A model generated the notes under the pieces. That model was given only the letters and a program-made list of their open reading frames with translations, was not told where the DNA came from and searched no databases. The position numbers were made by a program, and so were the translations under genes. From Deltaproteobacteria bacterium HGW-Deltaproteobacteria-13 (GTDB taxonomy: Bacteria; Desulfobacterota; Syntrophia; Syntrophales; Smithellaceae), in the NCBI GenBank assembly GCA_002840555.1, contig PHBJ01000004.1:21150-85149 (forward strand): a stretch of 64,000 nt of DNA, in the 5' to 3' direction. Position 1 is the first letter of the stretch, and the number at the start of each line of letters is the position of its first letter. Positions 1 to 64,000 of the stretch are shown here, in pieces.

Positions 1-1
1 A

Positions 2-157
2 TATTTTTATCTGCCTTTCCTGATTATTTCCCTGTACATTATGGTCATGATGTTGCGCGGCGAGTACAATAACAGGGAAAAATTGAAAATTTTATGCGGC
101 CTTAATATTGCCGTCAACCTGGGGACTTCCCTGTCTTACATTCTGGCGTACATTTAA
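2..157 (+). CDS. 3' end of a membrane protein, possibly UbiA/MenA-family prenyltransferase (partial)
   Basis: Open frame from the window edge (YFYLPFLIISLYIMVMMLRGEYNNREKLKILCGLNIAVNLGTSLSYILAYI*), hydrophobic; its TAA overlaps the next ATG (TAATG). Family call is inference. Confidence 0.45.
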   Translation, partial: YFYLPFLIISLYIMVMMLRGEYNNREKLKILCGLNIAVNLGTSLSYILAYI

Positions 158-1380
158 TGCACACAAAAAACAAAGTAAAATCTTTTTATAATCCGCCTTC
201 GCTCCTGCTCAAACAGATGGGCAGTTCCCTGTTGATGGGTTATCTCAACAACTGGCGGAAGTTCCCCGGATGGGGATTTAAATACGGTTTCAGATCCATA
301 CCCGTGGCCAACGGCGCCTGGGGGATGGGCTGTATCGGTTACCCGGGACACCCGGTCTGGGAAGTTACCGGAGCCTGTAATTTGAGATGTATCCATTGCC
401 ACGCTGTCAGCGGCAAAGCCGCCCCGGACGAATTAACGACGGATGAAGGCAAAAGACTCATTGACATGATCGCTTCCGTCAGCGAATTCAGGACGCTGGT
501 CTATACCGGCGGGGAACCGCTGGTCAGGCCGGATATTTTCGAATTGCTCAAGCATTCTCAAAAAGCCGGCCTGGCTAATATCGTTGCCACCAACGGCACC
601 TTAATCGATGAAGAAATGGCCTTCAAACTGAAGGACCATGGTGTTGTCTGCAATGCCATCAGCATTGACGCCGCCAATGCTGAAACACATGATTTTGTAA
701 GAAACAAGCCGGGGTCCTTTGATCTGATGAGGCGCGCGATTGAAGCCACAAAGAAAGCCGGCATCCTTCTGCAGATCAACACAACGGCGATGGAATACAA
801 CATACCGCACCTGCCGGAGATTATTGACTTTGCCGACAATTGCGGCGCAGGCATCATGCTGATGTATCAGCTGGTCGCCGTCGGCCGCGGAGAAAAAATT
901 GAAAAAGCCACTTTAAAGAAAAGCGCCAACAAAAATTTATGTGAACTTATTTCCAGCAAACAAAAAAATGCCAATACGATTATCGAACCGGTGGCCGGGC
1001 CGCAGTACTGGCCATACATCCTGGAGAAAAAAGGGATTAAAGAAGGTCTCGGACTTAAGCTTGCCGGCAAGGTATTTCATGGCTGCGCGGCCGGACGCGG
1101 CTTTGTCTACGTTAAAGCCAACGGTGACGTCTGGCCATGCCCCTTTGTGGAAATCAATGCCGGAAACATCAGGAATATGAGCTTTCAGCAGATCTATTCG
1201 GAATCGCCGGTATTTCAGAATTTACGCCGCCGGGAAGAAAAGTTAAAAGGCGTTTGCGGCGAATGCAATTATAAGACGGTTTGCGGCGGTTGCCGGGGAC
1301 GCGCTCTGGCCTACAGCGGAGACTATCTGGCGGAAGATCCCCGCTGCTTCATCCATGAGACTTCAAAGCATCACCCGTAA
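157..1380 (+). CDS. Radical SAM/SPASM domain protein (NirJ/Ahb-like)
   Basis: CNLRCIHC motif, YTGGEPL, and SPASM cysteines (CAAG...PCP...CGEC...CGGCRGRA...DPRC). Confidence 0.9.
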   Translation: MHTKNKVKSFYNPPSLLLKQMGSSLLMGYLNNWRKFPGWGFKYGFRSIPVANGAWGMGCIGYPGHPVWEVTGACNLRCIHCHAVSGKAAPDELTTDEGKRLIDMIASVSEFRTLVYTGGEPLVRPDIFELLKHSQKAGLANIVATNGTLIDEEMAFKLKDHGVVCNAISIDAANAETHDFVRNKPGSFDLMRRAIEATKKAGILLQINTTAMEYNIPHLPEIIDFADNCGAGIMLMYQLVAVGRGEKIEKATLKKSANKNLCELISSKQKNANTIIEPVAGPQYWPYILEKKGIKEGLGLKLAGKVFHGCAAGRGFVYVKANGDVWPCPFVEINAGNIRNMSFQQIYSESPVFQNLRRREEKLKGVCGECNYKTVCGGCRGRALAYSGDYLAEDPRCFIHETSKHHP

Positions 1381-1411
1381 AGCGAATTCATTCAGGACAA
1401 GGAGAATCAAT

Positions 1412-1795
1412 ATGAACACGATAGAAATCAATAAAGATCAATTCCGGGAAATGATAAAAAATCCCAATGACAAACCTGTCGTGATGCTCAATCTTCTGAA
1501 GTTCAAAAAAGAAGACGGCAAAAAATCTTATGTCCGTTATATCAAAGAAGCCGGCCGGTTTATAGAAGAGGTCGGAGGAAAACTTTTACAGCTCAGCAAA
1601 CCGAAAGAACTTTTAACCGGCACCGAAACATGGGATCTCTTGATGCTGGTTAAGTATCCGTCACGCAAGGCCTTCCTGCAGATGGTTAATAATCCGGAAT
1701 ATATGAAAATTCACAGCTTCCGCGAAGAGGCATTGGAGAATGCTGTTCTTTATGCCACCGATGAGATAACCTTGCATGATCTGGTTCAGGAATGA
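1412..1795 (+). CDS. DUF1330 family protein
   Basis: PVVMLNLLKF...WD..LVKYPSRKAF..M...EY...H..R..AL pattern; AGGAG RBS before ATG 1412. Confidence 0.8.
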   Translation: MNTIEINKDQFREMIKNPNDKPVVMLNLLKFKKEDGKKSYVRYIKEAGRFIEEVGGKLLQLSKPKELLTGTETWDLLMLVKYPSRKAFLQMVNNPEYMKIHSFREEALENAVLYATDEITLHDLVQE

Positions 1796-1846
1796 ACTGA
1801 ACAAGTCAATACGGATGGTCATTGGTAGAAGAGCTAAATAGATACT

Positions 1847-2407
1847 TTATTTCGCTACTTCTTTTTTGATTTTTTCTATATCCGCATTCTTAACATAGTT
1901 AATGATATTCGACCAAATCGCATGATACCCGTATCCGCCTTCAATCATTTCTTTTATGGCTTCGTCTTTCGACCACCCCTGCTCCACAATGCGATACATC
2001 GCGCTCATCAGCCCGGTTCTGTCCGCTCCATGCTGGCAGTGAATGAGAAACGGTCCGTTTTCTTTCTGTCTGATTATTTTTAAGACTTTAATAACGTCCT
2101 CGTCTTCGATGTGCCACGTTTTCACGCTTAATTCTTTATTCAGCAGCGCCGTGCCCTTCAGCGCGTCTTGATCGGAATGAAAGGCTCGAAGGTTAATAAC
2201 GGTTTTGATGCCCATTTTTTTTAAGTTGATCATCCCCTGGCTTGACGGCTGTTCGCTTCTGTAGAGGTTGGCATTTATTTTATGTAAATTACGCACCCCC
2301 GGCAATTGCATGGGAATTGCCCATTCCGAAGGACGATTGACTTCCGCCGCCATGGTAAGCGAACTGATAAAAATAATTAAAAGAACCGGTAACAGTTTTT
2401 TTAGCAT
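1847..2407 (-). CDS. Secreted tyrosine/dual-specificity phosphatase family protein
   Basis: HCQHGADRTG (CX5R) active site, LYRSEQP, GIKTVINLR; signal peptide; GGAGG RBS before ATG 2407. Confidence 0.88.
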   Translation of the reverse strand: MLKKLLPVLLIIFISSLTMAAEVNRPSEWAIPMQLPGVRNLHKINANLYRSEQPSSQGMINLKKMGIKTVINLRAFHSDQDALKGTALLNKELSVKTWHIEDEDVIKVLKIIRQKENGPFLIHCQHGADRTGLMSAMYRIVEQGWSKDEAIKEMIEGGYGYHAIWSNIINYVKNADIEKIKKEVAK

Positions 2408-2522
2408 AATCCTCCTTTCAAACATTTTTAAAATAGAATTTTTAGAACCTGCAAAATCATATGTCAAGGTAAAATACATTGAATAATCATAATTTTCTTG
2501 ATTCGTATTTTTTTATTGTGAT

Positions 2523-5423
2523 ATGTTGCCATTCATTATGATTGGTAGACTAAAAAAAATACCTTTCCCTTCCATAATCCTTATTACCGCTATCTGGTTT
2601 TTCTCGGCCCTTCCGGTTTTTGCGGCTGATGAAACCATTCCCCAAGACTTCGTTTCCATCTGCAACCGCACCGAAAAGGTCAGGATCGCGATTCAACAAG
2701 AAATAGCCTTTTTGCGATTTACATCCGGCATACAACGCGAGGTGCGATGTCATGCGATAAGCGCCTCCGAGCTGAAGAATATCGGATACCTTCAAATCAT
2801 CGAAAAAGAAGTTTCTTCGCTGAAGCCCGGAGATTTTGCCGGCCTTGATTCTCTCAAAACTCTTGATCTTGAGGGAAACAAACTCAGCCGTCTTGATGCT
2901 TCGACGCTCCTGGATTTGACCGCTTTGGAGAACCTGATTCTTGCCGGTAATCTTTTCAGTTCTCTGGGTAATGAGTTTACTGTTCTTCCCAATTTAAAGC
3001 GCGTTGATTTTTCCGGCTGTAAAATATCTTCAATTGCTCCAGGCACATTCTCAGGAAACCCGAAACTTGAAGCCGTTTTTCTTTCCGACAACAAGTTAAA
3101 AGAACTGCCTGAAGGAATCTTCCTGCAAAACCCTTCGCTTCAAATCGTCGATCTGGCAAGAAATCAGCTCAAACAGCTTCCATCCGCCTTCTCCTCTGAA
3201 AATGGCAAATTGCAGAGTTTAGATGTTTCCCAGAACATGATGGAAACTCTTGATCAAGTCCGATTCCCAAAGCTTCCAGGGCTTCGGGTAATCAATTTAT
3301 CGAATAACCCCGTTGAATATTCCGATCATCAGGACGCCTCCCTGAAAATCTTTGATCCTTCCGTTGAAGTCATCACTTCACAAAGCCATCCGGCAAAACT
3401 CAAGGAGGGCAATGCAGAGGATGCTGATTTGTTTATTCCGGATTCCGAAAACCATGTTTCCAAGGGGATCCAGAGGATTCGCCGTTTTGTGCGCAACCAT
3501 TGGCATCTGCCGATTGAGATTAAAATCTCTTTCTCTTCCCGTGGGCAGATGGATTTGAGAAATCCGGGGCTCAGAGCCCGGGAAGAGCGTCTGCTGCTGC
3601 GGCAACTGGAAAAAGTTCGTGAAGCTTACCGGAGGGCAGCCTTTGATTTCTTCGAGGTTAACATCAGTTTTGCGGCTCCGGAGTCGCAGCAAAAAGTACC
3701 GACGTTGAGTTTCGATAAAGAACATATCGGTCTTGTGATTATTCTTAAAAGCATATCCGGAGAATCAAATGTTTCCTCCTTTATCTCCGATGATCAAATT
3801 CTGGAATTATTAGCCGATAATTTCAGTCGAAGCCGTTCGATAGCCTGGTTCAAAAAAGAAGATCCTGAAAATCTGAAAGCGGCACTCAAACGTGATTTTG
3901 AGAAAGTAGCCGGCATCGATGATGAGCTTCGTTTTGATATCATTCGTCTTGATGATTTGATTGATACGGTTCTGGAAAGAATGAGAAGTGCCGATGAAAA
4001 GAACTTTTTTTCAAACTCCGAGCTTGTCGATGCGCGCTTTATCGAATTTCGTGTGATGCTGGCCTTTCAGAGACTGGAAAATACGCTGGCGCGCTGGAGA
4101 CTGGCCGAAAATGATTCCGGGTTTCCTTATCGTCCGGAAGCGCGGCTGCTTCTATCGGAAGCCTCCGAAGTTTACCGGACCTATCTGGACTGGTTTTTAA
4201 ATACGGTCGTCGGAGGCCGCGCAACGATCAATGTTTTAAATACGACATGGTATCATCGCAATTCGATCTTTAAGATACTTGATGCGGAAGTCCCGGCAGG
4301 ATTCTTTAACCTTGAAGGCCGCGTATCCTCCAGGATTCCCGGCGGCGCTATCCGGGATCTTTTGAAGAGCAGGCTCAGTCTTCCTCTCCTTCATTTTTTG
4401 CATGGCATGCGGTTTCTGGACGAAAAAGTTTCTGAAATTGATATGAAAGATTCTCCGCTCAGCCCGCAAATGATTCAGGCGACGGATCGGATTCGACGCG
4501 ATCGCCAATCGCTTGAACTCCATCAAATCTCTTACACGCGGGCCCTCAAGGAGCTTTGGGACGCGCGGATTAAGAACAGCGTGAAGTTCCCGCTCTATCA
4601 CGTGACGGCGGGAGTCGCCACCTGGATTGGGGACACGAGACTCTCCAATCCTTCTCCGGCCATTACCGACGAACAAATGGAAGATATGAAGTCCCGTCTG
4701 AAACCCGGCGACATCCTCATTGAACGCACCGATTATTTTCTTTCCAATGCCTTCTTAGGAGGCTTCTGGCCGCACGGGATTTTATACCTGGGTCCCAAGG
4801 AAGAATGGTCAAAAATGAAACTTCCTGACGGGACGACTCTTGCCGAAGACCCTTGGATTGCCGAACATATTCTGCAAAATTATCGTTCCGAAAAAGACAA
4901 TCGCCCGGCTCTTGTGATGGAAGCGATTTCTGACGGTGTGGTGTTTAATTCATTGGAAGAGGCTGCGCAGAAAGATTATATTGCAGTGTTCAGGCCTAAA
5001 TTCTCTCCCCTGGAACAGGAAGCAAAAATCGCCGGTATTATCAGGCGGGCGCTTAAATATCACGGCCGGCCTTATGACTTTGATTTCGATTTCTTCACTG
5101 ATGACAAACTCGTTTGTACGGAACTTCTGTACCGGGCTTATCATCCGGACATAAATTTTCTGATTCAAAAAGAAGCGATCCGGAAGCCTGATCCTCCCGT
5201 ACCCGGAATGATCAGAAAAGCGGGGCGCGATACCATGCCGGCCGGCGAAGTCGTAAAACTCGCTCTTTATATGCTGGACCACAAAGAACCTGATCCTTCA
5301 ATCGGATACGCAGGCCAGAACCTTGAATTTGTCCGTTTGTATATGAAGCAGGGCAAAGGCAAGCCGGCGCAGATTTTCGAAGGCGAGCAGGGAATTGAAG
5401 CCTTAAAACGTTCTCTAAGATAA
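2523..5423 (+). CDS. Secreted leucine-rich-repeat protein with C-terminal permuted papain-like NlpC/P60 (YiiX/YaeF-type) domain
   Basis: Signal peptide ending VFA; about 7 LRRs of 24 aa (LxxLxLxxNxL); C-terminal LKPGDILI...WPHGILYLG...EAISDGV...GRPYDFDF...LVCTELLYRAY with His before Cys. Confidence 0.8.
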   Translation: MLPFIMIGRLKKIPFPSIILITAIWFFSALPVFAADETIPQDFVSICNRTEKVRIAIQQEIAFLRFTSGIQREVRCHAISASELKNIGYLQIIEKEVSSLKPGDFAGLDSLKTLDLEGNKLSRLDASTLLDLTALENLILAGNLFSSLGNEFTVLPNLKRVDFSGCKISSIAPGTFSGNPKLEAVFLSDNKLKELPEGIFLQNPSLQIVDLARNQLKQLPSAFSSENGKLQSLDVSQNMMETLDQVRFPKLPGLRVINLSNNPVEYSDHQDASLKIFDPSVEVITSQSHPAKLKEGNAEDADLFIPDSENHVSKGIQRIRRFVRNHWHLPIEIKISFSSRGQMDLRNPGLRAREERLLLRQLEKVREAYRRAAFDFFEVNISFAAPESQQKVPTLSFDKEHIGLVIILKSISGESNVSSFISDDQILELLADNFSRSRSIAWFKKEDPENLKAALKRDFEKVAGIDDELRFDIIRLDDLIDTVLERMRSADEKNFFSNSELVDARFIEFRVMLAFQRLENTLARWRLAENDSGFPYRPEARLLLSEASEVYRTYLDWFLNTVVGGRATINVLNTTWYHRNSIFKILDAEVPAGFFNLEGRVSSRIPGGAIRDLLKSRLSLPLLHFLHGMRFLDEKVSEIDMKDSPLSPQMIQATDRIRRDRQSLELHQISYTRALKELWDARIKNSVKFPLYHVTAGVATWIGDTRLSNPSPAITDEQMEDMKSRLKPGDILIERTDYFLSNAFLGGFWPHGILYLGPKEEWSKMKLPDGTTLAEDPWIAEHILQNYRSEKDNRPALVMEAISDGVVFNSLEEAAQKDYIAVFRPKFSPLEQEAKIAGIIRRALKYHGRPYDFDFDFFTDDKLVCTELLYRAYHPDINFLIQKEAIRKPDPPVPGMIRKAGRDTMPAGEVVKLALYMLDHKEPDPSIGYAGQNLEFVRLYMKQGKGKPAQIFEGEQGIEALKRSLR

Positions 5424-5434
5424 TAGGAGATGCC

Positions 5435-6862
5435 ATGCGAAAATTTCTTGTTTTGTGTTTGTTCATGTTTTCCCTTTCGGCGTTTGCCTCTGACCTTCCG
5501 GAAAGAATTCCCTTGAAGAGTCCCACCCGGAGTTTTACGCATGAATTTGAAGTTTCAATCCTTGAGGGAAGGCTTTGGTACAGACCGAAGGCAACACCAG
5601 AGGCGGCTTCTCCCCAATGGAAATTACTCGGCGAAACGGGGCTGCCGGCTGATTCTTCATGGCATCTTTTTGGTTTAGGCAAGTTTGACTCCCCGGCCTC
5701 CATAGCTGAACTTTCAGCCGATGGTGACAACCTCATTGCCATCGGCAGCGATAGTTATGTATATTATATGAAATGGGGCACACGTAAGTGGATTAATAAA
5801 TGGGGGAAACCGTTTTCTGAAAAACTTCGGCTTCCCGAAAACATCCGTGACTGGTCCATCTCCCATCGAGGTCCCTTTTCCGGCGGCTATAATGACATTG
5901 ACGGCAATTTTCATCCGATTTCCGTAATAGGACATGGGGTCACAACATTATATGTCCTCAATGAAGACGGCCTGAATATTCTTTACGCCGATCCCTGGTT
6001 ACCGGCTGATTTTTCCCACCGGATTTGCGGTCCGTTGAAAAACCGTTTCAGAGCGCGAGCTCTTGCCGCCAGCGCTTCCACGATCTTCGTCATCAACGAT
6101 GCCGGAGAAATGTATACCCGTCTTGCCGACTACGATACCATGGGAAACAACCCGTTTCTGGACTACAGCTATGAGCGAAGAGTGCGTAATATTCCCCCCG
6201 AAAAAGACGTGCGCACCCTTCCTCCGGAGGAGTGGAAAAAACAACCATCCATCCCCAAACATCAGGGACAGATAACTTCCGCAATTACGATTCTGCAAAC
6301 AGGCAGGGAAAATGATTCCCGGGAACTCCGGGTTGAAGGTGTAAACACGCAGAGGGATCACGGTTTTTTTTCCAAGCCGATTAATGGCGAAACATGGATT
6401 TTTACCCAAACAGATTCGCCTCTTCAAAAACCACTTCTTTCCATCCGTGATGACGTTTCAGATTGGGGCCCGAATCTTGATCAGACGCTTACAGGATCTC
6501 TCCGGCTGGGATGGCTGTTTGAAACGCAGGAATATAATGTAAAACTCAAAAACTTTAATCCGCTGTGCTCGGGAGCAGCTCTGGCCGTTATACTGGGAGA
6601 GGAAGAGGCGGAATTTCCTTTCTTCACCACAACGTCCTCGTTGACAGCCCGCAAAATGGAAGGGGCCATTGTTCTTGCGGACGAAATCAAAGTAAAAGCC
6701 ACGAAAAACAAAGTGCTTCAGGAATTGATTAACAACATGTTCGGTGAAAGTTCTTTTATAAAAATCAAAGTAAAGATCGATAAGAGCGGCGCCGTTAAAG
6801 TGCGAAGCCATTCTCTTTTTTCGTTGTTTGGCAAAGTGAACATGGAATTCGCCGGCAAATGA
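5435..6862 (+). CDS. Secreted hypothetical protein
   Basis: 475-aa ORF, AGGAG RBS, Sec signal peptide (MRKFLVLCLFMFSLSAFA), 11 bp after the upstream gene. Confidence 0.75.
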   Translation: MRKFLVLCLFMFSLSAFASDLPERIPLKSPTRSFTHEFEVSILEGRLWYRPKATPEAASPQWKLLGETGLPADSSWHLFGLGKFDSPASIAELSADGDNLIAIGSDSYVYYMKWGTRKWINKWGKPFSEKLRLPENIRDWSISHRGPFSGGYNDIDGNFHPISVIGHGVTTLYVLNEDGLNILYADPWLPADFSHRICGPLKNRFRARALAASASTIFVINDAGEMYTRLADYDTMGNNPFLDYSYERRVRNIPPEKDVRTLPPEEWKKQPSIPKHQGQITSAITILQTGRENDSRELRVEGVNTQRDHGFFSKPINGETWIFTQTDSPLQKPLLSIRDDVSDWGPNLDQTLTGSLRLGWLFETQEYNVKLKNFNPLCSGAALAVILGEEEAEFPFFTTTSSLTARKMEGAIVLADEIKVKATKNKVLQELINNMFGESSFIKIKVKIDKSGAVKVRSHSLFSLFGKVNMEFAGK

Positions 6863-6868
6863 ATTCCT

Positions 6869-8026
6869 CTATTTTTTTATTAATAAATACAACTCTCCCT
6901 TTTCTTTGAGCGTGCCTGCGGTGTATTCCGCTTTTGTGCCAAACCCGCAGAAGATATCGACCCTGCCGGAGCCCTTAATGGCATTGCCTTTATCCTGACT
7001 CAGCACAAACCGGGAGAAATCAATTCTTTCTTTTGCATTGCCTTCCGAATCAAAAACCGGTTTGCGCAAGCGGATAAAGGCCAGCGCTCCCTCCGGGAAA
7101 TATTCCGGATCGGTGGCTATTGATCTGTCCGGAGTCACCGGTTCGCCCAAAGAGCCGACCGGGTCCTTGTCCAGAAAACGAAAGAACGTGTATCTTTCAT
7201 TGTGACTTAAAACATCATAAATTTCCTGATCGCTCTTCCCCCTTAAAAACTCATGACGATAAGTCGCTTCGCTGCTGCTTATCTTGCCGCCTTCCAGCAT
7301 GAATTTGGTCACACTGCGAAAAGGCCGGCCATTGGTTTGCGCGTAACCAACGGTCAGCATCGTCCCATCTTCGAGTTTAATTTTTCCGGACCCCTGGATA
7401 TGAAGGGAAAACAATTCCACGGGATCCGACACCCAGATAAGCTCCAGATTCTTTCCCCGTAAAACGCCATCGACATCGATTTCATAGCGGCTATAGTATG
7501 GAATAAATTTACCGTCCTTCATCAGACCGACCTTGTTTTCTTTTTTTATCAAATCAGACGGCGTCCGATAAAGGGGATACTTGTATTTTTCGGTGCGTTG
7601 GAGGGATCCTTCCAGCAACGGCTCATAATAACCGGTAAAAAGCACACTGCCCGTGGTATCCGGACCGGCAACACGGTAAACGTTAAATTCCGCGGTAATT
7701 TTTTTTCTCCAATCAGCGCCGTCGCCCGCTACAGGCAGAAGGGAACGAAACGCGATCAGCGTTTCCTTTAATTGCTGAGCGCTGATTAATCTGTCCGCAA
7801 TTCTGTAAACCTTACCCCGCCCCGCTTTTTCATAATAATGAATGCTGCGATCAATCGCCGGTTTCAGCGATTCAGGATCAAGATCATCCTGGAAATCAAT
7901 ATCAGCGGCGGAAACGGGAGTAAATGTTTCGTGAGGTTTTACAGAAGCTTTCGGAACGGCGCGGAGGCACCCGCTGAGAAAAGCAACGATTACAATGAAC
8001 AGATAAAGGTTACGCCGGCATCTCAT
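6869..8026 (-). CDS. mltA: Membrane-bound lytic murein transglycosylase A
   Basis: Lipobox FLSGC; FTGYYEP, LHIQGSG, SQDKGNAIKGSGRVDIFCG (3D domain). Confidence 0.92.
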   Translation of the reverse strand: MRCRRNLYLFIVIVAFLSGCLRAVPKASVKPHETFTPVSAADIDFQDDLDPESLKPAIDRSIHYYEKAGRGKVYRIADRLISAQQLKETLIAFRSLLPVAGDGADWRKKITAEFNVYRVAGPDTTGSVLFTGYYEPLLEGSLQRTEKYKYPLYRTPSDLIKKENKVGLMKDGKFIPYYSRYEIDVDGVLRGKNLELIWVSDPVELFSLHIQGSGKIKLEDGTMLTVGYAQTNGRPFRSVTKFMLEGGKISSSEATYRHEFLRGKSDQEIYDVLSHNERYTFFRFLDKDPVGSLGEPVTPDRSIATDPEYFPEGALAFIRLRKPVFDSEGNAKERIDFSRFVLSQDKGNAIKGSGRVDIFCGFGTKAEYTAGTLKEKGELYLLIKK

Positions 8027-8481
8027 AGTTCCGCAATCATCGCTATTTCATCGCAATAATCAGGATACTTGGAGCAGCGGAAACAATCGGACCAGATTTT
8101 TTCCGGCAGCAAACTCCTGTCAATTTCCTTGAAACCTAATTGAATAAAAAATTCCTTCTTATATGTCAGCGTGAATACCTTAAAGAGGCCCAGGGTAATG
8201 GCTTCGGAAATACAGGCTTCGACAAGTTCCCTGCCGATTCCTTGCTTGCGATAATTTTCATCCACGTACAGAGAGCGAATTTCCGCAAGGTTTTCCCAGA
8301 TGATATTCATGGCGCAAATACCGATAACCTGCAATTCGTCATCATGATAATAAACAAAAAAATCCCGCAAAGAATTATAAATATCCATAAGAGAGCGCGG
8401 CAACATCTCACCCTTCCCCGACGACAAATTAATCATGCGGTGAATAGTTTTTACATCATCGATGCGCGCTTTCCTCAGCAT
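8023..8481 (-). CDS. GNAT N-acetyltransferase (short ArgA-like amino-acid acetyltransferase)
   Basis: MLPRSL..IY..LRDF, LAEIRSL, GIGRELV, LPEKIWSDC..C..CDE. Confidence 0.85.
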   Translation of the reverse strand: MLRKARIDDVKTIHRMINLSSGKGEMLPRSLMDIYNSLRDFFVYYHDDELQVIGICAMNIIWENLAEIRSLYVDENYRKQGIGRELVEACISEAITLGLFKVFTLTYKKEFFIQLGFKEIDRSLLPEKIWSDCFRCSKYPDYCDEIAMIAEL

Positions 8482-8507
8482 TTTCCTTCTCCTGCATTAC
8501 TGAATTT

Positions 8508-10187
8508 TTACAATCTGGAACGATGGAGCATCTCCCGGGCATGCTCCCTTGTCTTTTGAGTGACATGGACGCCGCCAAGCATGCGGCTGATCTCTTCAAT
8601 TTTCTGTTCGCTGTCCAGTTCTTCCAAAGACGTGACGGTTCTTCCTTTAACAACCTTTTTGGAAACATACATATGTTTATCCCCGAAACAGGCGATTTGC
8701 GGCAAATGCGTAATACAGACCACCTGATGGTTGGCGGACACCTCTTTTAACTTTCGGCCGACAATCTCCGCCACGGCCCCTCCGATACCATTGTCCACCT
8801 CGTCAAAAATGATTGAGGACACGGAACCGGTACGCGATAAAACATTTTTTAAGGCGAGAATGATTCTCGACAACTCCCCGCCGGAGGCCACCTTGCTTAA
8901 GGGTTTGGACTCTTCGCCTTTATTCGCCGTGAGATAAAATTCAATTTCGTCAATTCCTTTCGGCCCAAAAGATTCAGCGGCGTCATCAACACCTTTCGCA
9001 AAATGAACAGAAAAAGATGCGTGCGGCATATTGAGCGCCTGTATTTCTTTGTCCACCGCATCCTGTAATTTCTTCGCCGCCTGCCTTCTTACTTGAGAGA
9101 GTTTGAGCGCGTTTTGCCGTAAGCGATCTTTAACTTTTTCTTCCTCCTGGGCCAGTTTTTCCAATTCTTCTTCGACGGAAAATACGGTTCTCAGGTATTC
9201 CTCTATTTCCTGTTTCCGGTGCTGGACACCTTCCAAAGAACCGCCGTACTTCCGTTTGAGACGGTTTAACTGCTCAAGCCGTTCATCGATCACCGCGAGC
9301 CGCCCGGAATCGAAAAAAAGATTTTTGCCGTAATCACGCAGTTGCAGCGCCGCTTCCTGAAGCGTAATAAAACTGCTCTCGATATCCGCTTCGGCAATGT
9401 GTAAATTCGTATCTATTTTTCTTATTTCTTTTATCTGATTCTGAACATCCTTTATTTTGACAATGGCGGAATCCTTTTCGCCGTAAAGCAAATCATAGGC
9501 ATTCCCCGCCCATCCGGACAGTTTTTGAACATTAACTAAAATCTTTTTTTCATCGGCCAGCAACGCATCTTCCGACGGTTGCGGATTAACATCCTGAATT
9601 TCTTTTAACTGAAATTTAAACAAATCGGCTTTTTCTTCCCGGCTTTGACTTAAATTTTTTAATTTTTCTATCTGAGTTCTGATCTGCTGGTATTGATCAT
9701 AAATTTCCGCATAATCGGATCTGGCCGCCAGGCAGCCGCCAAATTCATCCAGAATGTCGATATGGTTTTCGGCGTTAAGAATTACCTGGTGCTCATGCTG
9801 ACCGCAGATATTAATCAGCAATTCGCTGACGGCTGCTAAATTGGACAGAGTCGCCATTTGCCCGTTGATAAACGCTTTATTTTTACCCGCATGCGAAATC
9901 ACGCGGCGAATAAGCAATTCATCCGCCGCCGAAAAGCCCATCGCGGCTATTTTATCCTGTAATGGCTGATTTGCGGAGATATCAAAGAGGGCCTCCACCG
10001 TTGCCGTATCGGCTTGAGTTCTGATCATGTCGGCTGTCGCTCTATCGCCCAGCAGCAGACTAACCGCGCCGATAATGATTGATTTTCCCGCGCCGGTTTC
10101 GCCGGAAATAACATTCAGGCCTTCACCAAAAGAAACATGGAGTTCATCAATGATGGCAAAATTTTTAATGCTCAATTCATTAAGCAT
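8508..10187 (-). CDS. recN: DNA repair protein RecN
   Basis: LSIKNFAII, Walker A GETGAGKS, ASGGELSR, IFDEVD, CITHLPQIA; start reassigned to ATG 10187. Confidence 0.97.
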   Translation of the reverse strand: MLNELSIKNFAIIDELHVSFGEGLNVISGETGAGKSIIIGAVSLLLGDRATADMIRTQADTATVEALFDISANQPLQDKIAAMGFSAADELLIRRVISHAGKNKAFINGQMATLSNLAAVSELLINICGQHEHQVILNAENHIDILDEFGGCLAARSDYAEIYDQYQQIRTQIEKLKNLSQSREEKADLFKFQLKEIQDVNPQPSEDALLADEKKILVNVQKLSGWAGNAYDLLYGEKDSAIVKIKDVQNQIKEIRKIDTNLHIAEADIESSFITLQEAALQLRDYGKNLFFDSGRLAVIDERLEQLNRLKRKYGGSLEGVQHRKQEIEEYLRTVFSVEEELEKLAQEEEKVKDRLRQNALKLSQVRRQAAKKLQDAVDKEIQALNMPHASFSVHFAKGVDDAAESFGPKGIDEIEFYLTANKGEESKPLSKVASGGELSRIILALKNVLSRTGSVSSIIFDEVDNGIGGAVAEIVGRKLKEVSANHQVVCITHLPQIACFGDKHMYVSKKVVKGRTVTSLEELDSEQKIEEISRMLGGVHVTQKTREHAREMLHRSRL

Positions 10188-11070
10188 TTTTCTTTTTTTT
10201 AGCTCCCGGAGGTAAATCGCCCCAGCCCAGCTTGGAACGCAGGATTTCCGCATGACTGCGGTAGGGGGAAATAATCAGCATGGTTACTTGTTTCGATTTC
10301 TTTACCGTCACGACATCGCCGGACGTCATCCTGTAGGTTTCCTGTCCATCCAAAGTTAACACAGCGCCGTTATCCTTGGACCAGAGGGTTATTTTCAGAT
10401 TCGAATCTTCGGAAAATATGATCGGACGGTTCGTCAGGGTATGGGGACAAATGGGGTTAATAATAATCAAATCTTTCCCCGGAAAAACAATGGGCCCTCC
10501 CGCGGAAAGCGAATAGGCCGTGGACCCCGTGGGGGTGGAAACAATGAGGCCGTCTCCTTTATAAGTGGTCAGATATTTGCCGTTAACCTCCATTTCCAGC
10601 TCATTCATGCGGGACAAACTGCCGCGATTGATGACGACATCGTTTAAAACATCGCCGACATTGGTAACGGTTTTTCCATGTTTAAGGCTTACATTCAGCA
10701 TCATTCTTTTTTCCGCTGTGAATTTTCCCTGGATAACCAATTCCAGCGTCGAGTGCATTTCGTTCAAATTGACTTCGGTAAGATAACCCAGGCCGCCCAT
10801 ATTAATTCCGAGAATGGGGACTTTGTACTCGGCCACGTAACGCGCCGTTCGCAGCATGGTGCCGTCGCCGCCCAAAGCAACAACCAGTTGTGATTTTCGC
10901 GCCAGGTCATTCCATTTCAGTCCGCCGCCAAGAGCAATTTTTTGGGAAATTTCCGTTCCCAGAAAGACTTCCAGACCCTTTTCTTCCAGCCACTTTTTTA
11001 ATGATTTAACGTGGTCGGCCATTTTTTCTTTTTCAATGTTGGCAACAATGCCTATTCTTTTTAGTTTCAT
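10180..11070 (-). CDS. nadK: NAD(+) kinase
   Basis: GGDGT, LND, DGLIVSTPTGSTAYSLSAGGP; usual position upstream of recN. Confidence 0.95.
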   Translation of the reverse strand: MKLKRIGIVANIEKEKMADHVKSLKKWLEEKGLEVFLGTEISQKIALGGGLKWNDLARKSQLVVALGGDGTMLRTARYVAEYKVPILGINMGGLGYLTEVNLNEMHSTLELVIQGKFTAEKRMMLNVSLKHGKTVTNVGDVLNDVVINRGSLSRMNELEMEVNGKYLTTYKGDGLIVSTPTGSTAYSLSAGGPIVFPGKDLIIINPICPHTLTNRPIIFSEDSNLKITLWSKDNGAVLTLDGQETYRMTSGDVVTVKKSKQVTMLIISPYRSHAEILRSKLGWGDLPPGAKKKKNA

Positions 11071-11247
11071 TAACTTAAACCTCAAAATATGGAATTCAGT
11101 AACACAAAAAAAAACAGCTGTCTACGGATAAATACTTCTCGAATACATTTATCAGATGATTGAATTTTCAGAGCAATTCTCCAATATAAATTCTTGACAC
11201 ATTCAGATCGGCATACTATATCGTGCAGCCTTACAGAGGTGTTCATC

Positions 11248-12318
11248 ATGGGTTTACTCAAAGGCAGTTTTACTTTTTCGCGTTTTCATGTGGAAGGCCA
11301 GTTACCGCAGGCCTTTTTAAATTTTATCAACAGCCGGATCACAGCCAATTCCTTTAAGGATACAGTCAAATCAACCGAAGAAAAACGGCTGGGATGGGTA
11401 TCGCTCAACGATGTACTGGATACCGATTTCAAAAATGCCAATTACGCTCTGGGTGATTTCCTCATCTTTTCTCTGCGCATTGACCGCAAGTTGATCTCAC
11501 CGAAACTGATGAAGATCAAATTAATGGAAGAAGAAAGACGATTTCTTGCGGAAAGCGGTCAAAAAAGAATAAACAAGTCCATGTCCTCAGCCATTAAAGA
11601 CAAGGTTCAATTAGAACTTCTAACCAAGCTCGACGCCATACCTTCTTTTTACGATGTCTGCTGGTCTGTGAGCAAAAACACTATTTACTTTTCTTCACTC
11701 ACCGACAAAGTCGCTGACGATTTTGTCGATTTGTTCAAAAAATCTTTTTCGCTGAACCTGAGGCGTTTTTTGCCGCAGGAAAATAATCTGATAACAAAAT
11801 CACCTGAATCCATGGAAGCCGCCTCTTTAATCGGCCGCGAATTTTTAACCTGGCTCTGGTTTAAATCGGAAGAACGCAACGGCCGGATAGCGTTTCAAAA
11901 CAAAGAAGAAGTCGAGCTTCATTTTTTAAAAAGGATTGTTCTGGAAGCCGGAGAGGGTGAATATTCCCAGGGCGTTGTCTGTCACGGAATTCATGCCGAA
12001 CTCCAAGAAGGCAAAGAGGCCATTCGCCGGGGGAAAAAAGTTAAAGAAGCGGGAATCAAACTGATACACGATCAAAACGAGTGGGAATTTACTTTCAAAG
12101 CGGATTCTTTCCATTTTCAATCTCTAAAAATGCCCGCACCGGACTGGCAGGAAACGCAGGAAGACCCTTCGGGGAACCTTCTGGAAAGAATTTACCTTAT
12201 TGAAAACGCGGCAAAAACAATGGACAGCCTTTACGAATCTTTTTTGCAAATTCGTTTTTCCCCGCAATGGGAAGCAAAGGAAACAAAGCTTCTGGCCAAA
12301 TGGCTGGAACAGCCATAA
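11248..12318 (+). CDS. rdgC: Recombination-associated protein RdgC family
   Basis: MGLLKGS.TF.RF, LGWVS, FSLRID, LIGREFLTWLWF motifs typical of deltaproteobacterial RdgC-like proteins. Confidence 0.75.
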   Translation: MGLLKGSFTFSRFHVEGQLPQAFLNFINSRITANSFKDTVKSTEEKRLGWVSLNDVLDTDFKNANYALGDFLIFSLRIDRKLISPKLMKIKLMEEERRFLAESGQKRINKSMSSAIKDKVQLELLTKLDAIPSFYDVCWSVSKNTIYFSSLTDKVADDFVDLFKKSFSLNLRRFLPQENNLITKSPESMEAASLIGREFLTWLWFKSEERNGRIAFQNKEEVELHFLKRIVLEAGEGEYSQGVVCHGIHAELQEGKEAIRRGKKVKEAGIKLIHDQNEWEFTFKADSFHFQSLKMPAPDWQETQEDPSGNLLERIYLIENAAKTMDSLYESFLQIRFSPQWEAKETKLLAKWLEQP

Positions 12319-12412
12319 TACAAATTCTAAGGCGGAATGGATAAGAAACAATAATCCGCCGAAATATTTTTTAATTCTGAATTCATCTCGTTTGATGATC
12401 GGCTTTAAATCA

Positions 12413-12448
12413 TCCCTTTCTCTCCCCGTGAAAAAGGAGAGAAAGGGA
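12413..12448. terminator. Hairpin between convergent rdgC and mcp, probable terminator
   Basis: Perfect 13-bp stem TCCCTTTCTCTCC/GGAGAGAAAGGGA. Confidence 0.6.
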
Positions 12449-12474
12449 CCTTCAAATATAATCCGCTGAAAAGT

Positions 12475-14577
12475 TTAGAATGTATTTAATATGCTGCGGT
12501 CACTGTCATCCAACGGTATCACCTTGCGGGGATCAGGCTGGAGACCGGATATCGCCTTGCCGCCTTTTTTCCCTGAAACCGGGTTATGCGGCGAATGACT
12601 TGATTGGCTGCCGGACAACAGACCCTGGTTAAACTCGCCGGAGGCTGTCAGTTTGAAACTGGCCACCATGCTGCGCATCTCTTCAGACTGCGAGGACATC
12701 TCTTCAGCCGCGCTGGCCGATTCCTCGGCGTTAGCCGCGTTCTGCTGGGTCACCTGGTTTAACTGCTCCACCGCTTTGTTCAACTGGTTGATTCCATGAT
12801 CCTGCTGATCGGAAGCCGCCGCGATCTCCTGCACGACCTGACTGACCTTGCTGGTCTTCTCGACAATCTCCTGAAAGTTCTTTAAAACCTCGGAATTAAT
12901 GGCTACACCGTTCTCCGAATTTTTCACCGCTTCCTCGATTAAATTGGACGTGTTCTTGGCCGCCTCGGCGCTGCGCATGGCCAGGTTCCTGACCTCCTCG
13001 GCCACCACCGCGAATCCTTTGCCGGCATCCCCGGCCCGAGCCGCTTCCACTGCGGCATTCAGAGCCAAAAGATTCGTCTGGAACGCGATCTCGTCTATGG
13101 TCTTCACGATCTTGGCCGTGGCGTCTGACGATGATTTGATCTTATTGATGGCCGAGGACATCCGGTCCATGCTATCCACGCCCTTGTCAGCGCTACCCCG
13201 GGCCTGATCGGCTACCCCCTTGGCCTCCCTGGCGTTTAGGGCGTTCTGCTTGGTCATGGAGGATATTTCCTGCAGACTGCTGGACACTTCCTCAAGAGAA
13301 CTGGCCTGCTCGCTGGCCCCCTGAGACAGGGACTGTCCGCCGGTGCTTACCTGAACGCTGGCCGAGGCCACCTGCTCGGCGCCGATGGCCACCTGCCGCA
13401 GAGCTTTGTCCAGATTCTCCGTTGCCAGATTGAGGGATTCTTTGATCCTGGCGTAATCACCCTTGTAATCGCTGTTCATCCGAATGGACAGATCCTTGTT
13501 GGCCACTTTTTCCAATATTTTCATAGCATCAATGATCGGTTTAGACACCGCATCCAGCGTGTTATTGACGCCGGCCACGATATCCTGATAGGCTCCGCTG
13601 AATGCGGTGGCATTACCTCTGACATTCAGTTTGCCGTCCATGGCGCTCCTGGTCAACACATTCATTTCTTTGACCAGGTTGTTGATGGTTTCCACCATCT
13701 TTTTCAATGCCGGTCCTATCTCATCCCTGTCATCCATTACCGGGGTTTCGATATTGATGTCGCCTTCCGATATTTGCTGCATTCCTTTTACTACATATTT
13801 TTGAAGGTTTTCCGCAAACTGATCCATCTCCTTGGCCAATACTCCAATCTCGTCTTTTCTGGAAAGATTTAGACGATTGGACAGATGCCCCTTACCCATT
13901 TCCTGTATCATCTCTACGCCCTTTTTCAGCGGCTTTGTGATGGACACGGTAAGGATCAGCCCCAGCACCAAGGCCATCGTTACAGCGAATATCGTGGCTA
14001 TAAATACGGCGGTCGAAGCTATAGAGGCCGCAGAGCTATTGGCTTTGTTTGCCTCTTCGGCATTCTTGCGATTGATTTCATTGAGGTCACGGACAGCAGC
14101 CAGTGTTTTCACTCTGCCTTGAACTGCATAGCTTCCAAAACCCAGTAACCGGTTTACCTCATCATCTTTGCCTTCATCCTTCGCCTTCATTCCTTCCCTA
14201 TAACCGCGCTGCATTTCCGGCCAAGCAGCTTCAAAATCAGCGATTATCTTCTTCTCGTCTGCGCCGATATCTCTACTTTTATAAATGCGCATCGTCTCGT
14301 TCACAAACCTGATGGTCTCGTTCATGCTTTGAGTCATTTTCTGTCGATCGGCCGGTACGTCAAAATACCGGTAGATATCTCCCCGCATTTTTTCAAGGCT
14401 GGCATTGATAGCTCCCATCTCCTCAATGGCCGCGGTATTTTGTTTGTACATCACATCGCCCCGAGCTGCTATTGACTTTATATTGGTGTAACCGATCATG
14501 GCGACTGCTGCCAAAATGACCACTACTGCAAAAAAGCTCCCGATAAGCTTGGTGCCTACCTTGATATTGTTAAACAT
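12475..14577 (-). CDS. Methyl-accepting chemotaxis protein (4-helix-bundle sensor, HAMP domains)
   Basis: Two TM segments, HAMP (DEIG), [20 protein letters not shown] hairpin; AGGAG RBS before ATG 14577. Confidence 0.95.
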
Positions 14578-14601
14578 CTTTCCACTCCTTTTCATTGTTT
14601 T

Positions 14602-15162
14602 CTACTTTATAATTTTAGTTTTTGCTTCTTTTGATGAGTCACTGTTCTCTTTGTTTTCTCTGTCGGCGGCTTTTTTCAGGTTGATGACGTCCGAGGCCGT
14701 GATCACTTTTTCGATATCCAGGAGCAGGCGGATCCGCCCCCCGGTCTTGCCCACTCCTAAAAGATACTCCGTATACACGTCCGGCCCGAAAGACGGAGTG
14801 TCTTCGATATCCCCCGATGCCACATTCACCACTTCTGAAACCTTGTCCACCAAAATCCCCATCATCAAACTGGAGGTCTTGATGACGATGATGCAGGTCT
14901 CGTCCGTGACCCGGGTCTCATCCATACCGAACTTTACATTGAGGTCCATGATGGGATGGATCTTTCCCCGAAGGTTGATGACTCCACGGATGTATCTGGA
15001 AGTCAGCGGAACAGGCGTTATCGGCATCCGGCCGATGATCTCCTGAACCTTGAGGATCTCCACCCCGTATTCCTCACTGGCCAGGAAAAACGTCAGGTAT
15101 TTACCCGCCCGGGAATCAACTTTGATGGACTGATTTTCCTTAACTGCTGTTGCGTTGTTCAT
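14602..15162 (-). CDS. cheW: Chemotaxis coupling protein CheW (second copy)
   Basis: YLTFFL..EEYGV.ILKVQEII, GVINLRGKI, GILVDKVSEV. Confidence 0.95.
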   Translation of the reverse strand: MNNATAVKENQSIKVDSRAGKYLTFFLASEEYGVEILKVQEIIGRMPITPVPLTSRYIRGVINLRGKIHPIMDLNVKFGMDETRVTDETCIIVIKTSSLMMGILVDKVSEVVNVASGDIEDTPSFGPDVYTEYLLGVGKTGGRIRLLLDIEKVITASDVINLKKAADRENKENSDSSKEAKTKIIK

Positions 15163-15456
15163 GCTTTTTGCTCCTCATATATTTCATAGGTGTTACTTGT
15201 ATATGCTTAATGGCTGCCGGGCCATTCGGTCATCTGCCCGCCGGAAAATTGATTTTTAGAATTATGTAATTCCGGAAAGTTTTAGAATTGAATTCGATCA
15301 TGATGTGGCCGGTCGCTTCAGACTGATAGGTTTATCTTTAAAAATGTCTTTTCTCCCGAACGATACCGGCCGAAAAATCAGATGATATACTCAGTCTATA
15401 TTCTTAAATTTGTTATTTTGTATGATGGCAGGACTGCTGAACGGATCTTACGATGT

Positions 15457-15546
15457 TGCCCGGCAGTTCTGCCACCTTATCTCCTCTTAAGACTTAGGTC
15501 AGTAACTTTGCGTCCCGTCTTTTCAGGCGGTTTGCCCTTATCAAGT
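15457..15546 (-). ncRNA. c-di-GMP-I (GEMM) riboswitch aptamer
   Basis: Minus strand reads AAGGGCAAACCGCCT-GAAA-AGACGGGACGCAAAGTTACTGACCTAAG...GGTGGCAGAACTGCCG, matching GEMM hallmarks; lies in the cheW-mcp leader. Confidence 0.9.
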
Positions 15547-15849
15547 ATCGATATTTTCGTACAACAAATATATCTCCAAGTCAACCCATAATATAAACGG
15601 GAATCGGATTGAATTTTATTTATCGTACACCGGCAGCTTATGAAGATTGATAAAAAGTAAGCTGAACGTCATATGGATATAAATGATCATTTTTAAAAAG
15701 ATTGGGCTGAAAGAGGGCGGGTTAACCGTTCATTCGGTGAGCAGATTTCTCATCAGGAGAGATTTGACTTCGTAGTACGAAGCCGGCGTGATTTCATCGA
15801 GCTGGCGTTTCTTTTTACATAAAAAAGTTTGATCATGAAACCGCGATTT

Positions 15850-17358
<1,509 letters not shown>

Positions 17359-17375
<17 letters not shown>

Positions 17376-17751
17376 AGTTTACCCCCGTAATGTCTATTAT
17401 GACTTCCTTCAAAATTTCCGGCTTAAAGGGTTTGTGGATAAAGGTTGCGCCCTGTTTGAGCATCATTTCTATCTTGCACGGATCGCTCTCGGAGCTGATG
17501 ACGATCACCGGCAGATTTTCATACTGGTCTTTTTTCCTGAGACGCCGGATCATTTCCTCTCCGTCCATCACCGGCATATGGATATCAACCAGCGCCAGAT
17601 CTATCCATTTTTCCTGCAAAAGACGCAGACCTTCCTCTCCGTTTTCCGCCTCCCAGATATCCCCCAGAGGCAGGTCGGTCAGTTTCAGGGTTTTTATGAT
17701 GATCGAGCGCATCACCGAGCTATCGTCGACCACGAGAATATTTAAAGCCAT
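17359..17751 (-). CDS. cheY: CheY-like response regulator
   Basis: ILVVDDS, LVDIHMPVMDG, FIHKPF; single REC domain. Confidence 0.88.
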
Positions 17752-17814
17752 ATTACAGCCTCCTTATTTTTATATCTTATGCTTTTGCCTGCTTTCTTTC
17801 AAAGCAGCCATTGC

Positions 17815-18297
17815 TTACAATTCCTTAAGAGAGCCTTTTGATTTAATGAGCATCTTGCCGTTTCCCACTTCCAGGGTCACGGTGCGCGAGCTGTAGCCTC
17901 CCACGTCATAGGCCTTAAGCATCAAACCTTCATCCCATAAATATTTGCGCAGACTTACAAAATTGCGGCGTCCGATTTGAAAAAAGTCTTCTTCTTCATT
18001 CACTTTCGAGCTGGATCCTCCGGCCACCCGGATCAGCAAATCATGTTTACGGGAACCTCTCCGGTAAAAATCATCCAGCATCGTTTTCATTCCGCTATCC
18101 ACGTAAAGGAAGGGATTTCCGGCCGCCTTGTTTCGGTCGAGGTTGGAATCCGGCAGCATACAGTGCAACAGACCCGCCCTTTTCAGTTTGATATCGTAAA
18201 CCGTTATCCCCAGGCAGCTTCCCAAAGCGTATGTAATCAATACGTCCGTAACATCCCCGGATATTTTTAGATCAGCCACGCCTATTGTGTAAACCAT
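17815..18297 (-). CDS. cheD: Chemoreceptor glutamine deamidase CheD
   Basis: TYALGSCLGI, LLHCMLP, IGRRN, DVGG..SRTV. Confidence 0.93.
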   Translation of the reverse strand: MVYTIGVADLKISGDVTDVLITYALGSCLGITVYDIKLKRAGLLHCMLPDSNLDRNKAAGNPFLYVDSGMKTMLDDFYRRGSRKHDLLIRVAGGSSSKVNEEEDFFQIGRRNFVSLRKYLWDEGLMLKAYDVGGYSSRTVTLEVGNGKMLIKSKGSLKEL

Positions 18298-18303
18298 AAG
18301 CTG

Positions 18304-19215
18304 TTACTTCCTTTTGGCCTCGACCGGTTTTTTATGGACCGCGCCCGCAGGTTTAATCTTCTGGTATACGGCCGGCTTCAGATAGCGGTAATCGTGGTTC
18401 AAAAACGTCAGGCTCTCCGAGTGACCCACCAACAGGTAACCGCCTTCCCGCAGCATGGACCAGAACCGCCTGACCAGATTCTCCTGGGTCGGTTTGTCAA
18501 AGTATATCATGACATTGCGGCAGAAGATGACATCAAACAACCCGCTCATCGGCCACTCCTCCATTAGATTAAGCTTGGCAAAATGGACCATGGATTGAAG
18601 ATGGGGAACCACGCGGTATTTGCGGCCAGTCCCGGCCGCAACATTATTAAAATATTTAAGCCTCAACTGCGGCGCCACCGGCTTGAGCGTTTCTTCATCA
18701 TACAAACCCTGGCGGGCCCGCTCCATCATGCGATCCGAGATGTCGGTAGCCAGTATCCTGACGTCCCGTTTGCCGATGTCGGGTATGCACTCGCACAAAA
18801 CAATCGCGATGGAATAGGGTTCCTCACCGGAGGAGCAGCCGGCGCTCCATATCCTGACCGGACCTTTGGGTAATCCGGGAATAATTTCATCCCGTAAAAA
18901 ATCCAGATGCTCTGATTCTCTGAAAAAATTTGTCTTGTTGGTGGTCAGAACGTCCACCATGGCGATAATCTCTTTTCCGCTTTTGTCATTGGCCAGATAT
19001 TTAACGTAACGATCAAAATCGGAAATCCTCAAGTGCCTGAGCCGTTTTAAAAGCCGGGCCTTGACCAGTTCTTCCTTGCCCTCATGCAGGTCGATCCCCG
19101 AAACCTGGTAGACGAGTCTGCTGATCTTATCAAACTGCGAAGAAGAAAGTTTTAAGGAATAATAATCCGTCGAAAGATTTTTTAATTCTGAATCCGTCAT
19201 ACTTTTTATTGTCAA
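18304..19215 (-). CDS. cheR: Chemotaxis methyltransferase CheR
   Basis: TTNKTNFFRE, RIWSAGCSSGEEPYS, FCRNVMIYF, GHSE; start may be ATG 19200. Confidence 0.96.
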   Translation of the reverse strand: MTIKSMTDSELKNLSTDYYSLKLSSSQFDKISRLVYQVSGIDLHEGKEELVKARLLKRLRHLRISDFDRYVKYLANDKSGKEIIAMVDVLTTNKTNFFRESEHLDFLRDEIIPGLPKGPVRIWSAGCSSGEEPYSIAIVLCECIPDIGKRDVRILATDISDRMMERARQGLYDEETLKPVAPQLRLKYFNNVAAGTGRKYRVVPHLQSMVHFAKLNLMEEWPMSGLFDVIFCRNVMIYFDKPTQENLVRRFWSMLREGGYLLVGHSESLTFLNHDYRYLKPAVYQKIKPAGAVHKKPVEAKRK

Positions 19216-19309
19216 TTTTTTATTGTCTCATTCTCACCCTGTTGGGAAAGAGGGAATCGGACTTAATATTATCCCTTCATGTGGATTCCGCCGGACAGGA
19301 AAACCCCCG

Positions 19310-21418
19310 TTAGAATTTCTCCAACACTTCGTGATCCCGGTCATCCAGAGGAATAACTTTATGAGGATCCGGCTGAAGGCCTGCCGCAGCCTTTCCACCT
19401 TTCCTTTGCAGACCCACATTTTGCAGCAAATGTCCCGACGGGCCGCCCGATTGTATACTGCCTGCGCCGGTTAGCTTAAAGCTGGCTATCATACTCCGCA
19501 TCTCTTCGGACTGCGAGGACATCTCCTCGGCCGCACTGGCTGATTCCTCGGCGTTAGCCGCGTTCTGCTGGGTCACCAAGTTCAATTGCTCCACGGCTTT
19601 GTTCAATTGGCTGATGCCCTGATCCTGTTGCTCGGAAGCCGCCGCGATCTCCTGCACAACCTGACTGACCTTGTTGGTCTTCTCGACAATCTCCTGAAAG
19701 TTCTTTAAAACCTCGGAATTAATGGCTACGCCGTTCTCCGAATTTTTTACCGCGTCCTCGATTAAATTGGAAGTGTTCTTGGCCGCCTCGGCGCTGCGCA
19801 TGGCCAGGTTCCTGACCTCCTCGGCCACCACCGCAAATCCTTTGCCGGCGTCTCCGGCCCGGGCCGCTTCCACTGCGGCATTCAAAGCCAGAAGATTCGT
19901 CTGGAACGCGATCTCGTCTATAGTCTTCACGATCTTGGCCGTGGCGTCTGACGACGATTTGATCTTATTGATGGCCGAGGACATCCGGTCCATGCTATCC
20001 ACTCCCTTGTCGGCGCTGCCCCGGGCCTCTTCAGCCACACCTTTAGCCTCCCTGGCATTGAGCGTGTTTTGCTTGATCATGGAGGACATCTCCTGCAGAC
20101 TGCTGGAGATCTCCTCAAGCGAACTGGCCTGTTCACTGGCCCCCTGCGACAACGACTGGCCGCCGACGCTGACCTGTGCACTGGCCAAAGCGACCTGGTC
20201 CGCGCCTATCGCCACCTGCTGCAGGGCCTTATCCAGTTTATCCGCAACCGCATTGATCGTTCTTTTCACTTCGTCGTAATACCCTTTATAGTCGCCCTTG
20301 ATCCGCTCAGACAAGTCCTTGTGAGCCAGTTTTACTAAAACCAGCGACGCTTCATTGAGCGGCGCCATCACCGCATCCAAAGTATCATTGAATCCTTTGA
20401 CGATTTTCTGAAACTTTCCGTGATAAGGGTTTATATCGGCTCTATTGATAAGATCGCCGGCAAGCGCGGCAACACAGCATCTTTTGATCTCATCGCTCAT
20501 GGAGCCGATGGCTTTAATCATTTTATTAAGCGCCGGGCCGATCTCATCCTTGTCGTCTATGACAGCCGGCGTAATATCAATATTACCTTCGGATATCTGC
20601 TGCATACTGAATACCACATTTTTCTGAAGATGATCGGCAAACCGATCCATGGCATTGGCCAATCCCCCTATCTCATCTTTCCGTTCAAAGCCCATCCGCT
20701 GGGAAAGGTGGCCCCGGCTCAGTTCCTGCATCATCACCATTCCCTTCTTCAGCGGATTGGTGATGGATACGGTCAGCATGATCGCCATACCTATTAAAAG
20801 CGCCGCGCCCAAAAATGATAAGAACCATAGCTTACCCGACCACCCCCCGGTGGCTTTGATGGCCGCATTGATAGCGTCTTCATTTCGCCTGGCGTTATAA
20901 TCATTAAGGTTACCCACCGCCGCCATGATTTTCTTCTGAGCTTCGATCATATAGCTTCCATCGGCCAGCAGACGACCAATCTCATCATTTTTACTTTCAT
21001 CCGCCGCCTTCATTATTTCTTTATAACCGCGCTGCATTTCCGGCCATGCCGCTTCGAAATCAGTGAGAAGCTTCTTTTCTTCATCAGTTATTTTTTTACC
21101 TTTATAGGTCTGAACAATTTGGTCTATTGAATTTGTTTCCTGCTTAATATTCTGGAGAGTATTACTGCGGGCTGAAGGCACGGCAATATAATGATAAAGA
21201 TATTCCTTCGTTTTCCAAAGCCCGGCCTTAAGATTTACAATATTCTTCACATCCACCATATACTGCCTGTGCATCGAATCCATACCACGCACAGCGGCCA
21301 TCCTCACTTTAGCGCTGCCAACCATCATCGCCGTCACAAATACAAAGATCACTGCAAAGCAGCCTATGATCTTAACGCCTAATTTGACATTATTAATCAT
21401 TTTAAACATAATCTCCAT
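19310..21418 (-). CDS. Methyl-accepting chemotaxis protein
   Basis: TM-4HB-TM-HAMP-signalling domain with [17 protein letters not shown]; exact start uncertain. Confidence 0.95.
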
Positions 21419-21588
21419 CCTTTGTATTGCTGGTCTTGTTACCCGTTGTGATTTTGCGCCGTCGGATTCGGCCCTGCTCTATATTATTCCGCTTATTCCG
21501 TTTCCGGTCATGCCATAAAAATAATTTCGTGCTCATCAGCGCTTGTTCTCAATTTCCATGCCTGTATCACCGAACTTAAGAAACAGGA

Positions 21589-23682
21589 TTAGAATGTTTC
21601 CAACACTTCGTGGTCCCTGTCATCCAAAGGGATGACCTTGCGAGGATCGGGTTGAAAGCCGGATGCGCCGCTGCTCCCGCCCGGCATCCCTGTGTTCTGA
21701 AGTCGATGCCCGGATGGGCCGCCGCTCCGCAAGTTTTGATTAAAATCGCCGGAGGCTGTCAGTTTGAATCCTGCCACCATGCTCCGCATCTCCTCTGACT
21801 GCGAAGACATCTCCTGAGCGGCGCTGGCCGATTCTTCGGCGTTGGCCGCGTTCTGCTGCGTCAACTGATTCATCTGTTCCACCGCCTTGTTGACTTGGCT
21901 GATTCCCTGATCCTGCTGCTCGGACGCCGCGGCTATCTCCGCCACCACCTGACTGACTTTATTGGTCCGTTCGGTAATTTCCTGGAAGTTCTTCAATACC
22001 TCCGCATTGATATGGACTCCATTATCCGAGTTCTTGACTGCTTCTTCTATCAGATTGGCTGTGTTCTTCGCCGCTTCCGCGCTCCGCATGGCCAGGTTCC
22101 TGACTTCTTCCGCCACAACCGCAAATCCCTTGCCGGCATCCCCCGCGCGCGCCGCTTCCACTGCGGCGTTGAGAGCCAGTAAATTCGTCTGGAACGCAAT
22201 CTCATCTATGGTCTTGACTATCTTCGCCGTGGCATCTGATGAGGTTTTAATCTGGTTGATAGCTAAAGACATCCGGTTCATGCTCTCCACGCCTTTGTCC
22301 GCGCTGCCCCGGGCCTGATCCGCTACTCCCTTGGCCTCCCTGGCGTTGAGCGCATTCTGCTTGGTCATGGATGACATCTCCTGCAAACTGCTGGAAACCT
22401 CTTCTAATGAACTGGCCTGCTCGCTGGCGCCCTGCGATAACGACTGCCCGCCGGTGCTCACCTGAACGCTCGCCGATGCCACCTGGTCCGCACCGATGGC
22501 CACCTGATGCAGAGCTTTGTCCAGATTCTCCACCGCCAGATTGAGAGATTCTTTGATCTTTGCAAAATCGCCCTGGTAAGCACCCATCATCCGTGCCGTC
22601 ATATCCTTGCCGGCGATCTTCTCCAATGCCTCCGAAGCTTCATTGATCGGTCCAACCATCGCGTCTATCGTTTTATTGACGCCGGTTACAATATCCTGAT
22701 AGGCTCCATTAAACTTTCCGGCATTGCCTCTGACATCAAGTTTGCCGTCCATGGCTGTTCCGGTTAACATATTCACTTCGTTGACCAGATTCTTGATCGT
22801 CTCCACCATTTTTTTCAACGCCGGTCCGATCTCATCGCTGTCATCGATTATGGCAGGTTCAATATTGATATTGCCTTCGGATATCTGCTGCATGTTGGAT
22901 ATGACATTTTGCTGAAGATGCTCGGCAAACTCATCCATGGCATTGGCCAGCAGACCTATCTCATCCTTCCGTTTAATACCCAGCCGTCTGGAAAGGTGGC
23001 CCCGTTTCAATTCCTCCATCATCAGCACTCCTTTTTTCAAGGGTTGGGTAATGGATAGAGTCATGACGATGACTAAGCCTATAATCACGGCTATCGCGAT
23101 ACCTGATATGATGAGCATGGCACCCGAAAAACCTGCGCTTTTGCTGATAGCTTCCTTTATGTCCGCATCGTTATTACTGACACTATTGAGGTTACTGATC
23201 GCGGCAAATGTTTTCACTCTGGCCGCGAACACGTAGTTTCCGGCATCCAGCAGACTTTTAACTTCATCATTTTTCCCTTCATCCGCTGCTTTCATCACGG
23301 CCTTATAACCGCGCTGCATGTCGGGCCAGGCGGCATCGAATTCAGCAATGATCTTCTTTTCCTCAGCATCGATATTTCCATCTTTATAAGTCTGCATGGA
23401 TTTGGTCACGGAACTCATGATCTCATTAATGCTCTGGGCCATCTTCTGGCGGTCGGCCGGTACATTAATATACCTGTAGATATCTCCCCGCATTTTTTCG
23501 AGGTTGGCTTTCATGTTTCCGATTTCCAGGATGCCCGCTTCATACTTGCGATGCACCGAATCCACCTTATTTATATAGTCATGTCTTACTTTAGCACCAT
23601 ACAGGATTATCGCCGTTGCCAGCAAAGCGACAATCACAATACTGCCGATGAGCTTGATACCGACTTTGATATCGTTAAGCAT
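21589..23682 (-). CDS. Methyl-accepting chemotaxis protein
   Basis: Same architecture; C-terminal VLETF resembles the NWETF tether; GGAGGAG RBS. Confidence 0.95.
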
Positions 23683-23740
23683 GTTTCTCCTCCCTTGTAT
23701 TGTTGGTCCCGCTATTTATTTTAATTTTCGTTTCTTCGGA

Positions 23741-24265
23741 TTAGGCGCCACTCTCTTTGTTTTCCAAGCCGGTGGCCTTTTTTAGATTGATGATATCGGA
23801 GGCGTTTATCACCTTTTCGATATCCAGGAGCAGGCGAACCCTCCCTCCGGTCTTCCCTACCCCTAAAAGGTATTCGGTGTTCACATCCGCTCCAAAAGAT
23901 GGCGTGTCTTCGATATCTTCGGAAACCATATTGACTACCTCCGAAACCTTGTCCACCAGAATCCCCATCATTAAGCTGGAGGTTTTAATGACGATGATAC
24001 AGGTTTCGTCGCTGATAACAGTCTGCTCCATGCCAAATTTTACCTTTAGATCCATGATGGGGTGGATCTTGCCCCGCAGGTTGATGACTCCCCGGATATA
24101 CCTGGAGGTCAGAGGTACCGGTGTGATTGGCATCCGGCCGATGATTTCCTGAACCTTGAGGATTTCGACTCCGTACTCCTCGCTGGCCAGGAAAAAAGTC
24201 AGGTACTTCCCTGCCCGGGGATCAATCCCGATGGACTCATTTCCCTTAACTGCGGCTGTATTCAT
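23741..24265 (-). CDS. cheW: Chemotaxis coupling protein CheW
   Basis: Near-identical protein to 14602..15162; directly after cheA. Confidence 0.95.
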   Translation of the reverse strand: MNTAAVKGNESIGIDPRAGKYLTFFLASEEYGVEILKVQEIIGRMPITPVPLTSRYIRGVINLRGKIHPIMDLKVKFGMEQTVISDETCIIVIKTSSLMMGILVDKVSEVVNMVSEDIEDTPSFGADVNTEYLLGVGKTGGRVRLLLDIEKVINASDIINLKKATGLENKESGA

Positions 24266-24292
24266 ACTTGTGTCTCCTCTATAGCCTATGGG

Positions 24293-26362
24293 TTACGTTG
24301 CTATATTTAATCGCTGCCGGGCCATGCTGACGATTCCGGCAGTTTCCAGGATCAAACCAACAGTGCCATCACCCATGATGGCCCCGCCGGCCACTCCCGG
24401 AACACTATTTATTCCTTTGCCCAGTAATTTGGTCACCACCTGTATCTGGGTCAAAAGATCGTCTACAAAAAGAGCGCAACGCTGTTGTCCCTCGCCTATC
24501 ACTATCAGCAGACCGGCGGTGAGTTCGGTCTGGGCATCCGTAATATCAAAAAGTTTGTGCAACCTGAAAACCGGCAACAACTCCCCCCTGAAATCAAGCA
24601 TTTCCGCCCTTTGGTTGACCGTGTGGATATCGGATTCCACGGGTCTGACTGCTTTTTGGATGTTGGCTATGGGCAGGATGTATCTTTGGGATCCCACTTT
24701 AACAACCATTCCGTCGGTTATGGCCATGGTCAAAGGCATTCTCATAATAAAGGCACAACCCTGACCTTCCGAACTTTGAACCTCTATTCTTCCCCGCAGG
24801 GATTCCACGCCCTGACGCACCACGTCCAACCCCACTCCGCGTCCCGACACCTCGGTTACCTGCTCGGCTGTGGAGAAACCCGGCTGAAATATCATCTGCC
24901 AGACTTCCTGGTCAGTCATCCGTTCGGCTGAATCTATCAAGCCCCGTTTTATCGCCTTGTCTATTATCTTCTGACGGTTCAGCCCCCGGCCATCGTCCCA
25001 AACCGTAAGCATGATGCTGCCTTCGACACGGCCGGCCGTCAGATGAATGCGAGCATCCCCGGATTTCCCGGCCCGGCGGCGTTCTTCCGGCATTTCAATG
25101 CCGTGGTCAACCGCGTTCCGAATCAGATGAACCAGCGGATCGGCAATAATGTCAACCATGTTACGGTCAATCTCTATTTCATCCCCTTCAATCATGAAGC
25201 TTACCATCTTGCCATTTTTCTGGGAAAGGTCGCGGGCTAGCCGGGCCATTTTCTGGAAGGTGCCTTTCAGAGGAACCATACGCAAGATCATGCTTAAGTC
25301 CTGAAGTTCCCGCACGATCTTTCCGGCATGGGATATTTTTTTGTTAAGGTCGTGATGCTTACTGCCAACGATCAGTTCATCCTGTCCCACCATGGTCTGG
25401 GCAATAACCAGTTCACCGACCGTATCCAGCAGCTTGTCTAACCTGTCTATCTTGACCCTGACTGTAGACTCGGTGGTCTGGTCAGGAACCTGATTGGCGG
25501 AAGGGGCCTGATCTGTCGAAGCTTCCTTGTCTTTCCGGACAACCTTTTCCCTGGATACCGGTGATGCCGTTGATACCGGCCCGGCAGTATTTTCGATCGG
25601 CAGACCATTGACTTTTTGATCGCGGGTACCGGAGATAAAACTCCTCAACGCGCCCAGCAGATCTTCATGTCCCGAAGGCAGATTTATTTGCTGACCCGGG
25701 CCGGATGATTTCATCCTCTCCAAAATGCTTTTGATCATATCCAGCGACTTAAGGGACAGATCGGCATGGCTTCTCGTAAAAATCTCCTCGCCATCCCTGA
25801 CTTTGACCAGCATGGATTCCGCCTGATGAGCCACGTCCTTAACGCAGTCCAGATTAATGAAGGAAGAAGTTCCTTTAATGGTGTGAAACCCCCTGAATAT
25901 CGTATTGAGCAATTCCTGGTTATCCGGATCCTTTTCCCAGTTCAGGATTGCCGACTCGGCCATACTTGCGCATTCCATGTTTTCAACAATAAATTCGCTG
26001 AGCAGATCCGCGTCAAATTCCTCGGAAAGGGTAAAAATCAGCGATTCCATTTTTTCCGGCGGGACTGCTTTTTCCTGCGGTGCGCTCCGGGTTTTTTTCG
26101 GTTTTGCGCCGGAAGGATTTCGCACGCTAAGGTCCATGGCCTGCTCCAATAATTCTCCCAGACGGGCTATTCCCGCCAAACGCGATTCAGGATCCTGATC
26201 CGGCCAGGCCTCTATGTCGGCGCATGCCTGCCCTAAAATATCTTTAAGAGGTCCCTTCGATTTTTTTTGGGTAAGAATCAGGTTTTTTTTGAATTCGTTC
26301 AAATCAGAAAGATTCTCGGGATCAAGTTCGATCAATGATATAGCAAGATGATTCAGGTTCAT
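24293..26362 (-). CDS. cheA: Chemotaxis histidine kinase CheA
   Basis: Hpt FRGFHTIKG, dimerisation LD.LLD.VGELVI, HLIRNAVDHGIE, DDGRG, GFSTA..VT.VSGRGVG, CheW domain. Confidence 0.97.
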   Translation of the reverse strand: MNLNHLAISLIELDPENLSDLNEFKKNLILTQKKSKGPLKDILGQACADIEAWPDQDPESRLAGIARLGELLEQAMDLSVRNPSGAKPKKTRSAPQEKAVPPEKMESLIFTLSEEFDADLLSEFIVENMECASMAESAILNWEKDPDNQELLNTIFRGFHTIKGTSSFINLDCVKDVAHQAESMLVKVRDGEEIFTRSHADLSLKSLDMIKSILERMKSSGPGQQINLPSGHEDLLGALRSFISGTRDQKVNGLPIENTAGPVSTASPVSREKVVRKDKEASTDQAPSANQVPDQTTESTVRVKIDRLDKLLDTVGELVIAQTMVGQDELIVGSKHHDLNKKISHAGKIVRELQDLSMILRMVPLKGTFQKMARLARDLSQKNGKMVSFMIEGDEIEIDRNMVDIIADPLVHLIRNAVDHGIEMPEERRRAGKSGDARIHLTAGRVEGSIMLTVWDDGRGLNRQKIIDKAIKRGLIDSAERMTDQEVWQMIFQPGFSTAEQVTEVSGRGVGLDVVRQGVESLRGRIEVQSSEGQGCAFIMRMPLTMAITDGMVVKVGSQRYILPIANIQKAVRPVESDIHTVNQRAEMLDFRGELLPVFRLHKLFDITDAQTELTAGLLIVIGEGQQRCALFVDDLLTQIQVVTKLLGKGINSVPGVAGGAIMGDGTVGLILETAGIVSMARQRLNIAT

Positions 26363-26476
26363 TTTTTATCTTTTCAAATATTTATTTTACTGAATGCTGC
26401 ATGTCAAAAAGTTGCAGGATATAACAGAAGATATTCCCAGAAACAGCCCCCCACGTATATAAATTATTAAATGTTT

Positions 26477-26503
26477 TTATCGGCTTTGTCAATATATTGT
26501 TAT
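26477..26503 (-). promoter_or_regulatory. Probable sigma-28 (FliA) promoter for the cheA operon
   Basis: Perfect -10 GCCGATAA on the minus strand with ATAA 15 nt upstream (imperfect -35). Confidence 0.55.
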
Positions 26504-26719
26504 ACTTATTAAAATACGAGTTGTTTACACGATACCGGCAACCGGTTAACATTGATAAAAAACAGGTGGCGCATCATATCGAATCAATCATTTTTTAAGA
26601 TATTGACTCCCCAATATTTCTATAATAGGATAAATTATATGGTGAGAATGTGCGTGCGACATCTTTATGAAGACAAGCAATAGAAAACAGAGATCATTTA
26701 TTACAGAGCTGAATATTCA

Positions 26720-27622
26720 ATGAATTTTTCCCAGGTATTTGACATGGTTGATATCGGCCTTGTCATATTGGATAGAGATTTACATGTCCGCCACTGGAAC
26801 CGCTGGATGCATCTGCACAGCGGTATTGATCCCGGCAGCATAACAGGATCCATTGTTTTTGATACTTTTCCGAATTTAAAACATCCACGCTTTATTAACA
26901 AGTGTAAGGCCGTCCTAACTTTTGGCAATTTTTGTTTTTTTTCTCAAAAATTACATCACTATTTATTTCCCTTTAAACCGGCAAGTTTTTTTTATCCCGA
27001 TTTTGATTTCATGCAGCAAAGTTGTACCATGGGACCTCTGCGCGGCGAAAACGGTTCTATTGAATATATTTTCATCGCCGTTCATGACGTAACCGACACA
27101 GTGACCTTCGAGCAAAAGCTCATGGAACTCAACAGGAAGGATGCTCTAACCGGTGTTCAAAACCGCCGCAGTCTGGAAATAAACCTGAAAGAAGAAATTG
27201 AAAGAACCAGACGTTACCGCCATCCACTGAGCATGATCATGCTCGACATTGATCATTTCAAAAAAGTAAACGATACTTACGGCCATCAATGCGGTGATTA
27301 TATTTTACAGCAAATTGCCCTGGCCATTGAAAAGATCACCAGAAGCCAGGATATTTTGGCGCGTTACGGAGGAGAAGAATTCTGTTGCTTATTACCCGAA
27401 ACTTCGATAGAAGGGGCAAAATTGCTTGCGGAACGGTTTCGAAAGAAAATTTCTGAAAAAGCATACAGCTACCTTGACAAGAGCATTGCCGTAACCATCA
27501 GCCTGGGAGTATCAACCTTAAAGGAAGAAACGGATACGGCGGAAACACTTCTGGAAAAAGCGGACTCAGCGCTCTATGCGGCCAAGAATTCCGGACGCAA
27601 TCGTGTTGAAGTTGAAATATGA
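26720..27622 (+). CDS. PAS + GGDEF diguanylate cyclase
   Basis: N-terminal PAS (WNRWM..HSG), DIDHFKKVNDTYGHQCGD, RSQD I-site, RYGGEEF. Confidence 0.93.
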   Translation: MNFSQVFDMVDIGLVILDRDLHVRHWNRWMHLHSGIDPGSITGSIVFDTFPNLKHPRFINKCKAVLTFGNFCFFSQKLHHYLFPFKPASFFYPDFDFMQQSCTMGPLRGENGSIEYIFIAVHDVTDTVTFEQKLMELNRKDALTGVQNRRSLEINLKEEIERTRRYRHPLSMIMLDIDHFKKVNDTYGHQCGDYILQQIALAIEKITRSQDILARYGGEEFCCLLPETSIEGAKLLAERFRKKISEKAYSYLDKSIAVTISLGVSTLKEETDTAETLLEKADSALYAAKNSGRNRVEVEI

Positions 27623-27729
27623 AAACGGAACAATATTTTCAGGAAAATAAGGCAAAGTAAATTTTACAGTTTTCCAATAAACTGTTATATAAACACAGAG
27701 AATAGGATATCTCTTAACAAGAGGTTTTT

Positions 27730-28110
27730 ATGATTAAAAAAATATTAATTGTTGACGACTCTGTTATATCTGTAAAGATAATGAAGAGCTGTATCCCCAA
27801 AGATAAAGACTACGAATTGTTTGATGCATCCGATGGTCAGCAAGGTGTAGAAAAATATAAGGAAATTAAACCCGATCTCACTTTTATGGATCTGACGATG
27901 CCCGTCATGGATGGGTTTCAGGCCCTGGAAGAAATTGTAAAATTAGATCAAAAAGCAATGGTCATCATTTGTACGGCGGATGTGCAAATCAAGGCCATTG
28001 CCAAAGCCCATAAACTGGGCGCTTTTTCAGTTGTTAAAAAGCCGCCGGCAAAAGAATCTATAGCAGCGGCCATCAAAGAAGCGGAAGAGGCTCTGGCCAC
28101 GCGTGGATAA
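27730..28110 (+). CDS. Single-domain response regulator (CheY-like)
   Basis: ILIVDDS, FMDLTMPVMDG, TADVQ, KKP. Confidence 0.88.
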   Translation: MIKKILIVDDSVISVKIMKSCIPKDKDYELFDASDGQQGVEKYKEIKPDLTFMDLTMPVMDGFQALEEIVKLDQKAMVIICTADVQIKAIAKAHKLGAFSVVKKPPAKESIAAAIKEAEEALATRG

Positions 28111-28113
28111 CGT

Positions 28114-28755
28114 ATGTTAAAAAACACCAAAGTGATGATTACGGCCGAAGAAACTGATATCCTGCAGGAAATCATGAATATTGCTTTTGGCCGCGCAGCC
28201 GCGGATCTTGCCGAGTGTATAGATATCTTTGTTCTCCTGAGTACGCCTGATATCAAACTTCTGCAAGCTTCTGATCTTCCGGCATACGTCAGCAGCGAGC
28301 TCCAGAAATTCGATAAAGTATCCGTTGTCGAACAGAATTTTTGGGGTAAATTTAAAGGAAGCGCTTTTTTGTTTTTTCCCTCCGGAACCGGGAGAAGAAT
28401 GGTTTCTCTGTTTGACGGCGGAGATAAATTTCTCGAGTCGGATCCTATTCATGAACTGGAAAAAGAAACCTTTCTGGAAATCGGCAACATTCTGATCGGA
28501 GCCTGCATCGGGAAAATTGCCGAACTTTTAGGAGATGTTTCCACTTATTCACCGCCTCGTGTTCTCGTTGAAAAAAGTCAGCACGACATCGTCTCCAACA
28601 GCCTGATTGCTCCTGATAATGTAGCCATTGTTTTAAGGACGGTCTTCGAATTTAACGAGAAAAACATCAGCGGCTATCTGTTTATTGTCACCAAACAGGA
28701 ATCTTTTGCCTGGTTAAAGTCTGCTTTGAACAAATACGTAGAACAGTTCGAATAG
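28114..28755 (+). CDS. cheC: CheC-like phosphatase
   Basis: Two ExxN motifs (LQEIMNIAFG, FLEIGNILIG), YSPP. Confidence 0.8.
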   Translation: MLKNTKVMITAEETDILQEIMNIAFGRAAADLAECIDIFVLLSTPDIKLLQASDLPAYVSSELQKFDKVSVVEQNFWGKFKGSAFLFFPSGTGRRMVSLFDGGDKFLESDPIHELEKETFLEIGNILIGACIGKIAELLGDVSTYSPPRVLVEKSQHDIVSNSLIAPDNVAIVLRTVFEFNEKNISGYLFIVTKQESFAWLKSALNKYVEQFE

Positions 28756-28770
28756 TATGGCGAACCCTAT

Positions 28771-29421
28771 TTAAAGACGCAGATACGGCAGCATCATCTC
28801 TTCCAGCTTTTTTCTCTGATTTTCAAATTCAGCTTTATCCATTTCTGACGGCAATTCAATTCTCGCAAGATATTTCACAGTAACGCGGGAGAAAGGTTTA
28901 GGAATCATAAACCTGTCCCAGCTGTGTAAATACCAGGCACGATCAGCAATGACAACTCCGGGCACGATCACGGCACCCGCTCCGTGGGCAATGGCAATAG
29001 CGCCGAGCTTGGCCACTCCCGCGGGTCCACGCGGCCCGTCAAGAATGTGCGCCGCCAGACGGTAATCTCTCAACCTGTAAATCATGCCTTTAAGGGCAGC
29101 GCTTGCACTTCGGGAAGAAGAGCCCCACACGGTGTGGAACCCTGCCCGCCCGGCAATGCCGCCGGCAATCTGTCCGTCCAGACTTTTGGAAGACATCAGG
29201 GCCGGCTCATATTTTCTGTACTTTTTAAAAAAACGAATCCCTACAAAAAACTGCTGATGCCAACCGCACAGAAGGACCTTCCCTCCTTGTTCCAGATAAT
29301 GAAACCATTCATTTTCATTTTCTATTTTCAGCCGGAACGTCGAACAATAAAGCCGTGCAATCCAGTAAATAAAAGCTCCGGCAGTCCTGGTTTTAGCGAT
29401 TTTACGTAATTTTTTAAACAT
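28771..29421 (-). CDS. DUF374 / lysophospholipid acyltransferase family protein
   Basis: WH, S.S.DG, GSSSR, DGPRGP, SWDRFMIPKPFS. Confidence 0.85.
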   Translation of the reverse strand: MFKKLRKIAKTRTAGAFIYWIARLYCSTFRLKIENENEWFHYLEQGGKVLLCGWHQQFFVGIRFFKKYRKYEPALMSSKSLDGQIAGGIAGRAGFHTVWGSSSRSASAALKGMIYRLRDYRLAAHILDGPRGPAGVAKLGAIAIAHGAGAVIVPGVVIADRAWYLHSWDRFMIPKPFSRVTVKYLARIELPSEMDKAEFENQRKKLEEMMLPYLRL

Positions 29422-29575
29422 CTTTGATTCCCCATGTTATATATTCTTAAAATAATCATGAATACTCAATGAGTGCAAGCGCGAATTTTATTTTGACTTG
29501 ATTATCGATGTAAGATTGTTTAAATAATTTATGGGTGAACAGTTTTGCCGGACAGACAGGTGCGAGGAATCTTTT

Positions 29576-31147
29576 ATGACTCATCCCCGATTAATTGAAA
29601 CCATGAAAAAACCTGATTTTTACCCTCATCATCCGGCAGAGGTTGAATTCATCCAGACCCATATTTCTTATGTTTTTATCGCCGGAGATATTGTTTATAA
29701 AGTTAAAAAACATCTCCAATTTGATTTTCTGGATTTCACAAGTCTGGAAAAACGAAAATTCTACTGTGAAGAAGAGCTGAGATTAAATAGACGCCTTGCC
29801 CCCGACACCTATCTGGATGTTGTTGCGATATCACGAGACTCCCAAGGGAACTTTACATTAGATAAGGGAGCAGAGATTATTGATTACGCTGTGCGGATGA
29901 AAAAGCTTCCTGCCGACAGAATGCTCAAAACACTTCTTTCAAAGGGAATGGCCGATGAAAAAATAATGGATGCCGTGGCCCGGAAAATTGCCGTTTTTCA
30001 TCAACAGGCTCAAACAGGCGGCCACATTGACGAAATGGGAGATATTGAAAACATTCGTCTCAATAACGAGGAAAATTTCGCCGAAACAACAAAATATATC
30101 AATGTCACCGTTCCCGAATATCAATATAAATTCATCAGGGATTACGTGAGAAAATTTCTGACTGCGAAGAAAGCGCTTTTTGCCAAAAGGGTAGCCGGTC
30201 ACAAGATCAGGGATTGTCACGGTGATTTGCATCTTGATCACATTTGCATAACGGATGACATCGTCATTTTCGACTGCATCGAATTTAACGAGCGCTTCCG
30301 CTGCGGCGATGTCGCGGAAGATGTGGCTTTCTTAACGATGGATATTGATTTCAACGGCTTCCCCCGGCACGCCGATGATTTCGTACAATCCTATGTTAAA
30401 TATTCCGGCGATGCCGACATGCTCACCCTGCTGAATTTTTACCGTTGTTATTACGCTTACGTGCGCGGGAAAGTAAACGGGTTTCGTCTGGCTCAAAAGG
30501 AAGTTACAAAAAATGAACGCGCGGAAATTACAAAAACCGCAGCAAAATACTTTGATCTTGCTTACACCTACGCCGCCCGTTTGGATCAACCGGTGTTAAT
30601 TTTAACCGCGGGACTGATGGGTTCGGGAAAAAGTTATCAGGCGCGCACACTCGCATCCCGTTTTGGCGCGGAAGTCATTCGCACCGATATCCTGCGCAAA
30701 GAATCATTCCGGATGGAACCTACCGACCGGCGTTATGAAGATTTCGGCCGGGGTATTTATTCCGACGATATTTCCCTTCTTATCTACAACAAGGCTTTTG
30801 ATCTGGCCGAACAGAAAATCAGACAGGGAAAACCGGTGATTATTGACGCTTCCTTCAAGAGACGGACCGAGCGGCAAAGGGCGCTGGATCTGGCGCGGAA
30901 TCTCGGCATTCGTTTTTATATCCTGGAATGCGTCTGTCCCGATGACATAACCAAGAGACGTCTGGAAAGAAGAGTACGGGAAAACAATAATGCCTCAGAC
31001 GGACGATGGGAACTGTTTCAAAAGCAGAAAGACGAATTTGACGCCATTGATGAAGTGCCGGATGATTGTCACATTAAGATTGACACTTCCGCCAACCCGG
31101 AAATCAAGCGGCAGGATATTATCAGAAAAATTAAATGGGAAGAATAA
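29576..31147 (+). CDS. Aminoglycoside-phosphotransferase-like + P-loop (gluconate kinase-like) fusion protein
   Basis: IQTHIS, EELRLNRRLAP, RDCHGDLHL, FDCIEFN; C-terminal GLMGSGKS and SDGRW. Confidence 0.88.
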   Translation: MTHPRLIETMKKPDFYPHHPAEVEFIQTHISYVFIAGDIVYKVKKHLQFDFLDFTSLEKRKFYCEEELRLNRRLAPDTYLDVVAISRDSQGNFTLDKGAEIIDYAVRMKKLPADRMLKTLLSKGMADEKIMDAVARKIAVFHQQAQTGGHIDEMGDIENIRLNNEENFAETTKYINVTVPEYQYKFIRDYVRKFLTAKKALFAKRVAGHKIRDCHGDLHLDHICITDDIVIFDCIEFNERFRCGDVAEDVAFLTMDIDFNGFPRHADDFVQSYVKYSGDADMLTLLNFYRCYYAYVRGKVNGFRLAQKEVTKNERAEITKTAAKYFDLAYTYAARLDQPVLILTAGLMGSGKSYQARTLASRFGAEVIRTDILRKESFRMEPTDRRYEDFGRGIYSDDISLLIYNKAFDLAEQKIRQGKPVIIDASFKRRTERQRALDLARNLGIRFYILECVCPDDITKRRLERRVRENNNASDGRWELFQKQKDEFDAIDEVPDDCHIKIDTSANPEIKRQDIIRKIKWEE

Positions 31148-31176
31148 ATTCGGATTTAATCAGGTTAATATAAATA

Positions 31177-31965
31177 TTATTTTTTTGCGGCTTTTTGTTT
31201 CTTTTCTTCCTCTTTCTTTTTCTTCTCTTCCTCTTTCTTCGCCTTTTCCGCCTCTTCTTTTAATTTCAGTTTTTCTTCCTCGGCGATTTTTGCTTTGGTT
31301 TCACTAATGTAATACTCGATCTTATAGTCGAGGCCGAGGTTGGCGTAATCACTCGCCACTTTCTCAAAACGCGCAAGGGCTGCCTGATATTTTTTCTGTT
31401 TGAGGTAATAATTCCCCACGTAAAATTCCCGTTCGGCAAGTTTCTGTCTGACTTCCCGCAGCATTTTTCCAGCCATGGTTGAGAATTTACTTTCAGGATA
31501 TCGCGCGATCAACCTTTCCCATTCCTTTTTGGCGGCAATCGTTTCCGTCTGATCGCGATCAACCGATTCCATCTGATTATAATGGCACATTCCCAACTGA
31601 TAAATGGCGTAAGGAACATTTTCGTTTATGGGATGAAGAGAAATAAAGTCCATGTAAGCGCTCTCCGCCGTAGCGTATTCCTTATCACTGTACATGGAAT
31701 CGGCCACCCCGATCTCCGCTAAAATGGCCATATCGTGCAATGGATATTCTTCCTTGAGGCGCAGGAAATATTCCTGAGCTTTTTTATAATGGCCGTCCCT
31801 GTATTCAGCGGACGCCCGTGAATAAAGTCCTTCGGGAGAAGCTTTAACCGTTTCTTTTTTACCAAATAAATCCGAAAACGAAAAGCCGCTGATAATCAAC
31901 AACACTGATAAAGCAAACAAAATGATACTTAATCTTTTTATTCTTCTGAATATTCGTGAATACAT
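31177..31965 (-). CDS. bamD: Outer membrane protein assembly factor BamD
   Basis: TPR-like helices, F..LHP, DRDQ, YP.S, LAEREFYVG.YY, AA..RF. Confidence 0.85.
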   Translation of the reverse strand: MYSRIFRRIKRLSIILFALSVLLIISGFSFSDLFGKKETVKASPEGLYSRASAEYRDGHYKKAQEYFLRLKEEYPLHDMAILAEIGVADSMYSDKEYATAESAYMDFISLHPINENVPYAIYQLGMCHYNQMESVDRDQTETIAAKKEWERLIARYPESKFSTMAGKMLREVRQKLAEREFYVGNYYLKQKKYQAALARFEKVASDYANLGLDYKIEYYISETKAKIAEEEKLKLKEEAEKAKKEEEKKKKEEEKKQKAAKK

Positions 31966-31994
31966 CGAATCACAACCTTTTCATTTAAATAATT

Positions 31995-32324
31995 TTATAA
32001 GGATTTTTTTATGAAATCTTCAAGTCTTGTCTGGGGAACGAGACCAACGAGAGTATCCAATACCTGGCCGTCTTTAAAAAGAATAAGGGTCGGTATACTG
32101 CGCACGGTATATTTAAGCGCTGTCTTTTGATTTTCATCAACATTCAATTTCATAATTTTAACATTATCTTTAAACTGTTCCGCAAGTTGTTCCACAATAG
32201 GCCCGATAGCTTTGCATGGACCGCACCAGGGAGCCCAGAAATCAATAAGCACCGGTTTTGCGCTTTTCAAAACTTCATTTTCAAAGTTATCATCGGTGGC
32301 AACACCTAAATATTGACTGCTCAT
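31995..32324 (-). CDS. trxA: Thioredoxin
   Basis: DFWAPWCGPCK, SIPTL; GGAGG RBS before ATG 32324. Confidence 0.95.
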   Translation of the reverse strand: MSSQYLGVATDDNFENEVLKSAKPVLIDFWAPWCGPCKAIGPIVEQLAEQFKDNVKIMKLNVDENQKTALKYTVRSIPTLILFKDGQVLDTLVGLVPQTRLEDFIKKSL

Positions 32325-32564
32325 AAGTAACGCCTCCTGACTTTTTATTGCAAGGTTATATGTCATAATAAAACCATGAAAGTCAAATGCTATCTGATGG
32401 CATAAAAATAATAACAAATCGCGCGGAACCTGACACTTCATGAGATTATCCGGCAATCAACTTTCTATTATTATTTATGTTTGTCTCCCGTCGGCGGAGG
32501 ATAAGTTCATTTTTTTGACTGCATGACATTAATTTGCTATAGAAACTGCATCAAAGGAGATTTT

Positions 32565-33275
32565 ATGGGTATTTTGGGCGTTATTTCCAACAAACTGGTC
32601 ATGGAAAGAAGCGATTTATTAAAAAATAGCAAGGCCAAATTGATGAAAAATAAATTTGGCCTCGCATCTGTTCTGATGACGGATGAAGTAGCCTGGATTC
32701 CCCGGCACAACAATGACCCTGATAATTATACTTTACCGCATTTGATCAATTATCGTGCCAATTTACAAGCGCTAAAGGATCTGGAAGTTACTGAAATAGT
32801 GGGCATAAACTCCACCGGCTCATTAAAAAAAGACTTATCTCCCGGAATGATTGTCATTCCAGATGATTTTATTACATTGACGGCAACACCAACGATTCAT
32901 CAAAACAGCGCGGTCCATATCATTCCGTCATTAAACGAGAAGGTGCGGCAAAAGCTCATCAAAGCGGCGCAAAACAGCAAAATTGAAGTTGTCGTTAACG
33001 GAACATACTGGCAAACGCAGGGGCCCCGTCTGGAAACTAAAGCGGAAATCAAAATGATGGCCAATTTTGCCGATATTGTCGGCATGACCATGGCCAATGA
33101 AGCCGTCATTGCACTGGAATTGGATATACCTTATGCCTGCGTCTGTTCTATTGATAACTTCGGCAACGGCCTTTTGGATAAGCCTTTAAATATGGAAGAA
33201 ATCATTGCCGGCACCCGTAAAAACGCCGATTCCATGATTCAATTACTGCACGGCTACCTGAAATTATCCGCTTAA
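32565..33275 (+). CDS. MTAP/purine nucleoside phosphorylase family
   Basis: PRH, PHLINYRAN, GPRLETKAE, VGMT. Confidence 0.88.
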   Translation: MGILGVISNKLVMERSDLLKNSKAKLMKNKFGLASVLMTDEVAWIPRHNNDPDNYTLPHLINYRANLQALKDLEVTEIVGINSTGSLKKDLSPGMIVIPDDFITLTATPTIHQNSAVHIIPSLNEKVRQKLIKAAQNSKIEVVVNGTYWQTQGPRLETKAEIKMMANFADIVGMTMANEAVIALELDIPYACVCSIDNFGNGLLDKPLNMEEIIAGTRKNADSMIQLLHGYLKLSA

Positions 33276-33279
33276 AAAA

Positions 33280-33714
33280 TCAGAATGCCCCCAATTGACA
33301 CGGCTTTATTTTTATCTGCATCACCTCGCAAGCGGCACAAACCTTCATTCGGGGAATCATTAATTTTTCTGCAATTTCCCAGGCCGCGGCACAGGAAAGC
33401 TTTCCATCTTTCAGGGAAGAGGCTATCTTTTCTTGCAATTCCGGCGCTGCATCTTTGGCAGGCTTGACAATTTTTTTAGTCTCGCCATAACCGAAAATCC
33501 CCAGCTGGCATTCAACAATATTGATATTCAAAATATCAATAGCTTTACCGATCTCACCGAGCGTCAGCCTTTTATTGCCGGCAATTTCCTCCGCCGTTTT
33601 ACAGGAAATATTATTATCTTTTGTCTGTTTGAGAATCTCCTGTTTCAGATCTTCATCAATTTTGGAATCCGGAGGATGCTTCTTAAAATATTTTCCTTTA
33701 TCTTCATGTGCCAT
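33280..33714 (-). CDS. Hypothetical protein with duplicated C..A...CQLG.F module
   Basis: Internal repeat ISCKTA...ECQLGIF / LSCAAA...PCQLGAF; GGAG RBS. Confidence 0.7.
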   Translation of the reverse strand: MAHEDKGKYFKKHPPDSKIDEDLKQEILKQTKDNNISCKTAEEIAGNKRLTLGEIGKAIDILNINIVECQLGIFGYGETKKIVKPAKDAAPELQEKIASSLKDGKLSCAAAWEIAEKLMIPRMKVCAACEVMQIKIKPCQLGAF

Positions 33715-33750
33715 AATGTTCTCCCTCCTATGAAATAATATTCGAGAAAA

Positions 33751-33832
33751 TGTCATTCCGAATCCCGACTTTGGGGGATGAGGAATCTAATAATACAAGG
33801 CATCAGGACTTCTGCCTTTGGTCGAAGTGACA
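33751..33832. repeat. REP/MITE-like palindromic element (TGTCATTCC...GGAATCT...TGACA type)
   Basis: Terminal TGTCA/TGACA and internal ATTCC/GGAAT; related copies at 42783 and 42830. Confidence 0.55.
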
Positions 33833-33847
33833 AGAAACGCAGGGGCG

Positions 33848-34279
33848 CTACATATTAGAGAGCGATTGCGTATCCAGCGTTTTAAATCCTTTTTCTTCCA
33901 GAATCTTTTCCGTCTTTTGCCTTTGATCAACGTCAACCACAAACACGGCTTTTTTCGAACTCTCCAGCACAAAGCCGTAAGCGTTATTGATGTTGATGCC
34001 CTCCTGATAAAGCAGCTGCATCAATTTATCCAATCCGCCGGGAGTATCGGGAATCAAAACCGCCAGGACTTCCCGCAGATGCACCGTCATTCCCGCCGCC
34101 GCAAGAGCCGCTTCCGCACGCTTCGGATCATCGACAATCAGATTAATAATGCCGAAGGTATCCGCTGTCGCTATCGTCGTGGCGCGGATATTTATTTTTT
34201 CTTTAGCCAGAGCGCCGGTGATTTGAGCAAGTTTTCCGGACTTATTTTCCGCAAAAATCGAAAGCTGATAAGCAATCAT
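33848..34279 (-). CDS. ACT domain-containing protein
   Basis: QLSIFAENKSG.L, INIRA, FGI, D.PGGL, AY. Confidence 0.9.
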   Translation of the reverse strand: MIAYQLSIFAENKSGKLAQITGALAKEKINIRATTIATADTFGIINLIVDDPKRAEAALAAAGMTVHLREVLAVLIPDTPGGLDKLMQLLYQEGININNAYGFVLESSKKAVFVVDVDQRQKTEKILEEKGFKTLDTQSLSNM

Positions 34280-34299
34280 ACTTTTCTCCTTCTATTGGT

Positions 34300-35934
34300 T
34301 TAATGACTCTCTGTTTGCGCCTCGACCAGGCTGCCGCCGCAGTACTTTTCGCGAAGCCGCGGCTTTTCAATTTTTCCGGTGGGATTACGCGGCACCTTTT
34401 CAAAAAAGATTCTGCGCGGACGCTTATAACGCGGCAGCGCGGCGCAGAACTCAGCCATCTCGGCTTCGGAGCTTACGAAGCCGGGCTTTAACTCCACGAT
34501 CGCCGCGACAATTTCGCCCAGGCGGTGATCGGGAAGACCGATCACCGCCACATCCTTGACCGCGTCATTCGTGCGCAGAAAATCCTCAATTTGCACGGGA
34601 TAAATGTTCTCACCGCCCGTGATAATCACGTCTTTCTTGCGATCGACAAGATAGATAAATCCGTCTTCATCCCTTTTCGCCATGTCGCCCGTATAGAGCC
34701 AGCCGTCTTTGAGAATCTCGGCAGTGGCCTGGGGATTGTTGTAGTAGCATTTCATCACACCCGCACCTTTTACACAAAGCTCGCCCACCGAGCCCTGCTG
34801 CACCGGCGTGCCGTTTTCATCCACGATCTGCACTTCCCACTTGTAGCCGGCCTTCCCGATGGCGCCGACTTTATGGATGTTTTCGATGCCGAGATGAACA
34901 CAGCCCGGCCCGATAGATTCCGACAAGCCGTAATTCGTATCGTATTCGTGTTCTGGAAAATATTTTTTCCAGCGTTTGATCAGGCTGGGCGGAACCGGCT
35001 GCGCGCCGATATGCATCAGCCGCCACTGATCGAGTTTGTAGTCCTTAAGTTTGATATCCCCGCGTTCGATGGCATCCAGAATATCCTGCGCCCACGGAAC
35101 CAGCAGCCAAACAATGGTAATTTGCTCCTCGGATACCGCTCTGAGTATCCATTCCGGCTTGACACCGCGCAGCAGAACGGCGCGGCTTCCGGCCAGAAGG
35201 CTGCCGAACCAGTGCATTTTCGCGCCCGTGTGGTAGAGCGGCGGAATACAGAGAAAATTATCCTCGCGCGTCTGTTTATGATGATTCATTTCCGATTCAC
35301 AGGATAACATCAGGCTGCGATGCGCGTGGAGAATCGCCTTGGGAAAACCGGTCGTGCCGGATGAAAAATAAATGGCGGCGTCATCATCATCGGAAAGCCT
35401 GATTTTCGGCGCTACGGAAGAACAGCACGCGGTGAGCGCATAATAACTTTCGGCAAACGCCGGGCAGTCGAGTCCCAAAAACAGCCGTATTTTTATATTC
35501 GGAATCTTCTCACGGATCGCCTCGACTCTTTCGGTAAATTCCGGTCCGAAGATTAAAACATCGCACTCGGCCAGATCGAGGCAATATTTGATTTCATCCT
35601 CTGTATAACGGTAGTTCAGCGGCACCGCGAGGGCTCCTGTTTTCAGGATGCCGAAATAGATCGGCAGCCACTCCAGACAGTTCATAAGTAAAATTGCTAC
35701 TTTTTGACCTTTCTGCAGGCCTCTTCCCAGCAAAAAGTCGGCAAAGCGATTGGCCTTGTCGTCGAACTCGCGCCAGGTCATCTCCCGCCGGTACCGGTTT
35801 TCCGGATTGGTTTCGACAAGCTCATAATCCTTCCAGCTTACTTTAATTTCCTTGATTTGAGGATTTATTTCAACAAGACTTATTTCATCGCCGTACAGGG
35901 CGGCGTTGCGGGCAAGAATTTCTGTGATGGGCAT
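34300..35934 (-). CDS. AMP-dependent acyl-CoA synthetase
   Basis: FSSGTTGFPK, NYGLSE, TGD, DRKKD...GGENIYP, TGKIEK. Confidence 0.93.
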   Translation of the reverse strand: MPITEILARNAALYGDEISLVEINPQIKEIKVSWKDYELVETNPENRYRREMTWREFDDKANRFADFLLGRGLQKGQKVAILLMNCLEWLPIYFGILKTGALAVPLNYRYTEDEIKYCLDLAECDVLIFGPEFTERVEAIREKIPNIKIRLFLGLDCPAFAESYYALTACCSSVAPKIRLSDDDDAAIYFSSGTTGFPKAILHAHRSLMLSCESEMNHHKQTREDNFLCIPPLYHTGAKMHWFGSLLAGSRAVLLRGVKPEWILRAVSEEQITIVWLLVPWAQDILDAIERGDIKLKDYKLDQWRLMHIGAQPVPPSLIKRWKKYFPEHEYDTNYGLSESIGPGCVHLGIENIHKVGAIGKAGYKWEVQIVDENGTPVQQGSVGELCVKGAGVMKCYYNNPQATAEILKDGWLYTGDMAKRDEDGFIYLVDRKKDVIITGGENIYPVQIEDFLRTNDAVKDVAVIGLPDHRLGEIVAAIVELKPGFVSSEAEMAEFCAALPRYKRPRRIFFEKVPRNPTGKIEKPRLREKYCGGSLVEAQTESH

Positions 35935-36092
35935 TTTTCATTCCTTCTGATTTTACAAATTTGCGCCGGCATGATGCGGGCATTTCCATATAAGCAACAA
36001 GTTCCGAACCTGCTTTTTACAGGAAACAAGATACGAATTTAGGGCGGGTATGTCAAGAATGTTTTAGCCGGGAAATATGAGGAAGAACACGG

Positions 36093-36686
36093 TTATGCCG
36101 GAGCATAATAAAAAGACGGACAAATCACTTTTCCCGCGATGTTAAAAATTATTCCTTCTTTTTCCAGCAACGTCCGCTTCATCTCCGTTCCGCCTCCAAA
36201 GCCGCCCAAATGACATCCCGAACGAATTGTCCGGTGACAGGGCACAAGTATTGGAAACGGATTGCGTGCCATAACGTTGCCAACAGCCCTGCCCCCGCCA
36301 GGCGACCCGACATGCGCCGCGATCAACCCGTAAGTGCTAACAGAGCCGCGCGGGATCGCATACTGCGCGCGTAAAACAGACTGTTGAAATTTTGAATAAG
36401 GAGATAGATCAACGAGCTTCAAGGAAAATTTAACAGGCTCGCCTTCCAGAGAAGCTTTGATGGATTCAGCTATCGAGTCGATTTCCACGCACGAAGATTT
36501 TCGGGAATCCGGGAAAAGCGCGGATGCCCGGTCTTGAGCCGGCACTCCCGGCCGTGAAAGCAGAATATTAACAATCCCGGGCTTATCATTTGATAAACGC
36601 CAGACGACACAGACACTGCCAAAGGGCGTCGGGCTGATAATCTTTTTATTCATTTGCTTAATTTCAGTTTTCATCGTCCTGGTCAT
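36093..36686 (-). CDS. ogt: Methylated-DNA--protein-cysteine methyltransferase
   Basis: IPRG...TYG, RAVG, NP.PILVPCHR, LGGFGGG. Confidence 0.9.
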   Translation of the reverse strand: MTRTMKTEIKQMNKKIISPTPFGSVCVVWRLSNDKPGIVNILLSRPGVPAQDRASALFPDSRKSSCVEIDSIAESIKASLEGEPVKFSLKLVDLSPYSKFQQSVLRAQYAIPRGSVSTYGLIAAHVGSPGGGRAVGNVMARNPFPILVPCHRTIRSGCHLGGFGGGTEMKRTLLEKEGIIFNIAGKVICPSFYYAPA

Positions 36687-37459
36687 GTCGTATCATTCTG
36701 ACATTTCGGGGAATTACTGCCGGCAACGATTTCTTCTCTCAACCGCTTTTTCGGAAGCAGATAGAAAATACCAATAAGTAGAATTATTGTCAACTGCTGA
36801 TAAGCGTCTTTCAATAAAGCCCAGGTGATCATCATTAAAAAAGGCAAGGCAATGGTCATGATATGGATGCGAAGTATTTCGCGGGATTTAAAGGGGAACA
36901 CGATCCTCTGCCACGGATTTTTCTGCACAAAATCATCCGCTTTAGCAATAAGCGTCACCAGTATCATGGGCCAGAGACTCCGGGCAAGATAGGTTACGGG
37001 CGTGAAGAAATCGGAATTGATAAAACCGTTCCTGCCGAAAAGCGTGAGGGGCTGCATTTCGGCAAAGACCGACAGAAAGAGTCCGTAGAACGAAAAGATC
37101 CAGCAGTAAATATAAAGCGCAACAAATCCCGCAAGCAGAGCTGCCGGAATAATGGCCAAAGCAAAAACTTCAGGAGAAATATTTTTGATGAAAGGCACTT
37201 CAACGTCATAATCATCTTTGTGTGTTCCGGAAGTCAGCATGATTTGAATAGCCGCCGCAATGACACACGTCCATGAATAGAAGAGTCCGGACAGCCAGAC
37301 ACTCCAGCAGAATTCCTGAACAGACCATTGCTGGACAACAGCCAACCAGGACGTCAGGACAAAGCCGGTAAAGGCGGCGGCAAAAGATAATGATTTCATA
37401 TTTGCCGGCTGCCTCACGGACGTTCGGATAAAACCGGATGGTTTCCCTTCAGTTTGCAT
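36683..37459 (-). CDS. Hypothetical integral membrane protein
   Basis: Multiple hydrophobic segments; stop overlaps the ogt start (ATGA). Confidence 0.7.
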   Translation of the reverse strand: MQTEGKPSGFIRTSVRQPANMKSLSFAAAFTGFVLTSWLAVVQQWSVQEFCWSVWLSGLFYSWTCVIAAAIQIMLTSGTHKDDYDVEVPFIKNISPEVFALAIIPAALLAGFVALYIYCWIFSFYGLFLSVFAEMQPLTLFGRNGFINSDFFTPVTYLARSLWPMILVTLIAKADDFVQKNPWQRIVFPFKSREILRIHIMTIALPFLMMITWALLKDAYQQLTIILLIGIFYLLPKKRLREEIVAGSNSPKCQNDTT

Positions 37460-37745
37460 TTTTCACCTGATACTCCTGGATATTTCCCGAATTGCGCAAG
37501 ATCCATGCGTTTATTTAATGAACATGCCCCGGATCAGTTGGAAATCAATATGCGGGAATATACTATGGGGAGATGAAGGATGACAAGAAGAAAACATCAC
37601 GAAGATTTTTTAAAAGAAGCTGTCCATCCGGTAATTGAAACTCTCCGATGCATACTACTGAAAGCTTTATTTTTTTTGCTTGCCTGGCGTCAAGGCCTGA
37701 TATAATAAATTATTATAAAAGAAAAAATCCTGATATGGTAATTCG

Positions 37746-39299
37746 ATGAAGATTCTCCTCGTCTATCCTGAATATCCCGAAACATTCTGGAGCTTACGGC
37801 ATGCCCTCAGGATGATGAATAAGAAGGCTTTGGTCCCGCCCCTGGGAATCATCACCGTCGCCGCTATGCTCCCTCAAGAATGGGAAAAGAAGCTTGTGGA
37901 TATGAATATTGAGGCGCTCACGGACAAGGACATCCAATGGGCGGATTATGTCTTTATCAGCGCCATGCTGGTACAACGCGACTCGGCGAAAGAGGTTATC
38001 ACCCGCAGCAGGCGTTTTGACAAAAAGATCGTTGCCGGCGGCCCCCTCTTCCAAATGGAACATGAGGCCTTTCCCGATATTGACCATTTTGTGCTGGGCG
38101 AAGGGGAAATAACCCTGCCAATTTTCCTGAAAGATCTGGCCGGGGAACGTCCGCGGCATTTTTATAATTCGGAAGAGCGTCCGGATATTACCCAAACGCC
38201 TGTTCCCCTCTGGCCGCTCGTCGACAAGAAAAAATACTCTTTAATGGCCATGCAGTATTCCAGAGGATGTCCGTTTGATTGTGATTTTTGCGACATCATT
38301 ATCTTTAACGGGCGCAAACCGCGCACCAAGACGAAAGAGCAGGTCATTGCCGAGTTGAATGCCATTTATGATTCCGGCTGGCGCGAAGGGGTTTTCATCG
38401 TTGATGATAATTTTATCGGCGACAAGCGCAAGCTCAAGGAAGAAATCCTGCCGGCCATTATAGAGTGGAACCGGGCGCATGATTACATCTTTCCTCTTTT
38501 CACCGAAGCGTGCATCAATCTGGCGGATGATGAAGAGCTGATGGACCTTATGGCGCAGGCCGGTTTCACCGCCGTTTTCATCGGTGTGGAGACGACCAGC
38601 GAAAAAGCCCTTGCCGAATGCAACAAGGATCAGAACAGGAACCGCGACATGATCGAGTGCGTCAAAACCATACAACGTCACGGCATGGAGGTCTGGGGCG
38701 GTTTTATCGTCGGGTTTGACTCCGATCCGCTCACCATCTTTCAGGACCAGATAAACTTCATCCGGGACAGCGGCATCGTTATCGCGATGGTCGGGCTTTT
38801 AAACGCCGGGCGCGGCACACCCTTTTATGAACGTCTCGAAAAGGAAAACCGTCTCATTGAGATGAGCAATTTTTACGGCGACAACACGGGCTGCTCCATC
38901 AATTTTATTCCCCGGATGAAAATGGAAGTTCTTTTCGAAGGGTACTTCAACATCCTGAAGAACATCTATTCTCCCCGGGAGTATTACGAGCGTATCAGCA
39001 CTTTCATCAGGGAATACCGTCCTCCGAAACTGAAAATCAAGAGGCGTCTGTATTTCTACCATTTGCGCGGTTTATTCGGCTCGATATGGCACATGGGCAT
39101 CCTGGAGAGTGGACGCCGCTACTACTGGAAATTTTTCTTCCGTACATTGTTCCGGCATCCACGCAATTTCCCCTATGCCGTCATTTATCTCACCAACTGC
39201 GGCTACCACTTTCGCAAGGTATTTGAAACTTATGTTCGCATGCCTGTACGGGAAATCGTTAAAGCCCATAAAGAACAACCCCATCAACGCGACACATAA
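37746..39299 (+). CDS. B12-binding radical SAM protein (DUF4070-type C-terminus)
   Basis: PPLG, SRGCPFDCDFCDI, DDNFIG, FIVGFDSD. Confidence 0.9.
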   Translation: MKILLVYPEYPETFWSLRHALRMMNKKALVPPLGIITVAAMLPQEWEKKLVDMNIEALTDKDIQWADYVFISAMLVQRDSAKEVITRSRRFDKKIVAGGPLFQMEHEAFPDIDHFVLGEGEITLPIFLKDLAGERPRHFYNSEERPDITQTPVPLWPLVDKKKYSLMAMQYSRGCPFDCDFCDIIIFNGRKPRTKTKEQVIAELNAIYDSGWREGVFIVDDNFIGDKRKLKEEILPAIIEWNRAHDYIFPLFTEACINLADDEELMDLMAQAGFTAVFIGVETTSEKALAECNKDQNRNRDMIECVKTIQRHGMEVWGGFIVGFDSDPLTIFQDQINFIRDSGIVIAMVGLLNAGRGTPFYERLEKENRLIEMSNFYGDNTGCSINFIPRMKMEVLFEGYFNILKNIYSPREYYERISTFIREYRPPKLKIKRRLYFYHLRGLFGSIWHMGILESGRRYYWKFFFRTLFRHPRNFPYAVIYLTNCGYHFRKVFETYVRMPVREIVKAHKEQPHQRDT

Positions 39300-39570
39300 A
39301 TACGTTTAAGAAATTCAGATGGCTTGTTTTATATCTGTCATCATCAATAATTCAGATTAAAGACAGGATTGTTCGCGGCAACAACTGTTCAACCTCACAG
39401 GCCTATTACATTTTTAAGCAGGAAGCCTTTGAAATCATTCACTTCGTTACCGCAATCCCTCTTGATAAAATCATGATTGATTTTTGGCGTCACATTTATG
39501 ATTGAAATATCCGGTTGATTTAATTAAAATGAAGTATAGTATTGTATAAATCCTGCGATGGGAGACCAAA

Positions 39571-41706
39571 GTGGACAATAACAACGGATACGATATTAAA
39601 TACCTGTTTGAACCTGAAAGCATTGCCGTCATCGGCGCTTCTCCCGACAAAAAGAAAATCGGTTATGCCGTATTCAACAATATAATTTCCGGTGGATATA
39701 AGGGAAAAGTATTTCCCATCAGCCCCAGGGGCGGCGAAATTGACGGGCATAAAGTATTTGCTGATGTTCTGGAAGTCCCGGACGATATTGACTGCGCGGC
39801 TATTGTGATTCCGGCGCATCTGGTCAAGGATGCGGTAAAGAGCTGCGCTCAAAAGAAAGTCAAATTTATCCAGATCATCACTTCCGGCTTTTCGGAGATT
39901 GGAAATGTCCAGGAAGAAAACGAGATTACGGAGATTGCCAGGGCAGCGGGAACACGCATCGTGGGTCCGAACATGTTCGGCCTTTACTCGTCGGCGGCAA
40001 TGCTCAACTCGACTTTCTCCGCGGCCAGAATAAAACCGGGCCACGTTGCCATCCTCACGCAGAGCGGCGCGCTGGGAATCGCGATGATCGCAAAAAGCTC
40101 TGTCGCCAATATGGGACTTTCCTCCATCATCTCGATCGGGAATAAATGCGATGTTGATGAAGCCGACCTCCTTGACTATCTCATTCATCATGACAACACA
40201 AAAGTCATCTTTATGTATATCGAAGGCGTAAAAAAGGGAGAACGGCTGATGGAGACTCTGAAGGCCGCCACGGAGAAAAAACCCGTCATCGTCATCAAGT
40301 CGGGGAAATCGAAAAGAGGGGCGCAGGCGGCCGCTTCACACACGGGATCGCTCGCCGGATCGGATGAAATATTCGACGCTATTGTGAAACAATGCGGCGT
40401 GCTCCGTGCCGATTGCCTTGAAGACGCATTCAACTGGTGCCAATTCATGATTTCCAGCACCGCACCCAAAAGTTTCAACAGCGTCATCGTGACGAACGGC
40501 GGCGGCGTCGGCGTTATGGCGACCGACGCGTGCGAAAAGTACGGGGTCTCATTATACGATAATCAGTCCGCATTAAAAAGCTTATACGACCCGGTGACGC
40601 CTTCGTTCGGATCCACAAAAAATCCTATCGATCTCACGGGAACGGCCGACGCGGCGGATTACACGCGCGCCCTCTCCATCGCGGCCGAGTCCGGAGAAAT
40701 GGGCTCCACCATCGGGCTTTACTGCGAAACGGCGATTATGGATTCCAGCAATCTCTCTCAAATGATCACCGATACGTACAACATACATCAGAAAAGCGGC
40801 AAAGCCATCAGCTATGCTCTGATCGGCGGCGCGCAGGTTGAAAGCACGATAGAGTCCCTGAGAACCGCCAGCATCCCTGTTTTTAACGACGTGGAGCAGG
40901 CCGTATCGTGCATCGGAGCATTCTATCGATATTACAAATACGCCAATGAAATATCTTACAAGTTTGATGATTACGAAATAGACACAGGGGCGATCAATAA
41001 AATTATAGACGGCGCACTGAAGGATGGGAGAACCTTCCTTCTGGCAAACGAGGGAGCGGCCGTCATGAAGGTTGCAAACATCTCGATGCCGCAAAGCAGA
41101 ATCGCGCACAACATCAATGAGGCGATAAAGTTTGCCGAAGATATCGGATACCCGGTCGTCATGAAGGTCGTGTCGAAAGACATTTTGCACAAAAGCGATG
41201 CCGGAGGTGTTTTGCTGGACATTGATAACAAAAAGGAAGTTGTCGATGGTTATGAAGTCATCATGCATAAATGCCGGGAGTATAAACCCAACGCGGTGAT
41301 TGAGGGGATTGAAATCGCGGAAATGGTCAAGAAGGGTGTTGAACTCATTGTCGGAGCGAGACGAGACCCGTCATTCGGCCCGGTCGTCATGTGCGGACTC
41401 GGAGGCATTTACGTGGAAGTGATGAAGGATATATCTTTTAGGGCGATTCCCATAAACCGCGGCACCGCGCTTTCCATGCTGGAAGAAATCAGATCTTATC
41501 CGTTGCTTCTCGGCGCGAGAGGCGAGGAACAGAAAGACATTGAGTCTGTTATAGACATCATCATCAAGATAAGTTCCATTATTAAGAAATGCGAAAGGAT
41601 TACCGATATCGAGATAAATCCTGTCGTTGTGTATGATATTAAAAAAGGTCTCAAGGCTGTAGACGCGCGGATTTTGATAAGCAAACCGAAGGAGAATAGA
41701 CAATGA
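39571..41706 (+). CDS. Acetate/acyl-CoA ligase (ADP-forming), fused alpha-beta
   Basis: P.SIAVIGAS, GPN, QSGA, ASHTGSLAG phospho-His, NPIDL, ATP-grasp HKSD.GGV; GTG start. Confidence 0.92.
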   Translation: MDNNNGYDIKYLFEPESIAVIGASPDKKKIGYAVFNNIISGGYKGKVFPISPRGGEIDGHKVFADVLEVPDDIDCAAIVIPAHLVKDAVKSCAQKKVKFIQIITSGFSEIGNVQEENEITEIARAAGTRIVGPNMFGLYSSAAMLNSTFSAARIKPGHVAILTQSGALGIAMIAKSSVANMGLSSIISIGNKCDVDEADLLDYLIHHDNTKVIFMYIEGVKKGERLMETLKAATEKKPVIVIKSGKSKRGAQAAASHTGSLAGSDEIFDAIVKQCGVLRADCLEDAFNWCQFMISSTAPKSFNSVIVTNGGGVGVMATDACEKYGVSLYDNQSALKSLYDPVTPSFGSTKNPIDLTGTADAADYTRALSIAAESGEMGSTIGLYCETAIMDSSNLSQMITDTYNIHQKSGKAISYALIGGAQVESTIESLRTASIPVFNDVEQAVSCIGAFYRYYKYANEISYKFDDYEIDTGAINKIIDGALKDGRTFLLANEGAAVMKVANISMPQSRIAHNINEAIKFAEDIGYPVVMKVVSKDILHKSDAGGVLLDIDNKKEVVDGYEVIMHKCREYKPNAVIEGIEIAEMVKKGVELIVGARRDPSFGPVVMCGLGGIYVEVMKDISFRAIPINRGTALSMLEEIRSYPLLLGARGEEQKDIESVIDIIIKISSIIKKCERITDIEINPVVVYDIKKGLKAVDARILISKPKENRQ

Positions 41707-42770
41707 AAAAAATAGTAATTTCTTCAATCAGAAGCAATGCGGGGAAAACAAGTATCATCGCGGGAATCATTTCTTCGCTGAAAGATAAAAAATTCGCTTA
41801 CGCCAAGCCGCTGGGCGACAGATTGATCTATCGCCGGAAAAGAAGCTGGGATTATGACGCAAGCCTGATGGTCAATCTTTTGGAGCGCGAAGGCGAACTG
41901 GAAGGCCACTATGAGAAGATCACGCTCGGCTTTGACCATTCCAAGCTGAGATACATGTACGATCAGGAAGGCATCAAGACGGCGCTTTCCGATATCGTAA
42001 CGCATATCGGGGGCAAAAACGATGTGCTCCTTATTGAAAGCGGGAAAGACTTTTCGTGCGGAGCGTATCTCAATCTTGATCCGGTATCCATTGCCAAAGA
42101 TATTGACGGCCAGCTTGTGATTGTCGTGAGCGGCGACAACGATTCCATCATTGATGATATAAAATTCATCGAAAAATATATGAAGATCATAGATGCCAAT
42201 TTCGGCGGTGTCATCATCAACAAGGTCACCGATGTTGAAGCTTTTGAGAATTACTTCGCGCCGAGCATCAAGGAGATGGGCATTAAGATCATCGGCATTC
42301 TCCCTTATGAGGCGCAATTAACCTACTTTACGCTTGATTTTCTCGCGGATAAACTCTTCGCCAGAGTGCTTTCCGGCGAAGAACACCTGAAAAAAGTCGT
42401 CAAGAACATCATCATCGGGGCGCCGTCTGCCACCTGCCCGGACAATGATCCGCTTTTTAGCAAGCAGTGCGTAAGCAAGGAAAATCAGTTGATGATAACC
42501 GGCGGCGAAAGAAGCGACTTGATCCTTGCCGCTCTGGAACGCGACACCATAGGCATTATCGTCACGAGTGATATCGTGCCTCATCAAAATATCATTTCCA
42601 GAGCGAAAGAGAAAGGCATCCCTATCCTTCTTGTCAACATGGACACGTTCATAACCGCTAAGACGATTGACGACATGGAAGCACTGCTCAGGAAAGACGA
42701 TACGGAGAAAATCCGGCTTTTATCCGAGTTGATTGAAAAACACACCCTCGTGAAAGACTTTTTGAAATAG
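41703..42770 (+). CDS. Pta N-terminal-like protein (BioD-like P-loop + DRTGG domain)
   Basis: AGKTS, KPLG, GVIINKV, ITGGERSD. Confidence 0.85.
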   Translation: MKKIVISSIRSNAGKTSIIAGIISSLKDKKFAYAKPLGDRLIYRRKRSWDYDASLMVNLLEREGELEGHYEKITLGFDHSKLRYMYDQEGIKTALSDIVTHIGGKNDVLLIESGKDFSCGAYLNLDPVSIAKDIDGQLVIVVSGDNDSIIDDIKFIEKYMKIIDANFGGVIINKVTDVEAFENYFAPSIKEMGIKIIGILPYEAQLTYFTLDFLADKLFARVLSGEEHLKKVVKNIIIGAPSATCPDNDPLFSKQCVSKENQLMITGGERSDLILAALERDTIGIIVTSDIVPHQNIISRAKEKGIPILLVNMDTFITAKTIDDMEALLRKDDTEKIRLLSELIEKHTLVKDFLK

Positions 42771-42782
42771 ACGGGGCGCGAC

Positions 42783-43070
42783 TGTCATTCCCGCAGGGCC
42801 CCCCGGCGCATGCCGGGTGGCAATTTTCTTGTCATTCCCGCGCAGGCGGGAATCCAGTCTTATGGTTTCAATCCACGCGGGGCGCACTCTTCACTCTTCA
42901 CCATTCACTTTCTTTTATTTCAACCCGCGCGCCCATGCGGGGCGCGAGGGACTGGCTTCCCCGCTCAAGCCGGGGAATGGCGATAGTAAAATCCCCCTTT
43001 GTGAATTTTCAGCAAAGGGGGATCTAAAGTAGTTTCACCCTCCCTCAATCCCTCCCCTCAAGGGAGGGAG
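42783..43070. repeat. Cluster of REP-like palindromes and two degenerate CRISPR-type repeats
   Basis: TGTCATTCCCGCGCAGGCGGGAATCCAGTC with partner GACTGGCTTCCCCGCTCAAGCCGGGGAATGGC; CCCCCTTTG/CAAAGGGGG; CCCTCCCCTCAAGGGAGGG; I-C-like repeats at 42865 and 42917. Confidence 0.65.
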
Positions 43071-43125
43071 GTTAAGAGATGATGGCCTGTTGAATAAAAC
43101 TCTCTTCGTTATGGTGTTACTGGTT

Positions 43126-44103
43126 TTATTCTTTAACGGGTTTCCATGTTTTGTCGGGATTGTATGATTTCATCTTCTGAACCATTTTTGCCGTGTCCGG
43201 TCCGAGATTTTTCTCGTAGACCTTTCCCTGCTGATTGACGACAAAGGTCATCACGCCCGACTTGTTCCAATTTGAGGGAAACGCGACCAGGGCAAACCCG
43301 GCAACCATGTTGCCGTTGATAATGTAATTATAAGCACCGCCGGGTACATTCTTTCCCTGCCCCGTCAGTATCTTGAAATAATAACCATGAAAAGGCGATG
43401 GTTCGGCTTCCTTGAATAAAGCTCTGCTTTTCTTGTAACCCGCATGCCACGCCTGAGCCACAAGTTCACCCAGGGGGCTCATTTGCTCGCCTTGAGCGGC
43501 TCTCCAGAAAAGACCGTTTCTTTTGCCTTTGTCGCTGCGAAGTTTCTGCGCATACGCCAATACACCGTCGCCATCCCAGTCTTTAAGCACGTATTCGCGT
43601 TGCGCCTTCACGTAGGCGTGACAAACCAGTATGGCGGTAAGTTCATCTTCCCCGATACGGCGATTCATAATTTCTTCTTTACCCGCCCGGGTATCAAAGA
43701 GCCATTGATCATTATATTTTACGATGGGAACGGGAAAAGGCCAGTTCTCATTGCCGATGTGCAGGATCACTCTTGAATCATTTTCTTTCACGAGGCTGCT
43801 TTTTTCCGCAAGGTTATTGGCAAATTCAACAAATTCGATAGCATCCTGCACCTCATCGCCGGAGCGAAGGTCTTTCCCCGATGGGCCGAATATTTGATCG
43901 AGCGCAGCCGTGTCCTTTGCCTTGACGGCTTCGTTCAGGGCTTTTACGGCATCTTCAGGAGATGAGAATAATTTTTGCGATGACTCCGCCATTGCAGGCC
44001 CGCTCCAGGCAAAGACGAATATCGCTATGATAAAAAGCGCAGGGATAAAAACCATCCCACGCCATGAACGAAATACGGACTTTTGCTGAATTGTCTTCAT
44101 CAT
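43126..44103 (-). CDS. DUF2950 family protein
   Basis: F.SPEDAV.AL, IG...WPFPVPIV, RRIG.DE, YAQK..S..G..NGLFW, P.HGYYFKIL, SGVMTF.VN..G.VYEK.LG. Confidence 0.9.
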   Translation of the reverse strand: MMKTIQQKSVFRSWRGMVFIPALFIIAIFVFAWSGPAMAESSQKLFSSPEDAVKALNEAVKAKDTAALDQIFGPSGKDLRSGDEVQDAIEFVEFANNLAEKSSLVKENDSRVILHIGNENWPFPVPIVKYNDQWLFDTRAGKEEIMNRRIGEDELTAILVCHAYVKAQREYVLKDWDGDGVLAYAQKLRSDKGKRNGLFWRAAQGEQMSPLGELVAQAWHAGYKKSRALFKEAEPSPFHGYYFKILTGQGKNVPGGAYNYIINGNMVAGFALVAFPSNWNKSGVMTFVVNQQGKVYEKNLGPDTAKMVQKMKSYNPDKTWKPVKE

Positions 44104-44161
44104 ATTTTCCTTCCTTTCATTACTCATTTATTCCGTGTTTTTAGAAAATATACTGTCTGCG

Positions 44162-45646
44162 CTACCGGCGCCATTTACCTTTATTGTCGTCCTTTCCGGC
44201 AGGAGCATTGCCCCTATCGCCGTCCTTATTCGCAGGAGCGCCGCCTCTGGGTTCATTATTCCTCACGTCCTTTCTTTCAGGGACACTGATCTTTGCCGCG
44301 GGAACATCGGCAGAACGCACCCTCTCACTGCTTTGGCGGCTGGCCTGACCGCGGAGGCTCTGGCCTCTGGCCTCACTTGCTCCTCTGTAACCGCCAAAGG
44401 TAACCGATGGTGTTTTGGGAGGCTGGGCGACTTCGGGAACAGGACGGGTCTGAGACGTTCCCCTGCTGACATCTGAAGCCGGCCGTTCCGTTCGTTGAAA
44501 AATACCTTTATCTCCTCCGGGGCGGACACGCGTGGTTTCCTTACCGACAACGGGAGCCGGTTGTTGCGGCCGTTGATTAATTTCGATGGTTCGCGGAGCA
44601 GGACGTTGGCCGGCATCCGGAACAGTTATTGACGGTTGCTTTTTAATATCCCGGGGAGGTGCCGCCGGCTTTGAAAAAACGCCGTCACGGGTTTCTTTGC
44701 CGCGATCGCCGAAAGGACGCTTATCTTCCGCGGGACCGAATACCTTTGGCAAAGGTTTGGAAGGCATTCCCTTTGTGGTCCTTCCCCTGATTTCGGACAT
44801 GCGTGAATTCATTCCGGAGCCGGGACGAATGCCGGGACGCGCTGTTCTGTAGCTTTCAGGACTGCCATGTGACGCATCATGTCTCCAGTTTTTATTGATA
44901 AAAGGCCTGCTTTTTTGAACATACACATTATTCACGTGAACATAAGGCCTGGCGTGATCGACCCAGCCGGGACGCTTCCAGCCATGATAAATAACATGAT
45001 GCTGACCCCAATCGAAATCCATGGTCAGCCAGCCCCCGATCATCAAACCGACGCTGAACGTAATGAAAGGCTCGCTGCCGGCATAATATCTTTCGTAATA
45101 GACAACTGAAGGATCATAAGATGGAACATAAATATACTGTGGCTGGGCCGGAACGATCTCAATGTAATTTCCGACAATAATGATAGTCTGTCTGTTATTG
45201 CTTTCCAGATTGCCGGCATCTCTTGCCTGCCATCGGAGCCTTTGGATTGAGCTTGTTACATCTTCCGGCTGACTAAGAAAAGCATCTCCCAGATCGGCAG
45301 TCCAATCCCCGTATTCCGCCATCATTTTCAAAACATCCGGATAATGGGCAACGGCTTTGACGGATTCGTCCCAATTTTGCCAGTCAATTTCTGAAACCGA
45401 ACCGCCGTAATTCAGCCAATCATAAGCATCGGCAATTTCCTCCGTATACGTGGAAGCAGGCAGCATCTGGGCCAGGAGCGGGTCGGGATAGAGAGCGATG
45501 GGCGCCAGTAAATCATCAAGCTCCTGTTCAGTAAATAATGGCTGGGAGGATGGGTACATCTCCTCCGCCCGGGCCTTGGTTGATACAAGAGCCAAAAGGC
45601 AAACAACAAAAATAAGCAGACAACATTTTATGCTGTTCTTATTCAT
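44162..45646 (-). CDS. DUF3300 family protein with low-complexity C-terminus
   Basis: LLAPIALYPDPLLAQML.ASTY, WD.SVKA, LGDAFL.Q, IQRLR..A...GNL, YVP.YDP..VY. Confidence 0.9.
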   Translation of the reverse strand: MNKNSIKCCLLIFVVCLLALVSTKARAEEMYPSSQPLFTEQELDDLLAPIALYPDPLLAQMLPASTYTEEIADAYDWLNYGGSVSEIDWQNWDESVKAVAHYPDVLKMMAEYGDWTADLGDAFLSQPEDVTSSIQRLRWQARDAGNLESNNRQTIIIVGNYIEIVPAQPQYIYVPSYDPSVVYYERYYAGSEPFITFSVGLMIGGWLTMDFDWGQHHVIYHGWKRPGWVDHARPYVHVNNVYVQKSRPFINKNWRHDASHGSPESYRTARPGIRPGSGMNSRMSEIRGRTTKGMPSKPLPKVFGPAEDKRPFGDRGKETRDGVFSKPAAPPRDIKKQPSITVPDAGQRPAPRTIEINQRPQQPAPVVGKETTRVRPGGDKGIFQRTERPASDVSRGTSQTRPVPEVAQPPKTPSVTFGGYRGASEARGQSLRGQASRQSSERVRSADVPAAKISVPERKDVRNNEPRGGAPANKDGDRGNAPAGKDDNKGKWRR

Positions 45647-45857
45647 AAGCTAACTCCTTCCTCTTTTTGTCCGTAGATTTCAAGTATATACCGGTTACTC
45701 TTACAAACAACATGCTAAATTATAGAATATCGGGAAACAATGTCAATCAGTATTATTAAGAGGCGAAAACAGAAAAATAACATTTCACAACAATATTATT
45801 GAATATTTCCGTTTTGGCGTATTGCTCTATGGCTATTCATCCGCTGATAAATATATA

Positions 45858-45886
45858 TTGACAATAGAACGATCGTTCTATATCTT
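45858..45886 (+). promoter_or_regulatory. Sigma-70 promoter with SOS-type operator in the spacer
   Basis: TTGACA (45858) - 17 nt - TATCTT (45881); spacer holds the perfect palindrome TAGAACGATCGTTCTA (GAAC-N4-GTTC) upstream of dinB. Confidence 0.75.
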
Positions 45887-45957
45887 CTTTTTGAAAAGCT
45901 GATGTATTTTTGTATTTCCTGATGATCAAAATTAACAAGCTCTAAAGAAGTTTCTTT

Positions 45958-46206
45958 ATGACCGAACAATTATTCAGCCTCCGTTCCTGGCCGCGGGCGA
46001 TTACCCATATCGACGGCGACGCGTTTTTCACTTCCTGTGAAGAAGCCATTCACCCGGAGTTGAAAGGCAAAGCGCTCATTACCGGCGGAGAACGCGGCAT
46101 TGTCGCCTGCGCCAGTTATCCGGCCAAGGAACTGGGCATCAAGCGCGGCGTCTCTTTGCAGGAGGCTCGAAAAATTTTCCCCGGATTGATTAATAAAACT
46201 AACTAA
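45958..46206 (+). pseudogene. dinB: DNA polymerase IV, 5' fragment
   Basis: HIDGDAFF.SCE, ELKGK, GIV..ASY.AK..GIKRG; similarity stops near 46190 where the sequence turns AT-rich. Confidence 0.88.
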
Positions 46207-46754
46207 CAATTAGCAAAGCAATCTTCGTTAAATAAAGGTGTTCCAGAAGGTTTAATCCATTCAGATACACTAATATCAATTTGGTCGTCTGTTTTTCTCT
46301 GTTTGGCTTTTTTATCAAGCAACATGTGTTTTAGAAATCTAATTCCCTCATGTACTACTTTCCCCGTTTTGTAATCAGCGTTTAAGATAAATATCAATCT
46401 TAAATGCTTATCACAACCAGAAGATATTAAATCTTTGGAGTTTTCCCATTTAGAATATTCTTGTGGAGTTACTGACAGAAGTTCTGCCATTTCTTTACTT
46501 TTTAACCCAAGCTCTTTTCTTATATATATAATCTCTTGTGCAGATAAATAACCTTTACTACATATAATTGATTTTCCAATAAGAAGATGCAGTTCTTCAA
46601 TGTTTGGTATTTCTGGTGCTTCTTCTCCGCACTTACAGCACTTATACTGAATTATTCCATGCAAATATACATTATTTAGGCCACTCTCCTTATATTGATA
46701 TGGTTTGTCTTTTATGGCTTCTAAATCTCCTCCGCAAACCCAGCATTTATTCAT
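46203..46754 (-). CDS. MqsA/YgiT-type zinc-finger + HTH antitoxin
   Basis: CWVCGG...YKESGL.NV.L.GI...C.KCGE, then HTH (IRKELGLKSKEMAELLSVTPQEYSKWEN). Confidence 0.85.
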   Translation of the reverse strand: MNKCWVCGGDLEAIKDKPYQYKESGLNNVYLHGIIQYKCCKCGEEAPEIPNIEELHLLIGKSIICSKGYLSAQEIIYIRKELGLKSKEMAELLSVTPQEYSKWENSKDLISSGCDKHLRLIFILNADYKTGKVVHEGIRFLKHMLLDKKAKQRKTDDQIDISVSEWIKPSGTPLFNEDCFANC

Positions 46755-47047
46755 TTTACTCCCCCTTTAACTGTGATGATAACCATCTTTCTCGAGCTGA
46801 TATTTAATTCGATCACTACTCCTCCGGGATGTCCCTCTAAATCATTTCCCATAAAAGTATAACATCTATGATCGTCATTTAATTCTTTTTTTGTGATCTT
46901 CCCATTCTTTAAGATATTTTTAACGTCTGCCATAGAATAACTACGACTCGACATTTGACTTCTTGCATGTTTAGATGGAATCACATATCCGTATTCCAAC
47001 GTTTCTTTAATAATATCAATTATATCTTTGTCAGAAAGATCATCCAT
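46751..47047 (-). CDS. DUF4258 family protein (putative toxin)
   Basis: SKHARSQM..R.Y...DV..IL..G, G.DLEG, VIITV; overlaps the antitoxin start (ATGA). Confidence 0.8.
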   Translation of the reverse strand: MDDLSDKDIIDIIKETLEYGYVIPSKHARSQMSSRSYSMADVKNILKNGKITKKELNDDHRCYTFMGNDLEGHPGGVVIELNISSRKMVIITVKGGVK

Positions 47048-47422
47048 TAATGATTTTCTAGCATACTAGTTCTAGGATTTCAAGCAAATAGTTAATTTAT
47101 AATTAACTATTTATCTAATTTAGATATATCAGACAAACATATATTAATCTATGATTAATATAGTGAGTAGTTAGAGGAATGGAATAGCAAGCGAAAAATA
47201 TTTTTGTCCTAGTAAAAAGTTATCCCTCTCAATTGATAATATCAATGAAGAGGGATAAACAAGTCACTTAGGGTATTATTCCCCAGAAAGGTCAAGTTTT
47301 GACTTTTTGTCTGATTAATTTCAGCCAGTGGGACCAAGTCAATAATTGACTTGGTCAGTAAGATCGCACTATTGAATAACTATGTTCAATTTCTGAACAT
47401 AGGGGAAATTAGACCGCCCTTA

Positions 47423-47441
47423 TTCAAACTGACCCACTACC
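47423..47441. mobile_element. Probable isolated terminal inverted repeat of an IS1-family-like element
   Basis: TTCAAACTGACCCACTACC; read inward it is GGTAGTG..., fitting the IS1-family GGnnnTG end consensus; sits exactly where the putative dinB tail resumes. Confidence 0.5.
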
Positions 47442-47442
47442 A

Positions 47443-47604
47443 AAATTCGGGAAGCACACCCTGCATCTGGGCAGCTCTCACCTTATCGAAGAATTGGGCA
47501 AAGGCCGCCGCGGCAAGCCTACCACCCGCGAACAAACACAATTAAAAGGTGAAACACGCCGCCGCCATTTGGGACTGCCGCTGATTCATGTCAAAACCAA
47601 ATAA
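47443..47604 (+). pseudogene. dinB: Probable DNA polymerase IV 3' fragment
   Basis: Frame absent from the ORF track: KFGKHTLHLGSSHLIEELGKGRRGKPTTREQTQLKGETRRRHLGLPLIHVKTK*, resembling a DinB C-terminal K(F/Y)G tail; host-like composition returns here. Confidence 0.6.
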
Positions 47605-47638
47605 CAGAATCGAGTTTCATAAAGAATGAACAATCTCT

Positions 47639-48076
47639 CTATTTTAATTTTGCGGACACTACCTTATTTAAAGCAGCCTGAGCTTTGATGAGTTTTTTAT
47701 ACTTCGTCCGGATCTTATCAAGATTTTTCGACACAACAGCCTGGAACAAGTCTCCCTCTACCTCGGCAACATCCAACCGCTGGTAATAATCCAGGGTTTC
47801 TTTCATATGCACCAGAACGATCATGCCCGTGAGGATGGGATGGTTATTCGTCACATTCGCGTCATCGAACATTGTCCCGTGCTCCAGTTCCACTTCCAGC
47901 CCCATGCGAAAGTCTTCGGGGGCAATGGGCATTTTTTTAACATTCACAACCTTCAGGATAATCCCGGCTTCTTTTGCCGTTACATTAGGCTTTTTAATTT
48001 TCGTCCAATCTCTTATGCCTAATTCCCTGCAAACCCTCTTCACTTCACTAACCGTTACATACTGCGGAATCTTCAT
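47639..48076 (-). CDS. DUF5661 family protein
   Basis: FRMGLEVELEHG...NVTN...TG.IV..H..E..DYY.RL. Confidence 0.75.
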   Translation of the reverse strand: MKIPQYVTVSEVKRVCRELGIRDWTKIKKPNVTAKEAGIILKVVNVKKMPIAPEDFRMGLEVELEHGTMFDDANVTNNHPILTGMIVLVHMKETLDYYQRLDVAEVEGDLFQAVVSKNLDKIRTKYKKLIKAQAALNKVVSAKLK

Positions 48077-48113
48077 TAAAATATCTCCCTAACCCTCTGC
48101 AACGAGTTAATAT

Positions 48114-48164
48114 AACAAGATACTTCTTTGAGCTTGCTTGGAGTACAAAAAGAAGTATCTTGTT
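48114..48164. terminator. 16-bp inverted repeat after the SDR gene
   Basis: AACAAGATACTTCTTT / AAAGAAGTATCTTGTT. Confidence 0.45.
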
Positions 48165-48185
48165 TGTTATAAAAAAAATTATTGT

Positions 48186-48971
48186 TTACTGCGCCGAGAA
48201 TCCGCCATCCACGGGGAAAATGCCGCCGGTAATGTAATTGGAAGCCTTGGATGCCAGAAAGACGGCCAATCCCTTTACATCGTCCTCTTCACCATACATC
48301 TTGAGCGGAATCGCGCTCACGGTCAGATCAAGAATCGGTTTCATTTCCGGTTTGAACAAATGGCCCATCATATCGGTTTTGAAGAATCCCGGAGCGATGC
48401 AATTGACGTAAATCTTGTAACGGGCAAGTTTGAGAGCCAGCGTCTTGGTCAATCCTTCCACGGCAAACTTGGAAGGATTGTACGCAACAGCCGGATGCTC
48501 TTCTTCATTGGAGCCGCGCGATCCGTAAATGGAGGAAACATTGATTATCTTGCCGCCGCCTTTTTCTTTCATGATGCGGGCGACCTGCTGGGATAGAATC
48601 CAGACACCCTTGACATTGACGTCGAATATTTTTTCCCACTTATCAAGCGGGAATTCCAGTGTGGGAGCTCCCCAAGTGAGTCCGGCATTATTGACCAGGA
48701 TGTCAATGGTGCCGAACTTATCCATGGCGGCTTTGACCAGATTGTCGATATCTTCCTTTTTGGCCAGATCGCATTTTACCGCCAAAGCCTTAACGCTGAA
48801 TTTTTCCAGTTCCTGCACTTCTTTTTCCAGGTTTTCCAGCTTGCGCGAAGCGATCACAACATTAGCCCCCGCTTCAGCCAGGCCTGTTGCCATAAATTTG
48901 CCGATGCCTCTGCCGCCGCCGGTGACGATGGCAACCTTACCTTTTAAATCAAACAAATCTTTTAAATGCAT
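48186..48971 (-). CDS. Short-chain dehydrogenase/reductase
   Basis: TGGGRGIG, NNAG, YNPSK (YxxxK), IAPG. Confidence 0.93.
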   Translation of the reverse strand: MHLKDLFDLKGKVAIVTGGGRGIGKFMATGLAEAGANVVIASRKLENLEKEVQELEKFSVKALAVKCDLAKKEDIDNLVKAAMDKFGTIDILVNNAGLTWGAPTLEFPLDKWEKIFDVNVKGVWILSQQVARIMKEKGGGKIINVSSIYGSRGSNEEEHPAVAYNPSKFAVEGLTKTLALKLARYKIYVNCIAPGFFKTDMMGHLFKPEMKPILDLTVSAIPLKMYGEEDDVKGLAVFLASKASNYITGGIFPVDGGFSAQ

Positions 48972-49190
48972 TTCAAACTCCTTATGTCATGTAGTTATTC
49001 TTTAAATTTAAACTCTTGCTTACGCACGGGTTTCACTTTCAGCGCGGCTTGTTTTCAATATATTTTTAGATTTGATAAGAACTTCTTTTTTCATGGCGAG
49101 TCTATGAAGAATGATTCTGTGTCTCAAAGAAATATTTATCAAAAAACATAAGGGAGAGTGCTAATGGCGGCAGGGTTCTCCCTCCGGGCC

Positions 49191-49463
49191 TTATTCGTTA
49201 GTATTATTATAAGGACCGGTCGGCACGACCAAGCGGATGTGCCTTCTGGCAAGCATTAAAACGGGTGTGCTCCAATCGCGTCCCGATCCATCAAGCGCGT
49301 TCAGTTCGGCGTTCACGAGAATGAGAAATTCCTGATCCTGACGGTTCAGGTAGTCGGAAAGACGGCTGCGATAACCCTCCTGGGGCAACGTGATGTTACC
49401 CTCCACTCTGTAACGGTCAGTCTCGACCACCACCCTTTCATGTCTCACTTCTACGACGGCCAT
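49191..49463 (-). CDS. Small hypothetical protein
   Basis: 90 aa with GGGAG RBS; T..YR.EG...LP...RLSD.LN...F..L..A pattern. Confidence 0.65.
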   Translation of the reverse strand: MAVVEVRHERVVVETDRYRVEGNITLPQEGYRSRLSDYLNRQDQEFLILVNAELNALDGSGRDWSTPVLMLARRHIRLVVPTGPYNNTNE

Positions 49464-49647
49464 TAGAAACGACTCCCAAAAGAAACCATGGAGCCAGCCT
49501 TGATCAATACGAAAAAGACCTCGCGCGTGATAAGATATTGATTATTCATTATTTAATTATAAAAAATTAGGGCTGGTATGTCAATGAAATATTTGCGGCA
49601 ACTTATGAATTACGTATTGCTGGTTGATGTATCCCTGATGAATAAAC

Positions 49648-49679
49648 AAAAGGGGCGCGGCACAATCCGCAGCCCCTTT
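49648..49679 (-). terminator. Intrinsic terminator downstream of tRNA-Val
   Basis: AAAGGGGC(T)GCGG/CCGCGCCCCTTTT stem followed by a U run on the minus strand. Confidence 0.65.
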
Positions 49680-49688
49680 ATTTTTCAT

Positions 49689-49763
49689 TGGTAGGCGGTA
49701 CTGGGATTGAACCAGTGACTTCTACCGTGTGAAGGTAGCACTCTCCCGCTGAGTTAACCGCCC
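49689..49763 (-). tRNA. tRNA-Val (anticodon CAC)
   Basis: GGGCGGTTAACTCAGCGGGAGAGTGCTACCTTCACACGGTAGAAGTCACTGGTTCAATCCCAGTACCGCCTACCA; full cloverleaf with encoded CCA. Confidence 0.97.
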
Positions 49764-50013
49764 AAGTGAGTTGTGCTATAACTTAAAGTATTTTCTATTT
49801 CAAGTAAAAAAGTTCTTATAATCCTTTGCGTCTATCAGGTATTGTACATTGTTCCAATCAGCCTCTTACAATGAGCACGTGAATATTTTTGTCATTATGG
49901 ATAACCCCATAGGAAACAATGCCCAGAACTGTGGCCGATAAGGCGCTCCTTCCATGGGAGCCCATAGGGGACGGGCTGTCCCCTATAGATGCCTTCGTCT
50001 TACTTCTTGCGAA

Positions 50014-50436
50014 TTACTTTTTACGCGTCATGGTGCCAACTGCCACGACACTATCTGTGGCAGTTGAATGACGATATATTATGTTGATTTTGTCGTTGCT
50101 GATCTGACCTTCCAAAAAACCATCTTCATCTGCCTGATATAAACTCTTGTTGTCCATGGCAATTACTGCAACGAATTTTTCCGTGGCTCGCGGCGATTTG
50201 AATATCCCGTGCAAAACCCTTCCCTGCTGTTTGGTTACAATCCACTCGGCTTTGATGGTGCTGAATTCTCCTCTGTGGTGGGTCTTTGCTCCGTGAGCAG
50301 CACTCTTGAGAATGACACCCCCTTCAGACTGTACTGTCCATGTTCCTACCAGATTGGGAATGCCGTATTCTGCAAAGCAGATCGCCGTTCCCAGTAAAAA
50401 TGCCAGCATAGTAAAACCGATCACAATCTTTTTCAT
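50014..50436 (-). CDS. Secreted hypothetical protein (small, beta-rich)
   Basis: Signal peptide, PNLVGTW; AGGAG RBS. Confidence 0.7.
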   Translation of the reverse strand: MKKIVIGFTMLAFLLGTAICFAEYGIPNLVGTWTVQSEGGVILKSAAHGAKTHHRGEFSTIKAEWIVTKQQGRVLHGIFKSPRATEKFVAVIAMDNKSLYQADEDGFLEGQISNDKINIIYRHSTATDSVVAVGTMTRKK

Positions 50437-50471
50437 ATAAAGTCTCCTTTCCCCGAGAAATTTACGTTAAG

Positions 50472-52265
50472 TTAATTGAGTATTCCTAAACTCTTCATCT
50501 TCGCCTTCATGGCCGGGCTCAATTGCTTGACAAGCTCCGCATTGTACGAACCGGTCGGCATGGACTTTATAGTCGGATCATTCGTTGGATTCCACCTGGC
50601 AGTCGTATCCCAGGTTTCGACGATCTGTGCCGCCGCTATGGCATATTTACGTGATGCCGCCGCCGGCGTTCCGTCCTGAACTGCCGGATCAATATCAGTC
50701 GCAACAATGGAAATTGAATAGTCGCTGTTGAGATAAATCGCAAAAGTACGGAACTGCTGGGGGAAATCCCGAAGCGACGGAGTTTCGATCTGCCAGAAAC
50801 CTTTTTCCGGAGCGCCCGCAGGATCAGGGGAGATAAAGGCTTTCACGGTACTTAAATGACGATGCCCCGAGAGCCAGGCGAGCAGATTCGGATGGCTTTG
50901 AAGTTCATCAATCAAACCTTGTAGGGTTACGGCATTTTGCGGATTGAGCCACCAGCCCATTTCGGAATTAGGCGCCGTCACTTCGACGTTAATCGGTATA
51001 TGCGCGGCGATTATCATGAGCTGGCCGGCGGAATCACCCTCAGCCAGTTCTTTTTTCAGCCAGGCCCAGCGTGCCTTGTCCAGAAAGCCATGCCCATGAA
51101 TGTCGGCAGAGCCATCATCTTCTTTTTGGGTATCGTCGAGGACGATAACCTTGATTGGTATATTCGACTTCGGCACGAAGCTGTAACAGGCAAAGCCATT
51201 CGCGGCGTCGGTCAGGTTGAAACCATGACCGGCAGGATGGGAAGAGGTATTAAAAAATTCGTTCAACCACTCCGTCCTCAAAAGCGAACGCCTATCCGGA
51301 TCGGCGGCAACCTTCGGCGCGCTGCTGAAATTTCCGACAGGTCCGGCCTTGATAATGTCACCGTAGGGAGTCGAGCCGTCGAATACGCCCATATAGTAAT
51401 CACGGTTATTGATTATAGCCGGGTTGGCGAGAATATCTCCCGTGGCGAAAACTTCATCGCTGATGAAGGATTGCCGCAGGTCCTTGCGCAGGCTATAGTC
51501 CACGGGAATTGAGCCCATCCAGAAATGATCGTGGTTGCCTAGAGCCTGATACCAGGGAATCGTCTTATCCAGCCCTGCCGCTTTGTAAGATTTCTGATAA
51601 TCGATGGTGTCGTATCCCAGATGAGCGCCGGAGGAGGGCTCGATGACCTTGCCGTCAAGGACATCGATATACCACCTCAGTTCATTGTACTGAGTGGAGT
51701 TGCAGGTATCGCCCAGAGAGAGGCCGAAATCAAACGGATTTGCCTTATTGTCTTTATTGTGCAGGGCGTTTACCGTCTGAACCGCGGCGTCAAGGACATG
51801 CGTTGTAAACATCATAATCCCTGAATACAAAGATGCACCGACCGGCATTTTGGGATGCAGGCGTTGAAGATAAATCAACTGGTTGGGAGATTCTTTGTCG
51901 GTGATATGAATGTCTGATATCGTAAAAAAATTCAAAAGTTTTGTTTTTCTCGTGTCTGCCGGACTGTTATATCCAACCGGCATGATATCGAGCCGCTTGT
52001 CGTAGGGCAGCCCCGGGCCGTACGTCCAGTTTCCATAGCCGTATTGACTGTATTTGGAAATTTCCCAAAGATTAATCGCAGTCGTTGGTGTCGGGTCGGG
52101 CTTGATGGTCCTCTGGAGGGTCGTTTGAACATCGGAAGCAATCGGATATTCTTCGGACTGACTTTCATTTCTGACGATTGATTTTGAACACGCCGATAAA
52201 GAGAAAATCAGTATTCCCGTGAAAAAAACTAAGCAGAACTTTTTGAACTCATACGATGGTCTCAT
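50472..52265 (-). CDS. Lipoprotein metallophosphoesterase (TIGR03768-like)
   Basis: Lipobox LSAC; SDIHITDKESP, LGD..N..QYNELRW, GNHD, H.P, GHRH, SLRDFPQQ. Confidence 0.85.
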   Translation of the reverse strand: MRPSYEFKKFCLVFFTGILIFSLSACSKSIVRNESQSEEYPIASDVQTTLQRTIKPDPTPTTAINLWEISKYSQYGYGNWTYGPGLPYDKRLDIMPVGYNSPADTRKTKLLNFFTISDIHITDKESPNQLIYLQRLHPKMPVGASLYSGIMMFTTHVLDAAVQTVNALHNKDNKANPFDFGLSLGDTCNSTQYNELRWYIDVLDGKVIEPSSGAHLGYDTIDYQKSYKAAGLDKTIPWYQALGNHDHFWMGSIPVDYSLRKDLRQSFISDEVFATGDILANPAIINNRDYYMGVFDGSTPYGDIIKAGPVGNFSSAPKVAADPDRRSLLRTEWLNEFFNTSSHPAGHGFNLTDAANGFACYSFVPKSNIPIKVIVLDDTQKEDDGSADIHGHGFLDKARWAWLKKELAEGDSAGQLMIIAAHIPINVEVTAPNSEMGWWLNPQNAVTLQGLIDELQSHPNLLAWLSGHRHLSTVKAFISPDPAGAPEKGFWQIETPSLRDFPQQFRTFAIYLNSDYSISIVATDIDPAVQDGTPAAASRKYAIAAAQIVETWDTTARWNPTNDPTIKSMPTGSYNAELVKQLSPAMKAKMKSLGILN

Positions 52266-52371
52266 AAAACTCCTCCTTTTACTATATGCTTAAATGTTTA
52301 TTATCTTCGCTTTTCTATCAATTAATCAAAAATCGTTACCTATTTTACTCCTAAGTGGTGCGCATTGAGAA

Positions 52372-53829
52372 TCAGAATTGAGGAGCCGCGGCCGGCAGGG
52401 CCGTAGAATCGATTCCTTCGCACAGCGCGTTGTTCACGGTCAGATTTCCCTGGGCGTCCAGCTTCACCGTCCAGATCGTATCGTAGTCGCTATGCGGCCA
52501 AAAGAGCGCCGGGACCGGATCGCTGCCGCCATAGCTCTGAAGGAGATAAGTGATCAGCGGCGGATAGTGTTCATGCTCCCACGCCAGCAGCACAGTTTGA
52601 TTGGAGAGATTGCCGCCGGTAAAAAGAAAGTCGCTGGTGGCTTTGGCTACACCCGGATCGGTCGCCTGCCCGATATAGAAGCTCGATACCAGATAATAGG
52701 GCAGATTATTGGCGATGGCATAGGGCAGCACCGTTAATGAGGGCCTGACATAGGAAACACTGAAGTCAGCGGCCAGGGTGAACGACTGCGCGGGGTCGAT
52801 GGCATAAACCACGGTGGGACTGGGTTGACCCCGCAGAGCGCTGGGCAGAAAGTTGGGAAGGGACAGCGCGCGCCATTGCCCCGCACCGACAAAGTTGCCG
52901 TCTTCAAAACTGCTCGACGGATGCGCTTCCGCGTGCCGGATCAGGTAAACCGTTTGGTTGGTGTTGGCTCCCGCCGGAATTTTGACGCCGTTCACCCCAT
53001 CGATCAGTGTGTAGCTGAAATAGTCCTGCTTCGTGCAAGCTGCGTTGACGATCGGCGGCGGGGGCAGCACCGGGTAAGTGGCGGGCGGATTCAGTTTGCT
53101 GTCGAAGGCAGCCAGGCTGGCGAAACCCTTCGGTGTAATAGAGATCACATAGACATAATTTGTGCCCATGTAGGCAGCGGGAAGATTCAGGTTATACCCC
53201 CCGGCCGTTTTGATATTTGTCAGCAGGCCGCTGATGGTTTCCCAGGGCGCCGAGAAGACATAAAAGCCCGGCTGATTTGAGTTGATGATACGGGTTACCA
53301 GGGCAATATTGTTTTCGTGCGCGTCGTTGAAGGCCAGCCCCTGAGCGCCGGGGATGTATGGACTGGGCTCAACAACACCGACGGGCGCGTCCCCCGGCGC
53401 ATACGCCGTATTGATCGGATAGCTGTTGGCGGTTGTATCTTGTATGGTGATCTGGTTGAGAAGGGCAAACTGCTGAATGAACCCGATTGCCGCCATATCA
53501 GGATAATTGTTGGCGGTCTGCAAATGCGTCATAGGCGCGAGCGCGTAAATGCCGGTTACATTGTTTGTCCCCAGCAGATGCGTTTTCAGATACGTGGCCA
53601 TGAGAAGCGAGCGTTGTAGTCCTTGACTGGTAAGGTTTGCCGTGTCGGGATTGATGTCGCCGGGTGTCTGGTAAGCCAAATCCGGGCTTACCACAAAGAT
53701 AAGATTGATGTTGTCGGCGGAAAGCGCAGCATTTATATTGGAACCGGAACTGCCTTCACATCCTGCAAACAGCGTCAGGACAAGAATCAGGAACAACGAC
53801 CATACAAAGGAAATTCTTTTCATGTTCAT
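52372..53829 (-). CDS. Lipoprotein with histidine-phosphatase-like domain(s)
   Basis: Lipobox FAGC; C-terminal half has IRHAE...GQWRA...RP..T..P...AWEH; N-terminal half looks like a degenerate copy. Confidence 0.65.
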   Translation of the reverse strand: MNMKRISFVWSLFLILVLTLFAGCEGSSGSNINAALSADNINLIFVVSPDLAYQTPGDINPDTANLTSQGLQRSLLMATYLKTHLLGTNNVTGIYALAPMTHLQTANNYPDMAAIGFIQQFALLNQITIQDTTANSYPINTAYAPGDAPVGVVEPSPYIPGAQGLAFNDAHENNIALVTRIINSNQPGFYVFSAPWETISGLLTNIKTAGGYNLNLPAAYMGTNYVYVISITPKGFASLAAFDSKLNPPATYPVLPPPPIVNAACTKQDYFSYTLIDGVNGVKIPAGANTNQTVYLIRHAEAHPSSSFEDGNFVGAGQWRALSLPNFLPSALRGQPSPTVVYAIDPAQSFTLAADFSVSYVRPSLTVLPYAIANNLPYYLVSSFYIGQATDPGVAKATSDFLFTGGNLSNQTVLLAWEHEHYPPLITYLLQSYGGSDPVPALFWPHSDYDTIWTVKLDAQGNLTVNNALCEGIDSTALPAAAPQF

Positions 53830-53850
53830 AATCCTCTCTTTTTGTGAACA

Positions 53851-55305
53851 TTAATGGGAGTTCACGCAATCGATTAAGCCTTGTTCGTCCATATGGCCTA
53901 TGCCGCACCGGTAAACCGGCCAGGTCTTATCGGTAATAGGATTAAAAGTCCCGGTGACGGGAATCGTGTAATTATGTCCGGAAAAATAGTGCTCTCTGTA
54001 AAGCTGTTGTTTTGCATTGTCCGTGGCGAGCTCCGGATAAAGTTGCCACAGAGAATCGTTCAGAAAACCATGCAGGAGATACGCCGTCGAAAAGGTATAA
54101 TAGATGTTAAACTGTTCGGGGTTAGCAGCGAGGTCATAGTTCAGGGATGTGTAGTCGGTCGCTTTGAAAGTATCGCCGGAAATCGTGAAGATCTTAAATG
54201 CGGGGTTGTTGCCAAAGTACGGAGCTATGCCTGGCGTTGTGACAGCCGGAAGACCGCGTGACACGATACGGTATTCGTCCATATGCGTATGCGCGGTAAA
54301 CATCTGGGTGATAAGGCCCGGATACCCTGAAAGTATGTCCAGAAAATGTTTTTGATAGTCCTGGTTCCACATCATGACGGCGGATGTAATGTGACCGTTG
54401 GCATCGACATTCTGGGCGGTTGAATATTTATCCGCTCCGGGAGGTATATGCATTAAGAGCCACACTTTTTTGCCGGCAGCCTGGGCTTGAGCGAGTTGTG
54501 AATCAAACCAGGCAAGCTCAGCGTCTGCGGCGCTCTTTAAGGCATCACCAAAATCATAGTTAAACATGACCGTATTGAGTCCTATCACCATCAAATTTGT
54601 TCCGGGCATGTTTGCGGAATAATATCCCCCTGTCGTGAAGGTATTCAGAAATGTCTGATGATCCGCAATGCCGTTCAAAAAATTTGTGTAATAAAGTTCC
54701 GCCGTATTGGAAAGAAAATCGGGCTCCGGCAGAGCGCCTATGTATGAATCGGCATTGCCAACGACGAACATGACGGGAATATCTCCGACGGTCGATCTCA
54801 CCTGCTCCATAAAAAAGGTAACTGTCTTGTCGGCAAAGGTCTTCATGGCGGCAACGGCAACAACGTCGGCTAAAATGTCTGCATCGTCCGGAACCGGCAC
54901 GCCGAGGTTCCCGTAATACAGTTCAAAAAAAGTTTTCGGAAAGTTATGCCCGATAATGTCGCCGGTAAAAATGATAAACGGACTCACTCCCAGGTTCCAC
55001 TTGATGCCCGAGAGCGTCAGAGCAAGCAGGGGATAGTTGGTATCGGCGCCCCATACCGCGGGCGCTGTTATTTTCGATGTCTGAAAAATAACCGCCCACT
55101 GGCCGGCATCCGCCGCGACAAGCGCCGGGAAAAGAGACGGGTCATAAAAAGGATTAAAATGAACATCCGAAAAAACAACCACGGAAAAGTTATCGGTGGC
55201 AGTGTTTGTTCCGTTGCCGGTACCTTTGCATCCTGCTGAAGAGAAAATCAGCATGCTCATTAAAAAGACTACCCAGAACTTTTTGAATTCAAAAGATGTC
55301 TTCAT
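53851..55305 (-). CDS. Lipoprotein metallophosphoesterase, acid sphingomyelinase-like
   Basis: Lipobox SAGC; SDVH, TGD..GH, GNAD, HIPPG, HTHMDE, P..GNNPAF. Confidence 0.85.
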   Translation of the reverse strand: MKTSFEFKKFWVVFLMSMLIFSSAGCKGTGNGTNTATDNFSVVVFSDVHFNPFYDPSLFPALVAADAGQWAVIFQTSKITAPAVWGADTNYPLLALTLSGIKWNLGVSPFIIFTGDIIGHNFPKTFFELYYGNLGVPVPDDADILADVVAVAAMKTFADKTVTFFMEQVRSTVGDIPVMFVVGNADSYIGALPEPDFLSNTAELYYTNFLNGIADHQTFLNTFTTGGYYSANMPGTNLMVIGLNTVMFNYDFGDALKSAADAELAWFDSQLAQAQAAGKKVWLLMHIPPGADKYSTAQNVDANGHITSAVMMWNQDYQKHFLDILSGYPGLITQMFTAHTHMDEYRIVSRGLPAVTTPGIAPYFGNNPAFKIFTISGDTFKATDYTSLNYDLAANPEQFNIYYTFSTAYLLHGFLNDSLWQLYPELATDNAKQQLYREHYFSGHNYTIPVTGTFNPITDKTWPVYRCGIGHMDEQGLIDCVNSH

Positions 55306-55405
55306 GAAACGCATCCTTCTTTATTCTATCCATTAAATACCCTTTCTATTTGATGAGGCCGTTCCGGTACACACGATTGGTGATCAATGTCTTCAGCTCA
55401 TCCTC

Positions 55406-58400
55406 TCAGTCGTCGTCGCCATCATGCCGGACCTTTGGCGCCCTGTTCTTGTCAAACAAGGCTGATAATTTGCTGACCCGGGGCTTAGGCATCTTTGCGT
55501 TTGGACCCCTGGCATCTTTCCAGAGGACCTCATTGAGGAGTCGGTACGGAGCAGCATCGGCAACTTTCCAGTTCATCTTGCTTGAGAGAACGGCCAGGCG
55601 CAGTCGGGGATCATTGGAAGCATACGACTCGATACTCGGATTTACTTCGCCAATGACGTCCCGCGGCGGCAGTATGGCAGTGTATGCCGCGCTGTTGTCC
55701 GGAGCCGTGTCCCAGCCACCCATGATGGGGTTGGAGAAGTGGTCGTACTGGCTCATGGGAGATAAGCCGAGCAGAAGCTCTATACTCTTCAACACGCTGT
55801 TCGTGTCGTAGAAACGAGAATCCACGGTCCCCCGTTTGATCCAGGGACTGATCACCTGGCAGAAGGAACGATGGGTATCGACGTGATCGTTGCTGAACTG
55901 GGCGTCGTCTTCTATGACAAAGATCACGGTGCTTTTCCAAATGGGGCTATGGCTCACGGCTTGCACCAGCTCACCCACGGCATAGTCATTGTCGGCCATC
56001 ATCGCCCTTGGAGAGCCATTTTTCGGATTTAGCCCCATGGTGTGATCCCGCATGAAGCGCACCATCATGAAAGCCGGAACGCTGTTGCCCGTGGGGTCCT
56101 GCTTTAACATCTCCTGGAACTCCCGGTTCCACTCCGAGAAACGGCTTGGCTGCGCTTGTCCTTGCGCTTTTATGGGCGAATTCAGGGATGCGTAGCAGCC
56201 TGTGCTCGGATTCCCATTCGGGCACGGCAGTGTCCCTGTCGTAAGTCCCAGGTCTGCGGCCTGGAAACCGTACTTTACCCAGGCGTCGCTATCGGCATAG
56301 TTGAAGTCAAACTTGCGGTAGTCATAGTCGCTCAATCCCGCAACCTGACCGGGGGGAGTCGGAATGTGTCCGGGAGGCGAGAGATTGGGCTTATTCGGAT
56401 AGTTGTCCGGTATCGATTGATAATTTTGCGGGTCCGATGGCGGCGGAGATGGCAACGTCTTTGCCGCGGCGCCCGACGACAGGAAGAAGCCGTAGTTGCG
56501 GTAGGTGAGCCCGGCCGCTTTGACGCCGTCCCAGATATATCCGCCCGGCGCTTCGGCAACATCCGGAATGGACGATGCGGGCTGGCAGGTGTTTGAAAGG
56601 CAGTTGTTATCCTGATCCCGGGCCGGGTAACCGCCTGTGACATAGCCGTTAACCTGTCCCTCGAAAGAATAATTGATTTCATACGTGGCCAGGGCCATCT
56701 GGTATATATAAGGGATGCTTTTAATGGTGAAAGCATTGGCCACACTTTGAGTGCACCATACCCAGCCTTCACCGCTCACCGGGGCATTGTTGTAAAAATT
56801 GTCCAGAAGGATGAAGCGCTCCGCCAGAGCGTGCTGGTTCGGGGTAATCTCCCGCCCGTAGATGGTCAGAGAGGGGTCCCCGTTACCCCGGGGCAGGTCG
56901 CCGAGAACCTGATCGTAGCCGCGGTTTTCCTTGATGATGTAAATCACATGCTTAATCTTGCCCGATTTGATGCCGATTCCGGCCAGCATTCTATCGGCAG
57001 AACTCCCCATTGCCGGCGTGTTCTGGTTGTTCAGGATCACTTGAGCCGTCGATGCAGCAAGAGAGGGCAAAGCCCGAGTCAGGTCAATTCGGGAGACGTT
57101 CCCCGGAATGGAATTCAGAACATAGCCGGGACCCGGAGCCGCCACCCATGCCGGGACGGGAGTGGCGTTAGTGTTGAATAACAGAACGTCGGGATTGAGA
57201 TAGTCAAGCTGGGGATTGGGGTTCATGGCCCTGGTTCCCCAACCGTTTACGACCAGCAGCGCCTTGCCATCCGGAGTGGCGGCAAGGGCCGTGGGGTACC
57301 ATCCCACCGGAATGTAGCCGTTCAACTGGTTTGTCCCCGCATCGATGACGCCGACCGCGTTGAAGTCGCCAAGCGATGCATACAAGGTCTTCTCGTCAGG
57401 AGAGAGTGCGAGGCCTGAAGGGGATACGCCGGGGAGACTGCTGACATTGGCCGGCCGCAGCAGCACTGTGGCTGTAACATTAAGCTGATCATTGACCACG
57501 TTAACCACCGATATTGTATCGCTCCCGGCATTGGCTATATACAAAAGGGTCTGTGCTTTATTGAGAAGCAGAGCCGAAGGATGCGTGAGGTTCGGGATTG
57601 TTGCGACCAGCGATATGTTGGCCGGGTCGGTCGTATTCAGGACATAGACGCAGCCGTCCCGCTGGCTGGCCACGTAGGCTCTGCTTGCATCCGATTTTGC
57701 GACTACAGCATACGGGAAAGAGGGCGTATTCGTGTTTGCCGCGTCGTTGAATGGGTAGAATCCAAGCCTTTTGCTGTCGCTTACACGATAGATTGAGAGC
57801 GTGGATGCCTGTTGATAGTTGGCCAGCAGATTGACGGAAAAGTAATTTGCCATAAAGATGTATCCGCTGGCAAAGGCAATGCCCGCCGGCTGATCAAGAG
57901 GCAAGTAAGAGAGAATACTAACCGGCGAAGGCTTGCCGGGGATGGTGCCTGTCGGCGTCTGCTGGGTGAGGGTTCCATCGGCGGCCAGTGTAAGCACGGC
58001 AACGGTGCCGTACGCTCCCTGGGCCGCATAGAGCGTGTAGGTGTTGTTATGCGGTGTCGGATCGAATGCGAGTCCATAAAAGAGCCCGCCGTTCGGTATG
58101 CTTGGATCGTCCGCGGGAAAGGAAAGCGAGCTTACGACTGCGCCGTCACTAACCCTCAATGTGCTCAGGCGCACATCCAGGCAACTGGACGTTGTGACGG
58201 CGTACCTGCCATCGGGGCTGATGACTATGTTCAATGGCATAACCCCGACCGGACCACTGGTTGTGCCCGCCGGCGTAATCCTCCGGCCGTTAACCAGAAT
58301 GTTGGAGGCCGATGGAGCGTTAGAACTGGAACTGCATCCGACGAAATAGACAGCACATAAGGCCGCCAGCGTGATTATTATAATTGTTCTTAAAAAGACT

Positions 58401-58435
58401 AAACAGAACTTTTTGCCTCCATAGAATGATTTCAT
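55406..58435 (-). CDS. Lipoprotein: YncE/YVTN beta-propeller + phosphoesterase (alkaline phosphatase superfamily)
   Basis: Lipobox FVGC; propeller repeats (GLALSPD, IPVGWYPT); HVIYIIKENR.YDQVLGD, DHT, DND.A.G, EDDAQ...DHVD.HR. Confidence 0.9.
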   Translation of the reverse strand: MKSFYGGKKFCLVFLRTIIIITLAALCAVYFVGCSSSSNAPSASNILVNGRRITPAGTTSGPVGVMPLNIVISPDGRYAVTTSSCLDVRLSTLRVSDGAVVSSLSFPADDPSIPNGGLFYGLAFDPTPHNNTYTLYAAQGAYGTVAVLTLAADGTLTQQTPTGTIPGKPSPVSILSYLPLDQPAGIAFASGYIFMANYFSVNLLANYQQASTLSIYRVSDSKRLGFYPFNDAANTNTPSFPYAVVAKSDASRAYVASQRDGCVYVLNTTDPANISLVATIPNLTHPSALLLNKAQTLLYIANAGSDTISVVNVVNDQLNVTATVLLRPANVSSLPGVSPSGLALSPDEKTLYASLGDFNAVGVIDAGTNQLNGYIPVGWYPTALAATPDGKALLVVNGWGTRAMNPNPQLDYLNPDVLLFNTNATPVPAWVAAPGPGYVLNSIPGNVSRIDLTRALPSLAASTAQVILNNQNTPAMGSSADRMLAGIGIKSGKIKHVIYIIKENRGYDQVLGDLPRGNGDPSLTIYGREITPNQHALAERFILLDNFYNNAPVSGEGWVWCTQSVANAFTIKSIPYIYQMALATYEINYSFEGQVNGYVTGGYPARDQDNNCLSNTCQPASSIPDVAEAPGGYIWDGVKAAGLTYRNYGFFLSSGAAAKTLPSPPPSDPQNYQSIPDNYPNKPNLSPPGHIPTPPGQVAGLSDYDYRKFDFNYADSDAWVKYGFQAADLGLTTGTLPCPNGNPSTGCYASLNSPIKAQGQAQPSRFSEWNREFQEMLKQDPTGNSVPAFMMVRFMRDHTMGLNPKNGSPRAMMADNDYAVGELVQAVSHSPIWKSTVIFVIEDDAQFSNDHVDTHRSFCQVISPWIKRGTVDSRFYDTNSVLKSIELLLGLSPMSQYDHFSNPIMGGWDTAPDNSAAYTAILPPRDVIGEVNPSIESYASNDPRLRLAVLSSKMNWKVADAAPYRLLNEVLWKDARGPNAKMPKPRVSKLSALFDKNRAPKVRHDGDDD

Positions 58436-58956
58436 AAAGCCCCCCTTAGGTTTTATTCCGAAAGTGGATTATCATCCGCTCCTGCAAAAAAAGCAATCAA
58501 AGAATACTCATACTTCACATGACTTTTTCTCCTCCCATTGGGCTGCCACTAAACACTGCGTAACCGGAACCACGCCGAATCAGGCAATGCCGGGCCATTT
58601 GTAAAAGGGGCTGATGGTTTCTACGAAAGACAATCACCATTGCTGCGGAATTTTTGAGGTTGCCGGGGAAACCGCAATAGAGGAGTGAAGTGCGGTTTCC
58701 CCGGACTATGTTACTGAAGTTAGTAATAATTACCGGCTCAGTGCGAAACCATACACAGTAGCCTTTCGCGATGGGATACCGTATCGAAACAGGCCACTGC
58801 ATCCGTTCAGATAATCAGCAAGTGAATACTCCGGTGCTGTTTATTTTTTTAGTCTGGTAAATTTCGATGATAAAGGCGACGCCGCTATTTTCGGGAACAT
58901 ACTGGAAACAGAAATTATCTGAACGATAATAATGCGGGTTTTTAAGACCAATTCCC

Positions 58957-58983
58957 CCGCCATCCCCCGTAAGAGGATGGCGG
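58957..58983 (-). terminator. Hairpin after thiolase, probable terminator
   Basis: CCGCCATCC/GGATGGCGG stem. Confidence 0.55.
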
Positions 58984-59024
58984 AAGAATTGCATAGAATT
59001 ACAGCTTGAGGCTAGAAGGGGCAA

Positions 59025-60218
59025 TTAAAGCATTTCATAAATAGCGGCAGCGCCCATTCCACCACCGATACACATGGAAACGATACCGCGTTTGCCGTTG
59101 CGACGTTTCAGTTCATGAAGCAGCTGAGCCGTCAATTTGGCACCGGTGCATCCCAGGGGATGACCCAGGGCAATCGCGCCGCCGTTGGGGTTAATGTCGC
59201 CTGCCCAATAACGGTCTTCGATACCGATCACGCGGCAGGAATAAATCGCCTGTGACGCAAAGGCTTCATTGATTTCAAAAACATCAATGTCTTTGTGCGT
59301 CAAACCAGCCATTTTCAATACTTTCGGAATAGCGTAAGCAGGACCAACACCCATTTCTTCCGCCCTGCAGCCGGCAACCGCATAATGGCTCAGTTTGGCG
59401 ATGGGTTTCAGTTTTAATGCTTTCGCCTTTTCTGCTGACATCAGCATGGAGAAAGCGGCGCCGTCTGTCATCTGTGAAGAGTTGGCAGCGGTACAATTTC
59501 CTCCCAGCCTGAAGGGTGATTTCAATTTACCCATATCCGCCAGGCTGACCGGCCATCTCACACCGTCATCCGTGTCAAAGGTGACTGTTTCACGAATGCG
59601 TTTACCGTCTTTCGTCTTGTATTTGAAAGCCTGAATGGGAATAATCTCCTCTTTGAATTTCCCGGCCTTGATGGCTTCATAAGCGCGGCGATTGCTTTCC
59701 ACGCCCATTTTATCCATATCTTCACGGGTAATATTATAATCCGCGGCCACATTTTCCGCCGTATTGCCCATGTTGATCCAAACATTGGGCATGCTGCCAT
59801 CAAATTTCCAATCCGGATTCGGACGCATGGCGGTACCACCCATGGGAATATGACTCATCGTTTCACAACCGCCGGCAATAATGATGTCCGACCAGCCGGC
59901 ACGAATCTTCGCTGTGGCATCGGCAATGGCCTGAACACCGGCTGAACAAAAACGGTTTACAGTCATGCCGGAGCATGTAATGGGCAAGCCCGCTCCCATA
60001 GCGAGAGTTCGTCCCAGAATCATGCCCTGCTCGGCTTCCGGAAACGCACAACCAACGATCAAATCATCAATGTCCGCCGGATCTACTTCCGGAACTTTTG
60101 CCAGCAGGCCTTTGACGACCTGGATACCATATGCATCAGATCTTGTTGCGGCAAGACCACCTCTTTTATATCTTCCACCGGCACTTCTTACCGATGCGAC
60201 AATGACAGCTTCACTCAT
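59025..60218 (-). CDS. fadA: Acetyl-CoA C-acyltransferase (thiolase)
   Basis: NRFCSAG, NEAFA, GHPLG, CIGGGMG. Confidence 0.93.
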   Translation of the reverse strand: MSEAVIVASVRSAGGRYKRGGLAATRSDAYGIQVVKGLLAKVPEVDPADIDDLIVGCAFPEAEQGMILGRTLAMGAGLPITCSGMTVNRFCSAGVQAIADATAKIRAGWSDIIIAGGCETMSHIPMGGTAMRPNPDWKFDGSMPNVWINMGNTAENVAADYNITREDMDKMGVESNRRAYEAIKAGKFKEEIIPIQAFKYKTKDGKRIRETVTFDTDDGVRWPVSLADMGKLKSPFRLGGNCTAANSSQMTDGAAFSMLMSAEKAKALKLKPIAKLSHYAVAGCRAEEMGVGPAYAIPKVLKMAGLTHKDIDVFEINEAFASQAIYSCRVIGIEDRYWAGDINPNGGAIALGHPLGCTGAKLTAQLLHELKRRNGKRGIVSMCIGGGMGAAAIYEML

Positions 60219-60306
60219 ATTACTTTCCTCCTTACAGGATTTTGTTATGTTAAATGCCGGAGGCTTAAGGTTTCAGGCCGCAAGCCTCCGAACATATCCT
60301 TTGTTT

Positions 60307-62733
60307 TTAGTTACGCAGGGGCTTGCCGGTGCTCAGCATAGCCGATATCCTGTCGACCGTTTTCTGTTGACCGCAGAGGCTCATGAAAGCTTCTCTTTCC
60401 AGATCCAGGATATCCTGTTCCGTCACAAAGGTACCTTCGGGACAGTCGCCGCCGGAAAGAACATAGGCTATTTTTCTCGACACAAACAAATCGTATTCGG
60501 AAATGTATTTGCCGTAGAACATGTTCATAATAATACCTTCAACCAGGCCGCGGAAATTTTCACCCATCACAGGAATCCGTGCGGGCTTAGGCGGTTTGTA
60601 GAACTTGGACAGACCCAGAACAATTTGTTTGGCTTCATAAATCTGCATGTCTCTGCTCATGTTGATCTGGCATGTCTTGCGGATAAAGCCCAAATCCTGA
60701 CCTTCCTGAGCGCTTGTGGCAACCTTCGCCGTGGCGATATTTTCAAAAGCTTTGCCTATATTGTACTGCAAATTCATACCTTGTTCCACACAGCCGGAAG
60801 GAATGCCTTCGGTCATGCGAACCAGAAGTTCCTTGCAGCCGCCGCCGGCAGGCAGAACACCGACACCGACTTCGACCAGACCTATGTAGGTTTCACCGTT
60901 GGCCAGGCAATAATCACCGTGCATGGCTATTTCGCAGCCGCCGCCCAGAGCCATACCGGCCGGAGCCGTGACAACCGGCTTGGGCAGATATTTCATCTTC
61001 ATGCAGGCGTTCTGTAATCCCGCGACCATTTTCTCCAAATCGCCCCACTGTTTTTCAGTGATGGCGCATAAAACAGCGAAAATGTCGGCGCCGGCGCAGA
61101 ACATACGCTGATCATGGTTGGCTACGACCATTCCTGTAAAATCTTTATTCACGATATCGCAGGACTCCGATATCATCTGAATCATTTCGCCGCTAATTGA
61201 GTTCATTTTGGTATGGAATTCGAGGCAAGCAACACCGTCACCAATATCAATAAGTGAAGCGGCCGCATTTTCTTTAACAATTTTCTTTCTTTCTTTGAGC
61301 TCGGGCAGGATGATAATCTTGGGATTCTCTTCCATTTTCACATAGCCCTTCTTCTTGAAATCGTAGTAGGACTTGACGCCCTTCTTATCTTTCGTGTAGA
61401 AGGATGTGCATTTCTTCTTCAGCATCTCTTCGATTTTTGCGGGAACTTTTTTGCCGAGTTTTTTCATGACTTCGACGGCTTCCGCAACGCCCACGGCATC
61501 CCATGATTCAAAGGGACCCAGCTGATGGTTGTAGCCCCACTTCATGGCATTGTCTATCTCAACGATGGTATCGCATATTTCGGGAATTCTGTTGGCAGAG
61601 TAAATGAAGTTGTTGCACATATATTCGCGCAGATAATCACCGGCGGCATCCTGGCCGTTGAAAGCTATTTTCATGGAAGTGGCAACACCGGAATCCGCCC
61701 ACTTCTTTGCTTCGGAAATAGAAGGGAATTTCGGCTTCTGGGCCACTGCATATTCCATGGTCTTCCAGTTGAGGGCATACTTGACGTTTTTGCCTTTTTC
61801 GTCCTTAGCTTTCTTGTAGTAACCACCCTTGGTTTTATTGCCCAACCACTTGTTGGCCATCATCTTCGTCTGAAAATCAAGGGCCGTGAAGGTGTCGCGG
61901 CATTCATCATCGGGAACAGCATCATAGAGATTCTTGCTGACGTGAGCGCCGATATCGAGACCGACCAGATCTATTGTTCCGAAGATGGCGGTGCCCGGAC
62001 GGCCGACAGCCTTGCCGACGATGGCATCGACTTCTTCTACAGTCAGACCTTTTTCAACCATGACCTTTTGGGCATTGCACAGATCATAGACACCGACACG
62101 GTTGCCGACGAAGTTGGGAACGTCCTTGCATACAACGACGCCCTTACCAAGCGTTTCCTCGCTGAACTTTGACATGTAAGCAACAATTTCTTTGTCCGTA
62201 TCCGCGCCGGGAATGATTTCCATTAACTTCATGTAACGGGGGGGATTGAAGAAATGGGTTCCCAGGAAGCGTTTTTTCAAATCTGCGCTGAATTTCGCGG
62301 AGATATCCTTGATCGGAAGACCGGAAGTGTTCGTGGAAACAATACACGTCGGTTTGATAACCTTTTCGACCTTGGCGAATAGTTCCTGCTTGATTTTGAG
62401 GTTTTCGACAACGACTTCGCACACCCAGTCACAGTCTGCCAGTAATTTCAAATCGTCTTCAAAGTTACCTATCTTAACCATCGACGCATTGCTCTTGGCA
62501 TAAAAACTTGCCGGTTTTGATTTAGTGGCTCCGGCTAACCCGTTTGCTGCAAACCTGTTTCGCCAGGCCGGACTTTTCTCTGTTAATCCTTTCTTCTTAT
62601 CATCTTCTGTAAGTTCGAAAGGGATGATATCCAGCAAATAACACTCAATGCCGGCATTTGTTAAATGGGCCGCGATATTCGCACCCATAACTCCCGCGCC
62701 TAAAACAGCAGCTTTTTTGATCTCAAATGACAT
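60307..62733 (-). CDS. 3-hydroxyacyl-CoA dehydrogenase / enoyl-CoA hydratase fusion (FadN-type)
   Basis: GAGVMG, STNTSG, HFFNPPRYMKL, then crotonase FCAGAD, LGGGCE, GLVE.GVG; ends GKPLRN. Confidence 0.93.
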   Translation of the reverse strand: MSFEIKKAAVLGAGVMGANIAAHLTNAGIECYLLDIIPFELTEDDKKKGLTEKSPAWRNRFAANGLAGATKSKPASFYAKSNASMVKIGNFEDDLKLLADCDWVCEVVVENLKIKQELFAKVEKVIKPTCIVSTNTSGLPIKDISAKFSADLKKRFLGTHFFNPPRYMKLMEIIPGADTDKEIVAYMSKFSEETLGKGVVVCKDVPNFVGNRVGVYDLCNAQKVMVEKGLTVEEVDAIVGKAVGRPGTAIFGTIDLVGLDIGAHVSKNLYDAVPDDECRDTFTALDFQTKMMANKWLGNKTKGGYYKKAKDEKGKNVKYALNWKTMEYAVAQKPKFPSISEAKKWADSGVATSMKIAFNGQDAAGDYLREYMCNNFIYSANRIPEICDTIVEIDNAMKWGYNHQLGPFESWDAVGVAEAVEVMKKLGKKVPAKIEEMLKKKCTSFYTKDKKGVKSYYDFKKKGYVKMEENPKIIILPELKERKKIVKENAAASLIDIGDGVACLEFHTKMNSISGEMIQMISESCDIVNKDFTGMVVANHDQRMFCAGADIFAVLCAITEKQWGDLEKMVAGLQNACMKMKYLPKPVVTAPAGMALGGGCEIAMHGDYCLANGETYIGLVEVGVGVLPAGGGCKELLVRMTEGIPSGCVEQGMNLQYNIGKAFENIATAKVATSAQEGQDLGFIRKTCQINMSRDMQIYEAKQIVLGLSKFYKPPKPARIPVMGENFRGLVEGIIMNMFYGKYISEYDLFVSRKIAYVLSGGDCPEGTFVTEQDILDLEREAFMSLCGQQKTVDRISAMLSTGKPLRN

Positions 62734-62793
62734 GACTTTCCTCCTTTGCCTTTTCTTTCTTTATTGGCTGATATAAATGTCCTTAAATATTCA

Positions 62794-63426
62794 TCATACT
62801 TTCTTCAAGCCCTTGATGAATACCTCCAATGCTAACTTTATCGTGGAATAAATTCTTTCCGTCCGTTTGATTTGCGCTCCTGAAAAAATATATAAAGAGA
62901 TTATTCCATTGAGCAATCCCCAGATTGCGTTTTGATTTTGTTTGATGTCAATATCTGCGGGAAACTCTTTTGATGCCACCCCCAACTCTAAAATTCTGCC
63001 AATCGCATCAATTGACCCGGCATTTGCGGTGAGAATTTGAGAATTAAGATTCTCATTTAAATTCATTTTAGCCGGTTGCAACATGTAGGTCATCAGTATT
63101 CTAAACAATTCGCTGTCATTCAGAAAAAAATCAACGTAGATGCAGGAAAACTCAGTCAGTAAATCGGATGCCGTAGTTTCCTTGTCAAATAACACTGAAA
63201 CCTGCTGCTTGAACGTATCGATATCATTGAGCAGGATCTGCGCATAAATTTCTTCTTTACTGTTAAAGTAAAGATAAATTGATCCTTTCCCCAGCTCGGA
63301 GTATTTGGCTATTTCATCAACGGTAACTCTATTAAAACTTTTCTTAAAGAAGAGCGTGCGCGCTGATTTGAGAATTAGTTTCTTGCGGCTATCTTTTTCT
63401 TTTCCTCTACGTTCCAGAAGTCCCAC
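62794..63426 (-). CDS. TetR/AcrR family transcriptional regulator
   Basis: ILKSARTLF....F..VTVDEIA..SELGKGSIYLYFNSKEEI; probable GTG start at 63426. Confidence 0.92.
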   Translation of the reverse strand: MGLLERRGKEKDSRKKLILKSARTLFFKKSFNRVTVDEIAKYSELGKGSIYLYFNSKEEIYAQILLNDIDTFKQQVSVLFDKETTASDLLTEFSCIYVDFFLNDSELFRILMTYMLQPAKMNLNENLNSQILTANAGSIDAIGRILELGVASKEFPADIDIKQNQNAIWGLLNGIISLYIFSGAQIKRTERIYSTIKLALEVFIKGLKKV

Positions 63427-63479
63427 AGCAACCTTCTTCTCATTGAAAAATTGCGGATATACATAAAACAACGGTCAAT

Positions 63480-63498
63480 ATCTGACCACCGGTCAGAT
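63480..63498. promoter_or_regulatory. Palindromic operator, probably for the adjacent TetR
   Basis: ATCTGACC-ACC-GGTCAGAT, just downstream of a minus-strand TTGACT -35. Confidence 0.65.
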
Positions 63499-63874
63499 TG
63501 TTTCTAGAACATTACATCTTTAAAGTCAAGAGAAATAATCTTTAAAACAGCGTTAATGCCATGTGATTGTGTCACCCCTTAAGTGCCACGCGAAAATGTC
63601 ACTCTAAGACGAAAGCGGTAGAGAGAGACATCAGAAAGTAACTGAAAAGTTACCGAATTTTTAACGGGTCCAACAGTCCTTATTTTTATAGTCTTTTGCC
63701 CTTGAAATGTCAATATTAAAAGGTCTGCCGCCTGAGACACTTCTTTACACCTTCTCTAACGCAAAACAGCGAACCACCCCTCTGAAATAGTTTCAGATGC
63801 GCTTTGCAGACCTGCCTTAACCATTTGAAATCAATAATGACACCAAAACAGCCAAGCGAAATTTTGCGATACTC

Positions 63875-64000
63875 CTAAATAATGGTTTCAAGAATCTCCA
63901 CCACGCTCTTAACACATGGCTTGCATATTTTGTTGAAGTAATCGCCGCCGATGTATGTCTTCTGCCCTTCTTCCGTTGTCAGCTCGCAATCATTTAACAA
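63875..64000 (-). CDS. 3' end of a probable C-GCAxxG-C-C family protein (partial)
   Basis: LLNDCELTTEEGQKTYIGGDYFNKICKPCVKSVVEILETII* runs off the window edge. Confidence 0.55.
   Translation of the reverse strand: MLNDCELTTEEGQKTYIGGDYFNKICKPCVKSVVEILETII

What the first reader, a model, noticed from the sequence alone, without database searches (positions are those of the whole stretch)
52201..58435. One homologous leader on three different phosphoesterases
Seen: the genes starting at 52265, 55305 and 58435 begin MRPSYEFKKFCLVFF, MKTSFEFKKFWVVFL and MKSFYGGKKFCLVFL. By hand count the DNA aligns ungapped and in register with the ATG: 52201-52265 vs 55241-55305 gives 51/65 identical, and 55261-55305 vs 58391-58435 gives 35/45, around the core CAGAACTTTTTG. 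The mature domains belong to different families (TIGR03768-like, sphingomyelinase-like, propeller + alkaline-phosphatase fold). The leaders are AT-rich while the 55406-58435 body is visibly GC-rich. Inference: either a host-made leader module was repeatedly grafted onto acquired enzymes, with the array growing by recombination at the leader, or KKFxxVF is a dedicated export/sorting signal for surface lipoproteins.
Basis: partly seen in the sequence, partly recalled or inferred. Interest (0 to 1): 0.72.

Follow-up and report, generated by a model that had tools for sequence, protein, structure and literature searches.

The report
Shared leader cassette on phosphoesterase genes
Three unrelated secreted phosphate-releasing enzymes in a Smithella genome start with the same short export signal because that stretch, which belongs to one of the genes, was copied onto its neighbours by recombination, one of them a gene acquired from a distant bacterium.

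Summary
The hand counts (51/65, 35/45) are exact. They exceed every one of 2346 pairs of lipoprotein starts in this genome (maxima 38/65, 29/45).

The shared piece is a 5' cassette: ribosome-binding site, sometimes 60-210 nt of upstream DNA, and the first 15-26 codons of a lipoprotein signal peptide.

The cassette is native to the TIGR03768 metallophosphoesterase gene (P1, 50472-52265). P1 orthologues carry it in 10 other genomes of the order and in the 120 best database hits.

The acid-sphingomyelinase-like gene (P3) and the propeller-phosphoesterase gene (P4) carry it only in Smithella. Their relatives elsewhere have other leaders.

P4 is a clean chimera. Positions -96 to +46 match a P1 cassette. 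From +47 it matches Binatia and Actinomycetota homologues, which lack the leader.

Both flanks match a P1-only locus in a sister genome. The 6.1 kb P4-P3-P2 block therefore sits inside the P1 locus, between two leader copies.

The leader marks only this enzyme cluster, and it is less conserved than the mature P1 domain. It is not a general sorting signal.

The closest precedent is the Borrelia Erp/Elp shared-leader lipoprotein genes. I read this as a new variant of a known kind, of moderate interest.

The parts
50472..52265 (-). P1: TIGR03768-family metallophosphoesterase lipoprotein (597 aa); native owner of the leader
   Evidence: NCBIfam TIGR03768, 774 bits against a cut-off of 387. Orthologues at 71-83% identity in 10 other genomes of the order carry the same leader.
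52186..52277 (-). Leader cassette copy on P1 (RBS, n-region, h-region, lipobox LSAC)
   Evidence: Local matches to other cassette copies span about -12 to +80. 51/65 identical to the P3 copy.
52372..53829 (-). P2: 485-aa lipoprotein of no Pfam/NCBIfam family, with a different leader here; possibly histidine-phosphatase-like
   Evidence: No family hit. ESM Atlas nearest clusters are named histidine phosphatase / phosphoglycerate mutase, score 0.97-0.98, a lead only. GC at the 97th percentile. A P2 homologue elsewhere (P0261, 59% identity) does carry the KKF leader.
53851..55305 (-). P3: acid-sphingomyelinase-like (Metallophos) phosphodiesterase lipoprotein (484 aa)
   Evidence: PF00149. PDB SMPDL3A and ASM, E 6e-11. 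Relatives carry at least 4 other leader types.
55229..55317 (-). Leader cassette copy on P3
   Evidence: blastn match of the G016 P1 cassette, 82% over 89 nt. 51/65 identical to the P1 copy.
55406..58435 (-). P4: beta-propeller plus PF04185 phosphoesterase lipoprotein (1009 aa); the body is compositionally foreign
   Evidence: GC 0.558, 98th percentile. 71-82% identical to homologues in records titled Binatia and Actinomycetota.
58390..58447 (-). Leader cassette copy on P4 (-12 to +46); the graft junction lies between 58390 and 58389
   Evidence: P4 aligns to the G016 P1 cassette from -96 to +46 (116/148). It aligns to the Binatia homologue only from +47 (298/357). 43/58 identical to the P1 copy.
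58334..58389 (-). Inherited part of the P4 signal peptide (R-TIIIITLAALCAVYFVG-C)
   Evidence: Homologous to the h-region and lipobox of the Binatia and Actinomycetota homologues, which have a different n-region.
58436..58867 (-). Upstream flank of P4, syntenic with the upstream flank of the P1-only locus of sister genome G016
   Evidence: blastn 69% over 495 nt, E 2e-33. 303 identical positions between 432 and 443 nt.
52278..58389 (-). 6.1 kb block (P4 body, P3, P2, intergenic DNA) that G000 has and the syntenic P1 locus of G016 lacks
   Evidence: G016:C6 locus 7980-8468 matches window 58867-58390. 8411-10197 matches window 52277-50491. 10617-10731 matches window 49966-49852.
49852..49966 (.). 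Downstream flank syntenic with the G016 P1 locus
   Evidence: blastn 87% over 115 nt.

Best explanation
The shared sequence is a 5' cassette. It comprises the ribosome-binding site, in some copies 60-210 nt of upstream DNA, and the first 15-26 codons of a lipoprotein (SPase II type) signal peptide.

It belongs natively to the TIGR03768 metallophosphoesterase gene P1. In the genus Smithella it has been copied by recombination onto neighbouring, non-homologous phosphoesterase genes: P3, P4, the TIGR03768 paralogue P1b, and elsewhere P2.

The first fusions must have been illegitimate joins. For P4 the join lies inside the signal peptide, after codon 15. For P3 it lies in the linker behind the lipobox Cys.

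Once several copies existed, they served as portable homology for homologous recombination and gene conversion. That homogenises leaders within a genome, swaps upstream flanks, reorders the array and inserts blocks. In this window the P4-P3-P2 block sits between two leader copies inside the old P1 locus.

The likely functional effect, which is inferred and not shown, is that acquired enzymes receive a host-adapted translation start and lipoprotein export signal, and perhaps common regulation. P4 and P2 are the compositional outliers.

Shown here: common descent of the copies, the donor lineage, the junctions, the synteny.
Inferred: the recombination mechanism, the selective benefit, and that the enzymes serve phosphate scavenging.
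For: 1. Common descent, not chance. Identity of 51/65 and 35/45 against background maxima of 38/65 and 29/45.

2. The donor is P1.
- Ten non-Smithella genomes of the order carry the leader exactly once, on the P1 orthologue. Two weaker profile hits there are unrelated proteins.
- No unrelated leader type appeared among the 120 best P1 hits at 76-89% identity.

3. The recipients.
- P4 homologues outside Smithella: 12 of the 16 N-termini read lack the KKF part. Eight of those 12, at 69-82% identity, keep a homologous h-region and lipobox.
- P3 relatives: 118 usable rows carry KKF 63, QLQ 24, MLK 21, other 8, Tat 2.

4. The P4 breakpoint. -96..+46 matches G016 P1 (116/148). +47..+398 matches the Binatia homologue (298/357). 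The 5' part has no similarity to Binatia.

5. Synteny of both flanks with the P1-only locus of G016.

6. Ongoing exchange.
- G043 P3 vs P1b: 93/106 identical from -8 to +98, with genome-specific variants.
- G016 P3 vs P1b: 99/130.
- Upstream sharing across gene types: G043_P3 vs G156_P1, -212..+77, 206/289; G016_P3 vs G004_P4, -197..+45, 179/244.
- For 7 of 13 Smithella leaders, the nearest leader sits on another gene type.

7. Leader turnover on nearly identical bodies. P0009 vs P0025: mature domain 427/443 identical, leader 15/41. The FastTree tree needs at least 36 leader-type changes where 4 is the minimum.

8. In 1.84 billion representatives, the leader profile hits 34 proteins: 20 P1-like, 4 P3, 1 P4, 3 P2, 6 with no match beyond the leader.

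9. Logan contigs of 3 runs of one study, and of 1 run of a second study, bridge the gene junctions.

10. P4 and P2 lie at the 97th-98th GC percentile. P1 and P3 are typical of the genome.
Against: - Over the first 45 nt, mean leader identity is the same for same-genome/different-gene pairs (36.4/45), different-genome/same-gene pairs (36.9) and different/different pairs (36.2). Homogenisation within genomes is therefore episodic, not pervasive. The three copies in this window are only 74-78% identical, which means old events.
- All genomes are metagenome bins. The taxon labels of the Binatia and Actinomycetota contigs were not checked, and one P4 locus with the leader is titled Syntrophobacteraceae.
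- The P3 tree is FastTree only. Recombination inside the mature domain would inflate the count of leader changes.
- No expression or localisation data exist for these genes in what I could search.
- The recombination mechanism and any benefit are inferred.
- The direction P1 to the others rests on distribution, not on a rooted test.
Confidence: 0.8

Rival explanations
1. The leader is kept on these enzymes because it is a dedicated targeting or sorting signal. It would be a special signal-peptide class, like YSIRK or ESPR, that routes this set of lipoproteins to a particular route or place.
For: The n-region motif (S-[FY]-E-[FY]-K-K-F) is longer and more patterned than the MKK-type starts of other lipoproteins of this genome. 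The leader has been attached repeatedly to members of one functional cluster: P1, P1b, P2, P3, P4.
Against: - It is found on no lipoprotein outside this enzyme cluster in 36 genus genomes or 151 order genomes.
- The part shared with P4 lies entirely upstream of the lipobox Cys, so it is cleaved off if processed. The residues after Cys differ (SKS, KGT, SSS).
- In P1 the leader is less conserved (0.75) than every 26-residue window of the mature part (mean 0.89).
- Near-identical P3 bodies work with unrelated leaders.
- The hits that sources label Atribacter have Tyr in place of the lipobox Cys.
- No Pfam or NCBIfam signal-motif family hit.
- Identity at the DNA level and in the 5' region shows copying, not convergence.
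Confidence: 0.08
2. The selected unit is a nucleic-acid element. The 5' UTR plus the first codons would form a cis-regulatory site on the mRNA or DNA, such as a target of a small RNA, an RNA-binding protein or a repressor. That site would put all these genes under one control, for instance phosphate starvation.
For: Similarity extends upstream of the ATG, by up to about 200 nt in some pairs. Upstream of G016_P3, G004_P4, G009_P4 and G020_P4 lie a conserved TTGACT-N17-TATAAA/CATATT promoter-like pair and an imperfect inverted repeat, TTGTCAATCnATTAACAA.
Against: - No Rfam match in 50000-59200 at E up to 1, apart from two chance-level hits.
- The consensus fold of 18 cassettes has -0.17 kcal/mol and 0 of 6 pairs with compensatory change.
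- At least two unrelated upstream types go with the same leader.
- The promoter-like block is not upstream of the three genes of this window.
- Promoter-like sites in the region are no more frequent than in shuffles: 7 against 8.0.
- No Pho regulator lies nearby.
Confidence: 0.1
3. Artefact. The repeated leaders caused mis-joins in the metagenome assembly, so the array and the chimeric P4 do not exist in one genome.
For: The genome is a 29-contig assembly, the relatives are metagenome bins, and repeats are classic mis-join sites.
Against: - The copies in this window share no exact run long enough for a k-mer mis-join. The longest shared runs are about 14 nt.
- Logan contigs bridge the junctions: X1 record 8 covers 54579-58900 without a difference; X1 and X2 records cover 52050-52759; X5, from another study, covers 52044-52444 and 55163-55530.
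- The same P4 junction is present in four further loci (L048-L051).
Confidence: 0.02

Closest known systems
Borrelia burgdorferi Erp genes (OspE-related, OspF-related, Elp = OspE/F-like leader peptide; 'upstream homology box' genes)
   Same: Lipoprotein genes whose leader peptides, and by the title of Marconi 1996 an upstream box, are shared while the mature proteins are unrelated. [quoted passage not shown] PMC12242104 (passages read) names the three subfamilies.
   Different: Those are host-interaction surface antigens on cp32 prophage plasmids of a pathogen. Here the genes are chromosomal hydrolases of at least four folds in a free-living anaerobe. The donor gene is identifiable. One recipient is a cross-phylum acquisition with a junction inside the signal peptide. 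Akins 1999 and Marconi 1996 were not held, so I saw only their titles in reference lists.
Staphylococcus aureus lpl tandem lipoprotein cluster (Tsuru and Kobayashi 2008, PMC2568036; abstract read)
   Same: [quoted passage not shown] Recombination at a repeated internal sequence rearranges a tandem array.
   Different: The lpl genes are paralogues of one family that recombine at a central conserved region. Here the genes are non-homologous, and the only shared sequence is the 5' cassette.
Specialised signal-peptide motif classes (YSIRK, KxYKxGKxW, ESPR, Tat)
   Same: A recognisable N-terminal motif recurs on diverse exported proteins.
   Different: Those motifs are spread over many families and taxa and have a function in routing (recalled). 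This leader is confined to one gene cluster and is explained by copying. No such family was hit. A separate Tat-type leader is shared between a TIGR03768 paralogue and a P3 relative, 21/27 identical.
Integron-type capture of genes behind a common expression site
   Same: Functionally analogous: different cargo genes end up behind a common 5' element in an array that gains and reorders members.
   Different: No integrase, no attC-like sites. The join lies inside the coding region. This is an analogy only.

Membership tests
Bacterial lipoprotein (SPase II) signal peptide | Positively charged n-region, hydrophobic h-region, lipobox ending in Cys | tested here: met
   By inspection. P1: MRPSYEFKK / FCLVFFTGILIFS / LSAC. 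P3...SAGC. P4...FVGC at residue 34. A G+LPP-like regex matched P1 only. The P4 leader is atypical, with two hydrophobic runs split by Arg16.
Bacterial lipoprotein (SPase II) signal peptide | Cleavage and lipidation at the Cys | not testable with these tools
   No SignalP or LipoP available, and no experiment.
TIGR03768 metallophosphoesterase (P1) | Score above the NCBIfam cut-off over the full model | tested here: met
   774.3 bits against 387.4, model positions 1-496 of 547.
Calcineurin-like / acid-sphingomyelinase-like phosphodiesterase (P3) | Pfam PF00149 above the gathering score; sequence match to SMPDL3A/ASM structures | tested here: met
   25.8 bits against 21.5. PDB 5ebe and 5i81 etc., E 6e-11 to 5e-10. 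Substrate not tested.
PF04185 phosphoesterase (PLC / AcpA type) with N-terminal YVTN propeller (P4) | Pfam PF04185 above the gathering score; propeller repeats | tested here: met
   49.5 bits against 23, but only profile positions 250-355. TIGR02276 repeat 52.4 against 27.85. PDB acid phosphatase 2d1g, E 7e-6.
Erp/Elp-type shared-leader mosaic lipoprotein genes | Homologous leader (and upstream DNA) on mature proteins of unrelated sequence | tested here: met
Erp/Elp-type shared-leader mosaic lipoprotein genes | Sequence relationship to the Borrelia leaders; location on cp32 prophage plasmids | not tested
   No Borrelia sequence was compared. The organism and replicon differ, so this is 'works like', not membership.
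Specialised signal motifs (YSIRK, KxYKxGKxW, ESPR, Tat) | Match to the family model, or a twin-arginine motif | tested here: not met
   No such family among the Pfam or NCBIfam hits at E up to 0.01. No RR motif in the three leaders.
Known cis-regulatory RNA | Rfam match or a conserved structure with covariation | tested here: not met

The most novel reading that the evidence does not exclude
The cassette would be a selected, portable 'expression-and-export adaptor'. In Smithella, horizontally acquired phosphoesterases would be domesticated by fusion to the 5' region and lipoprotein leader of a resident gene. The leader copies would then act as the recombination sites through which the array gains, loses and reorders enzymes. 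That amounts to integron-like logic without an integrase, operating inside coding sequence. The same logic seems to run with other leader types: a Tat-type leader and the P2-type leader are also shared across these enzyme families.
Probability: 0.3. Interest if true: 0.7.

Novelty: new variant of a known kind. Interest (0 to 1): 0.5.

Why it matters
This is an unusually clean natural example of how a bacterium makes a foreign secreted enzyme usable. The native start of the gene is replaced, to the base (+46/+47), by the translation start and export leader of a resident gene.

It also shows a signal-peptide-coding stretch acting as the homology along which a gene array is built and reshuffled.

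For annotation, it warns that N-terminal similarity among exported proteins can reflect copying rather than function. It also warns that the leader and the body of one gene can have different histories.

For ecology, it points to a mobile, modular set of four to five surface phosphoesterases in syntrophic bacteria. These are plausibly for scavenging organic phosphate, which is not tested here.

Tried and rejected
- Word-indexed search with residues 1-40 of P1: one candidate only, uninformative.
- RNA runs: no RNA holder listed, so nothing can be said on expression.
- Structure of P2: AlphaFold2 on a 6-row alignment gave mean pLDDT 41.5. I did not use it and ran no fold search. Pfam at E up to 10 gave nothing for P2 or its 5 orthologues.
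- Conserved RNA structure across the cassette: none. Rfam: none.
- Promoter and terminator scan of 50300-59100: counts no higher than in shuffles.
- Weak leader-profile hits checked and dismissed:
  - G024, a 1029-aa frame, has no similarity to P4.
  - G154 is a 492-aa frame with no similarity to P1-P6, and G057 is an ordinary lipoprotein.
  - P0275 is a 1171-aa repeat protein matched internally.
- A -1 frameshift reading of the AAAAAG lysine codons: considered and dropped. The preceding base does not complete a slippery heptamer, and the zero frame is conserved.
- Literature phrases 'signal peptide swapping / replacement / exchange / shuffling' etc.: 125 papers hold a term. All 25 listed concern engineering or eukaryotic or viral proteins. 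I found no paper on natural leader exchange with these phrases, and other wording may exist.
- TIGR03768 did not occur in any of the 12 papers listed.
- My first two leader classifiers were faulty and were corrected before the tree.
Full report
**What is there**

Four lipoprotein genes lie head to tail on the minus strand:
- P4: 55406-58435, 1009 aa.
- P3: 53851-55305, 484 aa.
- P2: 52372-53829, 485 aa.
- P1: 50472-52265, 597 aa.

Their families:
- P1 is a TIGR03768 metallophosphoesterase, 774 bits against a cut-off of 387. No solved relative was found by sequence.
- P3 is a calcineurin-like phosphoesterase. Its nearest solved relatives are SMPDL3A and acid sphingomyelinase.
- P4 joins a YVTN/lactonase-type propeller to a PF04185 phosphoesterase domain.
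- P2 hits no family.

The array sits between a TetR / FadB-like / thiolase group and unrelated genes. No Pho regulator is nearby. Record titles of near relatives name the genus Smithella.

Similarity starts at the ribosome-binding site. It ends near +75 for P1 vs P3 and at +45 against P4.

I took 69 lipoprotein-type N-termini of the same 3.51 Mb genome as background, giving 2346 pairs. The maxima are 29/45 and 38/65, and the means are 14.6 and 20.5.

The 12-nt core occurs only at these three starts and at one unrelated site. The peptide motif occurs on no other credible gene of the genome.

**Whose leader is it?**

I built a 29-column profile of the leader and searched all 36 Smithella genomes held.
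- It gave 16 strong matches (E up to 5e-6) in 8 genomes. The next best hit had E 0.003.
- The 16 frames are always the same enzyme types: P1 (5), a 665-aa TIGR03768 paralogue P1b (2), P3 (5) and P4 (4).

In 151 genomes of the order:
- The profile hits once per genome in 10 non-Smithella genomes, always the P1 orthologue at 71-83% identity.
- Two weaker hits are unrelated proteins.
- Deeper TIGR03768 paralogues at 49-63% identity carry Tat-type or other leaders.

Among the 120 best database hits to P1 (76-89% identity) I saw no unrelated leader type. 109 of 121 rows passed a full-length test, and the others were truncated or extended gene calls. Hits that sources label Atribacter are among them.

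The leader is therefore the native signal peptide of P1.

**P3 and P4 received it**

P4 homologues outside Smithella:
- I read 16 N-termini.
- Four have the leader: L048-L051, of which three are titled Smithella and one Syntrophobacteraceae.
- Twelve lack the KKF part.
- Eight of those twelve, at 69-82% identity, are in records titled Binatia, Actinomycetota classes, Desulfobacteraceae and Acidimicrobium. They start with a different n-region of the M-L-x-R-L-W-x-Y-Y type, followed by an h-region and lipobox homologous to residues 17-34 of P4.

At the DNA level:
- P4 of this window aligns to a Binatia homologue from +47 to +398, 298/357.
- It aligns to the P1 cassette of sister genome G016 from -96 to +46, 116/148.
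- The 5' part has no similarity to Binatia.

The join lies between 58390 and 58389. It leaves a hybrid 34-residue signal peptide.

P4 and P2 are compositional outliers, at GC 0.558 and 0.553, the 98th and 97th percentiles of 1147 long ORFs. P1 and P3 are typical of the genome.

For P3:
- An orthologue in another family of the order has an ordinary unrelated leader. One Smithella orthologue has a Tat-type leader.
- 118 usable relatives (2 truncated rows dropped) carry five leader classes: KKF 63, QLQ 24, MLK 21, other 8, Tat 2.
- On a FastTree tree of the mature domains, the classes need at least 36 changes where 4 is the minimum. The KKF class alone needs at least 20, of which 11 are forced by well-supported branches.
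- Sister pairs make the point directly. P0009 and P0025 are 427/443 identical in the mature part and 15/41 in the leader.

**The array was built at the leader**

The P1 locus of G016 holds P1 alone. Both of its flanks match this window:
- Its upstream 443 nt plus the first 46 coding nt match 58867-58390 (69%, E 2e-33).
- Its P1 from -12 onwards matches 52277-50491 (86%).
- Its downstream DNA matches 49966-49852 (87%).

Relative to that locus, G000 has 6.1 kb (58389-52278: P4 body, P3, P2) lying between two copies of the -12..+46 stretch. The copies are 43/58 identical.

Gene order differs among genomes:
- G000: P4-P3-P2-P1.
- G043: P1b, a 339-aa lipoprotein, P3, P2, P1.
- G016: P3-P2-P1b, with P1 elsewhere.
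- G009: P3, P2, a 298-aa lipoprotein, then P4.

**Exchange continues and includes upstream DNA**

- In G043, P3 and P1b are 93/106 identical from -8 to +98. They share genome-specific variants that run past the Cys into the linker.
- In G016 the same two genes share a different linker, 99/130.
- G043_P3 shares -212..+77 with the P1 of another genus (G156), 206/289.
- G016_P3 shares -197..+45 with G004_P4, 179/244.
- G000_P4 shares -96..+46 with G016_P1.

At least two unrelated upstream types occur with the same leader.

Over the first 45 nt, leaders cluster neither by gene type (36.9/45) nor by genome (36.4/45). Unrelated pairs score 36.2. For 7 of 13 leaders, the nearest one sits on another gene type. 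Leader and body thus have separate histories, but homogenisation within genomes is episodic.

**How wide is it?**

A 32-column leader profile against 1.84 billion representatives found 34 proteins at E up to 0.001, many of them short fragments. I removed the first 26 residues where the protein was longer than 60 aa and compared what remained:
- 20 match P1.
- 4 match P3.
- 1 matches P4.
- 3 match P2. One of these is a full-length P2 homologue, P0261, at 59% identity.
- 6 match none of the six window proteins used as subjects (P0001-P0006).
- One of those six is an internal false hit.

So the leader marks this enzyme cluster, on at least four unrelated mature families, and nothing else that I could find.

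Other leaders are shared across the same families too:
- A Tat-type leader on a TIGR03768 paralogue and on a P3 relative, 21/27 identical.
- The P2-type leader on a P3 relative, 16/24 identical.

**Rivals**

A dedicated sorting signal is unlikely.
- The leader is confined to this cluster.
- The part shared with P4 is cleaved off if the signal peptide is processed, and the residues behind Cys differ.
- In P1 the leader is less conserved (0.75) than any 26-residue window of the mature part.

A cis-regulatory RNA gets no support from Rfam or from a consensus fold of 18 cassettes, which gave -0.17 kcal/mol and no covariation. A promoter-like pair and an inverted repeat are conserved upstream of some copies in other genomes.

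Assembly error is unlikely.
- Logan contigs bridge the junctions in runs X1, X2 and X4. In X5, from a second study, they bridge the P2-P1 and P4-P3 junctions only.
- The P4 junction recurs in four other loci.

**Known parallels**

The nearest precedent is the Borrelia Erp group. [quoted passage not shown] The founding papers were not held.

What differs here:
- The genes are metabolic hydrolases of unrelated folds in a free-living anaerobe.
- The donor gene is identifiable.
- One recipient is a cross-phylum acquisition.
- The join is base-resolved and lies inside a signal peptide.

**Verdict**

The finding is real and well explained. It is a new variant of a known kind, and I score its interest at 0.5.

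Not shown: the recombination mechanism, any selective benefit, expression, export, or the substrates of the enzymes.

Noticed in passing
window 52372-53829 (-): P2 has no Pfam or NCBIfam family. ESM Atlas places it next to clusters named histidine phosphatase / phosphoglycerate mutase (0.97-0.98). It has an invariant R-H-x-E-A-H stretch near residue 298, and its GC is at the 97th percentile. It may be a fourth phosphoesterase of the array.
   Followed up: partly
L081:1225-1404 (G176) and protein P0073: A Tat-type lipoprotein leader (GVTRRDFMKYS...) is shared, 21/27 identical, between a TIGR03768 paralogue and a P3-family protein. The G020 P3 orthologue has it too. This is a second, independent leader shared across these two enzyme families.
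   Followed up: partly
protein P0059 vs window 53758-53829 (-): A P3-family protein carries the P2-type leader: 16/24 identical to the P2 leader of this window, including the C-E-G behind the lipobox.
   Followed up: partly
L012 about 8330-8430; L110 about 860-960; L014 and L016 upstream of P4: Upstream of G016_P3, G004_P4, G009_P4 and G020_P4 lies a conserved TTGACT-N17-TATAAA/CATATT pair, followed by an imperfect inverted repeat TTGTCAATCnATTAACAA. This looks like a promoter plus operator. It is not present upstream of the three genes of this window.
   Followed up: no
proteins P0233, P0234, P0238, P0239, P0241-P0245 (P0239 labelled Atribacter by sources): These P1 homologues keep the KKF leader but have Tyr where the lipobox Cys should be (…SLPGYSKA…). 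They would not be lipidated there.
   Followed up: no
protein P0255 (71 aa, metagenome): A short ORF made of a KKF leader joined to the last ~22 residues of P2. It looks like a deletion product of recombination between a leader and the array, or an assembly artefact.
   Followed up: no
window 55323-55392: A contig of run X5 (another study) skips 68 nt of the P4-P3 intergenic region. The spacer in front of the P3 cassette is therefore polymorphic among related strains.
   Followed up: no
window 45500-47500: A low-GC stretch (0.33-0.40) holds an MqsA-like antitoxin/HTH gene (46203-46754). It lies next to a DUF3300/DUF2950 pair (43126-45646).
   Followed up: no
L050 (record titled Syntrophobacteraceae bacterium) vs L049 (Smithella sp.): The P4 loci of these two records have identical N-terminal regions and the same percent identity to P4. 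This suggests the same population binned under two names, or very recent transfer.
   Followed up: no
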